Origin: a virus
Lineage: Duplodnaviria; Caudoviricetes
Length of the DNA stretch: 64,000 nucleotides
Virus record (IMG/VR): IMGVR_UViG_3300033463_000061
Span: 27,112-91,111 of that record
Reading direction: 5' to 3' (one strand)
Shown here: piece after piece, positions 1 through 64,000 of the stretch
How positions within the stretch are numbered: the stretch's first letter is position 1
Layout of the letters: the number at the start of each line of letters is the position of its first letter
The notes under the pieces: generated by a model
What the model was told of the DNA's origin: nothing
Seen by the model: only the letters and a program-made list of their open reading frames with translations
The model's database searches: none
Program-made: the position numbers and the translations under genes

Positions 1-1022
1 AGTCCCTCGATCGTCATCTGACCTGGGATGTCTTTCTTTCGCACGTTCCCGTCCTCGCCCCAGTAGGCGAGCCACTTCTCGCGCAGCTCGTCGATGTCGG
101 CGTTGACGCGGTCCTCGTTCGGGTGCTGTTCGACGGCCTCTCGCACGTCGCCTATGAAGTCTTCCATCCAGCGGATGCGCTCCTCGGCCTGCTTCTTGAC
201 GCGGGCCTTGGACTCCTCCGGCACGTTGAACTTCATGTACTTGTCGAGCTGCCTCTCGAGATCGGCCTTGCCGGCCTCGGCGCCGCTGATCATGTTCATT
301 GCCTGCGGGTAGGTCTCCTCCACGTCGTCCTCCTCGAGCACCGTGCAGAACTCCGAGATGGAGTGGTTGCCGCGTATGTTCTCGAGCAGCCGGTCGGTGA
401 CGTCCGTCCACGACTCCCCCGCCGCGGACCGGATCACCCACAGGAGCTCCACGATGCCGCCGAAGTAGTGCAGTTCGTCGTCGCACGTCTCGTCGCGGAG
501 GGCCGCGAACACTTCCCGGAGCCCGTCGAAGTGCGGGCACTCGTAGTACCTGCCCGCCTCGAAACGGCGTATGTCGTTGGACCTCCTGCAGGGCTCGGGC
601 ATGTCGGAGATGAACCCGTCCCGCGAGCACCAGGTCTTCTGCATGCGGTCCGTGCACAGGTCCCTGTACTTCGGGAGGAAGATCAGCTTCTCGGCCTTGT
701 CGAGGAAGTCGTCCTCGACCTCGAACTCCAGCTCGAGCCAGTCGTCGCCGAAGTTGTACTCGCGCGGCGAGTCGAACTTGAACGCCCGTATGGAGACAAC
801 CCCTACGTCCTGGAGGACGCGTTCGTGTGCGAACGCCTTGGTGGCCTCCATGCACATCATCTTCCCGAACGTCTCGTGGCTGTAGTCGTCGCAGACGAAC
901 CCGCCGTTCTCGCGGATCTCGGCCGCCTCCTCGCACCACAGGCTGTCGTACCCGAAGTAGCCCCAGTAGGTGCCGGGGTTTATGACCGGCGCCACGAGGC
1001 TTGATGTCCTGAACGTCTTCAT
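1..1022 (-). CDS. Hypothetical protein, runs off the left edge (MKTFRTSSLVAPVINPGTYWGYFG...)
   Basis: Not in the ORF track because it has no stop in the window; translated by hand; ATGA overlap with the stop of the upstream gene at 1019. Confidence 0.75.
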   Translation of the reverse strand, partial: MKTFRTSSLVAPVINPGTYWGYFGYDSLWCEEAAEIRENGGFVCDDYSHETFGKMMCMEATKAFAHERVLQDVGVVSIRAFKFDSPREYNFGDDWLELEFEVEDDFLDKAEKLIFLPKYRDLCTDRMQKTWCSRDGFISDMPEPCRRSNDIRRFEAGRYYECPHFDGLREVFAALRDETCDDELHYFGGIVELLWVIRSAAGESWTDVTDRLLENIRGNHSISEFCTVLEEDDVEETYPQAMNMISGAEAGKADLERQLDKYMKFNVPEESKARVKKQAEERIRWMEDFIGDVREAVEQHPNEDRVNADIDELREKWLAYWGEDGNVRKKDIPGQMTIEG

Positions 1023-1348
1023 GCGGCCCTCCTCGGGTAGAGCACCCAGCCCTCGTCCTCCAGGGAGGCGTCGACGCCCTCGTACAGCCAGCCCGGGAGC
1101 CGGTTGTCGCGTCCGCGGGGGCACCACTCGAGGAGCTCGTCCAGGCAGCGCACGTCCATGCGCGAGATGAGCTCCTTCGCCTTTTCGAGGGCGCGCGCCA
1201 CCAGCGCGCGGTGGCTGGTCGGCTCCCCCTCACCGAACGTCATCTGCACCGCGGTCAGCAGCGCCTTCGGCCCGTCGATCACGTTCGCGATGTGCGGCAC
1301 GTCCTCCAGGACGACCCGCTTGACGCGGTCGAACGCTATAGACTTCAT
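1019..1348 (-). CDS. Hypothetical protein (MKSIAFDRVK...)
   Basis: ORF 1019..1429 with start moved to the ATG after a GGAGG RBS; ATGA overlaps at both ends. Confidence 0.7.
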   Translation of the reverse strand: MKSIAFDRVKRVVLEDVPHIANVIDGPKALLTAVQMTFGEGEPTSHRALVARALEKAKELISRMDVRCLDELLEWCPRGRDNRLPGWLYEGVDASLEDEGWVLYPRRAA

Positions 1349-1794
1349 TCGCCCTCCTTCTTCTTTTGCGCCTGCGCGGCGTATGCGGCGTATCTCGCCG
1401 CGTCCAGGTGGTCCTGCGCGGCCTGCCACTCGCGGGCGAGCTGCAGCGCCTCGTCGTACACGTATGCGTCGGTGAGCGTGTTGGGCACGGCGATCTCGTC
1501 AGGGGCGCTCTTTTCGCCGTACCCCTGCGTCCGCCGTATGACCGGATGCCCGTCGCGCATGGCGACGTGGTATCCGCGCATCGCGCCTGTCTCGGGGTTC
1601 AGGACGTGCAGGCGCCTGAACCTGAACTTGTCGTTGCGCGACTCGCGGACGAAGCCCGAGAACGCGGCGAGCGCGGCGTTTTCCGGACCGTCGGCGGCTA
1701 TGGCGCGGCGGGCCTTTGACGAGTAGACCCGGCAGACGCGCGTCTTCAGGCCGGGCAGCCTGTCCTCGCACTCAACCCATGTGTCGAATACCAT
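1345..1794 (-). CDS. Hypothetical protein
   Basis: ORF in a tightly coupled minus-strand operon, RBS present. Confidence 0.7.
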   Translation of the reverse strand: MVFDTWVECEDRLPGLKTRVCRVYSSKARRAIAADGPENAALAAFSGFVRESRNDKFRFRRLHVLNPETGAMRGYHVAMRDGHPVIRRTQGYGEKSAPDEIAVPNTLTDAYVYDEALQLAREWQAAQDHLDAARYAAYAAQAQKKKEGE

Positions 1795-1803
1795 AGGACC
1801 TCC

Positions 1804-2214
1804 TTATACTCCTTTGGACCCTTTGAGCCTGGCGTAGAACTCCCGCCGGTGCGCCTCGTGGGCGCGCTCGCTGAGGACGTGCTCCAGCGCGTCCATCGCC
1901 GCGCGGGGCGTGCGGTACTGCGCACGGCCGGCAACAGTCTCCTGAATATAGAGCGTGGCCGGGCCGTCCCAGTCGGACGTGAACCAGTAGCGGTACCCGC
2001 GGACTGGGGCGCCGGTGAAGTCGCGGAAGTCCTGCACGAGCCTGTACGGGAGCCCGGACTTCTCCAGCGCCTCCGCGGTCTTGTTGTACCGCGTGTTCCT
2101 GCATATCGCGTTCCGTGCAGCCGCGAGCTGGTCGAGCTCGCGCCTGTAGGCCGCGAACGTCGGCGCCGGCGCGCCCTTGCGCACGCCGCGGTCGCTTTTC
2201 CCGCCCGAGCCCAT
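1804..2214 (-). CDS. Hypothetical protein
   Basis: Operonic ORF. Confidence 0.65.
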   Translation of the reverse strand: MGSGGKSDRGVRKGAPAPTFAAYRRELDQLAAARNAICRNTRYNKTAEALEKSGLPYRLVQDFRDFTGAPVRGYRYWFTSDWDGPATLYIQETVAGRAQYRTPRAAMDALEHVLSERAHEAHRREFYARLKGSKGV

Positions 2215-2582
2215 CAGCCGTCATCCTCTACCTCGAGCCCGTACTTGTCGAGCACGAGGTTGACGATGCACAGCGGCACGTCGGCGTTGCTGCGGAACAC
2301 GTGGTCGTCGCCGGTCTTGCCGGCGCTCTTGTCGCACGCCTTCCGTATCTTCTCCAGCTCGCAGTGCAGGTCGAAGTCGCTCGTGGCCAGCAGGAGGTCG
2401 TGCAGCCAGTCGAGCGCCTTGGAGAGCGCTGGCTGCTGGTCTAGTACGTCGGTGCCGTCCCTGAACGTCGCAAGCGTCCTGGTGCTCCCCAGCGGCTCGT
2501 ACGACTCGTGCGAGTAGCACGTCACCTGCACCTGCCCGACTTTCGCCTCTGCGGGCGCCTTTGTGGTCGTGGTCTTCGCCAT
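2214..2582 (-). CDS. Hypothetical protein (MAKTTTTK...)
   Basis: Operonic ORF, start refined. Confidence 0.65.
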   Translation of the reverse strand: MAKTTTTKAPAEAKVGQVQVTCYSHESYEPLGSTRTLATFRDGTDVLDQQPALSKALDWLHDLLLATSDFDLHCELEKIRKACDKSAGKTGDDHVFRSNADVPLCIVNLVLDKYGLEVEDDG

Positions 2583-2584
2583 GG

Positions 2585-2725
2585 CTAGCCCTCGCAGAGC
2601 GTTGCGGTGATCGAGTATGTGGCCTCGTCGTCCTTGTACCATACGGTGCCGAGGTTGCTCTCCACGTCCTTGTAGCCGTGCTCCTTGAGCCAGGCCACTA
2701 TTGTCTTTTCAAGTTCTTCTGGCAT
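2585..2725 (-). CDS. Small hypothetical protein (MPEELEKT...)
   Basis: GGAGG RBS upstream; fills the operon gap. Confidence 0.6.
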   Translation of the reverse strand: MPEELEKTIVAWLKEHGYKDVESNLGTVWYKDDEATYSITATLCEG

Positions 2726-2741
2726 ATTGTTGCCTCCTTTT

Positions 2742-3002
2742 TTAGCGCATGAACCCGATTTTCGGGTTTGAGACCTGCGGGAACACGGGCGCGACGAGTA
2801 AGTGCGCCCGTGAGTCGTACGGGTGGTCGCTCGTGAGCTTCCAGCCGCGCTTCCTGGCGTACTCCGCCGCAAAGCCCGCGTGGCGGAACAGCGCCGCCTC
2901 GTCCAGGCTGCTGTGCCAGCCTACGCCGGTCCAGTACATCAGGACGCCGCCCTTCCGAGAAGTCGTCCTCTCGAGGACATAGAATCCGTTGTCACCGGCC
3001 AT
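2742..3002 (-). CDS. Hypothetical protein
   Basis: Operonic ORF with RBS. Confidence 0.65.
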   Translation of the reverse strand: MAGDNGFYVLERTTSRKGGVLMYWTGVGWHSSLDEAALFRHAGFAAEYARKRGWKLTSDHPYDSRAHLLVAPVFPQVSNPKIGFMR

Positions 3003-3004
3003 GG

Positions 3005-3139
3005 CTACCTCCCCGTGCCGAGGCCGGTGACCTCGTGCGCGATCTCGCTCATTTCCCGTGTGATCGGCGTTCCGCTGCCTACGACGGCGATCGCCTGCGC
3101 AAGCGCCATCAGCTTGTCCATCTTTTCCTTGTCGCTCAT
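3005..3139 (-). CDS. Small hypothetical protein (MSDKEKMDKLMALAQ..., 44 aa)
   Basis: Translated by hand; AAGGAG RBS; fills the gap. Confidence 0.55.
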   Translation of the reverse strand: MSDKEKMDKLMALAQAIAVVGSGTPITREMSEIAHEVTGLGTGR

Positions 3140-3149
3140 ACTGCTCCTT

Positions 3150-3686
3150 TCAGTGTATCAGCCTGTTGTATTCGGCGTCGGTCAGATTGCCGAGCCAGGT
3201 GCTCGCCTTCTCGAGATTGGCCTGCACGTCCTTGGGCACTTTCTTGCCGTGGCGCTTGCACCACTCGGCTATGAGGGACGACCGGATCCAGTTGTGGAAC
3301 CCGTCATCGAACCATTGCTCGCTGTGCTCTTCCGGCTTTCCCATGGCTTTGCTACTTTTCTTTGGCTTCCGTGGCTGTCCGGCCCGCTTTACCCGCAGCG
3401 ACTCTGGGTCGCGGTCCCAGCTGTACCCTTTGCGTACCCATCCGCGGTGGCAAGACCGGCCGTTCGGGCCGGGCACGCACACGATCGTCGCGAAGGCCAG
3501 CCCTGGCTTGCGGGCGAACGCGGGGCTCGGGTGCTCGTACCTCTCCACGGCCTCGGCCTCCGACATGCCCTCCGGCATTGTCCAGAGGCCCCGGCTTCCG
3601 TCGACAATCAGGTAGCAGTCGTGCCCGTGCAGCGCCCTCAGCTGCTCCAGCGTGCGCATCCCCGTCGGTCGTGTCATGCGTGCCAT
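3150..3686 (-). CDS. Hypothetical protein
   Basis: Operonic ORF with GGAGG RBS. Confidence 0.65.
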   Translation of the reverse strand: MARMTRPTGMRTLEQLRALHGHDCYLIVDGSRGLWTMPEGMSEAEAVERYEHPSPAFARKPGLAFATIVCVPGPNGRSCHRGWVRKGYSWDRDPESLRVKRAGQPRKPKKSSKAMGKPEEHSEQWFDDGFHNWIRSSLIAEWCKRHGKKVPKDVQANLEKASTWLGNLTDAEYNRLIH

Positions 3687-3696
3687 CGCCCGCCTC

Positions 3697-4071
3697 CTAT
3701 ATTACCGGGTCCACGTACGCCGTCAGGAGGCACTTGCCGTCGCGGCACGTGGCCTTCATGCGGACCATTATCTCGCCGTGCGCGCCGAGGAGGTGGTTCA
3801 GCTCGAACGTGCTTTCCTTCGCGCCGGGGCTGTAGTCCGTGTTCCTGCGTATCTCGGTCAGCGTGGGCGAGCTCGCCATCCAGCGGAACGCCATGGTGGC
3901 GATCCTGTCGTCGCCCACGGCCGTGGTGTGGTGCCGGAATATCTTGAAGTCCCGGCTCTCGTCGTCGGGTATCTCGATCCCGACGGACGCCACGTGGCTG
4001 TCCATGTCGACGAGCCCGCCGTAGTTCGCCTCGCGGTTGAGGTTTACCTGCTTTCTCTGTTCTTCTGCCAT
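3697..4071 (-). CDS. Hypothetical protein (MAEEQRKQ...)
   Basis: AAGGAG RBS; start refined. Confidence 0.65.
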   Translation of the reverse strand: MAEEQRKQVNLNREANYGGLVDMDSHVASVGIEIPDDESRDFKIFRHHTTAVGDDRIATMAFRWMASSPTLTEIRRNTDYSPGAKESTFELNHLLGAHGEIMVRMKATCRDGKCLLTAYVDPVI

Positions 4072-4073
4072 CG

Positions 4074-4709
4074 TTACTCCTTTACGTTGATTGCGTCGTC
4101 GTGGTTCAGGACGAGACAGACGCAGCATCCGTCGTTGAGGTCCACCTGGACCTTGCCGAACGCGTCGATCTGCTGGCGGATATACGTCTCGTCCTTCCTG
4201 GTATAGCGCATCCCGTGCTGCTTGAACAGGCCCTTCACGTAGTCGATGAACTCCTTGAGGGCCGCCTCCTTCGTCGAGAACGCCTCCGGCCAGGGGGTCG
4301 TGAACTCCGGGTCCTCGTTGTCAGAGTCGCCGAACGTCACCGTGCGCCAGACCTCGCCGGCCAGCCCGTTCTCGTCGATGTCGAACCTGTACCGCTCCGA
4401 GCCGGAGCTGATGTCGTATGCGTTGCGGCGGTCGAACTCGCGGCGCAGGTACTCCTTCAGCCTGGCGACGCACCCCTTCCGGACGACAGTGGTCCCGTCG
4501 GAGCGCCGCACCGAGAAGAACGACTTCGCCTCGGGGTGGTTCTCGTCGTTGGCCATGGCCTGTGCGAATCCGAGCCGGAAGTCGATGCGGTTGAGGACGT
4601 ACTCCACCGCCTTCCCCACGGCCAGCGCCCTGGTCGTGTACGACCCCTCGACGAAGAAGTCGTCGCCGCAGTCCGTGTCGTCCCGCGACGATACGGTCCA
4701 GACCTTCAT
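4074..4709 (-). CDS. Hypothetical protein with an apparent internal duplication
   Basis: ATGA overlap; two similar VW-x-V...S(Y/F)xT-x-A segments. Confidence 0.7.
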   Translation of the reverse strand: MKVWTVSSRDDTDCGDDFFVEGSYTTRALAVGKAVEYVLNRIDFRLGFAQAMANDENHPEAKSFFSVRRSDGTTVVRKGCVARLKEYLRREFDRRNAYDISSGSERYRFDIDENGLAGEVWRTVTFGDSDNEDPEFTTPWPEAFSTKEAALKEFIDYVKGLFKQHGMRYTRKDETYIRQQIDAFGKVQVDLNDGCCVCLVLNHDDAINVKE

Positions 4710-5080
4710 TTGCCCCCCTTGTCCCGGGCGGATTCGACGACCTCCATCGTCTCGAACCCGAACCGTGTCTCTGAGAACCTGCATTCGTCGGCGCGTGACG
4801 CCGGCACGCATGGCAGCTTCATGAAGTCGTACACGGCGAGAGCAACGGCACGCGCCAGCTCCTTCTCCTCGTCGCTCGGCTCCTGCTTGCCGGAGTACTT
4901 GTCGGCGAAGAAGATGTCGGCGACCGACTCGGCCAGCCCCTCGATCATTGCCTCGCCGCTTTTGTACACGCCGGTGTTGCAGGTTTCGTCCTTGTAGGTC
5001 TCCTGCAGCACGAACACGATGTTCTTGCCGAAGTCCTCGTCCCTGTCCTGATTGCCCGCATCGTCGTTTTTCTTTGACAT
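4706..5080 (-). CDS. Hypothetical protein
   Basis: Operonic ORF with GGAGG RBS. Confidence 0.7.
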   Translation of the reverse strand: MSKKNDDAGNQDRDEDFGKNIVFVLQETYKDETCNTGVYKSGEAMIEGLAESVADIFFADKYSGKQEPSDEEKELARAVALAVYDFMKLPCVPASRADECRFSETRFGFETMEVVESARDKGGK

Positions 5081-5090
5081 GGTTTCCTCC

Positions 5091-5363
5091 TTAGTCTATG
5101 TATCCGCCTTCGTAGACCCGCTCGCAGTGCACGGCCGCGTCGCAGACCCCGTGCCCGCCGACCTGTGACGGCAGAGGCCTTCGGTACTCCGGCTTCTCGA
5201 AGTCGTTCACTTCGAGGAACTTCAGCTCGTTTCGCGCCCATTCGCACTTCGGGTACCGGGCCAGGATTGACTCCAGCTCGGCTTTGCGCTTCTCGTATTT
5301 CTCCTCGGCCGTCGGCTCGCGCTGCTCGATGCCGAGATCCTCACGTGCTTCCGCCATCGTCAT
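5091..5363 (-). CDS. Hypothetical protein (MTMAEARE...)
   Basis: ATGA overlap; start refined. Confidence 0.6.
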   Translation of the reverse strand: MTMAEAREDLGIEQREPTAEEKYEKRKAELESILARYPKCEWARNELKFLEVNDFEKPEYRRPLPSQVGGHGVCDAAVHCERVYEGGYID

Positions 5364-5650
5364 TTCGCACCTCCCTCGTACTTGACTACGACCATCTGGT
5401 TTACTCCGCCGTCCCACACGAGTTTCCACTTCACGCCGCGCGTGTCGACGAGGACGTCGTTCGGCTTGCCGCGCCTGTAGCGGTACTCCCCCTTGCAGGC
5501 ATAGGGCCAGACGCTCGCGCACAGGCCCCTGCGGAAGAACCAGCAGCCCGTGCACGGACCCTTGCCGCTTCGCGTCGTAGGCAGTACGGGGACGGCCGCA
5601 CAGGGGCCGACCGTCGTAACGGTCAGCTCACGTATGTAGTTCCGGATCAT
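5360..5650 (-). CDS. Cys-rich hypothetical protein
   Basis: CTGC...C...C cluster; operonic. Confidence 0.6.
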   Translation of the reverse strand: MIRNYIRELTVTTVGPCAAVPVLPTTRSGKGPCTGCWFFRRGLCASVWPYACKGEYRYRRGKPNDVLVDTRGVKWKLVWDGGVNQMVVVKYEGGAK

Positions 5651-5660
5651 GGCGTCCCCC

Positions 5661-6002
5661 CTACACGAACGCCCGCGGGCTGTACTTCGTCTCGAAGCAC
5701 TGGCTGCGGACGATGCGGGCGAACGCCCTCACGTGGTCCTCGTACTCCCCGTACGTCATGTCGCGCGCCATGTCCTCGTATATGCGCTTGCGGTCGGCCG
5801 CGACGGCCCACGCCTTTCCGGGCGACGGGACGTCCAGCAGGTGCCAGTCGTCGCCGTCCGGGAGGTGGTTCGACAGCCAGCCCTCCGACGCCTCCTCGTC
5901 GTTCAGGTGGTGGACGAGGCAGTCCATCGCGGCCAGCACCTCCGCGTGCGACGCAACGTCGCTCTCTCGGAGCTTCTTGTCCTTGTAGTCTGCGAATGCC
6001 AT
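5661..6002 (-). CDS. Hypothetical protein
   Basis: GGAGG RBS; operonic. Confidence 0.7.
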   Translation of the reverse strand: MAFADYKDKKLRESDVASHAEVLAAMDCLVHHLNDEEASEGWLSNHLPDGDDWHLLDVPSPGKAWAVAADRKRIYEDMARDMTYGEYEDHVRAFARIVRSQCFETKYSPRAFV

Positions 6003-6011
6003 GTCGTCCTC

Positions 6012-6335
6012 CTACCGGCCGCCTGGCCCTTCATTTGCGCATTCTCCAGCCGCAGCCGGGAGAGGATTTCCGGGGGGCGCGGAGAGGGCTGCGCGGCAGT
6101 CCGCTATCATCGCGTCGATCTCCGCGTGGTTGATGGATATCGTTTCGCACGGAATCGCCGCATGGATCTTCAGGTTGTCCATCACCCCATGCACGGCCGT
6201 GCGCAACTGCACCACCTCATTGCACAGCGCCTCCACCACGTCGTCCCACCGCAGGCGGCTCACGTCGCACCCGCTTGCCAGTTCGGTCTTAGCCCGTTCA
6301 CGAAAAAGGGCTATGTCGTTGTCCGTTATCGCCAT
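6012..6335 (-). CDS. Hypothetical protein
   Basis: Operonic ORF. Confidence 0.65.
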   Translation of the reverse strand: MAITDNDIALFRERAKTELASGCDVSRLRWDDVVEALCNEVVQLRTAVHGVMDNLKIHAAIPCETISINHAEIDAMIADCRAALSAPPGNPLPAAAGECANEGPGGR

Positions 6336-6345
6336 GTCAACCCCC

Positions 6346-6567
6346 TCAGAACCAGTTTCCCTGGCTGTCCATCATGCACTCCTTGCCGCAGTACTTGCAC
6401 TTCCCGGTGAACGACACGCCATCGAATCCGCCAGCGTCGCAGTCGTGCCAGCCGAGTATGTCGTGCCCCCAGCGCTTGCGGCACACCGTCGCGGCCAGCA
6501 CAAGAAAGACAATGGCGCAGACGGCCAGCGCCAGCAGTATAACCCCAAGTGTCATGCCTATGTTCAT
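6346..6567 (-). CDS. Small membrane protein with a Cys/His-rich C-terminus
   Basis: N-terminal hydrophobic helix; HDC...CKYC...C. Confidence 0.65.
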   Translation of the reverse strand: MNIGMTLGVILLALAVCAIVFLVLAATVCRKRWGHDILGWHDCDAGGFDGVSFTGKCKYCGKECMMDSQGNWF

Positions 6568-6649
6568 CTGTGTTTTCTCCTTTGTTGTTGGTTGTTTACA
6601 GGGCGCATTGCGCAAAGTCTCCCGGAAAAAGCCAGCATCCCCTGCTGCG

Positions 6650-7144
6650 TCAGCCGGCGAGCTCGCCTTCTTCCGTGACTTCCCACACGCCGTCAGCGTC
6701 AGTCATGAACAGCTTGACGTCGCGGTCGTCGTAGTCGACTCCGAGCTTCTCGCAGTCTGCCTTGCAGGCGGCTACGCACTCTTCGATAGTGCTGAACTTG
6801 CCGCTGACGACGCCGTCAGGCAGGCCGGCTCCGCATTTGGCAGCCGGGATTTCGTAGTGGTACGGCTTGTTCGTGCTCTCCCCTCTGTTTTCGGTTTGAC
6901 GCGGGGCAGGGCTGGATCCGATACCTGGCTGCTGCCGGGCCGCCGGCGCCGTTCTGGCCGCGGCTGCGTCCTTCTTGCACTCGCGCGCGATCCTGTCGAA
7001 GCAGCGGGTGCACAGGTCGAACCGGTAGTTCTCGGGCGTCGCCGAGCCGCCGCGGATGCGGCGACGCGCAGCCTGCTTGATGACGTAGCCTGTCTCGATG
7101 TCGTGACCGCAGACATCGCACACTATCTTCCGCACCTCAGCCAT
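6650..7144 (-). CDS. Zn-ribbon hypothetical protein (CDVC...LCTRC)
   Basis: Paired CxxC motifs; start refined to MAEVRK. Confidence 0.65.
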   Translation of the reverse strand: MAEVRKIVCDVCGHDIETGYVIKQAARRRIRGGSATPENYRFDLCTRCFDRIARECKKDAAAARTAPAARQQPGIGSSPAPRQTENRGESTNKPYHYEIPAAKCGAGLPDGVVSGKFSTIEECVAACKADCEKLGVDYDDRDVKLFMTDADGVWEVTEEGELAG

Positions 7145-7358
7145 GGCGCACCGCCTTGAACTTGTACTTGCGCTGGATTGCGCGAGGGGCGTTCGACAGG
7201 CGACGGCGGATTTTCCGCACGGTCTTCTGGCTCCTGCCGTTGGGCGGGTTTGGGTCGACAAGCGTGAGCGGTGCGCACCCGCCGTAGTAGTGGAGGACGA
7301 ACATGCGCTCGCCCGACGCGTTTACGCGTTCAGCCTTGTCTGTGATGTCTTTGTCCAT
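7137..7358 (-). CDS. Small basic hypothetical protein
   Basis: AAAGGA RBS; lies downstream of the structured element. Confidence 0.6.
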   Translation of the reverse strand: MDKDITDKAERVNASGERMFVLHYYGGCAPLTLVDPNPPNGRSQKTVRKIRRRLSNAPRAIQRKYKFKAVRHG

Positions 7359-7387
7359 GGTATTTTTCCTTTTGTATTGTACAGAGA

Positions 7388-7567
7388 GACGCCGCCGGCC
7401 GGCCCTTCAGCCGATCGGCGGCGTCCACCTCCCTGCGGAGGACGGCGTGTGCCCACGCCTTATGCGAGTTTCAGGGCATTGCTCCTGGCCGCATGTCCAC
7501 GGCGGGCCCGTAACGTAACGCGGTGCGGACGCGAGCGTGCCTGGTCGGCACGCCTCCGGGGGAAGGT
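7388..7567 (-). ncRNA. Unclassified structured RNA element (multi-stem domain plus a long GC hairpin)
   Basis: Outer stem ACCTTCC..CGGAGG/CCTCCG..GGGAGGT enclosing GCGTGCC/GGCACGC, GGAC/GTCC, ATGCG/CGCAT, CAGG/CCTG and GGCGTG/CACGCC; then a ~16-bp hairpin at 7388-7425. Confidence 0.45.
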
Positions 7568-7572
7568 CCCCG

Positions 7573-7872
7573 TCATGCAACCGGCACTACCTTGAGCTGC
7601 ACCTTCAGCACCTGTACCATGGGCTTGACGGAGTCGTCGAGCGACGCTACGAGCGCCTGTACCCAGGGGGAGGCAAGCCCGCGCTCGGCCGCCTCCTTCG
7701 AGCCGTAGCACTCGGCGTGCAGCAACCCGTCAGTCCAGTTCCAGCATGTCTCAGGCGCAGCCTTGTAGCCGCGTTGCACAGTCGAGCTGGTCACGTACAT
7801 CGGCGGGAAGCAGAAGTGCATCCCGATCACGTATGCGTGGCCCGTTGCGATATCCTGTACCGTTGCGCGCAT
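7573..7872 (-). CDS. Hypothetical protein
   Basis: Operonic ORF with RBS. Confidence 0.65.
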   Translation of the reverse strand: MRATVQDIATGHAYVIGMHFCFPPMYVTSSTVQRGYKAAPETCWNWTDGLLHAECYGSKEAAERGLASPWVQALVASLDDSVKPMVQVLKVQLKVVPVA

Positions 7873-7882
7873 GGCAGTCTCC

Positions 7883-9157
7883 CTAGAACGGGCGTGCGGA
7901 GTCGGTTGTGGCCAGGCTGCCGTTGCTCCACTGGTACGAGCGCGTGCCGATCGCGCGGTCCAGCTGTCCGCGGAGCACGGCTATGTCCTCCATCGCGTCG
8001 GTCATGCGCTCGTAGGCGTCGACGGCCATGCGCCGCCTGGCGCTGTTGTTTGTGCCGTCGCTTTCCTCTGCGTCACGGAACGTGTACTGCGAGGCGGCCT
8101 GCGCGCTCGTCTCCGCGCCCTTGACAAGGCTGCCGCGGGTCACCCCGAGCTCCTTCTCGAGCTTCTCGAGCGTCAGGTCGTCGGTGTCCGTCGTCCAGTC
8201 GCAGATGAAGTACAGCTTGCGGCTGTTCTTGATGACGCCGAAGAGGATGGGGTCGCGGCGCTTCTCGCGCTGCTTCTTCTCCTCCTTCGCCGACACCTTC
8301 TTCTCGACCGCGGTGGCCTTCTGGATTATGTCGGAGTAGTGCGCGACGACATAGTTGTCGAACACCATCAGCTTGTCGGCGGCGAGCTTCTTCTCGACGG
8401 CCTCCTGCGGGATCTCGTCCTCGTAGTAGCGGAGGAAGTCGACCATCGTCCCGCGCTCGGACTTCCGGAGGAAGTCGATCATCGTGTCCTCCGAGACGTA
8501 CGACGTGAATCCGGCCGCGATCACGACGGACTCCTCGGCGACGATCGCCTTGAGCTGCTTGACGACTTCGGCCTTCTTGTACTGGCCTGCCTGCCGCATC
8601 CCGGCCTCGACCTCGTTCAGCTTCGCCATGCGCGCGGCGAGGTCCTCGGTCGAGGTCAGCTCGATGTGGTCGAACAGGTCGACCATGGCGACTTCGACCG
8701 GCACGGTCTTCCGGTTGCGCAACCCGAAGGCGTTCCGCACCTTGTCCCACACCGTGCGCTGGGATACGAACTTCGCCTGCTTGAGGACGGATTCGTCCAC
8801 CTCGCGCTCGTGCTTCTCCCGGATGTGCCACCGGTCGTCCTGCACCGCCTTGTCCATGGCGATCAGGTTCCTGGCCTGCTTGCGGAGGATCTCCTTCTCC
8901 TCCTCGGGCTTGTCGAGCCGCTTGATGCAGCTCTCGGCCTCCTCCGGCGTCATGGAGCCGGAGAACGAGAACCCGATGGCCTTCTTGAACTTCTCCCACT
9001 CGTCCTTGAAGCGCTTCCACTTCGGCAGCTCCTGCTCGATGTAGAAGTCCTCCAGGACGCGCAGGCGGATCTTCCCGCCAACCTCGATGAGGGAGGGGTG
9101 GTCCTTGTCGGCGACAACGACCTTCTCCGGCTTCTTGTCATTAGTCTTGGTTGCCAT
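7883..9157 (-). CDS. Conserved phage protein, 'DPILFG...YFxxDW...DLTL' family (paralog 1)
   Basis: Clear similarity to 19238..20401. Confidence 0.85.
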   Translation of the reverse strand: MATKTNDKKPEKVVVADKDHPSLIEVGGKIRLRVLEDFYIEQELPKWKRFKDEWEKFKKAIGFSFSGSMTPEEAESCIKRLDKPEEEKEILRKQARNLIAMDKAVQDDRWHIREKHEREVDESVLKQAKFVSQRTVWDKVRNAFGLRNRKTVPVEVAMVDLFDHIELTSTEDLAARMAKLNEVEAGMRQAGQYKKAEVVKQLKAIVAEESVVIAAGFTSYVSEDTMIDFLRKSERGTMVDFLRYYEDEIPQEAVEKKLAADKLMVFDNYVVAHYSDIIQKATAVEKKVSAKEEKKQREKRRDPILFGVIKNSRKLYFICDWTTDTDDLTLEKLEKELGVTRGSLVKGAETSAQAASQYTFRDAEESDGTNNSARRRMAVDAYERMTDAMEDIAVLRGQLDRAIGTRSYQWSNGSLATTDSARPF

Positions 9158-9187
9158 AGTCTTACTCCTTGTTCTCTGATTTACCGG

Positions 9188-9463
9188 TTAGCCGTGCCCG
9201 GATACTATCGCCACGATTCCTACCGGGATGTCCCTGTTGGTGGCGTCGCGCGCGAGGCGCACGCCCCGCTTTTCGACGTTCTTCCTGCACCACGCCTTCC
9301 ACGACGCGACCGCCTGCTTGAACTTTTCAGCCTTGTCCGCCTCGTCGGGGCGGTGTATGGCGGATGCCATCAGCAGGGCGTCTCCGCTCGCCAGGACCTT
9401 GGCGTACTCGTCCTGGGCCTGCGCGAGAAGCCTGTCGTAGTCGAAGGTCATGTCGATGTTCAT
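9188..9463 (-). CDS. Hypothetical protein
   Basis: Operonic ORF, ATGA overlap. Confidence 0.65.
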   Translation of the reverse strand: MNIDMTFDYDRLLAQAQDEYAKVLASGDALLMASAIHRPDEADKAEKFKQAVASWKAWCRKNVEKRGVRLARDATNRDIPVGIVAIVSGHG

Positions 9464-9798
9464 GTCTCCTCCTCTTCTTCGCCGTCAAGTTCCTCGACAG
9501 TACAGTCGCAGTCCGTTGGCTCGTAATAGCCACCCCGGCAGAGGGTCTCGTAGAGGTCCTGCATGGCGAACGACTTCGCCTCGTCCTCGTCCTCGGCCTC
9601 GTCCTCCCAGACGAACGGCAGCTTCTTCTGCCGCTTCATCCTGTTGTTCCACTTTTCTGACTCGACCTTGTCGGCGAGTTCCCGTGCGGTGGCCGCGGCT
9701 ATCTCGCTCTGCGGCATGCCGTGGGACCAGTCGGCCGTGGCCTCGTTGCCCTCCTCCCACGACGTGACCGAGTGGATGGTGACGCGGTATTTAGCCAT
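9460..9798 (-). CDS. Acidic hypothetical protein (MAKYRVT...)
   Basis: Operonic; start refined. Confidence 0.65.
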   Translation of the reverse strand: MAKYRVTIHSVTSWEEGNEATADWSHGMPQSEIAAATARELADKVESEKWNNRMKRQKKLPFVWEDEAEDEDEAKSFAMQDLYETLCRGGYYEPTDCDCTVEELDGEEEEET

Positions 9799-10372
9799 TG
9801 ACCGCCCCCTTCTTTGTGAGCTCGTAGGCATACACCTGCGCTTCGGAGCCGGAGTCGTTCACTATGGTATAGAGTCCGTCCTCCGGGATCTCCCCGTCGT
9901 CGCCAGGCTCGGGGGCTGACGTGACGGTCCATCCGGACGTGGTCTCCCCGCTTTCGGGGTCTGTCCAGCACACGCGGTCGTCGACCCTGAAGGTCGTCTC
10001 CTGCGCCTGCCTGAAGTCGTAGGCCTTTACGAGCGCCATCCCCTTCTCGGTGAGCCGGCACACCGGGATCTTGACGAACCCGGACGGCTCCCACCGTAGA
10101 GGCGGAGTCTCGATGATCTGCGCCGTGGCAAGCGTCCTGACGTTGCCCGCGCCCTCCGAATAGTCCTTCACGAGGACGCAGTCGTTCTCGACGTCCGCGT
10201 TCACGAGGTTCACCGTCAGGGTACCCCAGGGTTCGCCGTCCTCGCACGTCGCCTCAAGGGCGATGCCGCCGCCGAACCGGTAACGCGTGGCCCTTACGGT
10301 CACGTTCTTGCACCTGAGGCTCCCGTCTGGGTTGAGCATGTTAACCAGGATGCCGTCTTTTGCTTCTGCCAT
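9791..10372 (-). CDS. DUF4313-like domain protein
   Basis: GEPWGTLTVNL...SGFVKIPVCRL pattern. Confidence 0.6.
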   Translation of the reverse strand: MAEAKDGILVNMLNPDGSLRCKNVTVRATRYRFGGGIALEATCEDGEPWGTLTVNLVNADVENDCVLVKDYSEGAGNVRTLATAQIIETPPLRWEPSGFVKIPVCRLTEKGMALVKAYDFRQAQETTFRVDDRVCWTDPESGETTSGWTVTSAPEPGDDGEIPEDGLYTIVNDSGSEAQVYAYELTKKGAVNG

Positions 10373-10391
10373 GGAATTGCCTCCTTGTCGT

Positions 10392-10967
10392 TTATTCGCC
10401 AGACGGACTCCAGTCCGTCGGGTACGGAGCGTATTTCGCGCGGACTTCCGGCGTCGGGTTCCAGCTGCGCGCTTCATCTACGTGCCATTTGACGTGCTGC
10501 AGCACGGCGTCGTATGCCAGCTTTTCCCTGTTTGCGATCTCGCAGATGTAGTGGTTGCGCTTTCCGTGGTCCTTGTCCTCCGGTTCGCCGTCCTTTGCGC
10601 CGGCGCGGTACTCGTACTTCACCGCAGAGCCCCACTTGAAGTCGAGCTCCTTGTAGTCGATGTAGTCCTCCAGGTACAGGCCGCACGGCAGCTGGTAGTA
10701 GCTGGTGTGGTGGATCTGCTGGTTGTTCGGCTCCGCCGCTGGGGCGGGCGGCTGGACCGGTTCGGACCTCTCGCCGCAGATCTCCGCCTCGTGGCTCTGC
10801 ACGATCCGGCGGATGCGCTTCACGGCCGCCTGGCTTGCGACCGGGCACGGCTCGTTCGGCTGCCCGACGACGTCGTCAACCTCCGCCACGGCGTCGAGTA
10901 CGTCCTTGAAGGCCTCTACGCACCCCATGGCTGTGTTGAGCTGGCATTCGTATTCTTCTAGTGTCAT
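10392..10967 (-). CDS. DUF3310-like (T7 gp1.7/SaV-type) domain protein
   Basis: HxxYY...DYI...F.WGSAVKYxYRAGxK...D..K..Y pattern in the C-terminal half. Confidence 0.7.
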   Translation of the reverse strand: MTLEEYECQLNTAMGCVEAFKDVLDAVAEVDDVVGQPNEPCPVASQAAVKRIRRIVQSHEAEICGERSEPVQPPAPAAEPNNQQIHHTSYYQLPCGLYLEDYIDYKELDFKWGSAVKYEYRAGAKDGEPEDKDHGKRNHYICEIANREKLAYDAVLQHVKWHVDEARSWNPTPEVRAKYAPYPTDWSPSGE

Positions 10968-11152
10968 TTTTTCCGCCTTTCGTTGTGCATCGAGTTCCAG
11001 CCGGTCACGGCGTCGTCCGGGGACTGCGTTACAGGGCCTAACGCCCCGCACCTGCCGCACCGCACGACGTACGGCGGCTTCGACTGCAGGTGCAGGAAAG
11101 CCTGCCCCGCCCTGCAGCGGGGGCACGGCTTTACATCGTAGCCGGTGATCAT
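10964..11152 (-). CDS. Lar-family restriction alleviation Zn-ribbon protein
   Basis: KPCPRC...VRCGRCGALGP...A..WN. Confidence 0.65.
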   Translation of the reverse strand: MITGYDVKPCPRCRAGQAFLHLQSKPPYVVRCGRCGALGPVTQSPDDAVTGWNSMHNERRKK

Positions 11153-11646
11153 GGCTCCCCCTTTGACGTTATGCGCCCGTACACCCCGTGCGTCCCGAAG
11201 TCGACCATGTGCTCGCGCTTCTGGGTTATCCAGTGGCGAATGCAGTGCATGTCGACGTAGAGCCCGCGCTTCTCCGCAGCCGCAAGTATGCCGTCGAGCG
11301 CGTCCTGCTCCGTGCCGCACGCGTCGGAGACAGTGAACTCGACCGTGCCGTCCTTCACCCGGACGAGCTCGGCTACGTACGGCGGAGGGCCGACTAGCGG
11401 CAGCGCGTTCGTCTCCTGCACGAGCTCGTGCCGCGGCTCCTCCGGGGCGTCCGGAGCGCCGGGCTCCTTCGGTTTAGGAGCGGGCAGGACGAGCCCGAGC
11501 TCGCCGGCGTAGCGCTTGAGCAGCCGCCTCAGCGCGACGATCGTGTCCTGGCTCTGCGCCGGGCAGGGCGTGCCCGGCATACCGACGACGCCATCCACGC
11601 CCCACACGCGGTCGACGACCGTCTGCAGCAGTTCGTTTGCAGTCAT
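11149..11646 (-). CDS. Hypothetical protein sharing an N-terminal module with the DUF3310-like ORF
   Basis: VDGVVGMPGTPCPAQSQ vs VDDVVGQPNEPCPVASQ. Confidence 0.7.
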   Translation of the reverse strand: MTANELLQTVVDRVWGVDGVVGMPGTPCPAQSQDTIVALRRLLKRYAGELGLVLPAPKPKEPGAPDAPEEPRHELVQETNALPLVGPPPYVAELVRVKDGTVEFTVSDACGTEQDALDGILAAAEKRGLYVDMHCIRHWITQKREHMVDFGTHGVYGRITSKGEP

Positions 11647-11650
11647 GGCG

Positions 11651-12160
11651 CTACGCCCCCTCGAAGAACTCGTTGAGCATGTCGTGAGCCGGCTGCAGGC
11701 TCGGGTGCGCGGCGAGGATGGACTGCACGTCCGTGTCCTCGCCGATGCAGAAGTCCTCGATGAACTCCTTCGTGAAGAGCGCGGCGCCCTCCTTGCACAG
11801 CGGCTCGACCAGCTTCTCGGCCAGCTTCGCCCGCACGTGCGCGACCTTCTCCTTCTCCATGTCGAGCAGGTCGCTGTCGTGGATGATCGTCGTGATCATC
11901 TCGCCGGCGATGTACTCGGCGGCCTGCGCGTTGCCGGGCTCCGTCTCTTGGCCAGTCGCCGTTTTCGCCGCCCCTTTCCCGTACTCCAGCGTGAACTTGA
12001 CCAGGCACGACCAGTCGGAGGCGTAGGGACAGCCTTTGCACTTGTGTGGCGTGTTCTCCACGGTCTGTCCGCCGCAGAAGCTCCCGCGGCGGGCCTCCTT
12101 CTCGCGCCGCGCGCAGAAATCCCGGTGCGCACGGCATATCTCTTCAACCCTGTCTCCCAT
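11651..12160 (-). CDS. Cys-cluster hypothetical protein (MGDRVEEIC...)
   Basis: AAGGAG RBS; start refined. Confidence 0.65.
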   Translation of the reverse strand: MGDRVEEICRAHRDFCARREKEARRGSFCGGQTVENTPHKCKGCPYASDWSCLVKFTLEYGKGAAKTATGQETEPGNAQAAEYIAGEMITTIIHDSDLLDMEKEKVAHVRAKLAEKLVEPLCKEGAALFTKEFIEDFCIGEDTDVQSILAAHPSLQPAHDMLNEFFEGA

Positions 12161-12162
12161 GC

Positions 12163-14970
12163 TTACTCCTTTACCTTTTGGCCCCAGCGCTCGTAGACGT
12201 CGATGTCGACGCCGAGCGTGAAGAATCTGTCCGGCCCCAGCGGTATGTGGATGTCCCCCAACGTGTGGTGGAACATGTACTTGGTCACTTCGATCTCGTC
12301 CTTCGGCACGTGCAGCATGACTGCATCGTGAATTTGGTTTTGTATCTCGAAGTGCATCCCGTGCTCGACACGCCACGCCTGCATCTTGTCCATCGCGAGC
12401 TGCACCGCGTCGCTGACGGTCGACTGAATCGGGAAGTTGGCGAAGTTGCGCTCCGCCCCCGCGTCGCGCTGCCCCCTGAGGAGGAACGGCGCGCGCCGGA
12501 TCCGCCCGAACGGGTTCCTGATGAACCCCGGGTCGTAGACCTTCGCCATGCAGCTCTCGATGAACGCCCACGCGACCGGGTATTCCACCTCCTTCCAGGT
12601 CTTGATGACCTGGTCGAGCTGCGCGGCCAGCACGTCTATCGACTCGGCGGCTCCCGTTTCGGCCTTGACCTGGATCGCCGTGTCGCGTCCGCCCCGACCG
12701 TACAGGATCCCGAAGTTCACGTTCTTGCCGGAGATGCGCGGCCCCGCCTTGAACTGGGCGTAGGTGAGCTCGTTGCCGTGGGCGTCCCTGAAGACCAGGT
12801 GCTTCTGCCAGGTCTTGAACTCCTTGTTCTCCGCGTCACCGCCGTACTGCGTGCGCACGAGCTCGACCACGTCGTCCTCCGTCCACTCCTTGTGGTTCTC
12901 GTCGAACATGTGGTAGCCGAACGCCTTCGCGGCGATGGACGTGTGCATGTCCCGGCCAGGGGTCTTGAGCATGTCGATCATGTGAGGGTCGCCAGACAGG
13001 CTTGCTATAGTGAATAGCTCAGCTTGTTGAAAGTCGGCCTCCATCATGACCATCCCGGGCGGCGGCACGACGATCGTCCGGATCAACGGCGGCATGTTGT
13101 CCTTCCCGAAGATCTCGGCCATGAAGCCCTCGGCCTTCTTGGGCCAGTTCTGGGCGTTCGGGGCGCTCGACTTGAACCGGCTCGTGGTGGAGAGCTGCGA
13201 CATGTGGCTGTGCAGGCGTCCGTCGGCCCAGAGCTGGGCCTCCAGCCCGCGGTCCGTGTTCGTCGCGTCCACGTGCCGAAGCCACGTCTTGACGGGCTGC
13301 TCGACGCGCCTGTACTGCAGGAGCGTCCTGACGAGCGGGTGGGCGTCGCCGAGGATCTCGAGCGTCTGCTTGTCCGTCCCGGGCGACTCGTCCATCTCCT
13401 CGTCCATGCCCCAGTTGCCGACGGCCTCGGCCCAGTCCTTGCCGGCCGTGGTCTTGACCGGCGGCAGCCCGAGCTTCTTGAAGAGGAGCTCGCGCACCTG
13501 CGCCGACGACCCGGGGTTGAAGTCCGGGAGCCCAGCCTCGGCCGCCCCGAGGACGACCTGCGACAGCAGCTCCGCCTTCTTGCCCTGGAACGCGTCGATG
13601 AGCTCGTTGAGCCTCTGCCGGTCGACGGGCAGGCCGGTGCCCTCGATCTCGTAGATGACGCGCTGGGTGTTCAGCGTCGTCTGCAGCATGGACGGGTACT
13701 CCCCGCCCACGCCGCGCGGCTCCAGGTAGCCGATCTTCGCGAGCTCGGGGAGCTGGCCCTCCATGATGTACCTGAGGCAGTCGACGTCCGCCGCGCCGTA
13801 GGGCAGGAGTATCCTGTCCGGGACGTTGCCGAACCCGAGCTTGCACTCCTTGCCGTGGCGCTTCACCCAGCACTCGAGCTCGGAGCAGTAGCGCCCGTAT
13901 GGCGCGTACCGCATGGCCGCCTCCTCCAGGCCGAACGGGCCGTCTTCGCAGAGCAGGTACCCGCCGAGCATCGTGTCGTACACGACGCGACGGCGGATGT
14001 CTATGCCCTCCTGCAGGAGCCACTCGCCGTCCGCGATGACGTTGTGACCTACGATCCCGAACCTGGGGTCCTCGAGCCACCGCTTGACCGCCGCCATCAC
14101 CGACTTCGTGTCCGGATTGGACGGCAGTCCGCCGGCCTCGTGCAGCTTGACGATCGCGACCTGCCCCTTGGCGTAGCCGATCTGGATCGTCCTGATGTAG
14201 CGGCACGGGTCGAGCCAGTTCTTGCCGTCCCATTCGCAGTCCAGGCAGAGGAGCCCGTCCGCGCCCGGGAAGCCAAGGGCGTGCTCGTGGACGAAGTCGA
14301 CGTCCTCAGGCGTCGTCAGCACGTCGTACCTCGGACGCTGCGCGGCGTAGGCGGCCAGCAGGTCCTCGCCGTCGGCGATCCGCTTGACGAGTCTAAGCTC
14401 CCGCACTGCCGAATGGACGAGGACGTGCTGCGGGATGTCCGCCAGAGACATCCTGTCCTTGTACCCCTCTCCCCCGTTCATCATCACCTGCGGCAGGTTG
14501 TACGTGGGGAACAGCATCCACCCGGCGCTCGTGGGGACTGGCTCGCCGCGGCAGCACGCAAACGGGTACATGCGCGCGTCGGCGACGGCAGCCCATGCGT
14601 CTGCACCGAACGCGACGACGACCTTCGGGGCGATCGCCCTTATTTCGTCGCCGAGCATCGTGGCGCATTTCGCCTTGTCAGTCGACGACGGCTTCTTGCC
14701 TGCCGAGAACGGATACTTCACCGTGTAGGTGTAGTAGCACCTGTCCGCCGAGATGTCGGCCTGCTTGAGGAGCCACCGGAGGCATTTGCCGACGCGGTCC
14801 GAAAGCGGCCGGTTTGTCCGCTTGATCTCGTCGCCGGGCCACGAGTCGACAAAGACGACGTCCGCCTGCGGATTGCCGCACCCGTTGTACCACCGCTTCC
14901 CTCCGATGTCCTTGTATGGCTCGTCGAACCGGTGTATCTCGGGGGCGTCCTGCACGTCAGTCTTCGCCAT
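12163..14970 (-). CDS. Family A DNA polymerase with an N-terminal uracil-DNA-glycosylase-like domain and a 3'-5' exonuclease
   Basis: Exo motifs LDCEW, GHNVIAD, YGAADV; pol motif A ADFQQAEL, motif B RISGKNVNFGILYG, motif C QIHDAV; UDG-like GNPQADVVFV..PG and PKVVVAFG. Confidence 0.95.
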   Translation of the reverse strand: MAKTDVQDAPEIHRFDEPYKDIGGKRWYNGCGNPQADVVFVDSWPGDEIKRTNRPLSDRVGKCLRWLLKQADISADRCYYTYTVKYPFSAGKKPSSTDKAKCATMLGDEIRAIAPKVVVAFGADAWAAVADARMYPFACCRGEPVPTSAGWMLFPTYNLPQVMMNGGEGYKDRMSLADIPQHVLVHSAVRELRLVKRIADGEDLLAAYAAQRPRYDVLTTPEDVDFVHEHALGFPGADGLLCLDCEWDGKNWLDPCRYIRTIQIGYAKGQVAIVKLHEAGGLPSNPDTKSVMAAVKRWLEDPRFGIVGHNVIADGEWLLQEGIDIRRRVVYDTMLGGYLLCEDGPFGLEEAAMRYAPYGRYCSELECWVKRHGKECKLGFGNVPDRILLPYGAADVDCLRYIMEGQLPELAKIGYLEPRGVGGEYPSMLQTTLNTQRVIYEIEGTGLPVDRQRLNELIDAFQGKKAELLSQVVLGAAEAGLPDFNPGSSAQVRELLFKKLGLPPVKTTAGKDWAEAVGNWGMDEEMDESPGTDKQTLEILGDAHPLVRTLLQYRRVEQPVKTWLRHVDATNTDRGLEAQLWADGRLHSHMSQLSTTSRFKSSAPNAQNWPKKAEGFMAEIFGKDNMPPLIRTIVVPPPGMVMMEADFQQAELFTIASLSGDPHMIDMLKTPGRDMHTSIAAKAFGYHMFDENHKEWTEDDVVELVRTQYGGDAENKEFKTWQKHLVFRDAHGNELTYAQFKAGPRISGKNVNFGILYGRGGRDTAIQVKAETGAAESIDVLAAQLDQVIKTWKEVEYPVAWAFIESCMAKVYDPGFIRNPFGRIRRAPFLLRGQRDAGAERNFANFPIQSTVSDAVQLAMDKMQAWRVEHGMHFEIQNQIHDAVMLHVPKDEIEVTKYMFHHTLGDIHIPLGPDRFFTLGVDIDVYERWGQKVKE

Positions 14971-15439
14971 GCGGCTCCTCGGGCTGGAGCGCCAGTCCCT
15001 TGACCGTGGCCGCGAGCGTCTTGGCGACGTGCGCTTTGACCTGCTCGCCAATTATCCGGAACACCCAGTTTCCCTGGCCGACCTCGAACAGGGCCATGTT
15101 CTCGTCGACGCGCCGCCTGATGGACTTCTCAAGTTCGTCCGACATCTCGCCCACCTGGCGCAGCACTTCGTCCCGAAACGACCTTCTGATCTCCGCGCGG
15201 ATGTGCTCCCTCGCCTCCTCCGTAAGGCGGATCATGTTGTCGTCCCGGTGGGGGCACCAGATGCCAAGCGTCGTGCTGCCGTGTATCGTGGCCAGGATCA
15301 GCTTGTCTATACGGGCCGCAACCTGCTCCTTTACCTGCCTTTCAACGGCCTTCTCCACCAGCTCCGTGATGTCAACGTCCGGTAGGGTCACTGTCGGTGT
15401 CACGCACTTGCGCGCCTTTTCGCCGTTTGCTTTGCTCAT
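14957..15439 (-). CDS. Hypothetical helical protein
   Basis: GGAGG RBS; operonic. Confidence 0.7.
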   Translation of the reverse strand: MSKANGEKARKCVTPTVTLPDVDITELVEKAVERQVKEQVAARIDKLILATIHGSTTLGIWCPHRDDNMIRLTEEAREHIRAEIRRSFRDEVLRQVGEMSDELEKSIRRRVDENMALFEVGQGNWVFRIIGEQVKAHVAKTLAATVKGLALQPEEPHGED

Positions 15440-15462
15440 GTCTACCCTCCTTTTTGTCGTGT

Positions 15463-16293
15463 TCAGCTCAGTGCTTCTTTGTTAACCATTCGGTTACACC
15501 CGTGGACGAGTGCGTCGTTGTGCGCGAGGGCGCAGTCCGCGCGGTCGCACATCTTGCACCACCGCGCGTCGCCTGCCGCGATCTCATCCTCGGTTGCCGC
15601 CCGTACACCTGCCGGAAGCCCGTTGTCGGCTGGCTTTGACTCCTCCAGCGGGGCTTGCGCCTCCTCCGTAGGTGCCGTCCTGTGCCAGAGGCGGACGACG
15701 CCGAGGCGGTAGAGCTTGACCAGCTCCTCCAGGAACAGCTTGCGCCGGTACGGGGCGTCCTTGTCGTTCCTGTGGATCTCGCGCGCCATCTCGGGCGTGA
15801 TGTACGTCTCGGTGCGGAACTGCTCCGGGAGCTGCAGCGCGGACCTGTAGCCGCTTACATGCACCCATTTGGCCTGCGGAAACGAGCACGTCGGACCGTC
15901 CTCAAGGTAGAACATGAAGTCGAACGACCTCTTGAACTCCTTGTAGTGGTCGGCACACCACTTTTTCAGCCTCTCGCCGGCGAACTCGGCCGGAAGCACG
16001 AACGTCAGGCGCATGATCCTGACGTCGTCGTGGAAGTGCGCCTTCTTGAAGTCGGCCATGAAGTCGCCCCACGAGCGCTTGATCTCGAACTCGTGCAGGT
16101 AGCCTGCGTCGGTCACCTGCACGAGGTCGCACTCCATGCGCTTGAAGAACCCGAACGAGACGTTCGGGATCGACTCGTCGACACCGGTGTGCGTGACAAG
16201 GGCGCGCTGGATCTCGGCGACAGACCACTTGGTGGCCAGCGTGCTGTTCGCCACGCCGGCTCCGTTCGCGTCATCAGGCTTGCTGTCTGGCAT
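15463..16293 (-). CDS. PD-(D/E)xK nuclease-like protein (MmcB-like)
   Basis: ECDLV...LHEFEIKRSWGDFMADFKK. Confidence 0.65.
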   Translation of the reverse strand: MPDSKPDDANGAGVANSTLATKWSVAEIQRALVTHTGVDESIPNVSFGFFKRMECDLVQVTDAGYLHEFEIKRSWGDFMADFKKAHFHDDVRIMRLTFVLPAEFAGERLKKWCADHYKEFKRSFDFMFYLEDGPTCSFPQAKWVHVSGYRSALQLPEQFRTETYITPEMAREIHRNDKDAPYRRKLFLEELVKLYRLGVVRLWHRTAPTEEAQAPLEESKPADNGLPAGVRAATEDEIAAGDARWCKMCDRADCALAHNDALVHGCNRMVNKEALS

Positions 16294-16405
16294 TTGCCGC
16301 CTCCTTCCGCTCCTTATAGCAGAGCTTGCAGTACCGCATGTTCGACTTGCACTTCCCGCCGCATACCTTGCAGCGCTTGGACGGGTTTCTGGTCTTCCCG
16401 CTCAT
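16274..16405 (-). CDS. Small Zn-finger protein (CKVC...YCKLC)
   Basis: Translated by hand, 43 aa; ATGA overlap. Confidence 0.5.
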   Translation of the reverse strand: MSGKTRNPSKRCKVCGGKCKSNMRYCKLCYKERKEAANARQQA

Positions 16406-16611
16406 CCCTTCACTCCCACCTGCTCGACGCCGACTCCGCCGGCGGCACAGGTCACCGCCGGAGAGCCGTCCCAGTTTTTCTTGCAGTCAGGCGGCCAGCC
16501 GGACGGCCCGACGTTGATGCGCACGGGCGGCCGGGTCGGGGGGTTCTCCACGATGCGGCGGATTTCCTCCTCCGTCCCCTCGTAGACGATTCCGTCAACT
16601 GTCGCTTTCAT
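16402..16611 (-). CDS. Small hypothetical protein (MKATVDG...)
   Basis: GGAGG RBS. Confidence 0.6.
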   Translation of the reverse strand: MKATVDGIVYEGTEEEIRRIVENPPTRPPVRINVGPSGWPPDCKKNWDGSPAVTCAAGGVGVEQVGVKG

Positions 16612-16837
16612 TTTTAGCCTCCTTTTTCTTCTCACCGCGGTTGATGCGCAACTCGGGGTGGCGGATCATGAAGATTCCCGCGTTCAATGCCCCGGCAAGC
16701 GCGCTGAAGCAGTCCCAGCAGAAGACATGCCCCATGACGGTGTACGCCTTCTCGTCCGGCTTCAGGTCGTAGACCGGGAGCGGGTAGATTACCTCGTCAT
16801 CCCGTATCTCCGCTCCGCACGCCCAGCAGTTACACAT
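16595..16837 (-). CDS. Zn-ribbon hypothetical protein
   Basis: CWAC...FCWDC. Confidence 0.6.
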   Translation of the reverse strand: MCNCWACGAEIRDDEVIYPLPVYDLKPDEKAYTVMGHVFCWDCFSALAGALNAGIFMIRHPELRINRGEKKKEAKNESDS

Positions 16838-17366
16838 CCGTCTCCTCCCCGCGGTCCTCGAGGGCCTTCACGGCGCGTTCGATGATCTTGCGGTAGTCGA
16901 GCGTGCGTATCTCCTTCCGCGTCTTCGGGTCGAAGATGACCGATTCTGTCGCTGGCGACCGCGCCGCGAACCTGCGCGCCATGAACAGGCAGTCGCGCAG
17001 CACGTCGCAGAGCTCCTTGGAGTCGGACCGCTTCGCCTTCAGCTCACGGAGCCAGTCTGCGAGCTGCTTGTGCTGCTGCCCGCACGGCGTGGCATCCGCG
17101 CACTCGTCGCAGTGCGCAATGGCCTCGTCCAGCGTCATGGGCTTGACAGGGCACTTTTTGGCCCGCTTGCCGGGCGCCTCGGGTAGAAGCGTTCCGGCGA
17201 AGCACATCTTGTACTTCGAGTACTTCTTCTCCGACATCCCGCAGGAGCAGGACTTGTCACCGTTCCCGCCGCGCGTGCAGTACGCGCACGGGACCTGCTG
17301 CTTGCGCTTTCCGGGCGGGAGGTCCTTCTCGGCCTCGATCGCCTTCTTGACTTCTTCGTATGTCAT
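16830..17366 (-). CDS. Cys-rich hypothetical protein
   Basis: CAYC cluster plus MTLDEAIAHC...H.QLADWLRELK module. Confidence 0.7.
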   Translation of the reverse strand: MTYEEVKKAIEAEKDLPPGKRKQQVPCAYCTRGGNGDKSCSCGMSEKKYSKYKMCFAGTLLPEAPGKRAKKCPVKPMTLDEAIAHCDECADATPCGQQHKQLADWLRELKAKRSDSKELCDVLRDCLFMARRFAARSPATESVIFDPKTRKEIRTLDYRKIIERAVKALEDRGEETDV

Positions 17367-17599
17367 GACTTTGCCTCCTCGGGTTTCCACTCCGCGCCGT
17401 ACTTCGCCTTGAAGCCCAGCGCTATTACCTCCTTGACTGTGTCGAAGTTCAGCCTGTCGCAGAGGCCTTCGTCCTCGTACTCGCATTCCGGGTCCACGGT
17501 TTCGTAGATTACGTCGTCGACGTTCGACTCGATGCTGTCCATCACCCCGTCGAAGAACCGGCGCGTAAGCTCCAGTTCGGTGTCCTTGTTTAGTGCCAT
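17363..17599 (-). CDS. Hypothetical protein
   Basis: Operonic, ATGA overlap. Confidence 0.65.
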   Translation of the reverse strand: MALNKDTELELTRRFFDGVMDSIESNVDDVIYETVDPECEYEDEGLCDRLNFDTVKEVIALGFKAKYGAEWKPEEAKS

Positions 17600-17605
17600 G
17601 GCGCG

Positions 17606-17842
17606 CTACTCCCCACTGGGTTCCTGCGGCACCGGCTGCTGCGCCGCCTGGGCCTTGTACTCCTCGAGCGCCTTCTGGGCGGCGGCCACGACGCGTTCGG
17701 CCACAAACGCCGCACAGGCCTCGCAGCCCGTGTGGACGCCGTCTACCGACGAGTTGTCGAGGCGGCTGACCTCGAAGTCGCCGTTGTGCTTCCCGTCTTC
17801 GTTGCGGACCGGGAAATATGCGAACGTAAGTTTTATCTGCAT
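17606..17842 (-). CDS. Hypothetical protein (MQIKLTFAYF...)
   Basis: AAGGAG RBS. Confidence 0.6.
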   Translation of the reverse strand: MQIKLTFAYFPVRNEDGKHNGDFEVSRLDNSSVDGVHTGCEACAAFVAERVVAAAQKALEEYKAQAAQQPVPQEPSGE

Positions 17843-17843
17843 G

Positions 17844-18275
17844 TTACTCCTTTTTGGGTTCGTGTGGTTCCGGCTTCGTCTCCGCCTTGTACTGGCCCGC
17901 GCGCTCCACACCGACCACGCAGCCGGGAATCACGTAGTGCGGCCAGTGCTCGTCCTTGCGGTGGCACTTCTGTGTCCCGCACCGCATGCACTCACTGCAT
18001 CGCACGAAAATGTTGTCGTGCTTTTTGCCGGGGCACGGCAGCGTCGCGGGCTCGCGCGGTTCTTGCGGCTCAGGCAGGTTCTCCGGCGGCGTCAGCATGC
18101 CTTTCTTGCCAAGCAGCATACGCGCCGCGTTGAGCCAGCGCTCGCAGTCCTCGGCGACCGTGCCGGACGCGCTCTTGCCGGGCGCGTCCGCCGCGAGCTT
18201 CACCATGATCGTGTGGAGCGTGGCGATCATCGGCTGCGCCCTCCACACGAGATCTATGGCCTTGACTGGCTTCAT
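17844..18275 (-). CDS. Hypothetical protein with a Cys/His cluster (MKPVKAID...)
   Basis: ATGA overlap; start refined from 19010. Confidence 0.65.
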   Translation of the reverse strand: MKPVKAIDLVWRAQPMIATLHTIMVKLAADAPGKSASGTVAEDCERWLNAARMLLGKKGMLTPPENLPEPQEPREPATLPCPGKKHDNIFVRCSECMRCGTQKCHRKDEHWPHYVIPGCVVGVERAGQYKAETKPEPHEPKKE

Positions 18276-18526
18276 TTGCGCCTCCGGTTTGCCTTGCGCG
18301 CCTTCTTCGCCGCCTTCTTGGCCCTGATGGCCTTGCGCCGGCGGTTGACGGCACGGTTCCTGCGGTCGAGCGGCAGGCTGTTCTCGGCCTGGCTCCTGAC
18401 CTCGGCGTCGGTGCGCGTGTCGGGGCCGCCGAACGGGCTCCCGCTGCTGGTCGAGGGCATGGCCTCGGCCATCGCTCCCATGGCGAGTCCGGCCATCGCG
18501 ACCGGCGAGAATCTTTCGCTGTGCAT
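18272..18526 (-). CDS. Small protein with a basic C-terminal tail
   Basis: AAGGAG RBS; Lys/Arg-rich end. Confidence 0.6.
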   Translation of the reverse strand: MHSERFSPVAMAGLAMGAMAEAMPSTSSGSPFGGPDTRTDAEVRSQAENSLPLDRRNRAVNRRRKAIRAKKAAKKARKANRRRK

Positions 18527-18538
18527 CTGTGGTCTCCT

Positions 18539-19225
18539 TTAGTCTTCGTACTGGCATTTGCCTTTGCAGTATAGCTCGCAGTCTGGCTTGCACGGGCTGC
18601 AGTACCCGTTGACCCGGTTCGGGCAGTTCTCGTGGCGCATGTTCGCGGCGACCCTGTCGTTGCGTTTCCGCGCCGCGGCAAACACGCCTTCGCAGCCCTC
18701 GCCCTCCTGGGTGACGACCGCGATCCCGGGCTGCTCCTCGGAGAGCGCGTCCGCGATCGCGACTATGTTGTCTGCGAAGGCCTGGGCGTAGATGCGTGCG
18801 AACTCCTCGCTCCGCCCGACCACCTCCTTGGGGTTGGTGGCGGACAGCTTTACGCGAAACCCGGAGGGGTTGGCGCTCCTGCGGATGTCCACGCGCACGA
18901 ACGTCACGCGCCCGCGATCGAACTTGCGCTGTGCGGACGTCTTCTTCTCGCCCTCCTTGGGCGAGGCGTACTTGACGTCGCTGTTGTGGCTCATGAGCCC
19001 GTGCATGCACCTGCGCATCCGGTCGAGCAGCTCGACGGCGAACGAGATGGTGTCGCCGCGGTCGTCGGACGCAATCTGGACTCCGGGCGTGTTGGCGAGG
19101 TCTTCCCGGGCGAGCGCCTGGTCTATCCGGCCGTCCTTTGCGTAGAACTCGGCCGGATGCCGCATCGCAGGCATGGACAAGAAGCCGGACTCGCCTGCAG
19201 TGGCGAGCCTAGTTGTGATTCTCAT
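18539..19225 (-). CDS. Hypothetical protein with a C-terminal Cys cluster
   Basis: CPN..YCSPC..C..YC..C. Confidence 0.7.
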   Translation of the reverse strand: MRITTRLATAGESGFLSMPAMRHPAEFYAKDGRIDQALAREDLANTPGVQIASDDRGDTISFAVELLDRMRRCMHGLMSHNSDVKYASPKEGEKKTSAQRKFDRGRVTFVRVDIRRSANPSGFRVKLSATNPKEVVGRSEEFARIYAQAFADNIVAIADALSEEQPGIAVVTQEGEGCEGVFAAARKRNDRVAANMRHENCPNRVNGYCSPCKPDCELYCKGKCQYED

Positions 19226-19237
19226 CGTGGTGTCCCG

Positions 19238-20401
19238 CTATGGCTGCGACGGCGCACCGCCGCCGTCCTGCCTCGGGCTGGCCGGTGGCGTCGGAGCCGG
19301 CTCAAGCTCGATGAAGTTGCCCCTGTCCTTGGCCTCTGCGATGCTTCTGTCGACGTCGAGCCTGACGTCGTTTAGCAGCTCCTCGATGCGGTACTGGCTG
19401 TCCGCGATCTGCTCGTCCTTCAGCGTCGGCAAGGTGCCGATCGCCTTCTCGACCGTCGCCAGCGTCAGGTCGTCGTCCTTGTAGACCCAGTCTGCGACGA
19501 AGTACAGGTCGCGGCTCCCCCGGATCGTGCCGAAGAGGATCGGGTCGCGGCGCTTGTGGCGTTCTTCCTCGTCGATCTCCTCCTCCAGGAGCCTCGCGGG
19601 CTTTACGTCCTTGGAGTAGTACATGACGACGTAGTTGTCGAACAGCATGGCGAGGTTGCACTGGGCCAGCTTTACGGCAACGTCGTTCGGAATCACTTCC
19701 GGATAGTACCGGAGGAACTCGACCTGGACGCCGCGCTCGGCCTTCGTGATGAACTCGACGGCCTGCTCCTCGGTGAGGTATCGGCACATGTCGCGCTGCG
19801 CGAGCGCAAGCTTTGCCGCCAGCACGTTGAGGTGGTCCTCGACCTTCTTGGCCATGCCGAACTGGCAGGTCTGCTTGAACCGGTTGACGAGCGATACGGC
19901 GATCGCACGGCTGCGGAGCAGCTCCTCAGTCGTGACGTGGAGCTCGTCCTCCTTGGCTAGGCGGAACGTCTCCTCGACGGACACGCCGTCGCTGGGCGGG
20001 CGTTTGTTCTTGATCCACGACTTGGCCGCCCTGACAGCCGCCCGGAATCCGCCGCGCCGATCTATCTGCGAGGACGAGTCCGTACCAAGCCTGAGCCTTA
20101 TGTAGCGGTTGCGCGCCCATTTTGCCTCGCGGGCCGCCGTCGCGTCAGACACGCGGGCAGGGACCCCCTCGCCCTCGAGCCACCCGTTGCCGGCCGCGTC
20201 GGCCGCGTCGGCAGTCCCGACAACGATGTTCGCAGCGTTTATCCCGGAATCGCTCTTTGCCTCTTCCTCACTGATCTTCTTGTATTTCGGGAGGTCTTCC
20301 TCCACGAAGTACTCCTCGAACACCTTGAGTCTTGGCTTTCCGCCGACGACCGTTATTGACGGGTGGTTCTCCCAGCGGATGCGCTTAACTTTCTTGGCCA
20401 T
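19238..20401 (-). CDS. Conserved phage protein, 'DPILFG' family (paralog 2)
   Basis: Similarity to 7883..9157; AAGGAG RBS before MAKKVK. Confidence 0.85.
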   Translation of the reverse strand: MAKKVKRIRWENHPSITVVGGKPRLKVFEEYFVEEDLPKYKKISEEEAKSDSGINAANIVVGTADAADAAGNGWLEGEGVPARVSDATAAREAKWARNRYIRLRLGTDSSSQIDRRGGFRAAVRAAKSWIKNKRPPSDGVSVEETFRLAKEDELHVTTEELLRSRAIAVSLVNRFKQTCQFGMAKKVEDHLNVLAAKLALAQRDMCRYLTEEQAVEFITKAERGVQVEFLRYYPEVIPNDVAVKLAQCNLAMLFDNYVVMYYSKDVKPARLLEEEIDEEERHKRRDPILFGTIRGSRDLYFVADWVYKDDDLTLATVEKAIGTLPTLKDEQIADSQYRIEELLNDVRLDVDRSIAEAKDRGNFIELEPAPTPPASPRQDGGGAPSQP

Positions 20402-20543
20402 GCGTAGTCTCCTTGTCGGATGGTTGCACTTCATTTCCCGCATCCACGTTCTGCCTGTCGATGTCCGCCTGAGAGAAGATGCGAAGGCTCTGCCTGTCGA
20501 TCTGTATGGCCACAAACGGGCCCATTCCGATTTCAGTGCTCAT
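20385..20543 (-). CDS. Small hypothetical protein (MSTEIGMG...)
   Basis: Translated by hand; fills the gap. Confidence 0.45.
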   Translation of the reverse strand: MSTEIGMGPFVAIQIDRQSLRIFSQADIDRQNVDAGNEVQPSDKETTHGQES

Positions 20544-21129
20544 CCCTCAATATCCTTTCAAGTGCAGAGCGCATACTATCAGGGACGTCGTTCGTCACGT
20601 GTAGTATGCCCTCCTGGTTGATGTTCGTATATGCCGGCACCTGCACCGGCTGCCCGGTGCGTGGCGTGTTATTCGTTACCCCGTACCTCGTATCCGCGCT
20701 CCGGACGCAGTTCGTAAAGTGCGTACAGATGTACAGCACGTCCGGGTTGTACCTCTTCCAGTCGCATCTATGCCCGAGGACAAAATGGCAGTCCCGGCAC
20801 AGCACGATGAGGTTGTCGCGGACGTCCCTGAGCGCCGGGTTGGCGGCTTGCGGCACGATATGGTGCCGGTTTAGGTTCACTGTCCTGTGGCACCACGCGC
20901 AGTCCTTCATCGGGAGCTGCTGGTAGTCCCAGAGAACGGTCGCCCGGTCCTCACGCACCAGTATGTACGCGTCCGGGTGCCCGTCCCCTCGGTCCCCGCC
21001 GCGGCCGCGAATACAGGACCCTACGAAAATCCCGAGCGCCGCGAACGCCGCCGCGATGGCCACCAGCCACATCACGTCAGGCGCCAGCCAGCGCACGTCC
21101 CGCATAAGCGTGCGTATGCTCATCGTCAC
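20533..21129 (-). CDS. HNH endonuclease-fold protein with an N-terminal transmembrane segment
   Basis: CAWC...HHIVP...DNLIVLCRDCH..LGH; hydrophobic WLVAIAAAFAALGIFVG. Confidence 0.8.
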   Translation of the reverse strand: MTMSIRTLMRDVRWLAPDVMWLVAIAAAFAALGIFVGSCIRGRGGDRGDGHPDAYILVREDRATVLWDYQQLPMKDCAWCHRTVNLNRHHIVPQAANPALRDVRDNLIVLCRDCHFVLGHRCDWKRYNPDVLYICTHFTNCVRSADTRYGVTNNTPRTGQPVQVPAYTNINQEGILHVTNDVPDSMRSALERILRDEH

Positions 21130-21806
21130 GTGCTCTCCTTTCCGTCGTCGTCCATGCCGTTGCACGGGTTGCGCCACACGCCACCAGCCCGCTTGACGGC
21201 AAGCGCCACCCCCTGTACGAACTTGTCGTCGCAGAGCGGGCAGTCGTCGGCCCCTAGTTTGTCGTAGTCCGTGCACCCTAGCTTGTACAGCCGGCACCGA
21301 TGGCAGTTCTTGCCCATGAGCGCAGGCCTGTCTCCCGAGAAAAGAGCAGCGGCCTGGTATAGGGTCTCACACCCGAACCAGACCGCCAACTGCGCAGGGG
21401 ACAGAGGACTCAACACGCGGAGCGCCCTGTGCATATAGTCCGTCCCGTACCCCGGCTCGCGTGACCTGCATGCAGTCATTATCCGGCGTACCTGCTCGGC
21501 CGCCTTGTCCTCGGCAGCCGAAAAACGCCACCAGGCCATGGACGACAGGTGTAGCCGCATCGAGTCGTCCTCGACCTGCATCAGAAACGCGGTGCACTTG
21601 TCCGCCGAACACTCGTCAAGGGATCGCAGTTTCCGAAGCTGCCGGCCGCCGATTCGGCTCATGGAGCCTTCGACGTCCCGCCTGCAGTTCATGCAGTGCG
21701 CCATAAGCTGCGCTAGTTCCCTGAAGTCGCGTACCTCCGCGCATGGCGGGCGGATTGTGTTGCATATCCCGGCAAGCGGGGTCTGCTGTGGTGGCGAATC
21801 TGACAT
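21126..21806 (-). CDS. Cys-rich hypothetical protein
   Basis: First ORF after the promoter at ~21850. Confidence 0.6.
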   Translation of the reverse strand: MSDSPPQQTPLAGICNTIRPPCAEVRDFRELAQLMAHCMNCRRDVEGSMSRIGGRQLRKLRSLDECSADKCTAFLMQVEDDSMRLHLSSMAWWRFSAAEDKAAEQVRRIMTACRSREPGYGTDYMHRALRVLSPLSPAQLAVWFGCETLYQAAALFSGDRPALMGKNCHRCRLYKLGCTDYDKLGADDCPLCDDKFVQGVALAVKRAGGVWRNPCNGMDDDGKEST

Positions 21807-21849
21807 GGGTTGGCCTGTTTGTTGTTATGACAGTGTGTTGTTCACGAGT

Positions 21850-21879
21850 ATTATAACATAAAGCCTGCAAGTGTATCAA
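21850..21879 (-). promoter_or_regulatory. Sigma70-type promoter TTGATA-N18-(TGT)TATAAT
   Basis: Consensus -10 with TG extension, upstream of the left operon. Confidence 0.65.
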
Positions 21880-21888
21880 CTGGCCTTG

Positions 21889-22917
21889 TTACACTTCTAT
21901 CCGGAATTTAGACGGGTCGACGCCGGCCGCGACGCATGCGTCGAAGACCTGCGACCATATCTCCTCGCGGGGCGTTTCGCCCGCGTCCTTGTAGCCTTTC
22001 AGCGTGACGAGCACGACGTCTACCGTCGGCCCGAACATTGTACGGAGCCTTTCGGCATCCTTAGAGGCGTCGGGGTCGAGAAGTATAACAATGTGCTTCC
22101 AGTACTGCTGCAGCAGGTCGACCTGCTTGTCGCTGACGTACTTGCCGAGGGTGGCGACGGCGCACTTGCCGACGCGGACCGCGTCGTACACGCCCTCCGT
22201 CACCACGACCACGTCCGACTTGCGGGCGTTGTCGTAGTTCCAGAGGATCTCGCGCTTGTCCATGCCGGGCATGGTGAAGTACTTCGGCGGCCGCTTGTAC
22301 TTCTGCTTCTCTGGGTCCCACGCGAAGCCCATCATGGCGCACCGCGCGTCGTCCAGCTTGTCAGGGTCGTACAGGAGCCTGGACTGCCAGCCTATCGCGC
22401 GTCCGTCCATCACGACCGTCGCGACCACGGTGCTCGTGGTCGAGAACAGGCCGTGCGAGAACTTCCGCCCCTGCGAGCAGTACGCAAGGCCGAAGTCGCG
22501 CCCGAGCGCCCGGTAGTCGAACCCGCGCGCATTCAGGTAGACTGCGCCGGGGTTGTCGTCGCCGACCGTCGCAAGGGGCACGAGCGTACCGGGCTCGATG
22601 TAGCCGAACCTGCGCTCGACCTTCTTGGCCGGCGCCGTGGTCATCGGCACCTTCTTGTTGAGGAGCTTGCGGACCGTCCCCGAGCAGCATCCGCGCCAGC
22701 ACTTGTAGATCCCGCTCACGGCATTTACGGAGAGCTTGTGCTCTCCGCAGATGTAGCAGTCGCAGATGAGCTCGAGGCCGTTGTGGCCGTGAGAGCGCGT
22801 GACAGTCCCGAACCGCTTCGACAGCTCGGACTCGAGCCACTCCGGGTCTGTGATCCGCCACTGCTTTTTGGGCTCGCCGAGTCCCATCATCTGCGCCACC
22901 ATCTCCGCGAGGCCCAT
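21889..22917 (-). CDS. DNA primase (Zn finger plus TOPRIM)
   Basis: CYIC...H..CWRGC; VVVTEGVYDA; LLDPDA; KDAGE. Confidence 0.9.
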   Translation of the reverse strand: MGLAEMVAQMMGLGEPKKQWRITDPEWLESELSKRFGTVTRSHGHNGLELICDCYICGEHKLSVNAVSGIYKCWRGCCSGTVRKLLNKKVPMTTAPAKKVERRFGYIEPGTLVPLATVGDDNPGAVYLNARGFDYRALGRDFGLAYCSQGRKFSHGLFSTTSTVVATVVMDGRAIGWQSRLLYDPDKLDDARCAMMGFAWDPEKQKYKRPPKYFTMPGMDKREILWNYDNARKSDVVVVTEGVYDAVRVGKCAVATLGKYVSDKQVDLLQQYWKHIVILLDPDASKDAERLRTMFGPTVDVVLVTLKGYKDAGETPREEIWSQVFDACVAAGVDPSKFRIEV

Positions 22918-24389
22918 TAGGCACCTCCACCGCGGCAGTAGTGCTCGACCGGGTCTTCTGCCTTGATGCGCGCCATTGTCCGGAGGCACTGCTCCTTCGA
23001 CTGCCAGAGACGCAAGGACGGATTCTGGTAGATGGTCTCTCGCGCGCCGGCGAGCGCCGACTCGCGGGCCTTGAAGCAGCTGAGGGAGAGAAGCCTGTCG
23101 GTCTCAGCCCGCACGTTGCCGCCGGCGCCGTCCATCGTGACCGCCTGCTTCTGGGGGTCGGTGGCCGGCCGTGCAAGCGAGATGCCGAGGTCCAGGTAGT
23201 TCTGAATCGCGGTCGAGTCCGCGATGTCCTCCGGGCCGAGCACCTCCTTGGTCTGCGCCTTCCTGTTCGCCTGCTGCGCGGTCCAGATGACCACGTGGTG
23301 CTTTCTCGCGAGCTTTCCGAGCGCCTGAATCGCAAGCGAGATCGGCTCGTCCGCACGGCTGTTCTTCGTGACGCCCGGAACAGACGCCATGTCTATGTAC
23401 TTCAGCCAGTCGATGCAGACAAGGGCCAGGCGGTCTTCTGGCACGCCTCGCTCGATTCCTTTGCGCTTCCACGCACCGATGGCGCGGTCAATCTGCTCCA
23501 GCTTCATCAGCTCCTTGCCCGACTTGTCGAGTATGCTGAACTTGTCCCAGTATATGCACTCTTTCGACGTGAGCGCCTTGAACCGGGCGGCCGCGTCTGC
23601 CGGCCAGGTCGAAAGCGGCTTCTCGTACAGTCCGATCGGATAGTACCCCATGATCGACTGCCAGCGCTTCCTGATCATCTCCTTCGGGTTCTCCAAGGTC
23701 ATGAACAGGCTGTGCAGGCCTACCGCGTTTGCGTTTGCGGCGAAGTTGATCATGCCGACGGTCTTTCCGAGTCCGGACACGGCGACGAGCAACGCCACGT
23801 TTCCGCGGATGAGCCCGCCGCTCATGTTCGTGTCAAGCCAGGTCAGCCCGGTCGCTATCCTCGGCTCAGGGTGCTCCATGCCCTCGGGGTCAGCCTCGCA
23901 GCCGCTCGACAGCTCGTCTGACGGGTCCACCCCGCACACGGCCTTGGCGTCCGCGTTCGCCTCGCCCATTGCCTCGACGGTCTGGCTCGGCGTCCACCCG
24001 TTCTCCTGCGCAAGTCTTGCGACCTGCTGGATGCGCACGGCCGACAGGAACGCCGGGAGCATGTCGCCTATCCGCACGATCTCGGACTTCGGGAGGCCCT
24101 GCCCGAGGCGCGCGATCAAGTCGGCCACGGCCGGCAGGACGCTTGCGTCGGGCTTGGTGGCGTAGGTGAACTGGGAGTCGCCGCTGAACGCGAGCTCGAT
24201 CTCCTTCGCGACCGACTCGACCGACGGGAGCATCCCGTGCTTCTCGCTGAAGCGTGACACCACGTCGAACACGAACCGGCTCGCGGGGGCGGTGAAGTCT
24301 GTGACGCGGAGGCGCCACGCCGAATGGCACTGGGCGTTCGTCGCCCACGCCACGAGGATCCGCTCCTCGTCGTCACGACTATATGCCAT
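22917..24389 (-). CDS. DnaB-like replicative helicase
   Basis: TGLTWLD..MSGGL; Walker A SGLGKT; TLEN; CIDW; WTAQQANR. Confidence 0.88.
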   Translation of the reverse strand: MAYSRDDEERILVAWATNAQCHSAWRLRVTDFTAPASRFVFDVVSRFSEKHGMLPSVESVAKEIELAFSGDSQFTYATKPDASVLPAVADLIARLGQGLPKSEIVRIGDMLPAFLSAVRIQQVARLAQENGWTPSQTVEAMGEANADAKAVCGVDPSDELSSGCEADPEGMEHPEPRIATGLTWLDTNMSGGLIRGNVALLVAVSGLGKTVGMINFAANANAVGLHSLFMTLENPKEMIRKRWQSIMGYYPIGLYEKPLSTWPADAAARFKALTSKECIYWDKFSILDKSGKELMKLEQIDRAIGAWKRKGIERGVPEDRLALVCIDWLKYIDMASVPGVTKNSRADEPISLAIQALGKLARKHHVVIWTAQQANRKAQTKEVLGPEDIADSTAIQNYLDLGISLARPATDPQKQAVTMDGAGGNVRAETDRLLSLSCFKARESALAGARETIYQNPSLRLWQSKEQCLRTMARIKAEDPVEHYCRGGGA

Positions 24390-24963
24390 CTATCACCCCC
24401 ATCTTCTTCTCGAACGCCTCCATCTTGCTGGCCATTGCCGCGCGGAGGAAGCGGAGCAGGTCCCGGTCCTTGCGCAGGTCCTCGAGCGCCTCCTCGCCCC
24501 ACGCCGCGACGATCTCGTCGCGCATGTTCTCGGGATAGAGGACGCGGAACCAGGCGGGGAACTGCGCGTTTAGCGCGGTCATCAGTATGTCGTCGTCCGG
24601 CTGGCAGGTGGTGGACTGGATCTGGATGACCAGGCCCGTGAAGTAGGCCCATTTCGCCGCCGCGTCGACGCGCTGGTCGTTCTTGTGCACGCGCCAGATC
24701 TCGCTTGCGCGGGCCGAGAGCATGTCGTTGGGGACTATCTCCTCGCCGTTCTTGGGCATGTGCTCCAACACGGTGGTGACGTACTTCTCCACGTCGACCC
24801 CGCTGTCGGCACACTTCTTCGCAATCTTAAGAAACGCTTTCCAGGAGCGGTGATCCGCGTACCGCTTGTTTGGCCAGTCTATTCCGAGTACTGCACGTCG
24901 CGTACCGTAGTACGCGTCGAACGCCCTCATGGCGTCTGCGTACTGCTGTTGGTCGTCGCCCAT
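24379..24963 (-). CDS. Hypothetical protein in the replication cluster
   Basis: Coupled between the SF2 helicase and the DnaB-like gene. Confidence 0.75.
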   Translation of the reverse strand: MGDDQQQYADAMRAFDAYYGTRRAVLGIDWPNKRYADHRSWKAFLKIAKKCADSGVDVEKYVTTVLEHMPKNGEEIVPNDMLSARASEIWRVHKNDQRVDAAAKWAYFTGLVIQIQSTTCQPDDDILMTALNAQFPAWFRVLYPENMRDEIVAAWGEEALEDLRKDRDLLRFLRAAMASKMEAFEKKMGVIDGI

Positions 24964-26492
24964 GGTAACTCCTTTTCGTTTTCAAGGTTGATCTGCTCGA
25001 AACCGAGCGAGTCGTAGATCTTCATGCGTGACACGTCGTCCCTGAACACGGGGCCGGCGGTCTCGCGGCGGGTCTTCGGAGACCGCACCGTGTCCCAGTG
25101 GTGGCGGAACTCGATGATGTACGCCGAGTCCTTGCCGTCGACCTTGCGGCTCGCACGGCCGGGCACCTGCTTCGACACGATCTCGCTTCCGCCGCCTCCG
25201 AGGTTCAGCACCACGCGCAGGTCCGGGAAGTCGACTCCCTGCTTGTAGACGTGCGTCGACACGGCCCTGCGGATCTCGCCGGACCTCATCCTGTCGTAGA
25301 CGTCCCTGCGCTCCTTCGGGGAGATGGCGTGGACGTGCCAGAACGCGGACGCGGGAAACTCGGCGGGGTCGGTGCCGGCGTGGGCCTGCTCGGGGAGCGG
25401 AGACACGCGTGCGTTCGCGCAGCCCCTGAGAACCTGCTCCATGTGTTTCGTGAACTGCAGCATCCCGAGTGCCTGGAGCTCCGCCGGCATGCCGGCGAAG
25501 ATGCGGCCGACCATGTCGTTGAGCGGGCGGTTGTTGTAGACACCCCACTTGTACCGCTGGTCGCGCGTCTTGTACTTCAGGTAGTGCTCGAGCCCGATGT
25601 TCGGCTCGGGGGCGTCAATCCAGAAAACCTTGACGGGGACAAGGCATCCTGCCTTGACCCCGTCCTGGTATGTGAACCGCGCTACGATCGGCCCGAAGAT
25701 GCCCTCGGCCACCGTGTCCTTCCCGTCGAACCTTCCGTCCGGCGTCGCCGACACGCCCCAGAAGCGGGCCTTTGAGAAGCGAAGCAGCTCCTGCGAACGC
25801 GTGTCGGACGCAGCGGCGTGCATCTCGTCCACGATCAGCACGCCTACGTCCTCTGCGTCCAGCTTGTGCAAGCTGTCGAGGGTGATGACCTGGATGTCGT
25901 CGGACGGTTTGCTGCGCCCGGACATGATGAGTCCGACGTTGCGGTCCGGAAGCAGCTTCGTCAGGTCGTCGAAGTTCTTCTGGGTTATGTCCTTGTCGGG
26001 GACAGCGACGACGATCGTCGGCGTGCCGCGCTGCATGAGCGCCTCGTGCGAATAGGCATTGCATAGCGCCTTTATTACATGGGTCTTGCCGAGGCCGGTC
26101 GCGCCGCTCAGGATGCCCCCGCCGCTCATCAGCATGTTGTAGACGAGCTCGAGCTGGTACTCGCGCAGGCCCGTCATGGCCTTGTCCATGTCGGGGGCCG
26201 GCATCGGCGTGCGCCTGTCGACCACCTCGACCTCGAACCCGCTCATATTCAAGTGGTCCTTGCAGCGTTTCGCGAAGCCCGGAAGCGTAAAGCATGTCTG
26301 CGCGAGCTTGCCGTCTGGCCCGGCCCCCGTCTGCAGCGTGTAGAGGACCTCGTTGCTCATCTTCATCTCGCGCTTGTGCGTGCGCTGGTTGAAGACGAGC
26401 TGACGCTTCCAGTAGTGCAGCTTCGCCAGCAGCGTCTCGGGGAACGGACACACGCTTATGAATCCGTCCCCAAGTGTTAGAATAGACTTCAT
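24927..26492 (-). CDS. Superfamily 2 (UvsW/DEAD-like) helicase
   Basis: LREYQ, ATGLGKT, DEMH, SATP, GVDFP, QVPGRASR. Confidence 0.92.
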   Translation of the reverse strand: MKSILTLGDGFISVCPFPETLLAKLHYWKRQLVFNQRTHKREMKMSNEVLYTLQTGAGPDGKLAQTCFTLPGFAKRCKDHLNMSGFEVEVVDRRTPMPAPDMDKAMTGLREYQLELVYNMLMSGGGILSGATGLGKTHVIKALCNAYSHEALMQRGTPTIVVAVPDKDITQKNFDDLTKLLPDRNVGLIMSGRSKPSDDIQVITLDSLHKLDAEDVGVLIVDEMHAAASDTRSQELLRFSKARFWGVSATPDGRFDGKDTVAEGIFGPIVARFTYQDGVKAGCLVPVKVFWIDAPEPNIGLEHYLKYKTRDQRYKWGVYNNRPLNDMVGRIFAGMPAELQALGMLQFTKHMEQVLRGCANARVSPLPEQAHAGTDPAEFPASAFWHVHAISPKERRDVYDRMRSGEIRRAVSTHVYKQGVDFPDLRVVLNLGGGGSEIVSKQVPGRASRKVDGKDSAYIIEFRHHWDTVRSPKTRRETAGPVFRDDVSRMKIYDSLGFEQINLENEKELPWATTNSSTQTP

Positions 26493-26521
26493 GCGACTGT
26501 ACCCTTTTTGATGTGGGATAT

Positions 26522-26551
26522 AGTATACCACAAACCCCGCTGTCTGTTCAA
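26522..26551 (-). promoter_or_regulatory. Promoter TTGAAC-N18-(TGG)TATACT for the helicase/primase operon
   Basis: Extended -10 about 30 nt upstream of the helicase ATG. Confidence 0.55.
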
Positions 26552-26811
26552 CGCCCGTCGGCCGGCCGGTCCGTGTCGAAATCGAGCCCGAGGTCGGACG
26601 TGTATGCGCCGCGGTCCCTGTACATAGTCCACAGCATATACGCCAGCAGGGAAAGTACGACCGGCCACGCAAACCCAGCCACGACAGGCCCCCACACGCT
26701 GGGCCGCTCGTACTCGTCTGCGCACGCTCTCCCGATAAGGTAGAACACGATGAACGCAACAGCCCAGACGATGGCATACACGTAGCACGCCCATGTGAGA
26801 AATGTAAGCAT
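26548..26811 (-). CDS. Small two-TM membrane protein
   Basis: Two hydrophobic segments; AAGGAG RBS. Confidence 0.7.
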   Translation of the reverse strand: MLTFLTWACYVYAIVWAVAFIVFYLIGRACADEYERPSVWGPVVAGFAWPVVLSLLAYMLWTMYRDRGAYTSDLGLDFDTDRPADGR

Positions 26812-26837
26812 TTTGCACTCCTTTTTAAGATGAAACA

Positions 26838-26862
26838 GCCCCTCCCCGCGACGGGGAGGGGC
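26838..26862 (-). terminator. GC-rich hairpin downstream of sbcC (possible terminator)
   Basis: GCCCCTCCCC/GGGGAGGGGC 10-bp stem; only a weak U-tract (TGTTTC). Confidence 0.5.
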
Positions 26863-26882
26863 ATTTCCGGCGTACAGGCGGG

Positions 26883-29087
26883 CTAGGCCTGGTTCGGAAC
26901 CTGGTCGAGGTTCACGATCGCGTCCATGTACGGGATCACGGACGGCTCGTGGGTGGCCATGAACACCTGCGTGTTCATGTTCCTCGCCAGCTCGCGCACC
27001 TTCGCCAGGACGATGCCGAACCGGTCGACGTTGCTCTCGTCGAGGAACGCGGTCGGCTCATCGAGGGACAGGAGCCCGAGCTTCCGGGCGAACATCTTGT
27101 AGATGGCCAGCCGGAACGCGACTGCGAGCTGCACGCGCTCCCCGCCGGACAGGACGTTGGTCCCGGGCGGCTCGACCGGACGGTCGCGGCCGTCGGTGAA
27201 CTCGATCTTGAACCCGACCTGCTCCGGGTCCGGGACGACGACGAATGGCGCCGTGAAGTTCCCGAGGAACCGGTTGAGGTCGTCCGTGAGCGCCGCGAGG
27301 GTCGCGGTGACGAGGACGCGAGGGCCGTTCGCATAGTGGAACCAGTCCTTGACGTGCTCGGCCACCTGCAGCCGCTTCGCGAGCTCGTTCTGCTCGGCCT
27401 GCGCCCGCTTGAGCGACTCGACGGTCTTCCCGAGCGTGGCGATCGAGCCGACGACCTCGTCGCGGGTGGCCGTGACGCGCGCGGCGGCGACCTTGAGCTC
27501 GGTCTGCTTCGCGCGGCGCTTGTCGGTCTCCGCGACTATGGACTCCATGGCCGCGAGCGCCTGGTTCCAGTCGACGGCGGCCTCCGGGCCGCAGAGCTTG
27601 ACCGCCTCCGCCTCGGCCGCCGCAAGCCTTTCGACCGCGTCGGTGCGGGCCTTGTGGGCCACGTTGAACGCGATTTCGGCGCTGGCGACGGCCTTCTTGC
27701 GCTCGGCCGCCCGCGCGTCGTACTCGCGCTGCACCTGCATCTCGGTCCGCACCTTGGCCATCACCTCGTTGACGCGCTCCTCCGTGAGCTCCGACGGCTC
27801 GACGGCGTCCAGCGCGGCCTTCGCCGAAGCCAGCCTGGCCTGCGCCGCGGCGTCGTTCCGCTGCCACTGCTCGAGCTGCTGGCGGCGCGTGAACAGGCGC
27901 GTCTGCGCGTCCTGCAGGCGCGGAAGCGTCTTGGCCTCACGCTCGCGCAGGTCGGCAAGCTCCTTCTTCATGGCGTCGACCATGCCCGCGTCGAGCGGCT
28001 TGCCGCAGACGGGGCACGCCGGGCCGGCGCCGTCGAGGGCGGCCACGGACTTCTCCCTGAGCGCCTTCTCCGAGCGGATGGTCGCGAGCTCGGCCTGCGC
28101 CTGCTCGATCTCGACGCTCGCCTCGGCGATCTCCTCCGCGGTTGGGTGCGTGGCCCCGTGCGCGGCGCAGTACGCCTTCTGCGCCTCGTCGACGGCACTC
28201 TGGGCCGCGGCTTTCGCGCGGATCTTCCGCAGCTCGTCGACGAGGACCGCCTCCTGCCCGGTGAGGGCCGCGAAGTCGTATCCGGGGTTGGCGCCTCCCT
28301 GGTCGGCGGCGACCTTGGCGGCGTCGAGTTCGGCGGACTTGGCCATGACATGCTGCTCGCATGTGGCGACCTCGCTCTTGCCCTGCAGGACGCGTGAGAC
28401 GGCTGCGATCGCCTTTCCGAGGTTCGCGCTTTGCGACTCGTCGACTTCCCCGAACTCGGCGAGCGCCGCCTCGGCCGCCTTGACGTCCCCGTCGAGCGTG
28501 ACCTTGCGGGCCTCCAGCTCCCCGAGGCGCTGGTTGGCCTCGGTAAGCTGGATGTCGTAGCTTATGGGCTTGGTCGCCGTGTAGATCCAGTCCGTCAGGT
28601 TCTTGTGGATCTTGGCGGCGTCGAGGCCGAGCAGCTTCTGGAACGCCACCTCGCGGTCGCGCTTGTCGGTCTTCACGGATATGATCGCGTCGACTTCCGT
28701 CTGGCGGACGAAGACCGACTGCCGGACAAGGTCCTTGTCCATGTGCAGGCGCGTCTCCATCTCCTTGGCCACGTTCGTGATGCCGGACGTGGTTACGCCG
28801 TCGTACTCCAGCGTGACCTTGTTGGAGGACACGCTGCGCTCGATGCGGCCGGGCTTGCCGTCCTGCTCGAACTCGAGCACGACATGGCCCTCCTTGGCGC
28901 CCCAGTGCAGGAGCTCCGCCTTGTTCTTGTCAGGCTGTTCGCCGGTGAGGGCGAACTGGAGGGCGCCGAGCATGTTCGACTTGCCGACGCCGTTGTGGCC
29001 GACGACAGCGATCAGGTTCCCGGTAGTCTCGAGAGTGCGATGCACGTGCTGGCAGTAGTTTACCAGCTCAATGCGCTTTATGATCAT
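26883..29087 (-). CDS. sbcC: SbcC/Rad50 ABC-ATPase
   Basis: GHNGVGKS, coiled coil with CPVCG zinc hook, LSGGE, LDEPT, ATH. Confidence 0.93.
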   Translation of the reverse strand: MIIKRIELVNYCQHVHRTLETTGNLIAVVGHNGVGKSNMLGALQFALTGEQPDKNKAELLHWGAKEGHVVLEFEQDGKPGRIERSVSSNKVTLEYDGVTTSGITNVAKEMETRLHMDKDLVRQSVFVRQTEVDAIISVKTDKRDREVAFQKLLGLDAAKIHKNLTDWIYTATKPISYDIQLTEANQRLGELEARKVTLDGDVKAAEAALAEFGEVDESQSANLGKAIAAVSRVLQGKSEVATCEQHVMAKSAELDAAKVAADQGGANPGYDFAALTGQEAVLVDELRKIRAKAAAQSAVDEAQKAYCAAHGATHPTAEEIAEASVEIEQAQAELATIRSEKALREKSVAALDGAGPACPVCGKPLDAGMVDAMKKELADLREREAKTLPRLQDAQTRLFTRRQQLEQWQRNDAAAQARLASAKAALDAVEPSELTEERVNEVMAKVRTEMQVQREYDARAAERKKAVASAEIAFNVAHKARTDAVERLAAAEAEAVKLCGPEAAVDWNQALAAMESIVAETDKRRAKQTELKVAAARVTATRDEVVGSIATLGKTVESLKRAQAEQNELAKRLQVAEHVKDWFHYANGPRVLVTATLAALTDDLNRFLGNFTAPFVVVPDPEQVGFKIEFTDGRDRPVEPPGTNVLSGGERVQLAVAFRLAIYKMFARKLGLLSLDEPTAFLDESNVDRFGIVLAKVRELARNMNTQVFMATHEPSVIPYMDAIVNLDQVPNQA

Positions 29088-29090
29088 CGG

Positions 29091-29825
29091 CTACTCCTGC
29101 TCCGAGCGGTTCTTGTTCAGCACGCTGGTCAGCCATGCCTCGCACCTCTTGTCGTCTCCCTGGGCCTCGATGGTCGTGGAGACCGTCCACGGGGCGCGGG
29201 TGAACTTGGGGTTCTTGCGCTCGACGACCTTGGCCGACAGGATGCGGGGCTGGATGCTGTACCTCTTGGGGTCCGGGAACTGGATGGGGCGGTACCAGAA
29301 CACCTTGTGGTTGTTCAGGAACTCCTTTGCGTCCTGCTCGGCGAGCTCCTTCACGGGCTGCGCCCCTATGTTCAGGGTGATCTCGTGCGCCGACATGCGG
29401 ACGGACGAGCCGCGGACGGCGTCGTCGCCCTTCTTGTCGGGAGCCTTGCCGGCCTGGTCGTCGGTGGGCGCGGGTTCGCTCTTCCTGGCGATGTCCGCGA
29501 GGAGCTGCTGCTTCGCCGTCTGTACGGTCGCAGGCTTCTTCGCAGGGGCAGGCTTCTTCGTGGCGGGCTGCTTCGCTGGGGCCGGCTTCTTCGCGGGCTT
29601 GGCGGCAGGCTTCTGAGCCGGGGCCGGTTTCTTCGTGGCGGGATTCTCAGTAGCCGCTATGACCCCGTCCTTCGCCATGCCGGCAAGTACGCCGAGTTTG
29701 TTGAGGGCGGACAACAGCTGGTCTGTGGCGTCCTTTATCTCCTTGAACGCGTCCCGTATCGAGACGAGCGCCTTGACGACGTCTTCGGGGGACATCACAT
29801 CGGCAACGACTTTTTTCTTGCTCAT
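29091..29825 (-). CDS. Protein with a histone-H1-like KPA/KKPAPA repeat tract
   Basis: ATKKPAPAQKPAAKPAKKPAPAKQPATKKPAPAKKPA. Confidence 0.75.
   Translation of the reverse strand: MSKKKVVADVMSPEDVVKALVSIRDAFKEIKDATDQLLSALNKLGVLAGMAKDGVIAATENPATKKPAPAQKPAAKPAKKPAPAKQPATKKPAPAKKPATVQTAKQQLLADIARKSEPAPTDDQAGKAPDKKGDDAVRGSSVRMSAHEITLNIGAQPVKELAEQDAKEFLNNHKVFWYRPIQFPDPKRYSIQPRILSAKVVERKNPKFTRAPWTVSTTIEAQGDDKRCEAWLTSVLNKNRSEQE
29530..29645. repeat. Imperfect coding tandem repeats (K-K-P-A-P-A units)
   Basis: Repeated GGCTTCTTCG/GCAGGCTTC units. Confidence 0.6.
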
Positions 29826-30907
29826 TTTGTTTCCTTTGTAGTTGGGTTCACATATTCCTGCATTATCGCCTTCGCCTGGTCAGGCGTGTCGATTATACGG
29901 CTGATCAGCGATGCCTCGTCGGTGTCCGCCCCGAAGAACTTGCCTATGGCGTCCTTCAGGCCGACCACGACGTTGCGCTTCTCGACCTGCTCCTCGATCG
30001 TCCGGTTGCCGTACGGCAGTATGCGGTAGAGGCGGTCCTTGAGGGCGTCCTCCACGCGCGATATCGGCTTTCCGGGCGCGGACAGGTTGACCTTCACGAG
30101 CCAGAACGTCTCCGCGTCCTTCAGCATCGGGGAGAGCTTCTCGTCGATGCCCTCCGCGGAGTCGATGTCCACCATCTCGAACCGGCGGGTGTTCAGCGTC
30201 AGCGTCTCGTAGGTGTACCTGCTGCCCGACTGCACGGTGACGACGTCTACCGACTTGGGGCCGAGCTCCGATATGTCGTTCATCTCGGTGCTGCCCGGAT
30301 ACCGGTAGATGCGCCCCGCCTCCGTGGAGGTGGAGACCGGGTTGTGGATGTGCCCGAGGGCGACGTACCCGGCGTTGATCGCGTCGAGGTACGGCTCGAG
30401 GTCGCGCAGGCTCAGCGCGGTCGAGTAGGCGGTCAGCTCCGCGATCTCCATGTGGAGGACGAGGACGCCGCCGTGCAGGTCGCACCCGCGCTCCTTCAGC
30501 GACGTCAGCTTCTCGATGAGCTGCTGCGTGCGGCAGAAGTCGATGCCCGCGAACCAGACGCCGCCGGCATTGTACGCGGGCGTTCCGTCGGCCGTGTCCT
30601 GCTCCAGCGGGAAGAACCCGCAGAGCCGCGCCCACTTGCCCCCGGAGAGGTCGTGGTTGCCGTCGATCGACAGCACCGGTATCCCCGCCACCGACAGCCT
30701 GGTGCCGAAGCTCCGCGCCGCCTGTACGGCGCTTGCCGGCGGCCTTGCGTTGTCGAAGATGTCGCCTGCGACAACGACTGCGTCGACCTTCTCGCGGATC
30801 GCTATTTCGACGATTTCGTCCAGGGGCTTCATGAAGTCCGCCTCCCGGACGTTCATGCCGTACTGGCGGTAGCCAAGGTGCCAGTCGGCGGTGTGCAGAA
30901 ATTTCAT
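29822..30907 (-). CDS. sbcD: SbcD/Mre11 metallophosphoesterase nuclease
   Basis: HTADWHLG, AGDIFD, DGNHD, LGHIH, YPGS. Confidence 0.93.
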   Translation of the reverse strand: MKFLHTADWHLGYRQYGMNVREADFMKPLDEIVEIAIREKVDAVVVAGDIFDNARPPASAVQAARSFGTRLSVAGIPVLSIDGNHDLSGGKWARLCGFFPLEQDTADGTPAYNAGGVWFAGIDFCRTQQLIEKLTSLKERGCDLHGGVLVLHMEIAELTAYSTALSLRDLEPYLDAINAGYVALGHIHNPVSTSTEAGRIYRYPGSTEMNDISELGPKSVDVVTVQSGSRYTYETLTLNTRRFEMVDIDSAEGIDEKLSPMLKDAETFWLVKVNLSAPGKPISRVEDALKDRLYRILPYGNRTIEEQVEKRNVVVGLKDAIGKFFGADTDEASLISRIIDTPDQAKAIMQEYVNPTTKETK

Positions 30908-31332
30908 TTGGTTTCGATCTCCATGTTGAAGTTCATCCTGGCAACGGTGTCCAGCAGTGTGATCAGCGCCCAGGCCTTCGGCGTAGGCGCCTTGAGCACC
31001 TTCTCCACGGCGTCCACGGCGTCAGCCGAGTTCAGCCGCAGGTAGTACTCGCACGCGGTGCGCACGTCGAGGTCGCGCAAAGTCCCAGCGAAGTCGGACC
31101 AGTTGTCTTGCGTCTGCTGGACTTTCACGGACGCAACCGGCCTCCCGTACGACCCCATCTCGGCGACGAGGGTGATCTTCGGGTAGCTCGGATTGCCGTC
31201 GCGGTCGTAGCCCACGAACTTGGACACCTCGACACGGCGGTCCCCGCGGGCTTTCGCGTTCTCGAGCTCCGTGATGAGGGCCCTGACCTGCGGGGTGACC
31301 GCTGCGGGGGCTGACGGTACGAGCGCGTTCAT
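30904..31332 (-). CDS. Hypothetical protein
   Basis: ATGA-coupled ORF. Confidence 0.7.
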   Translation of the reverse strand: MNALVPSAPAAVTPQVRALITELENAKARGDRRVEVSKFVGYDRDGNPSYPKITLVAEMGSYGRPVASVKVQQTQDNWSDFAGTLRDLDVRTACEYYLRLNSADAVDAVEKVLKAPTPKAWALITLLDTVARMNFNMEIETK

Positions 31333-32000
31333 TCCGCACCTCCAGTCCGCTTCGGCATCGGGAAGCGGATGCAGAGCACCAGCTTCTCCGGGTTGCTCCC
31401 CTTCGGCAGGTTCGCTATCCCGCGACGCTCAAGCTCGAGCGCGTCCGTGCCGTGGGCACTGAGCCCGCTGTGGAAGACGACGGCCTGGCCCTCCGGCTTG
31501 TCGTAGGACTTGCAGAAGTCCAACCCGTGCTTCCACTTCTTGTTGCCGATGCCGTCGCCGTCGACGACAAGCGCATCGAACTGCGAGAGGACTGACTCGT
31601 CTTCGGGTAGCTGCCTGAGGTACGCCACCACCGCGTCGGGCATGAACTTCTTCACATACCCCTCCATAAAGGGCACGTCGTCGATGACGAGCACCTTTAG
31701 GGCGCGCACTTCCTGCGTCGTCGGCACGGGCTTCGGCTCGGGGACCCTCCGCGCAGGCCGCAGAACGACCTGCACTGGCTCGTGGTCCTCCTTGAGCCAG
31801 CCCTGGTGCGACTCGTCCACGAGGGTGTACCTGGCGTGGGCGAGCCGGTCCTTTATGCCGGACAGGAACTTGACGACCTCCGCGTTGGTGGCCTTCTTTA
31901 TCCACCCTCGCGTGGTAAAGCCCTTGCTCGCAGGGCCGCCTATGGCTTCGTCAATCCTCCAGATCACCTCGTCGAGCGCCTCTACCGGGAACGGGCTCAC
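31329..32000 (-). CDS. Protein with a C-terminal response-regulator receiver (REC) domain
   Basis: KVLVIDD...FDALVVD...G.D...VVFHSG...LPK. Confidence 0.65.
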   Translation of the reverse strand: MSPFPVEALDEVIWRIDEAIGGPASKGFTTRGWIKKATNAEVVKFLSGIKDRLAHARYTLVDESHQGWLKEDHEPVQVVLRPARRVPEPKPVPTTQEVRALKVLVIDDVPFMEGYVKKFMPDAVVAYLRQLPEDESVLSQFDALVVDGDGIGNKKWKHGLDFCKSYDKPEGQAVVFHSGLSAHGTDALELERRGIANLPKGSNPEKLVLCIRFPMPKRTGGAE

Positions 32001-32218
32001 GGGTCGACCTCCATGATGCGGTCGACCATCGAATCGACCTGGTCCGGCACGACGAGGCCACTGCCGTCGACGTCAATATGCGCGTACCGGAGCTTTATCT
32101 CGGCGGCCTTGAGCTTGTTGGCCCGCTTCAGCTCCTTCGCGATAGCCCTGGCGCTTGACTGCATGACGCTCCAGAACTGGATCTCTCCGCTGCATGGCGT
32201 TCCGTATGCGCCGGCCAT
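31997..32218 (-). CDS. Small hypothetical protein (MAGAYGTP...)
   Basis: Operonic overlaps. Confidence 0.55.
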   Translation of the reverse strand: MAGAYGTPCSGEIQFWSVMQSSARAIAKELKRANKLKAAEIKLRYAHIDVDGSGLVVPDQVDSMVDRIMEVDP

Positions 32219-32763
32219 CACTCGCCTCCCCCGTTGTTCGCCTCGGCGTTCGCTTTCGCGGTCTCGGCCATGAGCTTGTCGTAGCACGCGTCGCAGAGGA
32301 CCGCATCGCGGTTGTACTTCCCTTCGACCACGACCGTGACGTAGTGCGCGTCGTCGTGCGGGACCTCGGCCCCGCATTCCGTGCACTTCACCGGCTCGTC
32401 CGCGTCCGGCACGGCGTTCTGGACGGCCTGCGCGGCGTCCTGCGCGGTGTCCTGAGCCGCCTGCTCCTTCTTCTGGCGCAGCTTGCTGAGCTTGGCCTTC
32501 ACCCGCTCCTGCGCCTCCGACGGCCTCTCCTCGTCCCTTGCCGCCTGCCTCTTGGCGTACTCGTCGTCGACCGCCTGGTAGAGGGCCGGCAGCTGGGTTT
32601 CGGAAATGGCCCGAACAAGGTTATCGGCCTGCGTCAGGAAGTCCTGCTTGGCCGAGGACGGGTCGACCCCGTGAAGCCCGGTCGCCAGCTGCAGCTCGCT
32701 GCTCGCGTCTTTCGACACGGCGCCGTCGTCGCTCGAGACGACTACCTGGAATTTCACTCTCAT
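32218..32763 (-). CDS. Hypothetical protein with a C-terminal Zn ribbon
   Basis: CTEC...LCDAC. Confidence 0.7.
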   Translation of the reverse strand: MRVKFQVVVSSDDGAVSKDASSELQLATGLHGVDPSSAKQDFLTQADNLVRAISETQLPALYQAVDDEYAKRQAARDEERPSEAQERVKAKLSKLRQKKEQAAQDTAQDAAQAVQNAVPDADEPVKCTECGAEVPHDDAHYVTVVVEGKYNRDAVLCDACYDKLMAETAKANAEANNGGGE

Positions 32764-33218
32764 TTCTTCTGCCCCTTTTCTTCGCTTGTTCCGGAATACC
32801 GGAGCTCGACTCCCCACGTCTCGGCGATATCGGCCGTCATCGGCTCGAACTCCTTCGCCATCCGCGATACCACGGACTCCGGCACGTTGTGTATGTTCCC
32901 GTACTTCCCGTAGCACTCTACCACGTGTACCGTGTATCCGAACGCGTGCCCCATCGTGATGTAGAGCTTGAGGTGCTCGAGCTTGACGTGTGTGGCGGCG
33001 ACTGCAAGGCACGGCATGTCGAGCCTGGCCATCGCGAACCTGAGAAGGTCCTCGACCTTTCGCAGGACGTCCGCGTTCTTGTCCGAGTCGAATACGTAGT
33101 TGTGGTCCGCGTCGTACCTGAACATGTCCGGCTCTATCACCAGCGAGGCGAGCTTGTTAGCGAGCGTGGACTTGCCGCTTCCGGGGAGACCCCGGAAGAT
33201 GAATAGTTTCTTCTTCAT
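32760..33218 (-). CDS. AAA_33-type P-loop (polynucleotide/nucleotide) kinase
   Basis: RGLPGSGKSTLA...HNVP. Confidence 0.85.
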   Translation of the reverse strand: MKKKLFIFRGLPGSGKSTLANKLASLVIEPDMFRYDADHNYVFDSDKNADVLRKVEDLLRFAMARLDMPCLAVAATHVKLEHLKLYITMGHAFGYTVHVVECYGKYGNIHNVPESVVSRMAKEFEPMTADIAETWGVELRYSGTSEEKGQKK

Positions 33219-33239
33219 GTGTACCTCCTGAGGCTGTGA

Positions 33240-33428
33240 TCAGACATACGGCGCCCAGCCCTCAATGGTCTGGAGCGTCCGTCTGGTCGACAGAGTGGTT
33301 TTCTGCCCGTAGCGGGGGGCGTACGTCATGGCGTACAGCCGTGCAGGCTTGTGCTTGCCATGCCGTAGCCGCCCCCAGCCTCCGAGCTCCCTGACTCGCA
33401 AATACAACCTTGGCGACCTGCTTTTCAT
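33240..33428 (-). CDS. Small basic hypothetical protein (MKSRSPRL...)
   Basis: Short ORF leading the left operon. Confidence 0.45.
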   Translation of the reverse strand: MKSRSPRLYLRVRELGGWGRLRHGKHKPARLYAMTYAPRYGQKTTLSTRRTLQTIEGWAPYV

Positions 33429-33525
33429 ACGTACCTGTCCGCGACGAGCGACATCACCCTTCCAGAGGCGCTGAACGCCCTGCACGAATGATTTTCATGT
33501 TGCCCGTGCGCATTTTCACGATTTT

Positions 33526-33534
33526 TGGTATAAT
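33526..33534 (+). promoter_or_regulatory. Extended -10 promoter TGGTATAAT upstream of terminase
   Basis: Consensus extended -10 in an AT-rich intergenic region. Confidence 0.6.
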
Positions 33535-33573
33535 CTTCTGCGGTCGCCGACAAGGCGTCCGCTGGTTGTAGTA

Positions 33574-33602
33574 ATTGTACCAAATGATCGTGAACTTGTG
33601 AA
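33574..33602 (-). promoter_or_regulatory. Promoter TTCACA-N17-(TGG)TACAAT for the leftward operon
   Basis: Near-consensus elements with 17-bp spacing. Confidence 0.55.
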
Positions 33603-35418
33603 GCACGACACGACAGTAGGCTTGCCACCGGGTTCACCCGTGGGTCGAAAGCAGTCAGGATCATCGCGAGGAGATGCTCCATCTTTCTCTTCCGATGATC
33701 TGGTCTGTATTGGGGACTATCTTGCCTCTGACATAGGCAAGAAAGAGTGCAAGCTTCTCCGGCGAGGCGACATGCTTCCGTACCTCTTCAAGTTGCGCGG
33801 ACAGCCGATGTCGCTAAACGACCATATACAGTTTCACGCCATGTACTCAGACGAGTACGTCGCCGACACGGTATTCGTGTGCGGACGACAGGTCGGAAAA
33901 TCGCTGAACCTGTCACGTGTCGAAGTCCTGGACGCGCTCAGCGCAAACGAACTCCAGCTCCTGTACGTCGCCCCGCTCCAGTCGCAGTCGCAGCGCTATT
34001 CGACGCTGTACCTGAACGAGGCGATCAAGTCATGCGAACTCGCCAGGATAAACCAGATGAAGGCCCTCGAAGGGCTCTGGTCCGACTCGAAGATACTGAC
34101 GGCCGTCGGCCACCAGTCGTTCGCCAACGGCTCTGGCATCCAGCTGACATACGCCAAGACCTCCCCGGACCGCGCCCGCGGCATCTTCGCAGACATAATC
34201 GACTTCGACGAGGTCCAGGACCAGCTCACGGACAACATCCCGATCATCTCCCAGTCGACTAAGTCCTCCAAGTGGGGAATCCGCCGGTTCACGGGCACGG
34301 CCAAGACCGTCGACAACACGATCGAGGGGCTGTGGCGGAACTCGTCCCAGTGCGAGTGGGTGATGAAGTGCGACCACTGCGGGGCGTGGAACATACCGAA
34401 CATGGACGGACGCGTCCTCGACATGATCCAGGCCGACGGCATGCACTGCGTCGAGTGCGGCGGCAAGCTTAACGTCAGGAACGGTGAGTGGGTCCCCAAC
34501 AAACAGGACAAGATGAAGACGTTCCGCGGGTACCATATCCCGCAGGTCATCCTCCCGTTCCATACCGAGAACATGGACAACTGGGGCAAGATCGTTCGAG
34601 ACGTGATGACGCTCCCGATCCCCGTGATTCTCCAGGAAATACTAGGAATCAGCTGCTCGCAGGGGCAGCGCATCATCGACCAGAACACCATCGACAGGCA
34701 GTCGGTCCTCCCAGACGTACGCCAGCTCCAGGATCTGCTGCACAACTACGCCTTTACAGTCGGAGGACTCGACTGGGGCGGTGCGGAACAGGTCTCGTTC
34801 ACGGTGCACACAATCCTAGGCGTGTGCTACGACGGAACCATCGACGTCCTCTGGGCCCGCCGCTACCAGGGATTCGATCCGGACGAGATGCTCACGGAGA
34901 TCGCGAAGACCCATTTCTTCTACGGCTGCCGCGCGCTGGCGGCCGACTACGGCATGGGCTTTGACAAGAATGTCATGCTAGAGTCGCGGTTCGGAATCCC
35001 GGTCATCCAGATCCAGCTATGCAAGCAGAACGCGCTGATGAACTTCAGCCCTGCGCTCGGGCACCCGCGCTGGATGGTCGACAAGACCACCGCACTTGAC
35101 CTCATGTTCATGGGAATCAAGTACGGACGCATGCGCTTCCCGCCGAAAGAGCAGTTCGAGAGCTTCACGAAGGACCTGCTGTCCCCGTACGAAGAGGTCG
35201 TCGACCACGGAGAACTCGCCCACAGGCGGTTCGTCCGCGACCCGTCGCGTCCTGACGACTTCGCGATGGCCCTTTGCTTCGGGACGATGGTCGCCCTGAA
35301 GATGAGGCACTCCAAGCTGACGGACATCATACCGAAAGGTGCGCTCGCGACGAAAGTCGGAAGGCCTGAATTTACCATTCTCGACCCGGACGAGATCATG
35401 CGTGCGCTCAACAGCTGA
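33598..35418 (+). CDS. terL: Terminase large subunit (GpA-like, with Zn-binding insert)
   Basis: GRQVGKS Walker A, DFDEVQD Walker B, GTAKT, CDHC/CVEC, GLDWGG nuclease, PDDF; exact start uncertain. Confidence 0.9.
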   Translation: MKHDTTVGLPPGSPVGRKQSGSSRGDAPSFSSDDLVCIGDYLASDIGKKECKLLRRGDMLPYLFKLRGQPMSLNDHIQFHAMYSDEYVADTVFVCGRQVGKSLNLSRVEVLDALSANELQLLYVAPLQSQSQRYSTLYLNEAIKSCELARINQMKALEGLWSDSKILTAVGHQSFANGSGIQLTYAKTSPDRARGIFADIIDFDEVQDQLTDNIPIISQSTKSSKWGIRRFTGTAKTVDNTIEGLWRNSSQCEWVMKCDHCGAWNIPNMDGRVLDMIQADGMHCVECGGKLNVRNGEWVPNKQDKMKTFRGYHIPQVILPFHTENMDNWGKIVRDVMTLPIPVILQEILGISCSQGQRIIDQNTIDRQSVLPDVRQLQDLLHNYAFTVGGLDWGGAEQVSFTVHTILGVCYDGTIDVLWARRYQGFDPDEMLTEIAKTHFFYGCRALAADYGMGFDKNVMLESRFGIPVIQIQLCKQNALMNFSPALGHPRWMVDKTTALDLMFMGIKYGRMRFPPKEQFESFTKDLLSPYEEVVDHGELAHRRFVRDPSRPDDFAMALCFGTMVALKMRHSKLTDIIPKGALATKVGRPEFTILDPDEIMRALNS

Positions 35419-35710
35419 CGGAAAAGTTGTCTACAGCTGTAAATATCCTGTATACAACGGCCTGTACGCGGTAATCACTAGTCGCTGCGCAAAGCGCGCC
35501 TGCAGCTTTAGCGCACATGCACCCGCGCGTATATGCCGGCAACCCGTCTGTATGCTAAGGAAAAGTGCACTTCTGCACCACCAGAAAGCCCGAAGGCCGC
35601 CATCTACCGATAAATGCACGTATGCACGTACCGGTAGACGGCGACCTTTAGGTCGTTTGGAGGGTGATAATGCCTTCCGTAGAAGGTTATACCACCTTTT
35701 CGCGCCTTTT

Positions 35711-35962
35711 TTAGGGCGAAACCGCTGCGGCTGCGGCCTTTATGACGCGCCACTCGGCGCGCCACTCAGGCACGGACTCCACGTCGGCCCAAAATTTGGC
35801 CTTGTCGGACTCGGGCCAGGCCTCTACCGCCTCAAGGCGCGCCTTGCAGCGCTCCGCAAAGGCGGTCGGCCTGGCCCTAATCTGCATGAGGATTACTCCT
35901 GCAGCAACGCCCAACACCGCGCCTCCTAGGAAGACGCAGGCCTGGCAAACGAATTTCTCCAT
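35711..35962 (-). CDS. Small membrane-anchored protein
   Basis: N-terminal hydrophobic helix; TATAAT at 36002-36007 upstream. Confidence 0.55.
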   Translation of the reverse strand: MEKFVCQACVFLGGAVLGVAAGVILMQIRARPTAFAERCKARLEAVEAWPESDKAKFWADVESVPEWRAEWRVIKAAAAAVSP

Positions 35963-36064
35963 TTTTACCCCTTTCTGGGGTGCTAAAGGCACCCGTTATG
36001 TATTATAACCAGAAAACTGGCGTATTTTACGCTGTTTTTCGGCCAAAACGGGTGCAAATCATGC

Positions 36065-37525
36065 TTACGGGACCTTTTGCGGCAGTGTAGCCCTGTAGTA
36101 GTTCGTAAAGCTGCCGGTCTGCGTGCTTGACGCACCTGCGAGCGCGTCAATAAGGTCATTTAGCGTGTGTTTAATGCTTATAAGCTCTCCCTCGATACTC
36201 GACATGCGCGTTACAAGCTCCGAGCGATTCGCAGTGACGGTCTGTGACAGGGTAGCCACGCGCGTAGCGGCGAGGCTGTCAGCCTGCGAGACTGCGTTTG
36301 ATATGATTCCGCTGCGTGCCGCGGATATACGGCTGTCAGCGATCGTGCGCGCCCTCGCATCTATCGCAGCCTCGATCCCGCCCTCTAGCACAGAAAACCG
36401 GCTGCCGAGCGCGTCAATGTCAGCCCTCAGCGCGGAGTCGGCAGAGGTATATCCGGACTGCACCCCAGAGATCGCCTGATTGACGGAGGCGAGCGCGTTA
36501 CTTGCAGTTGCCTCATGCGCCTGCAGCTCGTCTCGTAAGCCGTCTATGGCGAGCGCCACCGTCGACAGCTGCCCTCCCCAGGATGTGCCCACAGACGCTA
36601 TCTGCGCCGCAAGCGAAGCCTGCGCGTTGTTCAGCATGTTCGACAGCACGATGTCGCCTGACGCCCGTGCATAGGCCTCTGTGTTGATCCTGGAGGACAG
36701 CGACGAGTCCGCGGAAGACAGGGCCTGCAGCGCCGTGCCTATGTCATTCGTGGCTCCGTCTATGTCCGACACGTACGCCACGACATGCGTTACGCCGCCG
36801 TCGGTGACAAGCGCACGGCCGCCGGACAGTATGACCTGGTCGCCGGAGACAGGATCCACCAGCGCCTCCGCCTTCGGGACCGTATCATACCCGGCATAGA
36901 CGTCCTCGTTGACAAGCGATGAGATGCCGACGACCGACCCGAGGTCAAGCCGTGTCACGGTAACCATGGTCGAACTGCCCTCGAGTCGCTCGACCGTGGC
37001 ACTGGACATCTTGATGTTGACCCTGCCGCCCGACACCGACAAAGTCCCTATGTCAACGCCGACGAGCGCAAGGCATGTGTCGTATGACGCGCCAGATACG
37101 ACAACTGACAGCGATTCGATGCGCGACATCGGGCCGAAGCCGGCAATAGTCACCGTCCGGCCAGCATCGAGCGGCAAGGTTCCGCTGTACGTGGCCGGGG
37201 CAAGCAGGACTGCGGAGTTCGGCGCCATGTTCGCGAATGCGTACGTCAGGCTCCTGAAGGGGTACTGCGGCGAGCCGTTGCCCTGCACGCGTGCGTTGCC
37301 GGCGGCGTAGTACAGGTTCGATATCGGCTGGGAGGCCCAGTCTGCGACCGGAGGGAGCAGGGATGCGTCAAGAACGCCGTCCGCCTTCGTCCTCGGAAGC
37401 ATGCGGGCGTACGCAGGAGACCCGCCGCGCTCCGTTACGCCGTCTGCCGCAATACGGTCGAGATCTCCGTATGCGCCTGCGGCGCAAACTGAAACAACTG
37501 CTGCCAGCAACATCCGGAAGTGCAT
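36065..37525 (-). CDS. Signal-peptide-bearing fibre/adhesin-like protein (beta-helix-like N-half, coiled-coil C-half)
   Basis: MHFRMLLAAVVSVCAAGAYG; ADGVLDASLLP; GNGSPQYPFRSL..VLLAPATY; heptad-rich C-terminus. Confidence 0.7.
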   Translation of the reverse strand: MHFRMLLAAVVSVCAAGAYGDLDRIAADGVTERGGSPAYARMLPRTKADGVLDASLLPPVADWASQPISNLYYAAGNARVQGNGSPQYPFRSLTYAFANMAPNSAVLLAPATYSGTLPLDAGRTVTIAGFGPMSRIESLSVVVSGASYDTCLALVGVDIGTLSVSGGRVNIKMSSATVERLEGSSTMVTVTRLDLGSVVGISSLVNEDVYAGYDTVPKAEALVDPVSGDQVILSGGRALVTDGGVTHVVAYVSDIDGATNDIGTALQALSSADSSLSSRINTEAYARASGDIVLSNMLNNAQASLAAQIASVGTSWGGQLSTVALAIDGLRDELQAHEATASNALASVNQAISGVQSGYTSADSALRADIDALGSRFSVLEGGIEAAIDARARTIADSRISAARSGIISNAVSQADSLAATRVATLSQTVTANRSELVTRMSSIEGELISIKHTLNDLIDALAGASSTQTGSFTNYYRATLPQKVP

Positions 37526-37526
37526 G

Positions 37527-37913
37527 TCATTCCTCCGCCTGGACTACTACGGTATCCCCCGGTCGTACGCCATGGGCCGCGAGAAACCCGAGGGGCGTTT
37601 CGATCGCGTGTGCAGCCTTGACGGCGTTGGCCGCCGACGGGGAGTAGTGGAAGACGCCTCCCTTGTCGACAGGCATCGCGACCGTCTCGAGCACCTCGCC
37701 CTCCTTTGTGACGAACGTGAGGTCGAGCGGGAAGTTGACGTCCTTCATCCAGTAAATGCCGGCTTTGTCGAAGAACATGCCGCGCCCGGCGTCTAGGGAT
37801 GCTCGCTTAGACAGGCCCGCAGCTCTTGTTTCCGGGGTATCGGCGATTTCGAGCACGGCGGATGCCTTGACGGCTCCGTCCTGCCCGGTGAACGCAACTC
37901 TCACTTCGTCCAT
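37527..37913 (-). CDS. DUF192 domain protein
   Basis: EIADTPETRAAGLS.R..L..GRGMFF...YWMKDVNFPLD...AIETPLG...GVRPGD. Confidence 0.88.
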   Translation of the reverse strand: MDEVRVAFTGQDGAVKASAVLEIADTPETRAAGLSKRASLDAGRGMFFDKAGIYWMKDVNFPLDLTFVTKEGEVLETVAMPVDKGGVFHYSPSAANAVKAAHAIETPLGFLAAHGVRPGDTVVVQAEE

Positions 37914-37924
37914 GTGTCCTCCTT

Positions 37925-38045
37925 TGTAAAATTAAGGCGGCTTTCGGGGTCTCCGCGCGCCGGGCGGGGGAATTGCCCGGGGCCGCCGTGCGCGTCAATC
38001 AGGTTTCGGCGCCGCAAATGCGCCGAGGTGTCGTAACCCGCCCCT
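37925..38045 (-). ncRNA. Structured 5' leader or small RNA upstream of DUF192 (unclassified)
   Basis: Starts ~7 nt after TGATATACT; stems GGGCGGG/CCCGCCC, TCGGCGC/GCGCCGA, CCGGGC/GCCCGG, GGCGGC/GCCGCC, then TTAATTTT and the RBS. Confidence 0.45.
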
Positions 38046-38051
38046 GAGGAA

Positions 38052-38060
38052 AGTATATCA
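38052..38060 (-). promoter_or_regulatory. Extended -10 TGATATACT overlapping the upstream stop codon
   Basis: TGn-TATACT directly before the structured element. Confidence 0.55.
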
Positions 38061-38654
38061 TTTCTGCTCCGTTTGTGCCATAGCGGCCACCAGCCCGCGC
38101 AGCACCGTTACGCCGGCGTACGCCTTGAGGGCCTTGTATGCTTCGACGTCATAATCGAGGACTGTGAGCTTCGTCGGCTTGAACGTCGCGAGGAAGCCGG
38201 CCATGAAGCCGTCGAGCGCCGAACACATGAGCTCCCTGACAACACGGACTTGCGGGAACTTGATCTCGAGAAGGGCGTAGGCGTAGACCACTACGGCGAA
38301 GGCCGCGATCACGACGGCGCCTGTGAGCGGCTTGACCTTTCCGGCTGCAACAAGTGCGTCAACGTGGCGCTTCGCCGCGCCTATGAACGTCTCCGACAGC
38401 CCCTCGCCGGGGCCTGGCGTGGTGTTCATCACCGCCGTGGCGACAGACACGAGCAGATCCCGCGTGTCCTGCGAGAGGCTGCACTCGTTGAGCACAAGGC
38501 CGGCGGCTCCGCCGATCCCCTTGCCAGCCAGATAGACCGCCTCCATGCCGGGGATCGACTTGCAGCCGGCCGCCTCTGTTGCCACGACGGCTACAACGGC
38601 CGTGCCGGCAGCGCCGGCGAGCAGGTCACGCCTCGTAACGAGCTCGTCTTTCAT
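38058..38654 (-). CDS. Putative Tat-exported lipoprotein with an internal hydrophobic helix
   Basis: TRRDLL twin-Arg motif, h-region, AAGC lipobox; GAVVIAAFAVVVYAYALL. Confidence 0.7.
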   Translation of the reverse strand: MKDELVTRRDLLAGAAGTAVVAVVATEAAGCKSIPGMEAVYLAGKGIGGAAGLVLNECSLSQDTRDLLVSVATAVMNTTPGPGEGLSETFIGAAKRHVDALVAAGKVKPLTGAVVIAAFAVVVYAYALLEIKFPQVRVVRELMCSALDGFMAGFLATFKPTKLTVLDYDVEAYKALKAYAGVTVLRGLVAAMAQTEQK

Positions 38655-39271
38655 CACGCAGTCCTCTTCGCGGTCCACGTCCCGTACACAGCAGCTGTAT
38701 CAACTACACGGCTCTGTCCCCAGATCCGGGTAGGCGAAACGTGCCCGTATTCGGCGCAGCCGCAGCCGATCTGCCCGGCGACCTGGCCCTTCAGCCGCTT
38801 GCCGTTCGAGTACCCGCGGCCTGCGAGGACCAGGAGGAGCGAGTTGTCCTCGGTAGGCGCAGGCCCTATCGCGTATGACGGCATGGCTTCGATCGGAAGC
38901 ACAACGGAGCGGGTCGTGAACTTGCCAGTCCTGTTATTCCCGATTCCGTGCCAGAGAACGGTGCCGTTGGGCTCGACGCCGTATGTGACGCGAGTCCCGT
39001 TCACCTTGTGCGTCGCGTTCTCAAGGCAGCAGAAGACGACCTCGGGCTCCGCGTCCCGTACGTACGATACGACAAACTCGCCCGAGATCGTCTGCATCTG
39101 GTACTTGCGGTAGCCGCGGGACGACATGTTGTCGTAGATGCGCGGGACGTAAAGCCGCATCTTCAACGACCACCGTTCGCGCCCTATGTACGAGGTGTCC
39201 GCCTTCAGTGCCCTGGCAACACTGACTACGGGGATCGCCATAAGCAGCTCCCGCCTAGTTAGTTCAGCCAT
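38654..39271 (-). CDS. Putative Tat-signal beta-rich exported protein
   Basis: MAELTRRELLMAIPVVSVARALKA; GQIGCGC; GTWTAKR; GGAGG RBS. Confidence 0.7.
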   Translation of the reverse strand: MAELTRRELLMAIPVVSVARALKADTSYIGRERWSLKMRLYVPRIYDNMSSRGYRKYQMQTISGEFVVSYVRDAEPEVVFCCLENATHKVNGTRVTYGVEPNGTVLWHGIGNNRTGKFTTRSVVLPIEAMPSYAIGPAPTEDNSLLLVLAGRGYSNGKRLKGQVAGQIGCGCAEYGHVSPTRIWGQSRVVDTAAVYGTWTAKRTA

Positions 39272-39303
39272 TGCCGGCCTCCTTCCTTTTACGTCGGCGC
39301 AGG

Positions 39304-39669
39304 TCAGAGGCCGACGGCCTTGGCCATTGCGGCGACTTCGCCCTGGGCGGCGCCTGCAACTGCCATTGGCGACACGCCATCGTCGCCGGCGCCGTCCTTG
39401 ACTCTGTCTGAGTGCATTGCAGCTTTCTCGAGATTCGTCGCGCACATGGCGCGGAACACCTCGACACGGGCGGCATGCTGCACGTTGATGAACTTGAACG
39501 TGGACAAGATCGACAGGATCGCGCCGATGAGATTCGGCGCGTACGTCGCGATGCCCTCGTTCTGCTCCGGCGTGATCACGCCGAAGGCAAGCAGGAGCCC
39601 GGCAACGCTCGTGACGACCGTAAGCCAGAACTCGGCCTTTGCAAAAACGGATGTTGTTTTGCTTTCCAT
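39304..39669 (-). CDS. Holin-like two-TM protein
   Basis: SVFAKAEFWLTVV...LLLAFGVITPEQ...LIGAILSIL holin-like pattern. Confidence 0.6.
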   Translation of the reverse strand: MESKTTSVFAKAEFWLTVVTSVAGLLLAFGVITPEQNEGIATYAPNLIGAILSILSTFKFINVQHAARVEVFRAMCATNLEKAAMHSDRVKDGAGDDGVSPMAVAGAAQGEVAAMAKAVGL

Positions 39670-39689
39670 TGGTTTACCTCCTGTGTTTG

Positions 39690-39965
39690 CTAGACGTGCA
39701 TCGTCGCTGACTTTGCAAGTATGTGCTTACGCTGGCGGGAGCGCTCCTTGCCCGCGTCAATCAACGCCTTCAGGGCCCCGGGGTATGCGGGCTGGACTTG
39801 CGCAGGCGCGGGCGCGGGCTTGTTAGGCGGCGCAGACGCGTTGCCGAGGTAGTTCGTGTTGGCGGGGTTTGCCGCGGTCCCTCGGTCAAGGTACGCCGGC
39901 GCTGCCGCCGCCTTCTCGAGCGCCAGCCAGCGGCGCATGCTTCTCACGGCTGCTGCCTTTGTCAT
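39690..39965 (-). CDS. Small Ala/Pro-rich protein with KxA motifs
   Basis: KAA, EKAA, KSA; ATGA overlap. Confidence 0.6.
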   Translation of the reverse strand: MTKAAAVRSMRRWLALEKAAAAPAYLDRGTAANPANTNYLGNASAPPNKPAPAPAQVQPAYPGALKALIDAGKERSRQRKHILAKSATMHV

Positions 39966-40660
39966 CTTGTCGCCTCCGTGACGGCGTTCGCACTGTCTTT
40001 CTGCTCAAGCGCGTCACCGACGTCCTCGCCGTCTTCGAGGAGGTTGTCGACGCGCTTGAGGTCTGGGATCCTGTTGAACTGGACCTCCAGGTCGAGCATC
40101 TGCTCCGTAAGGTACTTCTCGATATTAGCGGAGTTCCCGTCGGCCGCCGCGCCGGAGAGCGCTGACCTGATCCTGCCCTCGTCCGGCCTGCGCTCGAACA
40201 TCTCGGCGAATACGGGGGGAAGGTCACCGGAGCGCGGGTCGAACCCGTCGGCCTCGAGCTGCTGGCGCATATACTGCTGGATCGAGTACGAGAATGGCAG
40301 CACATCCCGGTTCATCGCAACCTCCGCGACAGCCCACGCAGCCTCCTCCGACGTGACAGGGTCGAACACGAGGAACGACGGCGACCCCGACGCGAGCGTG
40401 TTGCACACGTTCAGGAACGCGTCGAGCCGCTTGAAGAAGGCGTCGGAGCCCATCACGACCTGCATGGCGCACCAGCGGTCCATCGCCGGCGTGCAGACCT
40501 CGGCCTGGAAGTCGGCCGCAGCCTCCATCGCGCAAGTCACCGGGTCCCAGTCGTAGACCTGCTGGCCGTACTGGTCGAGCATTATGGCGTGCACGACCGT
40601 CGCCAGGGTCTGAGGCGACTCGAGGGCGAGCTTGCGGGGGTATGTCATCTTGTCGTTCAT
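39962..40660 (-). CDS. Acidic hypothetical protein (probably virion-associated); leaderless start
   Basis: ATG lies 6 nt after TGGTATAAT. Confidence 0.75.
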   Translation of the reverse strand: MNDKMTYPRKLALESPQTLATVVHAIMLDQYGQQVYDWDPVTCAMEAAADFQAEVCTPAMDRWCAMQVVMGSDAFFKRLDAFLNVCNTLASGSPSFLVFDPVTSEEAAWAVAEVAMNRDVLPFSYSIQQYMRQQLEADGFDPRSGDLPPVFAEMFERRPDEGRIRSALSGAAADGNSANIEKYLTEQMLDLEVQFNRIPDLKRVDNLLEDGEDVGDALEQKDSANAVTEATR

Positions 40661-40666
40661 GCCGGT

Positions 40667-40675
40667 ATTATACCA
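40667..40675 (-). promoter_or_regulatory. Extended -10 TGGTATAAT (leaderless promoter; contains the upstream TAA stop)
   Basis: Consensus sequence and spacing to the ATG. Confidence 0.6.
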
Positions 40676-42236
40676 CATTGTTTGCCTTAGCGCCACCCTG
40701 CGCCTTGGCCTTCTCCGCGGTCAGGTCCTTGACGAACCTGCGGTAGCCGTGCGGCTTGTCGTATACCCTCTCGGTGAACCCGGAGTTGGCGGCGGCCCGC
40801 GCACTGGCCTCGTTCTCCCTGAGGAGGGACCATATTATGCGCTTTACCTCGGTACGCCTGTCTTTCTTCCGTCTCGCCCTCGCAACAGCTGCCTCTATGG
40901 CTTCGTCCACCATAGACCTTGCCACGCGGCGCCCTCTTGCCGCGTCGGACACGGCAAGCGTGAGATTCTGGGAGGACCTGGGGCTCCCGTCCTCGTACAG
41001 TCCGTACAAGTCGGCAAACCCTATAGGAACGCCGCCGTCGTACGCGACGCGCCTGGCCGTGTACGGCACGTCCTTGTAGAAGGTCCTTCCGGGGGTGACG
41101 AAGTTCTTTTCCTCCGGCGTCAGGGCGTCATAGACCTTTTTCACGTCCTTGTAGGGGCCTTCCCGCAGTTCGATGCCGGCCTTCGCGGATGCCGACTTTA
41201 CGTGTTCAAGCCATCCGCTCGGCTGCCGCATGTTCATGTGGACCTTGTGGACGACGTTGGTGCCCTTCACCCTGTACCCGTGGTAGCCCACCTCGTCACC
41301 GCGTGCGGGCTCGACCCGCACCCCCAGCGCGGTGTTGTTCGAGATTACGACCCTGCGCCCGTCTTTCAGGCGTATGACGATCTGGTCATGCCCCTTCGTC
41401 TTGTCAGGCGTATATGCCATGACCCTGCCGCGGCCGGACACGTACTCCTCCGCGGACCTGGACCTGGCCTTGTCGCCCTCTGCGGCCTTGACGGCCTGCC
41501 ACACGCCGTTGACAGCCCGCAGCCTGTTCTTCATGAAATCGCTATGGCTTTGTGTTGCCTTGTTAATAGCCGCCTCGCTGTACGCCTTGTTCCCGCGGAT
41601 CGTGTGGGCTGGCGTGAAGACCCGCCTGTGCAGCCAGTCGGCATACTGCTCCTTCGTGTACTTCGCACCAGGCGCCATGTACGTCTTGTACCCGAACCGA
41701 GACGGCATGTACTTGTCGACGAAGTAGTCCACCTGGCTGTCGGCCGAGTCCGTCAGTTTGCTCTCGGCGAGCCACTTCCTGTATGCGGCGAGCGACGCGC
41801 CGGTGTACTGCGGGATGCCGTAGCCGCCCCCGCCGCCTATCTGCTTCGTCGCATGGTCGAACCTTCCGCCCGTCTCGCGGTTGAAATTGGCGAGGATCGC
41901 GGCCTCGAGGTCCGGGTTGTTCAGCTTCGAGTGCAGTCGGGACGCAACGTGGTTGATGCGCGACTCCGCTGTCGTGGGTAAGACCGGAGCGGCCGGCGTT
42001 GTGGGGGGCACTGGCGCCGGCCGCTCCGGAAGACGAAGTCTCTGCCCGATCGACAGGCGGTCGGGGTTCTTGAGGTCGTTGAGGCGTGCGAGCTCACGCC
42101 ATGTCGTGCCGTTTCTGGCGGCTATCGACGACAGGGTGTCGCCGCGCACTACGCTGTAGCGCGCCCCCGGCACCGCCGTAGCGACGGCGGCGGCCAGCTT
42201 CAGTAACGCCCTGCGATCTAGTTGTCTCTGTGCCAT
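40668..42236 (-). CDS. Multidomain protein: LysM + phage-tail-lysozyme-like + DUF3465-like + GNAT acetyltransferase
   Basis: YSVVRGDTLSSIA..L.IGQRLRLP; AILANFNRETGG..GYGIPQYT; H..I.L.DG..V..N..L..GD.V...HKVH..GWL; AVSDAARGRRVA..NEASARAA..GF. Confidence 0.8.
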   Translation of the reverse strand: MAQRQLDRRALLKLAAAVATAVPGARYSVVRGDTLSSIAARNGTTWRELARLNDLKNPDRLSIGQRLRLPERPAPVPPTTPAAPVLPTTAESRINHVASRLHSKLNNPDLEAAILANFNRETGGRFDHATKQIGGGGGYGIPQYTGASLAAYRKWLAESKLTDSADSQVDYFVDKYMPSRFGYKTYMAPGAKYTKEQYADWLHRRVFTPAHTIRGNKAYSEAAINKATQSHSDFMKNRLRAVNGVWQAVKAAEGDKARSRSAEEYVSGRGRVMAYTPDKTKGHDQIVIRLKDGRRVVISNNTALGVRVEPARGDEVGYHGYRVKGTNVVHKVHMNMRQPSGWLEHVKSASAKAGIELREGPYKDVKKVYDALTPEEKNFVTPGRTFYKDVPYTARRVAYDGGVPIGFADLYGLYEDGSPRSSQNLTLAVSDAARGRRVARSMVDEAIEAAVARARRKKDRRTEVKRIIWSLLRENEASARAAANSGFTERVYDKPHGYRRFVKDLTAEKAKAQGGAKANNVV

Positions 42237-42248
42237 GTCGGTACCACG

Positions 42249-44381
42249 TCACACTGTTGCCCTGCGCACCGCACCATACGGCCGCTGGACCTGTCTTTTG
42301 TTGCGTGCCTCGTTGAGCAGCCTCATCTTGTACTTGGTCGGAAGCCCCTTGAAGTATGGATTGCGCCCGTCGAGAATCGCATCGGCCTGCTCTGGCGTGT
42401 ACTCGCCGTTCGGACCGGCGCCCTTCCCGGGCCACGCCCCCTTCAGGGCGCGGAGTGCGTTCATCTCGGCTGCCTGCTCGCGCGGGGTGTAGTGGTAGCT
42501 CTTCGTGTCCGGAAGCCCCTCCTCGCGTTGTATCTGCTCGATCTTCCCGATATACCCGGGAAGCTTTATCGTAAACGGGTGGAATGCCTCGTGCGTCATA
42601 AGCCCGTCGAGCCACTTCCCGGTCCTGCGGTAGGTCTTGTGGGCCGTTGCCGCCGTCGCCGGCAGCGATACCCACGACTCAGCGCCGTTCCGCGTGTGCG
42701 CAACCGCCGACCCGACGCTCGGCACTTCGTTTACGAACGGAAGCTCCGCGAGGTCCGCAGCGGCCGTCTGTACGCGCTTGAGCCCGACAGCCTGGTCTCC
42801 GTTCCCGGCCCGCCGCTGGAACTCCGGCATATTGGCCAGCGTGTTAACGGCGTCCACGGCGTACTGCCCCGATGCCTGCACGGCCGGAACGGCCTTGGCA
42901 GAGACGAGCTGCGCCTTTGTCGTGTCGGGGGTCGCGTTCCTGAGCAGTTTCAGCCCAGACGAGGCGGCGTTGAACCCGCCACGTCCGTACGTGCCCTCCG
43001 GCTGTGTGGCCTTGTCGTACCCGACGAGCTTGAATCCGACGCGGGGGACTGCGTTCGACACGGCTCCGCCGTCCGCCTTTTTGTTGAGCTGCGCGGAGAC
43101 GTACTCCGCGAATGTCTCCTCGCGCTTCTTGCGGGCAGGAACCGTGTCAAGGTAGACGGTATTGAACTTGTCTTTCCTGGCCTGCGCGAGCATCTGGCGC
43201 ACGAGGTCGCGCGCAAGGCCCTTTCTGTACACCTCATGCCCGAGCTCGTGCGCGATGATCCTTCTGCGGAACTCGCCGGGCTTGACATCGAGACCCCACC
43301 GCCGTATGACAGCCCGGGCATTCGGGTTGAGGTAGACGACGTTGTCCTTGCCCCAGCTGCCGCCTGTCTCGTCGTCCGCGAGCTCGTACGACCGTTTGCC
43401 GTTGCTGTACCTGGGGTGCTTCGACATCGCCAGCCGCATGTGCGACAGGTCGATGCCATACCTGTCCTTGTAGGCCCTGACCATGTTGGCGAAATCGTCT
43501 TTCGCAGCCGCCGCCTTGTACAGCAGCTCGTACCTGTTCGGCACCGCTCGTCCAGCCATGGCCTTCGCCTCCTCCGACGTCTTTTTCAGTCCATAGTCCC
43601 TGGCGACGCCGCCCCAGTCGCGCGGTCCGCCCATGCGAGGCCCGCCGTAGAACCCGGGAAGGCCGTACGGCTCCTGCCAGTCGAACCTTATGCCTGTTTC
43701 GCTCCCCTCGGGGACGAAAAGGTCAAATGACCCGCGGCTGAACTGCTTGCTGGTAGTCAGACGCGGGTCGACTCCGGCAGTGGCGTTTCGCATTACGTCG
43801 TAGTACCTGCCTGTCCCGGATGCACCGGTTATCTCCCTGACAGGGACGACCGTGTTCACGTGGTTCGACACGCGCCACGGAATGTATATCGGCTTTCCGG
43901 CCGCATTCTTGCCGGCGAACAGGCGCCCGTACATCGACCTGAACGGGAAAATGCCGTTCTCGAACGCCTGCAGCTCTGCCGGAGTGGCCACGAACGGGCC
44001 GCCGTCAAGACTGCGGAGGGGTGCGGCGTTCACCTGCACCACGCCCGCGGCGCGAAGCGCGTCCGGCGACGCGGACCAGCCGGTCCTGCCGAGCCTGTCG
44101 ACAATGAACGACGGGTTGTGGAGCAGCGGAATGTTCTTGTCGACGAGAAGGTCTGCGGTCGACTTCCCGTTGTTGAGCACGCGGTTCAGCCAAACGGCGT
44201 ATTTTGACGGATCGGCTGTTTTAGCCGTGCCTCCGAACAGTTTTCCAGCCGCACTAACGTCAGCCCCGGCCATCCGCAGCCCGGGGACGGTAAGGTACCT
44301 CCCTGCGCCCTTGATCTTGGAGAGACGCTCAAGCAACGGGCCGATGGCCTTCAGCGTGACTGCGTTAGAGCGCTTCTGCAT
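42249..44381 (-). CDS. Multidomain protein with two zincin metallopeptidase-like domains
   Basis: IIAHELGH...EETFAE and LMTHEAFH...PREQAAE. Confidence 0.75.
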   Translation of the reverse strand: MQKRSNAVTLKAIGPLLERLSKIKGAGRYLTVPGLRMAGADVSAAGKLFGGTAKTADPSKYAVWLNRVLNNGKSTADLLVDKNIPLLHNPSFIVDRLGRTGWSASPDALRAAGVVQVNAAPLRSLDGGPFVATPAELQAFENGIFPFRSMYGRLFAGKNAAGKPIYIPWRVSNHVNTVVPVREITGASGTGRYYDVMRNATAGVDPRLTTSKQFSRGSFDLFVPEGSETGIRFDWQEPYGLPGFYGGPRMGGPRDWGGVARDYGLKKTSEEAKAMAGRAVPNRYELLYKAAAAKDDFANMVRAYKDRYGIDLSHMRLAMSKHPRYSNGKRSYELADDETGGSWGKDNVVYLNPNARAVIRRWGLDVKPGEFRRRIIAHELGHEVYRKGLARDLVRQMLAQARKDKFNTVYLDTVPARKKREETFAEYVSAQLNKKADGGAVSNAVPRVGFKLVGYDKATQPEGTYGRGGFNAASSGLKLLRNATPDTTKAQLVSAKAVPAVQASGQYAVDAVNTLANMPEFQRRAGNGDQAVGLKRVQTAAADLAELPFVNEVPSVGSAVAHTRNGAESWVSLPATAATAHKTYRRTGKWLDGLMTHEAFHPFTIKLPGYIGKIEQIQREEGLPDTKSYHYTPREQAAEMNALRALKGAWPGKGAGPNGEYTPEQADAILDGRNPYFKGLPTKYKMRLLNEARNKRQVQRPYGAVRRATV

Positions 44382-44404
44382 GGCTGCCCCCGCGTAGCTC
44401 GTCG

Positions 44405-45415
44405 TTACAGGCGCCTCAACGCGCTGCTGAGCTCGTTCAGGTCCTCTGCCGACTTGGACGCGAGTGCCTCGCCGAGCTTCTTCGGGTCGATTGCGCCTGC
44501 CTCCTTGACGGATTCGGCGAACCCCTCGCCAAGCACGTCGTCGAACACCTCGTCCGGAAGCTCCGCGAGCTTGGACAGGCTGAGAGCGTCTCCACCGATC
44601 TCGATGACGTCGTTCACGATCGCCTCGGCCTGCTTGACGTCCATGTCAAACAGGAAATCCTCTGGGGCGCTCATGTCCTTGCCGTAGCGGCCGCGCCAGT
44701 TCTCGATGACGTCCACGTCCTCCACGAGCTCGGCGATCTTGTCCGTTGCGCCGTCAAGGGCCTCCGCGCCCTTCTCCGCCACGTGTTCGGCCATCTTGGC
44801 GAGCGCGAGCCCGGTGTCCGCGTCGTGGCAGAGCTCCGCCCGAATGGTGAGCTCGTTGATCACGTTGTCAGGACGCGCGACGCCGTGGCCGGCCGTCTTG
44901 CGGATCCCGTCCGGGACGTCGACGCCGAACTCAGACGCCTTCTTGAGGATGTTCTTCGCGATCTCGTTGCGCATCGGGAACGGGTACTTGAACTTGTTGT
45001 CCTCGAAGTACTCTGCCGCGAGCTTGACGCCATGTGCGTCAAACATCGGATACTTCCGCTCGCCGTTCCTTACCCAGCCGTAGTCGTCGTCGGAAGCCGT
45101 CTTGACCTCTTCCGTGTGCGTGAGCACCTTCGCGATGTCGTCGGCTATGCCGAACATCTCGGCGGCCTTCTGCAGGTTGTACTCCACGTCAGCGCGGGTA
45201 TAGCGGTAGTCCTCGTCGGACGCGTGCTTCGCGAAATACCGGGCGGACGCCCATGTTTCCTCGCGGCTGTTGCACGGGAGCTCCTGCCGCGCTGCGTCGG
45301 CGTAGAACGCGCGGCGTGACACCGCCGGCGACTCCTCGGGGAAGCTCGCGGACTTGACGTATGCGGGTGCGCCCTCGTCGGACGTGCATGATCTCCATTC
45401 GCTGTAATCTACCAT
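44405..45415 (-). CDS. KxA-rich putative head/scaffold-associated protein with two DUF6582-like repeats
   Basis: LPC..EETWASARYF..LQKAAEMFGI and YPM..HGVKLAAEYF..ILKKASEFGV. Confidence 0.7.
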   Translation of the reverse strand: MVDYSEWRSCTSDEGAPAYVKSASFPEESPAVSRRAFYADAARQELPCNSREETWASARYFAKHASDEDYRYTRADVEYNLQKAAEMFGIADDIAKVLTHTEEVKTASDDDYGWVRNGERKYPMFDAHGVKLAAEYFEDNKFKYPFPMRNEIAKNILKKASEFGVDVPDGIRKTAGHGVARPDNVINELTIRAELCHDADTGLALAKMAEHVAEKGAEALDGATDKIAELVEDVDVIENWRGRYGKDMSAPEDFLFDMDVKQAEAIVNDVIEIGGDALSLSKLAELPDEVFDDVLGEGFAESVKEAGAIDPKKLGEALASKSAEDLNELSSALRRL

Positions 45416-45434
45416 AGAATACTCCCTGCGTGGG

Positions 45435-45487
45435 TTTACACTTTTCCCAGACAGTGGTATAATACCACTTGTTTGCGGAAACTGCAA
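45435..45487. promoter_or_regulatory. Overlapping divergent promoters sharing a palindromic -10
   Basis: + TTTACA-N17-TATAAT; - TTGCAG-N17-TATTAT; palindrome AGTGGTAT-A-ATACCACT at 45453-45469. Confidence 0.7.
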
Positions 45488-45498
45488 GTAGGTCAGAC

Positions 45499-48267
45499 AT
45501 GAAATTCTTATGGAGAGACACGCTCCGCCGGGTGGCCGGCGGTGAAACAAGGTGCCCATCATGCCGGGCAGACTGCCTAATCGTCGTCGAGCGGGACGAA
45601 CGAGACGTCCTGCCGGACATTCGCGGAATCCCGTGGTGCGAGTGCCCGGCATGCCGCGCCAGGGGCGACTTCCCGGCCCTCGTAGCGCACGCGGAGCACC
45701 GCGGCGTCGAAGAGGAGGTGCGCGAGCTTCTCAGGATAGGCGAGCTCGAGGCGTCGGCACGCGACGTCGACGCGTACGCGGCAAGGGCGAAGACCCAGGC
45801 CGACGTCGACGCATACCTGGCGGCCTGCGTCGAAAGGCTCAGGAAGGCGCCGCACATGTGCAACATTCGCGCGGGACTTTCGGTCTCTTCGCTGCGACAG
45901 CTGCCCCCCGACACGGGACTGCACGTCGGGGGCGGGCAGCAGGACGTACCGCTGCCGCGCCCGTTCGCGCTGCTGTCGGCGCCGCGCTACTCGCGCGTGC
46001 CGATGACGCTCTACCGCTACAGGTTTGACGGCGAGACGACCTGCGTAGACGCGCAGAACCCGAAGACGCTCCAGTGCGAGCACCGCCTCCGGGTGACGTC
46101 GGGCCCGTCCGACGTCGGGGTGTTCCTCGGGGACTACAGGGTCGGCGAGGTACCCGGCGTCTTGCTCGTAACGCACGACCCGCGCGCCGCCGGCCAGCTG
46201 TTCGGGGCGGCCAGGGCCGAGAGCTCCCTGACCCCGCCGGTAGCCGCTGTCGCCGGCTTTCCGCTTCCGAACCGGTTCTCGGCCGTCAATACGATCTACC
46301 TGCTTGACGCGCTGGACTCCCCCCTGCCCCTCTCGTTCGCGATACAGGCGATGCGCGACCCGATCGTGTACGGGTCAGACGAATGCCCGACCATCCGGGT
46401 CCTGTCGCCCAAGTGCACCGTGTCCGAGATCCGCGCCGAGGACATCCGCAAGCTCGCGGGAGTCACGCCGCGCGGGAAGGCCCTGCGCCCGTGGGTCGCC
46501 GAACGCGTGCTCAGCCTCGTCGACTGCCAGGAGGAGGTTGCGAACGCGCTCCTGCAGGCGAACGCGTCCGAAAACATGCGTGCCGAAGTCGCGACGATGC
46601 TCGGACCGACCGCCCCGCAGTCGCTGCGCGACACGGTGCTCATGCCGACCGCGGAGCCGGACGACATATTCCAGCTTGCGAACGGCAGGCTCGTCAAGAA
46701 CACGCCGGTCGGGCTCTATACCGCAAGCAGAAGCGCCAAGACAGGCATGATAGCGACCAAGACGCTCCTCTGCAACGTGGGGATCACCGTGGAGTCCCGC
46801 ATCACGGACAGAGGGCTCGAGACGGCGGTATGCACGGTGTCGCATCCGGACTCCGACGTCCCGTCGGTGCAGGTCCGCGTGCCCAAGTCCCACTGGAACA
46901 ACCCGGACGCGATGGCCGACGACGTGCGCGCCGCATACGCGGAGAACGGCCGGACGCCGTATGTCGCGTTCTACAGGTCAAGCGGATACGCCTGGTCTGA
47001 CATCATGCAGTACCTGGGGTCGCGCTGCCCGGTCCAGAACGGGCTCAGGTCCCTCGGCGCCACCCCCGACGGCACGATCAACCTGCCGAACGCGGCGATA
47101 GTGCGCGGGTCCGTGCTGCCACAGACGAAAGCCGGTCTTGTCGACCCCGGGGCTATGGCCGCCTACTCGGCCCTCGAGTGCAAGGCGGACGACGACAGGG
47201 CGCTGCTCTCGTCGTTCCTAATGTCGCCAGCATCCCTCGACAAGGTAGGCGTGGCGGCAGGGCTCCTCCACGCGCTGTTCTGCACCGCCGGGAAGCTGTT
47301 CGACACGAGCGGGGCGCGACGTCCGCCGGCCCACCTCCTGTTCGTCGAAACAGAGCCCGGCGTGTGGGACCGGGCGCTCAGGACGCTTGCGTACCTGTTC
47401 TCCGGCTCCGAATACGTGCCCCTCGTCGACTACGCAGACCGCCTGGGGTTCCTGCACAGCTGGTCTGCCCTCGGGACGCTTCCGCTCGTGACCAGGCTGC
47501 CGGCGGCGGACGACACGGCGGCCGTCCTCGCGGCCTCCCCCGTCAGCGTCATCGCGATCGCGGACCCGCTGACGGCGCTCGCCTGCAGCGGCCGCGGCAC
47601 TGTCTCGTTCGTCCTCCCGAACGTCGAGACGGCCCACGACGGCCAGTCCGTGACTCCGACCGACGTGGAGGAGCTCCGCCGGGCGTTCGTGTCTGTCGCG
47701 GCCGCGCATGCCGGGACAGGGTGGCTCGACGTCTCGGCCGGCGGGCCCGTTGCGATGTCAACCCCGTGCCTCTCCGCGCTGGGGTCGCTCTCCGACGAAA
47801 CGGGGGCTACGACGACCGCTGGCGGACTGTACCGCTCTGTGCGCGGGCGCTACCTCGGGGCGGGGCTGACCGGAGCAAGGGCGTTCTTCTCCGTGCTGCA
47901 CATGGCGTACATGGCCAGCATCCGCGGCGAAGACCCGGGCGCAGGCGTCAGGCTGACGATAGTCCCCGGGACGCCAGCCGACTCCCTCAGGGCGAGCTTC
48001 AACGACAGGGGCGAGCACGTGTTCGTACTCCCGGACATGGCCCTCGTGAGCCGGTCCGTGGTACAGCTGGTCAACCGGCAGCAGGCATACCTTTTTGATG
48101 CAGAGCAGCTCTCCCGCGAGTTCGCAGAAAATGGTATACTATTAGCGGACGCCCCCGGGTCACTGGGGATAGACCCGTCCCGCGTGTGGGCGTTCCCGCG
48201 CGCGACCTGGGATGCCGAAGTCGTACGGGCCACGGGGTTCACACAAAGAAAGAAGGAGTCTAAGTAG
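45499..48267 (+). CDS. Large hypothetical protein, possibly a degenerate primase-helicase (N-terminal Zn finger)
   Basis: CPSC...CECPAC; no intact TOPRIM EGxxD or Walker A seen. Confidence 0.7.
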   Translation: MKFLWRDTLRRVAGGETRCPSCRADCLIVVERDERDVLPDIRGIPWCECPACRARGDFPALVAHAEHRGVEEEVRELLRIGELEASARDVDAYAARAKTQADVDAYLAACVERLRKAPHMCNIRAGLSVSSLRQLPPDTGLHVGGGQQDVPLPRPFALLSAPRYSRVPMTLYRYRFDGETTCVDAQNPKTLQCEHRLRVTSGPSDVGVFLGDYRVGEVPGVLLVTHDPRAAGQLFGAARAESSLTPPVAAVAGFPLPNRFSAVNTIYLLDALDSPLPLSFAIQAMRDPIVYGSDECPTIRVLSPKCTVSEIRAEDIRKLAGVTPRGKALRPWVAERVLSLVDCQEEVANALLQANASENMRAEVATMLGPTAPQSLRDTVLMPTAEPDDIFQLANGRLVKNTPVGLYTASRSAKTGMIATKTLLCNVGITVESRITDRGLETAVCTVSHPDSDVPSVQVRVPKSHWNNPDAMADDVRAAYAENGRTPYVAFYRSSGYAWSDIMQYLGSRCPVQNGLRSLGATPDGTINLPNAAIVRGSVLPQTKAGLVDPGAMAAYSALECKADDDRALLSSFLMSPASLDKVGVAAGLLHALFCTAGKLFDTSGARRPPAHLLFVETEPGVWDRALRTLAYLFSGSEYVPLVDYADRLGFLHSWSALGTLPLVTRLPAADDTAAVLAASPVSVIAIADPLTALACSGRGTVSFVLPNVETAHDGQSVTPTDVEELRRAFVSVAAAHAGTGWLDVSAGGPVAMSTPCLSALGSLSDETGATTTAGGLYRSVRGRYLGAGLTGARAFFSVLHMAYMASIRGEDPGAGVRLTIVPGTPADSLRASFNDRGEHVFVLPDMALVSRSVVQLVNRQQAYLFDAEQLSREFAENGILLADAPGSLGIDPSRVWAFPRATWDAEVVRATGFTQRKKESK

Positions 48268-48603
48268 ATGAGCGACGAAAAGAAGCAGAAGGTGGTCAGA
48301 CTGCTCGCAGAGCAGGAGATCAAGGACAGCATGGCCGATGCAAGGTTCTACGAGCAGATGCCGGAGTTCCTGCCGCTTCGCATGAAGATGAAGGCCATGC
48401 ACGACGACCTCGTGACCCCGCACGGCTGCTCGACCTGCGCGAAAAACCGCGTGTACCGCAGCCTGGGAGGGGACTACCTCCGCATCGTCGAGGGCCTGAA
48501 GGACGAGGCAAGGGAGCGCCTGCGCCTCTACTTCGGCGCGGACGAGCTGCGTGCGACCGTGCTCGACGCCGTCACGCGCCAGCCCAAGACCATCAGCGTC
48601 TGA
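48268..48603 (+). CDS. Small protein with a GCSTC motif
   Basis: AAGGAG RBS; directly follows the previous stop. Confidence 0.7.
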   Translation: MSDEKKQKVVRLLAEQEIKDSMADARFYEQMPEFLPLRMKMKAMHDDLVTPHGCSTCAKNRVYRSLGGDYLRIVEGLKDEARERLRLYFGADELRATVLDAVTRQPKTISV

Positions 48604-48633
48604 CCAGGAACCACAAGCCACAAGGAGGAACAC

Positions 48634-49638
48634 ATGGAACGCGAAATAGCAGACAACGAGAGGATCCCGATGCTCGAGCCGTTCACGGTGAAGAAGACCG
48701 TGTCTGCGCTGTCCGAGACCGAGGACTACAACCACCGCATGCTCAACATCCCCGAGATGTGGAAGCGCAGCAAGGGGGCGGGCGTGAAGGTGGCCGTGCT
48801 CGACACCGGATGCCCGCAGCACCTCGACCTCAAGGTCGCGGGCTTCAAGGACTTCTCCGACTCCCCTACGCCGTACGACGTCGCCTGCGGCCACTCGACG
48901 CACGTCTGCGGAATCATCGCGGCGCTCGCAAACGGAATCGGCGTCCGCGGCATCGCGCCGGACTGCGAGCTGTACTGCGGCAAGGTCCTGAACGACGAGG
49001 GCGGCGGCACGATCTCCTCGATCGCCGACGGCATCCGCTGGGCCGTCGACGAGGTCGGGGCTGACGTGATCAACATGAGCCTCGGCTGCCCTCCCTCCGG
49101 GGCGTGGAGCCCCACGCTCAGAAGCGCGTGCAGCTACGCGCACAAAAAGGGCGTAGTGCTCTGCTGCGCGGCCGGAAACGACGCAGGCGCGGTCAACGCC
49201 CCGGCGAACCTCGACACGACGATAGCCGTCGCCGCGGTCGACCGCGACAAGGACGTCGCGTACTTCACCTGCCACGGCTCGGAGGTGGACTTCGCGGCCG
49301 GCGGCGTGGACGTCTTCTCCACCTGGCTCGACAACCAGTACGCGAAGCTCTCCGGCACCTCGATGGCGACGCCTGTCATCACCGGCGCGGTCGCGCTCGT
49401 GATCGGCGCCGCGAAAGCCGAGGGCGTAAAGCTCACGCCCGACCAGGTCTACCAGAAGCTCGTCGGCATATCGGTCGACGTCGACAAGCCCGGCAAGGAC
49501 GAGTACACCGGCAACGGCATACCCGTCTTCACCTCACAGTACGAGCCGGAGCCCGAGGAAAAGCCCGAGCCCGCCAAGGGCGACAGCTGGTGGGTGTCGC
49601 TGCTGAAGTGGGTGGCAGGGCTGTTCCGCAAGTCGTAA
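48634..49638 (+). CDS. S8 subtilisin-family serine protease
   Basis: AVLDTG, HSTHVCG, AAGN, SGTSMATP catalytic motifs. Confidence 0.95.
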   Translation: MEREIADNERIPMLEPFTVKKTVSALSETEDYNHRMLNIPEMWKRSKGAGVKVAVLDTGCPQHLDLKVAGFKDFSDSPTPYDVACGHSTHVCGIIAALANGIGVRGIAPDCELYCGKVLNDEGGGTISSIADGIRWAVDEVGADVINMSLGCPPSGAWSPTLRSACSYAHKKGVVLCCAAGNDAGAVNAPANLDTTIAVAAVDRDKDVAYFTCHGSEVDFAAGGVDVFSTWLDNQYAKLSGTSMATPVITGAVALVIGAAKAEGVKLTPDQVYQKLVGISVDVDKPGKDEYTGNGIPVFTSQYEPEPEEKPEPAKGDSWWVSLLKWVAGLFRKS

Positions 49639-49653
49639 GACAGGAGGCCCCGC

Positions 49654-50616
49654 ATGGCTGCCGTTGAAAACATAGAGTGGCTCAACCAGAACCTGCTCCG
49701 TGCGTACCCGCTCCGGGAGGATGCGGACTTAACCCCCAACCTCCCCAGCGGCGCAAAGGCAGACGGGCTACGCCTGCCGACCTGCCTCGTCACGGACTTC
49801 TCATTCACGCTCGCGTTCGACGCCGTGAACGGCACAGTCCCGTCGCTCACCGGCCTGTCGCACTCGAGCGACGGGTTCTCGGTGGAGATATCGCTCGGCA
49901 GCACGGTGTTGACGTCGGCGGCCGCGAAGATATCAGAGCACACGATCAACCAGGCGTACAGGCTCGTCGGACAGGGCGACAACGCCGACTGCGGCGGGTG
50001 GATCGTGCTCGGAGACCTCGTACGCGCCGCCGCGGAGCTGCCGGAGGGCGTATACCGCTTCGCGCCGAACCAGGTGCCGTTCGAGGTCTCTACGCTCAGG
50101 ATGGCGCCGCGCGGCGTCAGGAGCATAACGGCTGTCGGAAAGTACGGGCTGAAGACCTATGCCCCGCTGTACGGCAACGTCCGCATCATCGCAGGCTCGG
50201 ACATGACTGTGCGGAACGTCGAGGGCGACAACGCCATCTGGCTGCAGGCCGAGTCCAAGACCGGCTACGAGCGCACGGAGCCCTGTGACTGCGGAACCGG
50301 GTCGACCAGAAGCGTCAAGCGCATCAACGGCATGGACGTCGACGAGGTCACAATAGTCGGAGACGGGACATGCGTATCCGTCGTAGACGACACGAGCAAC
50401 AACGTCGTGAAGATCTCCGACAAGTGCTCGACGCCGTGCTGCGGATGCGCAGAGCTCAACTTCGTCGAATCCGCGATCGCGACGATCAACAAGTCACTAG
50501 AGACCCTAAACAACTACGCCGAGAACCTCCGCACCAGGATCGCGGAGCTCAAGTCGAACGAAGCCGCCACGGCGGCCGCAGTCGCCGCATACCCGGGCGT
50601 AGCATCACCGTCATGA
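49654..50616 (+). CDS. Putative virion protein, 'N..R.YP' paralog 1
   Basis: EWLNQNLLRAYPL; VKRING; PCCGC; C-terminal coiled coil. Confidence 0.75.
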   Translation: MAAVENIEWLNQNLLRAYPLREDADLTPNLPSGAKADGLRLPTCLVTDFSFTLAFDAVNGTVPSLTGLSHSSDGFSVEISLGSTVLTSAAAKISEHTINQAYRLVGQGDNADCGGWIVLGDLVRAAAELPEGVYRFAPNQVPFEVSTLRMAPRGVRSITAVGKYGLKTYAPLYGNVRIIAGSDMTVRNVEGDNAIWLQAESKTGYERTEPCDCGTGSTRSVKRINGMDVDEVTIVGDGTCVSVVDDTSNNVVKISDKCSTPCCGCAELNFVESAIATINKSLETLNNYAENLRTRIAELKSNEAATAAAVAAYPGVASPS

Positions 50617-51986
50617 CAGAGTTCCTAACAGAAAACGCAAGACGAGCCTACCCGCTCGACGGGGAGTGGCCTGCCGCCTCCCGCGGCAGGTGGACCGGCG
50701 TCCTGGTCGACGCCTGCGTCTACACGTCGGCCGAGCTGGCGCCCGGGGAGCGGGTGATGCTGCTCTACGTCCGCCGCTACCAGTCCTCGCTCTACTTCGT
50801 GTTCGGGACGCAGTCGAACTCCATCACAGTCCGCGTCAACCCCGGGCTGAGCGGGTTCGCGACGGTGTACTCGCAGTCGGCGGCGATCAAGGCCGTGATT
50901 ACCGTCGACGCCGCCAAGGTCGACGCCCTTGCGCTCGACAGCACGTACCCGACGTCCCGGATCGACGTGAACGTTCCGCTGGCCCTGCGCTGCTCCGGAG
51001 GCGGCACGAAGATGGTCACCTCGATTACCGCCCAGGGCGCAGCCGAAGGCACCACGCCGATGTACAGCCCGGACGACGCCGGCAGGGTCGAGAAGACGGT
51101 CGGCCCCGGAGAGCACGCCGTCCTGAAGGCCGGCGACGGCGTAGACCTGGAGGTGGCCGGGATGGCCCCGCTCACGGGGAACGTCCTCCGGGTCTCGGCG
51201 ATAGCAGCCCCGGAGCCGACTGACCGCGACGAGGACCCCGTCGACATAATGATCCGCGGAGACGACTGCTTCACTGTCGAGGCTATCCCCGGCGCGAAGG
51301 TGTCCGGCGGAGCCGTGGTGGCGCGTACCGCGTCAGACCCCAGCGGCGGGGTCATAAGGATAGGAAGCGCGTGCAAGCCGTGCTGCCAGTGCGAAGACTA
51401 CAAAGACGCGGTAGACCTGCTCAGGCCGGCGGAGACAGACGCGCTGCTCATCAGCGGGAAGCTGGACGAGGTCAAGAGTGCGTACGACTCCGCACTTGCC
51501 GTCTTCGCCGCCGCAAAGGCGGCGTACCTCGCGCAGGTCAACCACGTAGACAACGTGAGGGCCAGCGCTACTGCGGCCCTTAGCGGAGGCGGCCAGGCGG
51601 GGACTGACGGCGTGCTGTACAACCAGTCGACGGCCGAAGGCACCCGCATGCGCATAGCGATAACCCTCCTCGTGACAAACATGACCCTGAAGAACGCAAC
51701 TGTCGCCGTCGGGGCGGACGCCGCCAACTCAGGGTTCTTCGTCGACGGGTACTCGCACCTGAAGACAACGTGGACGAAGTCCGGCGACACCCGCGAGAAC
51801 GGATCGCTCAGGCCGGTGTCGAAGACGCTGAAACCCGGCGAGTCCCTGACGGTCGTGGCGACGTACGTCAAAGCCGAGTCTACGTCAAACAACGCACAAA
51901 GGCCGGCAGCGCAGATGATGGCCTACTGCACTGTCCTCCTGGCCGGGCAGACTACGCCAACGAGGAAGGACATAGCCGTAAAATGA
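50613..51986 (+). CDS. Putative virion protein, paralog 2
   Basis: EFLTENARRAYPL; PCCQC; ATGA overlap. Confidence 0.75.
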   Translation: MTEFLTENARRAYPLDGEWPAASRGRWTGVLVDACVYTSAELAPGERVMLLYVRRYQSSLYFVFGTQSNSITVRVNPGLSGFATVYSQSAAIKAVITVDAAKVDALALDSTYPTSRIDVNVPLALRCSGGGTKMVTSITAQGAAEGTTPMYSPDDAGRVEKTVGPGEHAVLKAGDGVDLEVAGMAPLTGNVLRVSAIAAPEPTDRDEDPVDIMIRGDDCFTVEAIPGAKVSGGAVVARTASDPSGGVIRIGSACKPCCQCEDYKDAVDLLRPAETDALLISGKLDEVKSAYDSALAVFAAAKAAYLAQVNHVDNVRASATAALSGGGQAGTDGVLYNQSTAEGTRMRIAITLLVTNMTLKNATVAVGADAANSGFFVDGYSHLKTTWTKSGDTRENGSLRPVSKTLKPGESLTVVATYVKAESTSNNAQRPAAQMMAYCTVLLAGQTTPTRKDIAVK

Positions 51987-52672
51987 TATCGCCGACGAAC
52001 ACCCTCTCGCCGGAGTGGCAGAACGAGAATGCGCTCAGGGCGTATCCCATAGCGGACGACTCCCCGGCCGCAAGTACGGTCCCGACGTGGCTCCTCACCG
52101 ACCTCAGAGTCACATGCCCGCCCGGATACGCCAAGGTATACATCAGCAGTGTCTATGTCTCCGACACGCTCGTTTCAGTAGCCATCAGCGGCATGGCGGG
52201 CGGCACAGTGGTCGGACTCCTCTCGCGCACGGTAACGCGCGACGAGCTCGAGCCGTTCCGCGCCTACTCGATGGACCGCCTGTCCGCCGAAGCGTCCGGA
52301 ACAGTCGCGTTTGGCGAAATCCCGGCCGACGCCACCCCGTTCCGCATGACATTCTCGGCAGACGAGGCACCCATAGCGGGAGCGGCGATAGTCCGTGCAA
52401 GCGTACCCGGAGTGTCAAGGCTCACGGACAGAAGCCACGGCGTGTCCGCGGCCGGGATAATAGACCTGTCCGGCAACAACGAGTTCAGGACGTCCGTCGA
52501 TGCGGCCGACCCGCAGACGATCGTATTCACCCTGTCTGACGTCTACCGCGACATAGCCACGTCGGTGTGCGACGCGACGCCGTCCAAAGACGCCTGCGGG
52601 GAGACCCCGGTGCGGTCGATAAACGGCGTGACGCCAGACGAGAACGGCACAATAACGCTGAGGTTCAGGTAA
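51983..52672 (+). CDS. Putative virion protein, paralog 3
   Basis: EWQNENALRAYPI; VRSINGVTPDENG. Confidence 0.75.
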   Translation: MISPTNTLSPEWQNENALRAYPIADDSPAASTVPTWLLTDLRVTCPPGYAKVYISSVYVSDTLVSVAISGMAGGTVVGLLSRTVTRDELEPFRAYSMDRLSAEASGTVAFGEIPADATPFRMTFSADEAPIAGAAIVRASVPGVSRLTDRSHGVSAAGIIDLSGNNEFRTSVDAADPQTIVFTLSDVYRDIATSVCDATPSKDACGETPVRSINGVTPDENGTITLRFR

Positions 52673-53979
52673 TGGCTATCTTCAACCAACCAAGGGCGCA
52701 GGAGCGCGACAACCAGAACGCACTGAGGAAGTTCCCGTTCTCGGACGCGGCGTCGTGCACAAACGGGGCGTGCGTAATCTGCCCGGGCGCCGTGATAGAC
52801 GCGCAGCTCTACGTACCGGGCAGAGAGCCCGGCAGCGTCTGGCTGTCGTCCGTAGGGACGGACGGGAAGCTGCGCTTCTCGGACAAGGCGGGCGAGTTCG
52901 CCGAGACCTCGGCCCCCGCAACGCCGGACACGGCGGTACCGGTGGTATTCACGGGAGACGGCGGCCCGTGCCCTGGCGGCGTCGTGGTCTTCGGCCGTGC
53001 GTCAGACGTGGCGGCGCTGCGCTCGTGCGGCGGCCAGGCGTTCACGCAGGACCAGACAGAGCTCACCCCCGCGGCAGTAGCCTGGCCGGGGCTGCCGGGC
53101 GTCAGCGGGTTTCTGCTCGACGACGGGCATGTTGTCTACGGAAACGTCAAAATGCGCGGAGAGAACGGATGCGTCGTCGCGACATACAAACGGGACGGCG
53201 TAAGCTACCTGCGCATCTCGGCCGTCGGCAGCACCGTCGAGGCCAGCAACGCAACCGGCTTCGTCACGCGCGTGGTCGCAGAGAGCGACAACCGCCACTT
53301 CGTGGTGTCCAAGAACGACGTATCCGGAAAGGTCCTGTCGATCACAGCCACCGGCTCCGAGATGACGCAGGACGACGGACTCGTAGCAGACAGGGACGAC
53401 CTGTGCACGGCCGTGCGCAAGACGCTCGGCACAAAACCGTCCGATCGCGCCGCCGGGGGAGGAGGGGAATGCGTATGCGCGTCAGGCGTAGTGTCCCGGA
53501 CAATAACGCTGAAGAACGGGACGACAACCATCGGCACCGTGCCGGTTCTCCAGGGAGGTGAGCTCGGTACCGTCACTCCGCCTACCTCGTCTGGCCAGAA
53601 CTTCGTGGGCTACTTTGACGTAAACGGCGCAACCGGCGGCAGGCGGTACTACAGATCCGACGGCAAGGGTGTGGGCAGGTACACCGTGAACGGGAACATC
53701 ACGCTCTACGCCAGGTTCGTCGGCGCGCACTCGGAAGAGGAAGTGACGTTCAACGAATACGGGACGCTGCACCTGTCGGCCCCCGACACGGCGGACTACG
53801 CAAACCCGATACAAATATCGGGACGCGACAGCCCGGTACCTGCCGTCAAGGAGGTATCGGCCGACGCACTGCTGCAAGGAGGGGCAGACGCCCTCGCGGA
53901 CATCGTGCTGCACCCGTCGGTTCCGTCTGGCGAAGTGCACATAGGGCTCAGAGGGCTCGGAAAGGCCTCAATGCTATGA
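52672..53979 (+). CDS. Putative virion protein, paralog 4 (with an InlB B-repeat-like segment)
   Basis: ERDNQNALRKFPF; PPT..G.NFVGYF...NITLYARF. Confidence 0.75.
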   Translation: MAIFNQPRAQERDNQNALRKFPFSDAASCTNGACVICPGAVIDAQLYVPGREPGSVWLSSVGTDGKLRFSDKAGEFAETSAPATPDTAVPVVFTGDGGPCPGGVVVFGRASDVAALRSCGGQAFTQDQTELTPAAVAWPGLPGVSGFLLDDGHVVYGNVKMRGENGCVVATYKRDGVSYLRISAVGSTVEASNATGFVTRVVAESDNRHFVVSKNDVSGKVLSITATGSEMTQDDGLVADRDDLCTAVRKTLGTKPSDRAAGGGGECVCASGVVSRTITLKNGTTTIGTVPVLQGGELGTVTPPTSSGQNFVGYFDVNGATGGRRYYRSDGKGVGRYTVNGNITLYARFVGAHSEEEVTFNEYGTLHLSAPDTADYANPIQISGRDSPVPAVKEVSADALLQGGADALADIVLHPSVPSGEVHIGLRGLGKASML

Positions 53980-54785
53980 TAACCACCCTTGCAGACCAGT
54001 ACCTGGCCCAGAATGCCGGCAGGCGGTATCCGCTCGCAGACGATGCCGGCTACGACGATGTGGTCGACGACAGCGCGATACTGGACTTTCGCTGTACGGT
54101 GCGCGGCGTACCCGCAGGGACATGCCCGCGCGCGTACATCACCTCGATAGCCGGTACGTCGGGCAAGACCGTGACCGTCCTGGTCGTCAGGCAGGGCGGC
54201 AACGACGTCCTGAGCTTCTACATACCGAGCAACATCGCAACCAACGCCACGTACACGACTACGGCCACTAACAGCACGACGAAAGCGGAAGGCGTCATTA
54301 CGGTGTCAGCGTCAGTGCTTGCGCTGGCTGCCGTCTCCAACAAGAGGATCCCGCTCGCGTGGTCTACCGTAATATGCGACTCGCTGAAGGTACACAGCAT
54401 ACGGTCTGCCCAGGAGACAGAAGACGCGACCGACGACACCGACCCGCAGGGGCAATCGCCGACTGCGGAGCTGTCAGGGGAGATCGTACTGGCCGAAGGC
54501 CGCAACACCGAACCATACCTGGACGGGAACCGGCTGCGCGTCGACATCGTAAAGGGCGGAGGCCTGGGAGAACGCTGCCAGTCGGCCGTGTCGGGCGGAC
54601 AGAGATGCGGAACTGTCCTGTTCACGATAAACGGCGAACACCCGGGCTCTGACGGCGACGTCAAAATAGTCGGGGACGACGGTGTGTCGGTCATCCCCGT
54701 CCCGGACGAGCACGCGATCGAGATCCGGATGGACGAGGTGGCGGCAGACCGCGTCGCAGACGAATGCGCGAAGACATGCGAATGA
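53976..54785 (+). CDS. Putative virion protein, paralog 5
   Basis: QYLAQNAGRRYPL; LFTINGEHPGSDG. Confidence 0.75.
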   Translation: MITTLADQYLAQNAGRRYPLADDAGYDDVVDDSAILDFRCTVRGVPAGTCPRAYITSIAGTSGKTVTVLVVRQGGNDVLSFYIPSNIATNATYTTTATNSTTKAEGVITVSASVLALAAVSNKRIPLAWSTVICDSLKVHSIRSAQETEDATDDTDPQGQSPTAELSGEIVLAEGRNTEPYLDGNRLRVDIVKGGGLGERCQSAVSGGQRCGTVLFTINGEHPGSDGDVKIVGDDGVSVIPVPDEHAIEIRMDEVAADRVADECAKTCE

Positions 54786-54810
54786 CGAACAACAACAGGA
54801 GGCACCGGAG

Positions 54811-56865
54811 ATGAGCAGCGCAACAGGAGTTCGGTTCGGAAACGGGACATGCTCGACCATAACGGTCGAGCCGTTCACGCCTATATGCTCAAAACCCGCC
54901 GTAGCCGGCTCGACTCCGCTGACGCTAGACGTTCCGGTGCCGTCATTCACGCCTGTGGTCCCCCCGCAGGAATGCGTCTGCTTCACCTTCACCGACACGG
55001 CGAAGCCGGCAACGGTCACAATACACCCCGGACCGGGACATACACCAGGCGGAACCGCGTCCGTCACGATCAAGACACCGGACGACGCAGACTGCTGTAA
55101 CGGGGTCTACGAAGTAACCCCGACTATCACGATAGACATCCCGGAGTGCCTCATACCCAACGGAACGATAATAACCGAAAAGACTGTTCCGCTCGGCGAG
55201 AACGGCAATGGCTCGATTACGTACAAGCTTACAATGCAGGACTGCCGCCCGCAGCTCGAGATAAAGACAGTGCCGTTCAAGATCCCGACAATAGGCGGAG
55301 GGGGCATGTGCCTGGCCAACACCGACATCAGCCTGGGCGCAAAGTACCAGGACAGTTCGGGCAACTGGCATACCACCAACTCGATTACCATAAACGGGAC
55401 TGTCGGGACAGACACGCAGTCAGGATGCCCGAAATACGAGTTTGAAGACGGCGTCATAGACATGACAGGCCTCTTCCCGGGCTTCGACAACGGAGGTGAC
55501 GTCAACGAAATCGGCGGCATGCTCTTCATAAACGGGGAGGTCGACGAAAACCTGCCGGCATTCTACGGCGGCGGCTACGGCGACTGGAGGGCAGACGGAG
55601 GAACATACGGCGGCGACGATTCATTCTGCCGTGGGCCGCTTATGCGGTACAAGTCAACCCAGGCAACAGACCCGTCGCCTGTCCTCGCCGCCCCAGTGAA
55701 AAGCTACCCGGTGCCTGTCTCGCCCGTGGAGACATACTTCGCCTACGTAGACGACGACGGATGGAGCCAAGAGCAGAAATGGTCAAGCTCACGCGCAGAG
55801 CCGTGTGCGTCGGACGCAGACGCGACCTGCCGCGCTATGAGCGGGAACCTCGACATGATCTGGCCTACCGGCGTTCAGTGGCACACCGACGGGCTAAGCC
55901 TGGCGTTGCCACTTACCGAGTTCCTGTTCAACGACGCAGGCATTCTCAGCGAAGCACAAGAGAAGCAGGTCGCGGCGCTCGTCTCGCCGGGACCGGCTAC
56001 CACTAAGCAGTACAGCGAAACCAGGGCATACAACAACAGAAACATCACCTTGAGTCTGGATGCCGGCAAGAACGCGAGTGGACTAATCTCTCGCCCTGGA
56101 ACGGCGAATAGCGAGAACTCGAAAATACTCGACGGCCTTCGCGTTAACGCCGGACGCGGCCTCCACATATACGGCGTGCTCGAGCCAAAGGACTACGAGA
56201 CGTGCGAACTCGGGGAGCACAACAACACCACGGACTACGACGCCAGCAGGCAGGGCGCACTCGAGCTGTATGCGAACATCGGATACAGGAAAGGCGACTT
56301 GGGCGACTTCCTGTTCGACTGGGACGGGCGGCTTGTCATAAACGACAGCGCAAGCAACGCATTCAACACTGGGACGAGTGACGACGAGATATGGACATGC
56401 CCGTACTTCGTGTCAGGGCATGGCACGAATGCGTATCTCGACTCGTACAAGCGCGACCACGACTGCACAGTGTCTGTCGTCGCCGCAAACTACCGCTACG
56501 GGGAGGGAGAAGCAGCGGGGTATGAGGACAACTTCGACGTAGCCGCCTACTGGGCCAAAGGCAACGACCAAAACGCAGCATGGCAGGTACGCACGGGGCA
56601 GACCTACGCCGTGCTGACCAGGGCGGCGAACTCAATCCGCGACGGCAACGGAAACTGGCTTGAGCCCAGTGCATCCTCGTCGGCCATACACACGGGCGTC
56701 CTGCGCTCGCTGCAAGACCTGATCTGGGCCGTAGAGCTTATAAACGAAACGCTCGGGACGCTCTCGATCACGCAGCTCCACTTTGCGAAAGCAGGCGTAC
56801 TTATGGGCGCCGACGTAAAGGAAGACTGCCAACACATCGACCGGAACTACAGGCCGAATCCCTAG
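54811..56865 (+). CDS. Cys/Thr/Gly-rich putative tail fibre or receptor-binding protein
   Basis: Composition and position at the end of the structural operon; GGAGG RBS. Confidence 0.6.
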   Translation: MSSATGVRFGNGTCSTITVEPFTPICSKPAVAGSTPLTLDVPVPSFTPVVPPQECVCFTFTDTAKPATVTIHPGPGHTPGGTASVTIKTPDDADCCNGVYEVTPTITIDIPECLIPNGTIITEKTVPLGENGNGSITYKLTMQDCRPQLEIKTVPFKIPTIGGGGMCLANTDISLGAKYQDSSGNWHTTNSITINGTVGTDTQSGCPKYEFEDGVIDMTGLFPGFDNGGDVNEIGGMLFINGEVDENLPAFYGGGYGDWRADGGTYGGDDSFCRGPLMRYKSTQATDPSPVLAAPVKSYPVPVSPVETYFAYVDDDGWSQEQKWSSSRAEPCASDADATCRAMSGNLDMIWPTGVQWHTDGLSLALPLTEFLFNDAGILSEAQEKQVAALVSPGPATTKQYSETRAYNNRNITLSLDAGKNASGLISRPGTANSENSKILDGLRVNAGRGLHIYGVLEPKDYETCELGEHNNTTDYDASRQGALELYANIGYRKGDLGDFLFDWDGRLVINDSASNAFNTGTSDDEIWTCPYFVSGHGTNAYLDSYKRDHDCTVSVVAANYRYGEGEAAGYEDNFDVAAYWAKGNDQNAAWQVRTGQTYAVLTRAANSIRDGNGNWLEPSASSSAIHTGVLRSLQDLIWAVELINETLGTLSITQLHFAKAGVLMGADVKEDCQHIDRNYRPNP

Positions 56866-57273
56866 TTAACGCTGCAGGGCCGTTACAAGATCGCGGGCAG
56901 TCTCGTACATAAGATCCGGATTGCGGAACAGCAGCTCTACAGAACCTACGCGGTAGTACGGCACGTTCCGCTCCATGTCCGGCTCGTCAACCGGGATTTC
57001 GTCTTCGTCAAGCTCGTCAGCCACGCATACAAACTCGTCGCGGGGGGACCCGTCCTCCATGGGAGCCCCCTTTGTCGCCCGCTGGTACACGAAGACGTTC
57101 GGACTGCAGCCTTCGGCCGATACAACGCGCATCGCAAGGCGGTGCATGGGCGTAGGCCGGTTGTTGCACCCGGCGCCGCGCGGCGTATACGTGATCTCGA
57201 CAACAATCTTGCCGTCGCCTCGAGTGACCTCGTGCGTCTCGGTCCTGTCTCCTTTAGCCGTCGTGTCCACCAT
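56866..57273 (-). CDS. Hypothetical (tail/baseplate-associated) protein
   Basis: GGAGG RBS; last gene of the baseplate operon. Confidence 0.65.
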   Translation of the reverse strand: MVDTTAKGDRTETHEVTRGDGKIVVEITYTPRGAGCNNRPTPMHRLAMRVVSAEGCSPNVFVYQRATKGAPMEDGSPRDEFVCVADELDEDEIPVDEPDMERNVPYYRVGSVELLFRNPDLMYETARDLVTALQR

Positions 57274-57274
57274 A

Positions 57275-59566
57275 TCAGGCCTCCTTTGCCGCTACAAGAT
57301 TCCAACGCAGGCTCAAGAAGCCGATTGCGCCCTCGTACGGATTGACTGTCGAGCCTGTCGGGAGGCCGCACCGCTCTATCGAGATCCCGACGAAGTAACC
57401 GGGATAGACCTTCATCCGTACGCTGCTCGACGTGCCAAGCCACAGCGCACTGTCGCTCGCACGCTGGTTGGCGATATCCGCAAGAACAAGATCTCCGGGA
57501 CCGGCACCGGCCGCCTTGCCGAAACCGTGCAGAAGCAACGGGTTAAACGCCGCATACCCTAACTTGAACGGGACATACACAGTCGGAGCGTACTCTGTCG
57601 CAACGTCGTCTATGCTATTGTCGAAGTCTACAGACGCAGGCGCGTCATCGGAGCAGGCCCTGTCCGCAAGCATATAACTCCTGAGCCTGAACGCGGCTGA
57701 CCTGTCCCGGTCAGGGGCCGCCTCCCCGAACACAGACGCCGATACCACAACATAATACCCGTTGGCATTATACGGAATGTGGTCCGGAACGCGGAACTTG
57801 GCCGTGAAGCCGGAGTCAACGTTCGTACCGCTGCTCGCCCATCGCAGGAGCTTCGTATACGGAAACACCCCGCCGGCAAGATCCTGTTTCGCGTTCTTGA
57901 GCGCGATCGTCTCGAAATCGCCTGCATACACTGCATTGGACGCCGAAAGCGTTACTATACCCTGCTGGTTATTGGCAGACAAGCCAGGGCCGGCAACGAT
58001 CTTCTCGACGACGGGCCCCGTGACGAACGTGCTGCCGACGATCTTCTTGACCACCTCGCTGCCTTCCGCGCCGCCGCTAGTCGACTTGAAGTCAATATCG
58101 AGGCCGACCTGCAGCGCGCCTTGGACTGCGTTCGCGCCGGTCTGGGCGCTTGTGACCTTCAGCGGGGATCCGGGTGCGGCCTGCAGGGACGTGACAAAGC
58201 CGGTCGGACCGACGCGCATGCGGTTGACGTGCAATATGACCGAACGAGGAGTCGCAGCAACCACAGACGCGGTGCTGTCATGCAGGAACGGCGCAGTAGG
58301 CGTTATCCCGTCCCCTACGGTGGCGCATCCGTACCACAGGAGCCACGGACCGCCGGTGATGATATCGGCCGGGACAATCTCCCACTGCTTGTCTTGGCCG
58401 AACGCGGCACCGCGCACTTCAACGCCTCCGACGACAAGTGCAGCCCCATTCACGGGACTCGGCGGGATATACGACGCCAACTCCGGATATGCGCTGAGGT
58501 TGAGGGCGAAACCGGCGTCAGTGTTCCTCCACGCCCGGGCAGCCACCGGCATTGCAAGTGTCCATACGTCCCCGATGAGCTCCTTCGGGACAGTACCCGA
58601 CGTGCGCCGGTAGATCTGCACCTTGAGTCCGTGGACTCCGACAGTTGCGATTGCAGTGTGCGTATCGGCGCCAGTAAGTGCAGAAAGCCCAATGGTCCCG
58701 CTCCCGTCTGCCGTATCGGACGAGCTCCACTCGATGTAGTACTTAGACCAATCAGACCAGACCGACGAGCTGGCGTCAGTCCCGGGCTGAATCGTCGACT
58801 TCACCGTCAGCGTGTACGTGACGCCCTGCGCTCCGTTCCACGTGCCGAGGACGAGCGCAACCAGCTTGTTCGGCAGCGTGCTTCCCACAGTCGTGTTGTC
58901 CGGGAAGATGTTAGTCGCGCTGATCCTCGTCCCCTTCATCGAGTAGCCACCCATCGACATCCCGCTGAGCACAAACGAGCGGTGGACGTGCGACTCGCCG
59001 GTGTCCCGGTACTGCGGGTTCACGAGCATGCTCACGATCTTACCGCCCCTGATCTCGCAGTCGCAGACGTAGATGATCGGACCTACCGGGGCGGCCGTCA
59101 GCTTTCCGGCCTGCTGCGCCAAGAAGTACCGCCCGCTCGTCGGATTGGCGTCGACTATGACATCCTCGACTGCTATGCCATCCCCGAACGAGACATACCC
59201 GTTGAGGACAACCATGGCGGTAGACCCGACCGGCGTGCTGCCGACGATGCCAACCGCCATCGCCTGGTGGTCGGCCCAGAACCACTTGCTGGTGCTGACG
59301 TCACCGACTACCGCTGCCGCCAGGGCATAGGAATTACCGTTATACCTGTAGACCGGCTGCCCGAGAGCCGGCAGCGGGGACGAATCTCCCTCGCCCCTCG
59401 ACAACTCGGCACTCGCGATGGCCACATTTGAGTTGCCGGCCGCGGCCTCCACAAGCCGCCGCAGGTACTCTGTACGCGCCGCAAGCTGCTCGATGGGGGT
59501 GTTGAGCGTCTTGGCGTCAAGCGAGTCGACGCCGTCCTCGAATGTCTTTACGTTCTGCCACACCAT
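57275..59566 (-). CDS. Putative tail fibre/baseplate protein
   Basis: N-terminal DG..LDA..LN.PI.QLA.RT.YL fibre-attachment-like motif; beta-rich body. Confidence 0.65.
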   Translation of the reverse strand: MVWQNVKTFEDGVDSLDAKTLNTPIEQLAARTEYLRRLVEAAAGNSNVAIASAELSRGEGDSSPLPALGQPVYRYNGNSYALAAAVVGDVSTSKWFWADHQAMAVGIVGSTPVGSTAMVVLNGYVSFGDGIAVEDVIVDANPTSGRYFLAQQAGKLTAAPVGPIIYVCDCEIRGGKIVSMLVNPQYRDTGESHVHRSFVLSGMSMGGYSMKGTRISATNIFPDNTTVGSTLPNKLVALVLGTWNGAQGVTYTLTVKSTIQPGTDASSSVWSDWSKYYIEWSSSDTADGSGTIGLSALTGADTHTAIATVGVHGLKVQIYRRTSGTVPKELIGDVWTLAMPVAARAWRNTDAGFALNLSAYPELASYIPPSPVNGAALVVGGVEVRGAAFGQDKQWEIVPADIITGGPWLLWYGCATVGDGITPTAPFLHDSTASVVAATPRSVILHVNRMRVGPTGFVTSLQAAPGSPLKVTSAQTGANAVQGALQVGLDIDFKSTSGGAEGSEVVKKIVGSTFVTGPVVEKIVAGPGLSANNQQGIVTLSASNAVYAGDFETIALKNAKQDLAGGVFPYTKLLRWASSGTNVDSGFTAKFRVPDHIPYNANGYYVVVSASVFGEAAPDRDRSAAFRLRSYMLADRACSDDAPASVDFDNSIDDVATEYAPTVYVPFKLGYAAFNPLLLHGFGKAAGAGPGDLVLADIANQRASDSALWLGTSSSVRMKVYPGYFVGISIERCGLPTGSTVNPYEGAIGFLSLRWNLVAAKEA

Positions 59567-59577
59567 GGCGCACCTCC

Positions 59578-60123
59578 TTAGTCGAACTCAACAGTCCATG
59601 CCGCGGCGATGGCGTAGCTGCTGGTACGCTGAACCGCGGTCGTCAGTTTCTTGACCGCCAGCACGCGTCCAGCCGCGTCCTTCAGCAGGAAACCGTAGAT
59701 GTACGCCGACCCGGTGTTGTCCTGCGTCATCGCCCTGAAAGTGACCTTGTTGCCGCTATAATGGCTCGTCGCGTCGGGATCCGCGGCAATCTCGGCGGAA
59801 GTCGGGGGCGTGGCGTCGAACCTGTAGCCGGACTCGATCGGCACGTCCTCGACCGTCAGCGCGCTGCCGACAAGCTCGGCCTGCGTCTTTGTCTTCCGGC
59901 CGTCAGTTACGTCAAAGGCCGCACCGAGCCCCGAGTCGTGCGCCTTTACGAAGCCGATAGTAGTCGGCCTGTAGGACGCCTCGCCGGCAAACAGCCGCGC
60001 GACGGCGTCTGCGCAGCCGTACAGCAGCGTGTTGTGCCCGCTGTCTACGATGCTCCTCGTGCCGTCTGGCGCCACGACGGCGACCTCTACGTGTCCGTGC
60101 GACTTGATGCTGTCCATCGTCAT
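59578..60123 (-). CDS. Putative baseplate/tail-fibre attachment protein
   Basis: GHVEV...GHN; C-terminal WTVEF; operon context. Confidence 0.55.
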   Translation of the reverse strand: MTMDSIKSHGHVEVAVVAPDGTRSIVDSGHNTLLYGCADAVARLFAGEASYRPTTIGFVKAHDSGLGAAFDVTDGRKTKTQAELVGSALTVEDVPIESGYRFDATPPTSAEIAADPDATSHYSGNKVTFRAMTQDNTGSAYIYGFLLKDAAGRVLAVKKLTTAVQRTSSYAIAAAWTVEFD

Positions 60124-61655
60124 ACCTCCGTTGGTGTGGACGGAACGAACATAAACGATACGCTATCGCCCGCTGCGTCCATTGTAGATGAGAAAAACGT
60201 ACTGCTGTTGTACCGCACGCGCTGTGCGGTCGCGTCGTCGGCCATGGTCATTGCGTCTGCGCCCGTCTCGTCGGCCTGCACGTCTAGTACGACGAGAAGA
60301 GACGCGAACGAAGGCACAAGCCTGCCGAGGAACGGCAGAACCAGCTCGGCACACGAACCGGCCGCCGGGAGCCTCGTCGTATAGACGAGTATCATGTTTG
60401 CCAGCACGACAGGGCCTATGTCGCGCAACGGGTCAACAGTAGCGTTGTCCCCGCGCAGTCTGTCGTAGAGCGCGTTACGCTCTGGCTCGGTTGTACGGGA
60501 GAACACCGCACGCCAGAACGGCGAGTCGGCCGTGTCCCCGTCGCTCAGCTTGAACCAGCCGCCGCTCTCCCTGCCGCGGTCTCCGGCCGCTATGACGACC
60601 GCCTCGTCGACGCCGGCCACGCTACCAGGCGGCAGCGAGACGCGGACAAGGCGCGCGTCAGCCCTGAGCTGCTCGAGGTCTGTGGCCGAAACGCCCCAGT
60701 GCACGGCGATCTCGTCAGTAAGAAACGTGCCTTTCTTCAGCGTCGCCCCGACACTCGCCCTGACCCTGTCGGACAGCCTCGACTTCTCGATGCAGTATAC
60801 CCTGTCGTCAGTGACGACAAGGCAGTCGTCTCCGTCGTCAGTGATGGCCTCTACGGTCGTATCGCAGGCGACTACCGGAACGTCGAAAACAGCCCCGAGC
60901 ACCTTGTTGAGGGTAATCGGCGTAAGGCCGAGCGTTACCGCGTCCCACAAGGCGGATAGCGCGCCCGACGCGGTCTCGGTGGAGGGCGCGTACAGCCCGA
61001 GCGGATAGCCGAGGAAGTCGGAGACGTTGTCGTTGTCGAGTTCGGCGTCACAGGCCCACAGCACGGCCACCTTGTCGTCGCCGTCGTCCAGGACGAGATA
61101 CCCGTCAGAGTCAAAAGGATCCTGCTCTTTACGCACTGCAAGTACGCCACGCTCGATCGAGAAATCCCTGCCCTGCGACAGCACGTGCCGGGGGGACGCG
61201 ATGGAATCGCACAGCGCCGTGGCGACCTTGACAAGCGGGCGGCTGTCGGGCCTCTCGATCGGATAGGTGTTGACCTTACTGTAGAGCGGGTTTCCGCCTA
61301 CAACGAAGACCTCGTCCGGCAGATATACGCTTCCGCTCGACGGCTGCGCTCCGACAACAGGCGTGTCCGGCATCCCCACCGTCATGACGCTCGCCTTGTT
61401 GCGCTGGGACAGCCTGATGACAAGCGGATGCCAGTGCTCGCGGTGGAATACGGGAGAACCCGCGTGGTCGCGCAGGCTGAGTGCCTCCATCACGTCGACA
61501 TAGAGCTGCCCTGCCGCAAGCACGCGTGCGGCAAGCAGCGCGTCGACGAGCTCCTGGTCCCGGAAGACCGAAGACCAAAACGCGCCGAGAGCACCCTTCA
61601 CCGACGAAACGGCCCCGTCGTGAAAACCGTTCGGTATTGTCGTGTCGTGCCTCAT
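60120..61655 (-). CDS. Putative baseplate wedge protein
   Basis: Directly downstream of baseplate J-like gene; LG.FW N-terminus. Confidence 0.55.
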   Translation of the reverse strand: MRHDTTIPNGFHDGAVSSVKGALGAFWSSVFRDQELVDALLAARVLAAGQLYVDVMEALSLRDHAGSPVFHREHWHPLVIRLSQRNKASVMTVGMPDTPVVGAQPSSGSVYLPDEVFVVGGNPLYSKVNTYPIERPDSRPLVKVATALCDSIASPRHVLSQGRDFSIERGVLAVRKEQDPFDSDGYLVLDDGDDKVAVLWACDAELDNDNVSDFLGYPLGLYAPSTETASGALSALWDAVTLGLTPITLNKVLGAVFDVPVVACDTTVEAITDDGDDCLVVTDDRVYCIEKSRLSDRVRASVGATLKKGTFLTDEIAVHWGVSATDLEQLRADARLVRVSLPPGSVAGVDEAVVIAAGDRGRESGGWFKLSDGDTADSPFWRAVFSRTTEPERNALYDRLRGDNATVDPLRDIGPVVLANMILVYTTRLPAAGSCAELVLPFLGRLVPSFASLLVVLDVQADETGADAMTMADDATAQRVRYNSSTFFSSTMDAAGDSVSFMFVPSTPTEV

Positions 61656-63262
61656 ATCGCGCTAGACCCCGTTCCTATGCTGACCTGTATGGCCCCGAGC
61701 TCAGCAGCAAACACGACAGTCCCGGCCGAGATCATGGCCTGCTCTGGCCCTATCTGCGACACGTCAAGGGCATCGCCGTCAATGTAGTACCATACTCCGT
61801 CTGCGCCGCAGATGCGGCCGGCGAGCCGCATGCCGGAGTCGCCCATGTTAACGCTCTCAGCGCCGTGCTGGATGAGTACGTTGGCAAGCTCCGACCGAGT
61901 AAGGCGTCCGGTGAAACTCCTGCTGTTGATGTAGTCCATCACCGCCTTCTCGAGACTCTCCTCCGTCGCAGACGACCCGGCTTTCAGACGCAGCGGTGCT
62001 GTCATGCTCACCAGGCAGATCGCAGGGCTGCGGACGATGTAGTCTGCCGCGACATTGCGCACTTCCGGGGAATCAACGAGCTCCTGGAGCGCCTTTATGC
62101 CGTCCGTCCAGTAAAGATCAACCTTGAACGCCCTCGACGCGCCGTAGCTGGCGTCATAGTCGGCGTAGACGAGGATAACGCCGTCCTGGTACGCGGACCA
62201 CGCCGTCTCGCACGCGTTTACGCAGTCATGCTCCTCAGACGCGCCAGCCACCATACCGCGCACAAGCTCATACTGGAACGAGCCCTGGCGCCCGGGGTCC
62301 TCCGCAGGGCCGACGTAGCGTACGGCGTAGAACCCGGGATATGCAGGAAGCACAATCCTGTACGTGCCTGTTCCGGCCGTGCTGTCGTGCTCGACTAGCG
62401 TACCGTCTACGACAAACGACTCTACGCCCGGAATGTCGAACAGGCGCGCATACACGTCTACGCGACCGCCTACCGCGACGCCGAGCGGGTTGTGCTTGTC
62501 GCGCAGCTGGGCCCTCTCTCGGTGCCCGACGCAGGAAACGGCGCGCAGCACTGACGGATCGGCCAACGACGCCGACAGCTGCGCCCGCACGCTCAGCGAG
62601 TTGGTCATGCCCCTGTAGGCGAGCGCAGCGGGAATGCGGGCAACGGCCGACGCAATGCTCTCTCCGTCCTCTCCGCCGGAGAAGTCCGAAAAAGCCTCTG
62701 ACGAATAGTAGTTGCCTATGATTATCGAGCACTCGAGGGACCGGCCCTGCCGTATGTTGCCGGCAGACCCTACCTCCTCCGCCTCGACAGGTACCGTGAA
62801 ATAGTACTTGCCGCCAGTCGCCGGGCGTATCTCCTCCTCGCCGACTGCCGGATCAACCGATGCGACTGTTGTCTTGGACGCGACGAACTTAACCCCGTCC
62901 TCGGTCTTGAACTCTACGCCGGCGCGCACGGTCACAGACGCGGTACCGGTGAGGTTGACGCGAACAAGGCCGGTGGCCTTCGTACCGCCCCCAAGCTCAA
63001 TCCCGAAATTCGACAGGACCGCCTCTGCGTCGGCGCGCGGCACTGACGCCTCGCGCGACATGGCCCTGAGAGACATCGCCGTGCGGAGCCTGTTAACCAC
63101 GTCGCGCTGTGTCGCGTCAAGCAGGGCGCCCGGCTCGATTACAAGCGCGCGGACAGCCGTACCAGACCGCAGGTCGAGGTCTGGGTGCTCGGCACGGACG
63201 GTGTCGACCGCGGCCTTGACGGCCGTATTGTAGGCATCCTTCGTAAGTTCTGCTGTCGTCAT
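61652..63262 (-). CDS. Baseplate J-like protein
   Basis: PDLDLRSGTAVRAL; G.KATG.V; VEAEEVGSAGNI; FSGGEDGES; GGRVDVY. Confidence 0.8.
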   Translation of the reverse strand: MTTAELTKDAYNTAVKAAVDTVRAEHPDLDLRSGTAVRALVIEPGALLDATQRDVVNRLRTAMSLRAMSREASVPRADAEAVLSNFGIELGGGTKATGLVRVNLTGTASVTVRAGVEFKTEDGVKFVASKTTVASVDPAVGEEEIRPATGGKYYFTVPVEAEEVGSAGNIRQGRSLECSIIIGNYYSSEAFSDFSGGEDGESIASAVARIPAALAYRGMTNSLSVRAQLSASLADPSVLRAVSCVGHRERAQLRDKHNPLGVAVGGRVDVYARLFDIPGVESFVVDGTLVEHDSTAGTGTYRIVLPAYPGFYAVRYVGPAEDPGRQGSFQYELVRGMVAGASEEHDCVNACETAWSAYQDGVILVYADYDASYGASRAFKVDLYWTDGIKALQELVDSPEVRNVAADYIVRSPAICLVSMTAPLRLKAGSSATEESLEKAVMDYINSRSFTGRLTRSELANVLIQHGAESVNMGDSGMRLAGRICGADGVWYYIDGDALDVSQIGPEQAMISAGTVVFAAELGAIQVSIGTGSSAI

Positions 63263-63270
63263 CTCTATAC

Positions 63271-63765
63271 CTATCCCTTGCTTGTGCTGACCGGAAGCAC
63301 GTAGGCGTAGTCCGAGCCGGCCGCCGTCCGGAACACAAGCGACAGCCCGAGTGTCGAAGTGGCGTAGTCGACGGTGATGCCGTCGAGCTCAACCGACGTT
63401 ATGCGCTCGTCGTCGACAGTGTCTCCGAACATTTGAGTATTATAGTCGTCCCGCCGTATAATGTCAAGGGCGACCGCGCTCGCGGTGTTGAATAGATGCC
63501 GAAGATACCCCATGTTCGACACAGTGCCCGCGCGGAGCGCGTCTAGCAGCATATTGTCGTCCTCATCCGGGAACGGAACGGACGACGACGGCGTGAGCAG
63601 CAGCGTCACGTACCGCTGTATGACCTTCTGCATGCCGGTAACGCGGCGAGAAGTGCCGTCTACCGCCGTGAGCGACAGCTCGGTCACGCCAGCCGGCTCG
63701 CCTATGGTCTGCAGGCACTCAAGGTCGACCTGCCTGCCCGTATAGTCCCTCGTGACGCCCGTCAT
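63271..63765 (-). CDS. gp25-like baseplate wedge/sheath initiator protein
   Basis: TG.QKVIQRY..LLLT..S; DDERI..VEL; upstream of baseplate J. Confidence 0.6.
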   Translation of the reverse strand: MTGVTRDYTGRQVDLECLQTIGEPAGVTELSLTAVDGTSRRVTGMQKVIQRYVTLLLTPSSSVPFPDEDDNMLLDALRAGTVSNMGYLRHLFNTASAVALDIIRRDDYNTQMFGDTVDDERITSVELDGITVDYATSTLGLSLVFRTAAGSDYAYVLPVSTSKG

Positions 63766-64000
63766 GACACATCTCCTTTCGCCTGGCGCTCGGAATACTC
63801 AACCACAGAGTGCATCAGGTTGTCGAACATCTGCGCACCGTGCGCCGACATCACCCCGTGCCGGAACGGGGTCACGTCCGTGCAGATGTCGCCGTCGCCG
63901 GAGACGTACTGCTTTCTAACCTCGCGCCTGATTGCGCACACGTAGTCAAGCCTGATGTTAGGCGCCGCTTTAGCCTCGGACGGGATGGACGCGTACCCGG
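63762..64000 (-). CDS. Hypothetical protein, C-terminal fragment
   Basis: Open frame from the right edge to TGA at 63762; ATGA overlap. Confidence 0.55.
   Translation of the reverse strand, partial: GYASIPSEAKAAPNIRLDYVCAIRREVRKQYVSGDGDICTDVTPFRHGVMSAHGAQMFDNLMHSVVEYSERQAKGDVS

Follow-up and report, generated by a model that had tools for sequence, protein, structure and literature searches.

Gene organization of the locus

Within the window (the 64,000-nucleotide stretch of phage DNA analysed here), taken from a high-GC 91-kb record that represents ~51% of a phage genome of roughly 190 kb, an operon on the minus strand encodes three proteins with twin arginines at their N-termini, here called A, B and C, and a small protein with two hydrophobic segments, H (Table 1). 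The three RR leaders are all present as given in the preliminary description, at true gene starts, and its two-TM open reading frame indeed has two hydrophobic segments. The leaders do not lie symmetrically around this frame, C lying 1 kb upstream of H with two genes between and B and A following H directly. The B start has a strong GGAGG ribosome-binding site and the A ATG overlaps the B stop codon; the C start lies 12 nt past the stop of the upstream gene and has a weak SD.

Table 1. Features of the operon, with positions in the window
Feature	Position	Strand	Description	Basis
Protein A	38058..38654	-	198 aa; putative Tat-type lipoprotein precursor with predicted helical-bundle domain	homologues, HMM, AF2
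Leader of A, residues 1-31	38562..38654	-	n-region, T-R-R-D-L-L, h-region, lipobox-like A-A-G-C	conservation, PF10518, six-frame scan
Protein B	38654..39271	-	205 aa; putative Tat-type signal peptide and predicted 8-stranded beta-barrel with conserved loops	homologues, AF2, fold matches
Leader of B, residues 1-21	39209..39271	-	T-R-R-E-L-L, h-region, c-region with Arg and A-x-A site	leader comparison
Protein H	39304..39669	-	121 aa; two hydrophobic segments	KD peaks at residues 14-32 and 40-58
g91	39690..39965	-	91 aa; N-terminus with RR and L-x-K-A-A-A-A, without h-region	motif scan; kept in L001 homologue
Protein C	40668..42236	-	522 aa; LysM, Phage_lysozyme2, DUF3465 and GNAT; RR-A-L-L-K and Ala-rich N-terminus	Pfam; homologues
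N-terminal element of C, residues 1-25	42162..42236	-	Tat-like, of the hydrophobic-L-x-K-A-A motif class	PF10518 15.4 bits; motif recurrence
g710	42249..44381	-	710 aa; internal motif copy at residue 286, at a domain border	motif scan; split tblastn match

In a six-frame scan of the 91-kb record, A, B and C were the only real genes to begin with the RR-x-L-L pattern. Shuffles that preserve composition gave on average 0.23 such N-termini per genome; of 2000 shuffles, 2.4% had at least two and none had more than 3, and the observed leaders exceed this control. When the six frames were searched with the Pfam TAT_signal model (PF10518), only the leaders of A (16.8 bits) and C (15.4 bits) were matched, both under the curated cut-off of 22.7 bits; across both models the A leader scored 16.8-17.1 bits with PF10518 and 14 bits with TIGR01409 (cut-off 16.7 bits), and the B leader matched neither. 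RR is not the default in this phage, since the leader of g486, another product of the operon, is plain and Sec-like.

Twin-arginine leaders of A and B and their homologues

The Tat consensus S/T-R-R-x-F/L-L(-K) corresponds to T-R-R-D-L-L in A, T-R-R-E-L-L in B and D-R-R-A-L-L-K in C, T-R-R or D-R-R thus standing in all three. Tat signals continue with a moderately hydrophobic h-region of ~12-20 uncharged residues and a cleavage site; at this place A has 16 Ala/Gly/Val residues and then G-C, B has 11 residues (fairly hydrophobic, KD 2.5) and then A-R-A, and C has 12 residues, LysM beginning at residue 27. The conservation of RR proposed as a check holds for A and B. Residues T7, R8, R9, G30 and C31 of A are invariant in all 11 homologues (at least 53% identity), and the block T-R-R-[ED]-[LI]-L is kept in 19 of the 19 close-clade homologues of B while the h-regions differ (12-16 residues in the RR-type relatives, 25 in one).

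In a lipobox the +1 position is always Cys and the residue at -1 is small; in A these are C31 and G30. The same Gly-Cys pair is kept in a distant A homologue from an AT-rich jumbo phage, L009:9437-9967(-), which has a canonical SPII (lipoprotein) signal of Sec type. Of the A-A-G-C lipobox described earlier, the Gly-Cys is present and invariant, but the box is atypical because the residue at -4 is Glu; positions -3/-2 in the family (A-A, V-P, S-P) are atypical too. Because the Gly-Cys is invariant, A is identified as a predicted lipoprotein precursor.

The B family comprises 83 homologues, has no Pfam family and is widespread among large and jumbo phages. Its 56 more distant members carry classical Sec-type leaders in the equivalent position, and some B homologues have a lipobox in place of the SPI site; for the mature domain of A as for that of B, the majority of homologues are predicted to be Sec-exported. 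RR-type B leaders are longer than the Sec-type ones (33 vs 25 residues; 19 vs 56 leaders), less hydrophobic (best 10-residue KD 2.34 vs 2.59) and have a basic residue in the c-region. In P0075, a distant B homologue, an S-R-R-D-L-L leader occurs independently. GC content alone cannot account for RR, since equally GC-rich relatives (L004, L007, L008 and L016, 67-69% GC) use Lys-type Sec leaders. Nor does the fold demand Tat, because one relative, inferred to be a single 71-kb contig, pairs a Sec-type B with an RR-type A. Since homologues keep a signal peptide at this position, whatever its type, the N-termini of A and B can be regarded, at the level of sequence, as genuine export signals.

A recurring element at the N-terminus of C

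For C the same conservation check gave a different outcome. RR is found in only four of the eight homologues that begin with the element (it is absent in P0095, P0096, P0101 and P0105) and in none of the internal copies, and the element recurs in g91 and g710, so the Tat leader assigned to C was not borne out. The hydrophobic-L-x-K-A-A motif occurs four times in 32,000 residues, three of them within this operon, in C, g91 and g710; the domain border at which the g710 copy lies is given by tblastn, where L001 matches residues 1-278 and 445-710 as two separate segments. In the fused C homologues P0097, P0109, P0114 and P0115 the L-x-K-A-A element lies internally, as a linker, and the LysM-lysozyme unit stands behind another domain in these four and in P0108; P0103 joins the lysozyme to a g710-like domain. 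At the position of the C leader, hydrophobic stretches of 15-16 residues are found in P0098, P0099 and P0105 only (P0099 scoring 18 bits with PF10518), and P0104 has a Sec-type signal immediately before its lysozyme domain. The L001 homologue consists of LysM and lysozyme only, has the size of an endolysin (239 aa), and its uncharged stretch is just 9-10 residues long. No muralytic family other than that of C was found in the 91-kb record, which holds ~51% of the genome.

The N-terminus of C is thus, as judged from these comparisons, probably not a Tat signal, and the caveat already attached to it, that it may be a capsid-targeting leader instead, agrees with the loss of RR and with the internal linker copies. 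More likely it belongs to a repeated element, R-x-hydrophobic-L-x-K-A-A, found ahead of muralytic and other domains in these phages, possibly as a processing or packaging tag. Export of C through its N-terminus we regard as rather doubtful.

Predicted structures of A and B and their gene neighbourhood

The AF2 model of A has five helices across residues 37-157 (pLDDT 70-88). A unimolecular spanin combines an outer-membrane lipoprotein signal with a conserved transmembrane domain near the C-terminus. A has a strongly hydrophobic helix at residues 113-131, but this helix is polar in the L009 homologue and lies inside the modelled helical bundle, so A is probably not a spanin.

B is modelled as an 8-stranded beta-barrel (pLDDT 88) with long strands, short turns at one end and long conserved loops at the other, which include a G-C-G-C...Y-G-H-V-S-P-T-R motif. 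A profile search of PDB sequences with B found nothing. Outer-membrane and soluble 8-stranded barrels alike match the fold at Z 9-11: the best matches are NspA, PagL, OprF, OmpW and OmpX (Z 9.8-10.8 over 117-138 residues), and soluble barrels (designed barrels, Cap15, avidins) score nearly as high (Z 9-10); MliC/PliC is absent from the top 50. ESM Atlas neighbours fall in the OMP_b-brl and PagL clusters (TM 0.5-0.58). Of the two strand faces, the hydrophobic one varies less than the polar one (entropy 1.43 vs 2.10), and the C-terminus has no terminal aromatic residue. The model most likely represents a soluble 8-stranded barrel of the periplasm or wall space.

A holin is a small membrane protein with one or more TM segments that belongs to a holin family or has the endolysin gene beside it. 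H has 36 homologues, all unnamed and confined to the clade, and matches no holin family in Pfam, PHROGs or NCBIfam; by its topology alone it can be called holin-like or Imm-like. The nearest lysozyme gene is 1 kb from H, a PF18013-type lysozyme lying 1.4 kb upstream of B in this window. The order H, B, A is kept in L001 and, we infer, in further clade members, and the three genes appear to form a conserved envelope module. The label of lysis module proposed for this locus can be kept only as tentative, H matching no holin family and A being probably no spanin; a separate lysis cassette may lie elsewhere in the genome, because the record holds only about half of it.

Three other phages have B next to, or overlapping, the coding sequence of a GH24 lysozyme domain: in L016 the ATG of B overlaps the stop codon of an 853-aa protein whose end is Phage_lysozyme, in L008 B comes after the lysozyme domain at the C-terminus of a 2634-aa protein, and in L017 B is directly followed by a 195-aa GH24 lysozyme, in the order membrane protein, B, GH24 lysozyme. 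Because B genes elsewhere overlap or abut lysozyme domains, our guess is that B might act from the periplasm on a muralytic enzyme, which it would bind or control. In this way B might block a superinfecting phage's lysozyme, as Spackle together with Imm does in T4, or time the phage's own wall degradation.

Interpretation

The explanation that we favour overall, with a probability of about 0.55, is that A and B are Tat-exported in this clade and that the N-terminus of C is another element. That A and B leave the host cytoplasm is very likely, and Tat, judging from their leaders, is the likelier route. Of the Tat-routed export proposed for three leaders, the part concerning A and B is supported, as RR and its flanks are kept while the h-regions drift and distant Sec or SPII signals occupy the same place; the part concerning C is not. 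The host TatABC translocase (presumed) would export folded A and B in this high-GC clade of ~190-kb phages, signal peptidase I would cleave B after A-R-A, and Lgt and signal peptidase II would lipidate A and cut it at Cys31, leaving A as a membrane-tethered helical bundle and B as a barrel in the periplasm or wall space, both grouped with the 2-TM protein H. Two adjacent phage genes, for a predicted barrel and a predicted lipoprotein, would then have conserved twin-arginine signals where distant relatives have Sec signals.

The leaders of A and B could instead be ordinary Sec signals (SPI and SPII), with an arginine n-region owed to a GC-rich genome and no role for Tat. The Sec-type leaders of most homologues argue that the mature domains are Sec-compatible, and the subthreshold scores of the curated Tat models, the short yet fairly hydrophobic h-region of B, and the outer-membrane barrels, a Sec-travelling class, at the top of its fold matches point in the same direction. 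We nevertheless find this unlikely, because the entire T-R-R-[ED]-[LI]-L block is invariant with an acidic residue directly after RR, a long n-region and a basic c-region residue are traits of Tat rather than Sec, relatives of equally high GC keep Lys-type leaders, and g486 has a plain Sec-like one. The same fold matches, the ESM Atlas neighbours, and the long strands with short turns at one end and long conserved loops opposite would also suit an integral outer-membrane barrel of OmpX/OmpA/PagL type (a class marked by a hydrophobic belt facing the lipid, a conserved polar interior and an aromatic C-terminal signal) with A as its lipoprotein partner, both inserted by the phage into the (presumed) host outer membrane, for example for receptor masking or for outer-membrane weakening at lysis. 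Such a location for B is questionable: a conserved hydrophobic face with a polar face free to vary is the pattern of a soluble barrel, the terminal aromatic is missing, certain homologues are lipoproteins, soluble barrels score nearly as high, and a Tat-type leader would lack precedent, as we know of no Tat-routed member among integral outer-membrane barrels.

It is improbable that all three leaders are Tat (or SAR-like) signals of a complete Tat-routed lysis cassette, with C as exported endolysin, H as holin or pinholin, and B and A completing it. The PF10518 matches of C and P0099, the 15-16-residue stretches of three homologues, the Sec-type signal of P0104, the endolysin-sized L001 homologue, the position of C as the sole muralytic protein found in 91 kb, and the cassette-like gene order of L017 can all be cited for it. 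They are met by the absence of RR from four C homologues, the linker position of the element in four others, the short uncharged stretches of C and its L001 homologue, the motif copies in g91 (where no h-region follows) and inside g710, the DUF3465 and GNAT domains of C and the g710-like fusion of P0103, which are typical of packaged multi-enzyme proteins, and the lack of a holin-family match for H; in a record that is ~51% complete, the lack of another endolysin means little. What H, B and A do can be put forward only tentatively: they may control a lysozyme or exclude superinfection, or, with equal probability, serve as a lysis accessory. More speculative is that they make up an undescribed Tat-exported phage envelope module: in the periplasm, B would bind or inhibit the lysozyme domains of phages and so either time lysis or, like Spackle, confer immunity or superinfection exclusion, and the change from Sec to Tat within the clade would, if this is true, reflect adaptation to one particular host.

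Comparison with known systems

Like bacterial Tat signals (PF10518, TIGR01409; S/T-R-R-x-F-L-K) and Tat lipoproteins, the leaders of A and B combine T-R-R-x-L/F-L with a moderately hydrophobic Ala/Gly-rich h-region, a basic c-region residue (B) or a lipobox Cys (A), and a motif kept across homologues; unlike bacterial Tat substrates, they belong to genes of lytic phage type, score under the cut-offs, precede no cofactor-binding family and have mostly Sec-type relatives. C, g91 and g710 recall the T4-type capsid-targeting and processing leaders (IPI-III, Alt) in that several enzymes of one operon begin with a short conserved element or have it at a domain border, but the motif is hydrophobic-L-x-K-A-A and not L/I-x-E, and its role in cleavage or packaging is putative. 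SAR endolysins with pinholins and signal-peptide endolysins share with C a weakly hydrophobic Ala-rich N-terminus and a small 2-TM membrane protein in the operon; SAR endolysins have a weakly hydrophobic TM of ~16-20 residues directly before the catalytic domain, whereas the stretch in C is too short (12 uncharged residues after Lys), does not persist as a TM among homologues and takes an internal position in the fused ones, and C has additional OB-fold and GNAT domains. Like the unimolecular spanin T1 gp11, A has a lipoprotein signal and a strongly hydrophobic helix (residues 113-131), but this helix is polar in L009, forms the core of the modelled five-helix bundle and is followed by ~65 residues.

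MliC/PliC proteins are small periplasmic lysozyme inhibitors, 8-stranded beta-barrels with inhibitory loops conserved in the family, and occur in lipoprotein or soluble forms. B resembles them in fold class, in its predicted periplasmic location, in the coexistence of lipoprotein and soluble forms in one family, and in having its conserved loops gathered at a single barrel end; it differs in being about twice as long, in its conserved motifs, and in that they lie outside its top 50 structural matches. In T4, Imm is a 2-TM inner-membrane protein and Spackle a periplasmic inhibitor of the gp5 tail lysozyme, together forming a superinfection-exclusion pair. H, B and A differ from these in sequence and fold, Spackle being helical and B a predicted beta-barrel, and the T4 proteins use Sec-type signals. 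They nonetheless share with the T4 pair the combination of a small 2-TM protein with signal-peptide-bearing, here predicted, periplasmic proteins in a large lytic phage, and the B genes share a repeated coupling with lysozyme domains.

Three leaders, two of them of probable Tat type

The preliminary description had proposed that three Tat-like leaders around a holin-like gene form a Tat-routed lysis/envelope module. The three leader sequences were confirmed. A scan of all six frames of the 91-kb record for RR-x-hydrophobic-hydrophobic with 11 or more uncharged residues behind it placed this pattern at true starts of genes in three cases alone: the lipoprotein precursor (A), the predicted beta-barrel protein (B) and the LysM-lysozyme protein (C). 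After the residues within each protein were shuffled, a genome contained on average 0.23 such N-termini, with at least two in 2.4% of 2000 shuffles and a maximum of three. The Pfam TAT_signal profile matched exactly two sites in the six frames, the leaders of A (16.8 bits) and C (15.4 bits), both below the 22.7-bit cut-off, and TIGR01409 scored 14 bits on A against a cut-off of 16.7. The Tat reading held up for A and B, whose RR leaders are conserved, and fared poorly for C, among whose homologues the RR pair is often absent and the element lies internally in the fused ones. We put the probability of Tat-type leaders on A and B at about 0.6; the "lysis" label of the module is unproven.

In protein A, T7, R8, R9 and G30-C31 were kept in all 11 homologues (at least 53% identity). 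On L009, an AT-rich 322-kb phage contig, a distant homologue (24% identity; tblastn E 3e-15, for a search of the fetched loci) has a textbook lipoprotein signal and retains the Gly-Cys pair; a B homologue is encoded 1.5 kb away.

A word-indexed search returned 83 homologues of B, none with a Pfam family, and B homologues were present on 16 IMG/VR contigs of 7–434 kb and 32–69% GC. All 19 RR-type homologues (P0002-P0020 except P0012; among the closest, with 57–75% identity) open with T-R-R-[ED]-[LI]-L, after which the h-region varies freely, while in another 56 homologues the leader is of the classical Sec type, its n-region rich in Lys, and a few of these have a lipobox. RR-type leaders are longer than Sec-type ones (33 vs 25 residues), less hydrophobic in their best 10-residue window (2.34 vs 2.59) and have Arg or Lys in the c-region; an independent S-R-R-D-L-L leader was found in P0075, a distant family member. 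Since Lys-type leaders are found in relatives from phages just as rich in GC (L004, L007, L008 and L016, 67–69% GC), the RR pair of B is not a by-product of base composition. Judged from these alignments, the N-terminus of B is without doubt an export signal, one that has Tat traits in this clade.

The C leader probably belongs with a recurrent L-x-K-A-A element

We collected the true relatives of C (P0095-P0115 and P0242) by an exhaustive HMMER search with residues 1–250. The RR pair is present in the window, in L001 (E-R-R-M-L-L-K), in P0098 and in P0099, where N-R-R-N-L-L-K precedes a 16-residue hydrophobic stretch (PF10518, 18 bits); it is absent in P0095, P0096, P0101 and P0105. A GNAT domain precedes the LysM-lysozyme part in P0097 and P0108, and a DUF3008-like domain does so in P0109, P0114 and P0115. 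The element itself, hydrophobic-L-x-K-[LIA]-A-[AQ] plus an Ala/Pro-rich run, forms an internal linker before LysM in P0097, P0109, P0114 and P0115, so it cannot be a signal peptide there, and these internal copies have no RR pair. Other family members leave some chance that C is exported: in P0104 the lysozyme domain is preceded by a Sec-type signal, and TM-like stretches are seen at the N-terminus of three homologues. Domains are shuffled around the core: GNAT follows it in P0096 and in the window, and P0103 joins the lysozyme to the N-domain of g710, the 710-aa protein of the operon.

Among the ~32,000 residues of the record there are four copies of the motif [hydrophobic]-[hydrophobic]-x-K-[LIVTA]-A-[AQGS], and this operon has three of them; the copy in g91 (91 aa) follows an RR pair with no h-region, and that of g710 lies at a domain border. 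The unrelated GH24 lysozyme of L017 also opens with the motif, which may be a processing or packaging tag. Because L-L-K plus an Ala-rich run overlaps the Tat consensus, the C leader gives a weak HMM match. A third Tat leader on C is thus unlikely; the element is best read as a member of the L-x-K-A-A class, as the preliminary description had suspected. Separating this repeated Tat look-alike from true signals matters for annotating such genomes.

Predicted folds of proteins A and B

Mature B was modelled as an up-and-down beta-barrel (pLDDT 88). Its fold search reached Z 9–11 with integral outer-membrane barrels (NspA, PagL, OprF, OmpW, OmpX) and also with soluble barrels (designed barrels, Cap15, avidins), and the ESM Atlas returned OMP-type clusters (TM 0.5–0.58). 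Across the aligned family, conservation is stronger on the hydrophobic strand face than on the polar one (entropy 1.43 vs 2.10 bits), where charges mix freely; from this pattern we tentatively read the model as a soluble barrel whose core is conserved, as would also be expected of a Tat passenger. Protein A was predicted as a five-helix bundle (pLDDT 64 overall, 70–88 in the bundle), with only non-specific helical matches (Z < 8) in the fold search. The strongly hydrophobic helix 113–131 prompted a unimolecular spanin as a candidate, which was rejected: the helix is polar in L009 and lies inside the predicted bundle.

Genomic setting

The source is a single 91,111-bp virus record, of which bases 27112–91111 were used; it is linear according to IMG/VR and ~51% complete according to CheckV, with 59–69% GC along the window. 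A 192,199-nt contig encodes proteins identical to A, B and H (the two-TM protein of the operon), which makes a phage of ~190 kb probable, about twice the record.

Coordinates of the features discussed (in the window unless a homologous locus is named)
Feature	Position	Strand	Remarks
Replication module	1–33 kb	minus	
Transposase-like genes (phrog_10081)	7883–9157; 19238–20515	minus	two paralogues in the replication module
Terminase	33598–35418	plus	
Operon with A, B, C and H	45415 down to 35711	minus	transcription order g336, g710, C, g244, g91, H, B, A, DUF192 protein, g486, g93
g93			one TM segment
g486	36065–37525	minus	486 aa; Sec-like N-terminal leader
A	38058–38654	minus	ATG overlaps stop of B
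B	38654–39271	minus	
H	39304–39669	minus	two hydrophobic segments
g91	39690–39965	minus	motif copy at residue 15
g244	39962–40696	minus	with the listed GTG start (40696) it would overlap C
C	40668–42236	minus	residues: motif copy 10, LysM 27–70, Phage_lysozyme2 111–186, DUF3465 259–346, GNAT 394–488
g710	42249–44381	minus	motif copy at residue 286
Divergent operon	from 45469	plus	includes subtilisin-like protease
Baseplate genes	from 57 kb		
L016, lysozyme protein and B	5380–7941; 7938–8507		B ATG overlaps stop of 853-aa protein, last 160 residues Phage_lysozyme
L008, lysozyme protein and B	55–7959; 7956–8534		Phage_lysozyme domain ends 2634-aa protein just before B
L017, B and lysozyme	7998–9218		195-aa lysozyme directly after B
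L017, 3-TM protein	7635–7985	plus	116 aa, directly upstream of B homologue

The true start of g244 is probably the ATG at 40660, to go by its match with the start of the L001 homologue. In g486, one region weakly matches a surface-protein family and the C-terminal half is long, Ala/Ser-rich and coiled-coil-like; it may be exported as a fibre or depolymerase-like protein. The window had no nucleotide match, and nothing close, in the GenBank phage collection. Among 185,579 species genomes, the host search with the B profile found no match and the transposase-like protein had no relative. A haloarchaeal host, in which Tat is the main route, was dropped: the proteins are basic, not acidic, SD sites are strong and a peptidoglycan-binding LysM-lysozyme is encoded. 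PADLOC gave nothing useful, and neither TatA nor other muralytic families (PF00959, PF01510, PF01464) gave anything significant in the ~51% complete record.

The H-B-A module and the link of B to lysozymes

The 36 homologues of H are unnamed and clade-restricted. The order H-B-A was seen in L001 and, from matching contig sizes, we infer it on three more contigs (71, 21 and 5 kb); on the 71-kb contig, with co-location taken from the same size match, B is Sec-type and A RR-type. In three phages (L016, L008 and L017) the B gene overlaps or directly adjoins the coding sequence of a GH24 lysozyme domain. The 3-TM protein of L017 resembles the C-terminal part of Exosortase_EpsH (E 3e-15), an odd fragment for a phage.

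Comparison with known systems

Sec is the route known for phage proteins with a periplasmic role (antiholins, spanins, exclusion factors, secreted endolysins). A comprehensive 2026 Tat review names no phage-encoded Tat substrate and mentions phages only for SlyD/PhiX174 and PspA (PMC13673990). Our full-text literature search turned up endolysins with engineered Tat fusions and, for Mu gp25, a speculative Tat link; no phage lysis or envelope protein that naturally travels by Tat was found. If two envelope proteins of this clade did switch from Sec-type to Tat-type leaders, phages would be shown to exploit folded-protein export, and, with each signal type heading the same mature domains, the case would serve as a clean natural experiment. 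It would also define two uncharacterised families of exported phage proteins, one of which is widespread among jumbo phages and recurrently linked to lysozyme domains.

What the module does can be stated only tentatively. A role of B, or of H-B-A, as a lysis accessory is conceivable rather than probable, and is considered because a lysozyme neighbourhood is equally typical of lysis accessories. By analogy, B might instead take part in immunity-like control of a lysozyme, which we rate as equally conceivable: in L016 and L008 the lysozyme domain ends a large protein (853–2634 aa) whose gene is overlapped by that of the exported B, an arrangement that resembles toxin-immunity pairs and also recalls T4 Spackle, the periplasmic inhibitor of gp5 lysozyme, and the barrel inhibitors MliC/PliC.

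Follow-up and report, generated by a model that had tools for sequence, protein, structure and literature searches.

Introduction

The prohead proteases of phages T4, phiKZ and SPN3US act at short degenerate motifs, namely L/I-x-E for T4 gp21, S/A/G-x-E for phiKZ gp175 and A-x-E for SPN3US gp245. The last of these cuts after A-x-E, with Val favoured at P4 and Ser at P1', is self-cutting, and has substrates that carry several copies of the motif in their propeptides (PMC10052503). Among the herpesvirus proteases, PrV assemblin was found to end in Ala in vivo (PMC4498786). Also relevant here are the polyvalent proteins that phages and conjugative elements encode, described by Iyer, Burroughs, Anand, de Souza and Aravind in 2017 (PMC5512222), a study of which we draw on a part only.

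The window analysed here comprises 64,000 nucleotides of a virus of the Caudoviricetes (IMG/VR record IMGVR_UViG_3300033463_000061, positions 27,112 to 91,111) and lies on a 91-kb contig of an uncultured phage group (~190-200 kb) known from metagenomic contigs only. An initial annotation had proposed that the motif K-x-A (Lys with Ala at offset +2) marks a set of probable head proteins as well as the domain boundaries of neighbouring polyproteins, which would be packaged in the prohead and cut there; overall, this interpretation is partly supported by the results below.

K-x-A content of the contig and the g125 protein

K-x-A enrichment was assessed gene by gene, using a binomial test, for the 141 genes called on the 91-kb contig. 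No enrichment was seen over the entire contig (187 of 1525 Lys, or 12.3%, against 10.7% Ala), and a single gene, g125 (44405..45415, minus strand), reached significance. It is predicted to encode a conserved, acidic, helical protein of 336 amino acids in which 14 of the 23 Lys (K21, 63, 83, 105, 131, 158, 173, 207, 215, 226, 261, 282, 304 and 321) are in K-x-A, while 3.2 would be expected from its Ala content of 14% (P = 2.6e-7). The coordinates and counts of the initial annotation were exact, including the order of the 14 tripeptides of g125. For the 91-amino-acid protein g121 (39690..39965, minus strand), which is rich in Ala and Pro and has the leader MTKAAAVRSMRRWLALEKAAAAP, the count of four in seven Lys was likewise correct but did not amount to enrichment (25% Ala, P = 0.07), and neither g124 (8 of 46 Lys, P = 0.2) nor g123 (3 of 35 Lys) was enriched. 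The supposed set of head proteins in the window therefore shrinks to one clearly enriched protein, the remainder of that claim being the placement of the motif at the joints of g123 and g124.

A homologue search with g125 returned 60 matches, and all 37 homologues that were aligned (29-89% identity) carry 11-18 K-x-A compared with 2.3-4.7 expected. This density is kept down to 29% identity, and the abundance of the motif is not an effect of composition. K226-x-A228, K261-x-A263 and K282-x-A284 are near-invariant among the aligned homologues. The AF2 model of g125 (pLDDT 87.5) is helical, with two DUF6582-like repeats, and had no fold match in the PDB. Whether the motif lies in linkers, as cleavage sites might, received a divided answer: K105 of g125 and K217, which follows the protease domain of the head protease described below, are in disordered linkers, but the majority of g125 sites are inside confidently modelled helices or at their termini. 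The conserved Ala could serve helix packing, which weighs against the reading favoured here. The g125 protein is proposed to be a multi-site substrate of the prohead protease and, as such, would most likely be core- or scaffold-like and degraded.

Enrichment in the head module of related phages

Neither a head module nor a gp21-like protease was found on the 91-kb contig. For this reason enrichment was tested genome-wide on a complete 199-kb relative (G001), whose g125 homologue is 83% identical, and the link between g125 and a head protease rests on relatives. Nine G001 genes had P <0.005, five of which fall in a single block of 11 genes, h221-231 (permutation P = 5e-4). In this block 32% of Lys are in K-x-A, compared with 11-13% in tail, replication and other regions (tail 0.11, replication 0.12, subtilase operon 0.13, all near the Ala frequency). 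Only offset +2 is raised (0.32, with other offsets at 0.11-0.18), R-x-A and K-x-S are not raised in the block, and K-x-A ranks first of 896 residue-pair patterns scanned for the G001 head set. With the head set taken as h221-231, h243 and h244, a choice made after the data were seen, 97 of 297 Lys are in the motif compared with 270 of 2453 elsewhere (odds ratio 3.9, P = 3e-20).

Enrichment was strongest in the protease with the gp21 fold, in a scaffold-like protein and in one that resembles a portal. That the block is the head module follows from the gp21/assemblin fold of h225, the match of h221 to HK97-fold capsid clusters (0.97-0.98) and the scaffold-like character (acidic, 26% Ala) of h224, which sits between the two. 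The expectation that head genes would be enriched and replication genes would not thus held in G001, where the tail genes also showed no enrichment, but not on the contig itself, which lacks the module. Enrichment was also seen in a distant relative of 51% GC (L004), in its portal-like (9/45), h227-like (12/32) and g125-like (11/19) proteins, and there the g125 homologue is located no more than 6 kb from head genes.

The N-terminal domain of h225 matches T4 gp21 (5jbl; Z 10.2, rmsd 2.9, 134 amino acids) as well as the assemblins of VZV (Z 8.1) and HCMV (Z 6.3), and a weak match to phrog_18299, head maturation protease, was also obtained. At its C-terminus this protease has a long, K-x-A-rich helical extension of ~270 amino acids. 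All 36 homologues (37-80% identity) carry 12-20 K-x-A, with 2.6-5.0 expected. Sites 231, 324 and 387 are kept in place in 5-8 sequences only, but a K-x-A is present within a few residues in 31-36 of the 36 homologues; short linear motifs, and not features of a fold, typically show such turnover with density maintained. K217-V-A-S, immediately after the protease domain, is near-invariant (35 of 36 sequences). In its extended form the motif has the consensus [L/F]-[V/A]-K-x-A-[E>S,G,A].

Motif placement in the multi-domain proteins

The g123 gene (40668..42236, minus strand; 522 amino acids) encodes a fusion of LysM, phage tail-type lysozyme, DUF3465 and GNAT. Pfam confirmed the domain order given in the initial annotation (LysM 27-70, Phage_lysozyme2, DUF3465 259-346, GNAT 394-488), and by these boundaries K250-A-A (AVKAAE; 41481..41489, minus strand) and K347-S-A (HVKSAS; 41190..41198, minus strand) do lie between domains, the first separating lysozyme from DUF3465 and the second DUF3465 from GNAT. 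At the former, homology to g123 stops at residue 249-252 in 20 proteins, several homologues terminating there; at the latter, P0083, P0085, P0086 and P0087 have HVKKAAS, HVKAAS or MKSAS after DUF3465, followed by unrelated domains. A further site, K13-L-A (42192..42200, minus strand), is in the leader string RRALLKLAAA, which is similar to the leader of g121 and to those of the G001 proteins h230 and h243; the g121 leader itself resembles these two N-termini, and no homologue of g121 was found in G001. The modules of g123 are recombined in homologues on contigs of 150-196 kb.

No match to g124 (42249..44381, minus strand; 710 amino acids) was found in Pfam or PHROG. Its three modules, domain 1, a HELGH zincin and a HEAFH zincin-like domain, are separated by homology breaks at residues ~264-289 and ~434-441, and the boundaries at ~289 and ~434 are confirmed by the points at which other proteins begin and cease to be homologous. 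The joint of domain 1 and zincin 1 holds K289-A-A (43509..43517, minus strand), zincin homology beginning at residue 290-295 in >100 matches. K434-K-A (43074..43082, minus strand) joins zincin 1 to domain 3, and in many homologues the same QLNKKA and a following S, E, Q or A lead into unrelated domains. The leader site K24-G-A (44304..44312, minus strand) directly precedes the conserved GRYLTVPGL; in P0082, which fuses a lysozyme to domain 1, this leader string forms an internal linker, and the L002 homologue has conserved it. Besides the lack of overall enrichment in g123 and g124, two observations count against the favoured reading: the closest g124 homologue (L002, 639 amino acids) has K-Q-S or a Pro/Ala linker at its joints, without K-x-A, and some internal K-x-A of g124 are not conserved.

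Related phages were found to exchange domains at or beside K-x-A, one of the checks proposed in the initial annotation. The g123 and g124 homologues, 159 in all, have 181 internal module edges, and K-x-A occurs within 6 residues of 70 of these (39%), compared with 13 (7%) expected. The motif was present at 10/10 edges of DUF3465, 11/14 of GNAT and 6/7 of domain 1, and at 6/6 and 27/55 of the internal C-terminal edges of DUF3465 and the zincin module, respectively; the latter module occurs alone (140-170 amino acids) or within proteins of up to 1971 amino acids. The position of K-x-A at the joints between shuffled modules suggests that these multi-domain proteins are cut into separate enzymes, and g123 and g124 are proposed as putative cargo proteins of the polyvalent type.

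The conserved acidic protein g122 (39962..40678, minus strand; 238 amino acids) has a homologue directly after that of g125 in L004, while variable genes separate the two in G000, L002 and L003. From this gene order, g122 appears to be the partner of g125 and the right-hand border of a variable cargo locus.

Discussion

The reading we favour, with moderate confidence, is that the capsid-maturation (prohead) protease of this phage group recognises K-x-A, with g125 and the polyvalent cargo proteins among its substrates. Inside the prohead, a gp21/assemblin-fold protease would act on itself, on the scaffold and on further head-assembly proteins, trimming or degrading them, with cleavage probably after the Ala. 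All three of g123, g124 and g125 would enter the head or be ejected into the host; g125, as a multi-site substrate, would be degraded, and g123 and g124, the leaders and inter-domain linkers of which share the site, would yield separate enzymes (LysM-lysozyme, DUF3465, GNAT, domain 1 and two zincins).

We judge it quite improbable that the site is instead cut by the zincin (HExxH) modules, in cis or in trans, or by the S8 subtilase g128 (48634..49638, plus strand; Pfam Peptidase_S8 5e-49, phrog_3677). No module is commoner in the protein network than the zincin, KKA plus S, E or A is often its immediate neighbour on one side or the other, homologues of 30-40% identity included, and KKA-type linkers border it in far more distant proteins, which a zincin acting as processing enzyme would fit equally well; autoproteolysis by such metallopeptidase domains is predicted in the part of the polyvalent-protein study used here (PMC5512222). 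Many junction-bearing proteins, P0086 and P0087 among them, nevertheless have no zincin, and the joint linker is the motif of the head module, which points to the prohead protease and not the zincin. Many subtilases would be suited to a hydrophobic P4 together with a P1 Ala, and g128 is conserved in both close relatives (G001 and G002); its nearest isolate relatives, however, are subtilases of large Bacillus phages whose annotation does not go beyond protease or S8 family peptidase, and its own three K-x-A are all in the catalytic core. Against either enzyme, peak enrichment in a gp21-fold protease and in scaffold-like and portal-like proteins is the signature of a prohead protease. No more probable, in our estimation, is that K-x-A is an uncut binding or modification motif of head-assembly proteins, such as a helix-start motif for scaffold or core packing or a site of Lys modification, the joints being a common linker inherited with the modules. 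The position of most g125 sites at helix starts or ends in a well-folded model, the invariance of several of its Ala and the GNAT module (Lys/amine acetyltransferase superfamily) within g123 would agree with this, but site turnover at maintained density, the strict +2 spacing, the use of Lys and not Arg, the disordered-linker sites K217 and K105, and proteins that end exactly where others have the motif would not. A short motif shared by protease, scaffold and portal is, moreover, the known signature of prohead-protease substrates (PMC10052503).

For g123 alone, it is unlikely, if less so, that the protein is the endolysin of a lysis cassette, exported by the twin-arginine or Sec route and never packaged, LLKLAA then representing the RRxFLK consensus and a hydrophobic region and not a capsid-targeting or cleavage element. 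RRALLK fits the Tat consensus. At 1-3 kb from g123 lie genes for a holin-like protein with two transmembrane segments (g120, 39304-39669) and for a protein resembling Tat lipoproteins (g118, TRRDLL...AAGC), and L002 has a stand-alone 239-amino-acid LysM-lysozyme with an RRMLLK leader. The equivalent string is, however, internal in P0073, P0074, P0076 and P0077, after a GNAT or zincin domain, RR is absent in P0066, P0067, P0068 and P0071, and just 4-9 Ala precede LysM in P0068 and the short L002 form, too few for the hydrophobic region of a signal peptide. RRxxLxKxA leaders also occur on h230 and h243, near the G001 portal gene, the Pfam lysozyme family matched is of the tail/virion-associated type, and endolysins are not typically fused to DUF3465, GNAT or zincins.

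The release and maturation sites of herpesvirus assemblins follow V/L/I-x-A|S, and to our knowledge Lys is not found at P3 as a rule, unlike in K-x-A. The phage protease shares the assemblin fold, the order of protease, linker with the near-invariant ...K-V-A-S and helical domain, and Ala followed by Ser or Glu; in herpesvirus protease-scaffold fusions, the release site is similar to K217-V-A-S. It belongs, however, to a phage, and has dozens of sites in place of two or three. The group shares with T4, phiKZ and SPN3US a head-module protease of the gp21/assemblin fold, enrichment of a degenerate three-residue motif in protease, scaffold, portal and internal or ejection proteins, and multiple motif copies per propeptide, and its N-terminal leaders are reminiscent of T4 capsid-targeting sequences (PMC10052503). 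It differs in its putative cleavage motif, K-x-A instead of x-x-Glu (P1 would be Ala, not Glu), in the C-terminal extension of its protease, and in K-x-A between enzymatic domains. Likeness to polyvalent proteins lies in the combination of zincin-like metallopeptidase, lysozyme, GNAT and other domains, in extreme shuffling between related elements, and in delivery with DNA and proteolytic domain release, both of which are predicted for them in the part of PMC5512222 used here. That part yielded no such linker motif, whereas the present proteins have a standard K-x-A linker, the same motif that is enriched in head assembly. The favoured reading would combine the processing theme of T4, phiKZ and SPN3US with polyvalent proteins.

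Gene layout of the window

The 91-kb contig from which the window was taken is approximately 51% complete and has a GC content of 64%; 141 genes were called on it on the basis of GC at third codon positions, start codons and ribosome-binding sites. Replication genes (encoding PolA with a UDG domain, helicases, a primase and an SbcCD-like pair) occupy positions 1-33000 on the minus strand, followed by the large terminase gene on the plus strand (33772-35418) and by a minus-strand cluster (35711-45415) which holds genes g121 to g125. To the right of this cluster lies a plus-strand operon encoding a 922 amino acid protein, an S8 subtilase (48634-49638) and a paralogue array, and baseplate genes (Baseplate_J match) are found at the right end. 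No capsid, portal or prohead-protease gene was found on the contig, which stops short of the head module. The family A DNA polymerase (12163-14970, minus strand) carries an N-terminal domain of the uracil-DNA-glycosylase superfamily (Pfam UDG, 1e-16).

The region and g125 were searched against 50,697 isolate phage genomes (blastn and tblastn) and no match was found. Similarly, there was no match in PHROGs, Pfam or NCBIfam for g121, g122, g124, g125, g126 or most of the head-module proteins.

K-x-A enrichment in g125

Gene g125 (44405-45415, minus strand) is predicted to encode a protein of 336 amino acids, and its coordinates, start codon and list of K-x-A tripeptides in the initial annotation were all exact. 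Alanine was found at position +2 after 14 of its 23 lysines compared to 3.2 expected (P =2.6e-7), and none of the other 140 genes reached significance. The initial annotation had grouped g125 with three other motif-marked proteins; an excess of the motif was seen in g125 but not in the 91 amino acid g121 (39690-39965), g123 (40668-42236) or g124 (42249-44381), all on the minus strand, none of which is enriched overall. For g121 the reported count (4 of 7 lysines) was correct, but with 25% alanine in the protein it corresponds to P =0.07; the counts were 8/46 lysines in g124 (P =0.2) and 3/35 in g123. As these counts are not significant, enrichment in the window amounts to one protein, g125, and for g123 and g124 the claim concerns the position of the motif and not its frequency.

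Sixty homologues of g125 were identified, all of them metagenomic, the longest of their contigs measuring 190-199 kb. When 37 of these were aligned (29-89% identity), every sequence contained 11-18 K-x-A motifs compared to 2.3-4.7 expected, and K226-x-A228, K261-x-A263, K282-x-A284 and [K/R]173-x-A175 are near-invariant. The confident AF2 model of g125 (pLDDT 87.5) consists of helices and includes two DUF6582-like repeats; the motifs fall mostly in helices or at helix ends, with K105 in the sole disordered linker. The match to DUF6582 (PF20223; residues 117-168) scored 17.1 bits, below the gathering cut-off of 27.3, the two repeats being recognised by eye, and several g125 homologues carry a precomputed PF20223 match; a literature search for DUF6582 turned up no paper. 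Foldseek comparison of the model with the PDB gave nothing under E=0.5, while matches in BFVD were to uncharacterised viral proteins only and those in the ESM Atlas to unnamed viral clusters only.

The head module of a complete relative

A relative collinear with the window (IMGVR_UViG_3300032030_002802, here G001; 199,078 bp, CheckV 100% complete, 270 genes called) encodes a g125 homologue with 83% identity. The initial annotation had predicted that K-x-A would be enriched genome-wide in head proteins and absent from replication genes, and in G001 the motif was indeed enriched in head-assembly proteins and not in replication genes. An excess at P <0.005 was found in nine genes, five of which cluster in a single block of 11 genes at 147.7-158.6 kb (permutation P =5e-4), and this block is the head module. 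Within it 79 of 246 lysines are in K-x-A (0.32), compared to 0.11 in the tail region, 0.12 in the replication region and 0.11 in the rest; the rate across the tail, subtilase-operon and replication regions (0.11-0.13) equals the alanine frequency. When 896 residue-pair patterns were scanned, K-x-A was by far the most over-represented in the head set (97/297 lysines vs 270/2453 elsewhere, P =3e-20), a set comprising the 11-gene block, h243 and h244 that was picked after the data had been seen, and P values overstate the evidence because homologous sequences are not independent. The extended logo of the head-set sites is [L/F]-[V/A]-K-x-A-[E>S,G,A], and K-x-A occurs in the first 37 residues of 9/11 head-block proteins vs 52/259 other G001 proteins.

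Gene h225 of this block (G001 149931-151370) encodes the candidate protease. The AF2 model of its N-terminal domain was closest to T4 gp21 (5jbl; Z 10.2, rmsd 2.9 over 134 amino acids), which Foldseek likewise ranked first, the next-best fold matches being herpesvirus assemblins (Z 8.1 and 6.3). His54 and Ser147 are invariant across 36 homologues. The predicted fold points to a gp21/assemblin-type serine protease encoded within the head module, as would characterise a prohead-protease system. In the same block, language-model similarity (score 0.97-0.98) identifies h221 as a capsid protein of the HK97 fold, h224, located between h221 and h225, is acidic, scaffold-like and 26% alanine with 20 K-x-A motifs, and h231 is a portal-like protein of 815 amino acids with 11. 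Neither phmmer nor profile searches of PDB sequences gave a match to the protease and capsid candidates. Enrichment of the motif in protease, scaffold, portal and internal proteins, and not in tail or replication proteins, is the distribution that prohead-protease substrates would be expected to show. Some h225 homologues (P0300, P0314 and P0329; 829-839 amino acids) contain Hint_2 (PF13403), which suggests that an intein interrupts these prohead protease genes.

Each of 36 aligned protease homologues (37-80% identity) carries 12-20 K-x-A motifs. Sites 231, 324 and 387 keep their exact position in only 5-8 sequences, yet a K-x-A is found nearby in 31-36 of the 36. Immediately behind the protease domain, a disordered linker that leads into a helical C-terminal domain contains the near-invariant K217-V-A-S.

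The motif is also enriched in L004, a relative with 51% GC and a g125 homologue of approximately 31% identity, where the portal-like (9/45 lysines), h227-like (12/32) and g125-like (11/19) proteins are all enriched; GC content consequently does not explain the motif. In L004 the g125 homologue lies at most 6 kb from head genes, and a g122 homologue follows it directly. In the G001 head block only offset +2 is raised (0.32 vs 0.11-0.18 at other offsets), and neither R-x-A nor K-x-S is raised. A compositional or helical-periodicity origin of K-x-A was rejected, given that the excess is confined to offset +2 and to lysine and persists at 51% GC. K-x-A is a genuine feature of the head-assembly proteins in this phage group, and is conserved among them.

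Head-module proteins h226, h230 and h244 (G001 151382-152320, 155266-156129 and 173547-175136; loci L017 and L018) are Gly/Ala-rich with glycine-zipper-like hydrophobic segments, and by their sequence may be membrane-inserting ejection proteins. An N-terminal leader is common to h230, h243 and g121 of the window.

Module joints in g123 and g124

The domain order LysM-lysozyme, DUF3465, GNAT reported for g123 was as described, with K250-A-A and K347-S-A between the Pfam domains. Both zincin-like motifs (HELGH and HEAFH) are present in g124; the first zincin-like module has more than 140 homologues, either stand-alone or in proteins of up to 1971 amino acids, and is unrecognised by Pfam, PHROGs and NCBIfam.

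In homologues of g123 single modules occur in new combinations. The LysM-lysozyme is stand-alone or placed behind GNAT or zincin; the lysozyme is fused with domain 1 or domain 3 of g124; DUF3465 is N-terminal, in the middle or C-terminal in unrelated proteins; and GNAT follows DUF3008-like or zincin modules. Homology breaks at residues 249-252 and 344-355 of g123 and at about 264-289 and 434-441 of g124, and the strings HVKKAAS, HVKAAS, QLNKKA followed by S/E/Q/A, GVKSAAAR and GEKKASFSDKVASVLLKAAAP recur at the joints. Several homologues terminate exactly at positions where others have the motif. Across 159 proteins, K-x-A was at most 6 residues away from 70 of 181 internal module edges compared to 13 expected, including nearly all edges of DUF3465, GNAT and domain 1. 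The proposal that related phages exchange domains exactly at K-x-A was borne out in part: swaps at or next to the motif were seen in homologues, but the joints of the g124 homologue in L002 are K-Q-S or a Pro/Ala linker and have no K-x-A. In P0081, a homologue of the g123 GNAT module, LPEKKA-G links GNAT to a DUF3008-like peptide at the N-terminus, and the same PEKKA string precedes a zincin module in the distant P0219. Other distant zincin proteins contain EKKASA or KKAE.

With unrelated catalytic and binding domains in one polypeptide that are shuffled between relatives (recombined architectures in P0066-P0089, P0127-P0146 and L002; three modules in g124), g123 and g124 share, judged by sequence, this feature of polyvalent proteins. 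The g125-g122 interval differs in each of four relatives: the window has these two proteins, L002 a different pair, G001 a LysM-lysozyme fusion (h185) together with h186 and h187, which lack K-x-A, and in L004 the interval is empty. It is a hypervariable insertion site (window 39962-45415; L002 11067-13712; L003; L004 10001-11734).

Alternative explanations and neighbouring genes

Processing could be carried out not by h225 but by the zincin modules or by the S8 subtilase. The subtilase g128 matches Pfam Peptidase_S8 over the full profile (5.1e-49, positions 1-288/288); a literature search for a prohead protease linked with subtilisin gave no relevant paper. The plus-strand operon (922 amino acid protein, subtilase, 538 amino acid protein) was considered as portal-protease-capsid and dropped, as the subtilase resembles those of large Bacillus phages and the head module is elsewhere in G001. 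K-x-A could also serve in packing or modification rather than in proteolysis; the mostly helical placement of the motif in g125 would fit this, whereas its presence in the K217-V-A-S linker of the protease points away from it. The subtilase is intact, lacks a signal peptide, lies downstream of the 922 amino acid protein and is kept in two close relatives, G001 and G002; among isolates the most similar subtilases (37-40% identity) are those of large Bacillus phages and of one Moorella phage. The paralogue array (49654-54785, plus strand) is kept in G001 but very divergent (44-61% identity, BLAST), and none of its members is K-x-A-enriched.

It was also considered that g123 could be the exported endolysin of a nearby lysis cassette. 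At 38058-39669 (minus strand) g118 has a twin-arginine lipoprotein-like leader (TRRDLL...AAGC) and g120 is holin-like with two hydrophobic segments, and the two may form a lysis cassette beside the LysM-lysozyme gene. The leader of g123 itself consists of RRALLK and 12 weakly hydrophobic residues, and comparison with homologues does not support a Tat signal peptide (RRxFLK, an uncharged hydrophobic region of at least 12 residues and an AxA-type site, conserved in orthologues) on it. Leaders of this type are internal in P0073, P0074, P0076 and P0077, lack RR in P0066, P0067, P0068 and P0071, and in P0068 and L002 comprise merely 4-9 alanines, too short for a signal peptide; the endolysin explanation is weakened accordingly.

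Proposed mechanism and comparison with known systems

The best-supported reading, from sequence statistics and predicted structures in uncultured genomes with the protease and head module seen in relatives, is that K-x-A would be cut by the head protease and would also mark where the domains of modular cargo proteins join. Its pattern, concentrated in protease, scaffold, portal and few others with turnover of sites, resembles a prohead-protease substrate signature, and g125 would be a putative multi-site substrate tied to head assembly. The bond predicted to be cut is that after the Ala of K-x-A, since the herpesvirus fold relatives, by the assemblin consensus, cut after Ala and before Ser; K217-V-A-S in the linker would then correspond to the release site of assemblin. 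The assemblin of PrV has a C-terminal Ala in vivo (PMC4498786).

Proteins g123 and g124 would belong to the polyvalent class (PMC5512222), with standard cleavable leaders and linkers. The RRxxLxKxAA leaders on g123, g121, h230 and h243 may have a role like T4 capsid targeting, which is the weakest step of the scheme. More tentatively, and with some doubt, this group of large uncultured phages may make plug-and-play polyproteins, in which unrelated modules, among them lysozyme, GNAT, zincins and OB-fold, pass between phages with a standard K-x-A leader or linker and are cut in the head by the maturation protease into injected effectors.

If true, a gp21-fold enzyme reading K-x-A would widen the known specificities of prohead proteases and bring the phage enzymes nearer to herpesvirus assemblins, which cut between Ala and Ser. 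The question of polyvalent-protein processing dates from 2017, and the joints described here carry a motif like that of the head-module signature. A standard cleavable linker would explain the free swapping of effector domains, and would allow the head cargo of uncultured phages to be predicted from sequence alone; plug-and-play polyproteins, if real, would represent a polyprotein strategy in a dsDNA phage and would supply the enzyme hitherto missing from accounts of polyvalent-protein processing.

The SPN3US protease recognises A-x-E, with Val at P4 and Ser at P1', and is itself among its substrates, while propeptides in that phage contain several copies of the motif (PMC10052503). T4, phiKZ and SPN3US share with the present group a short degenerate motif concentrated in protease, scaffold and portal, whereas their prohead proteases, of known specificity, cut after Glu and the motif here is K-x-A. 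The proposed system would be a variant of known themes, prohead processing and polyvalent proteins.
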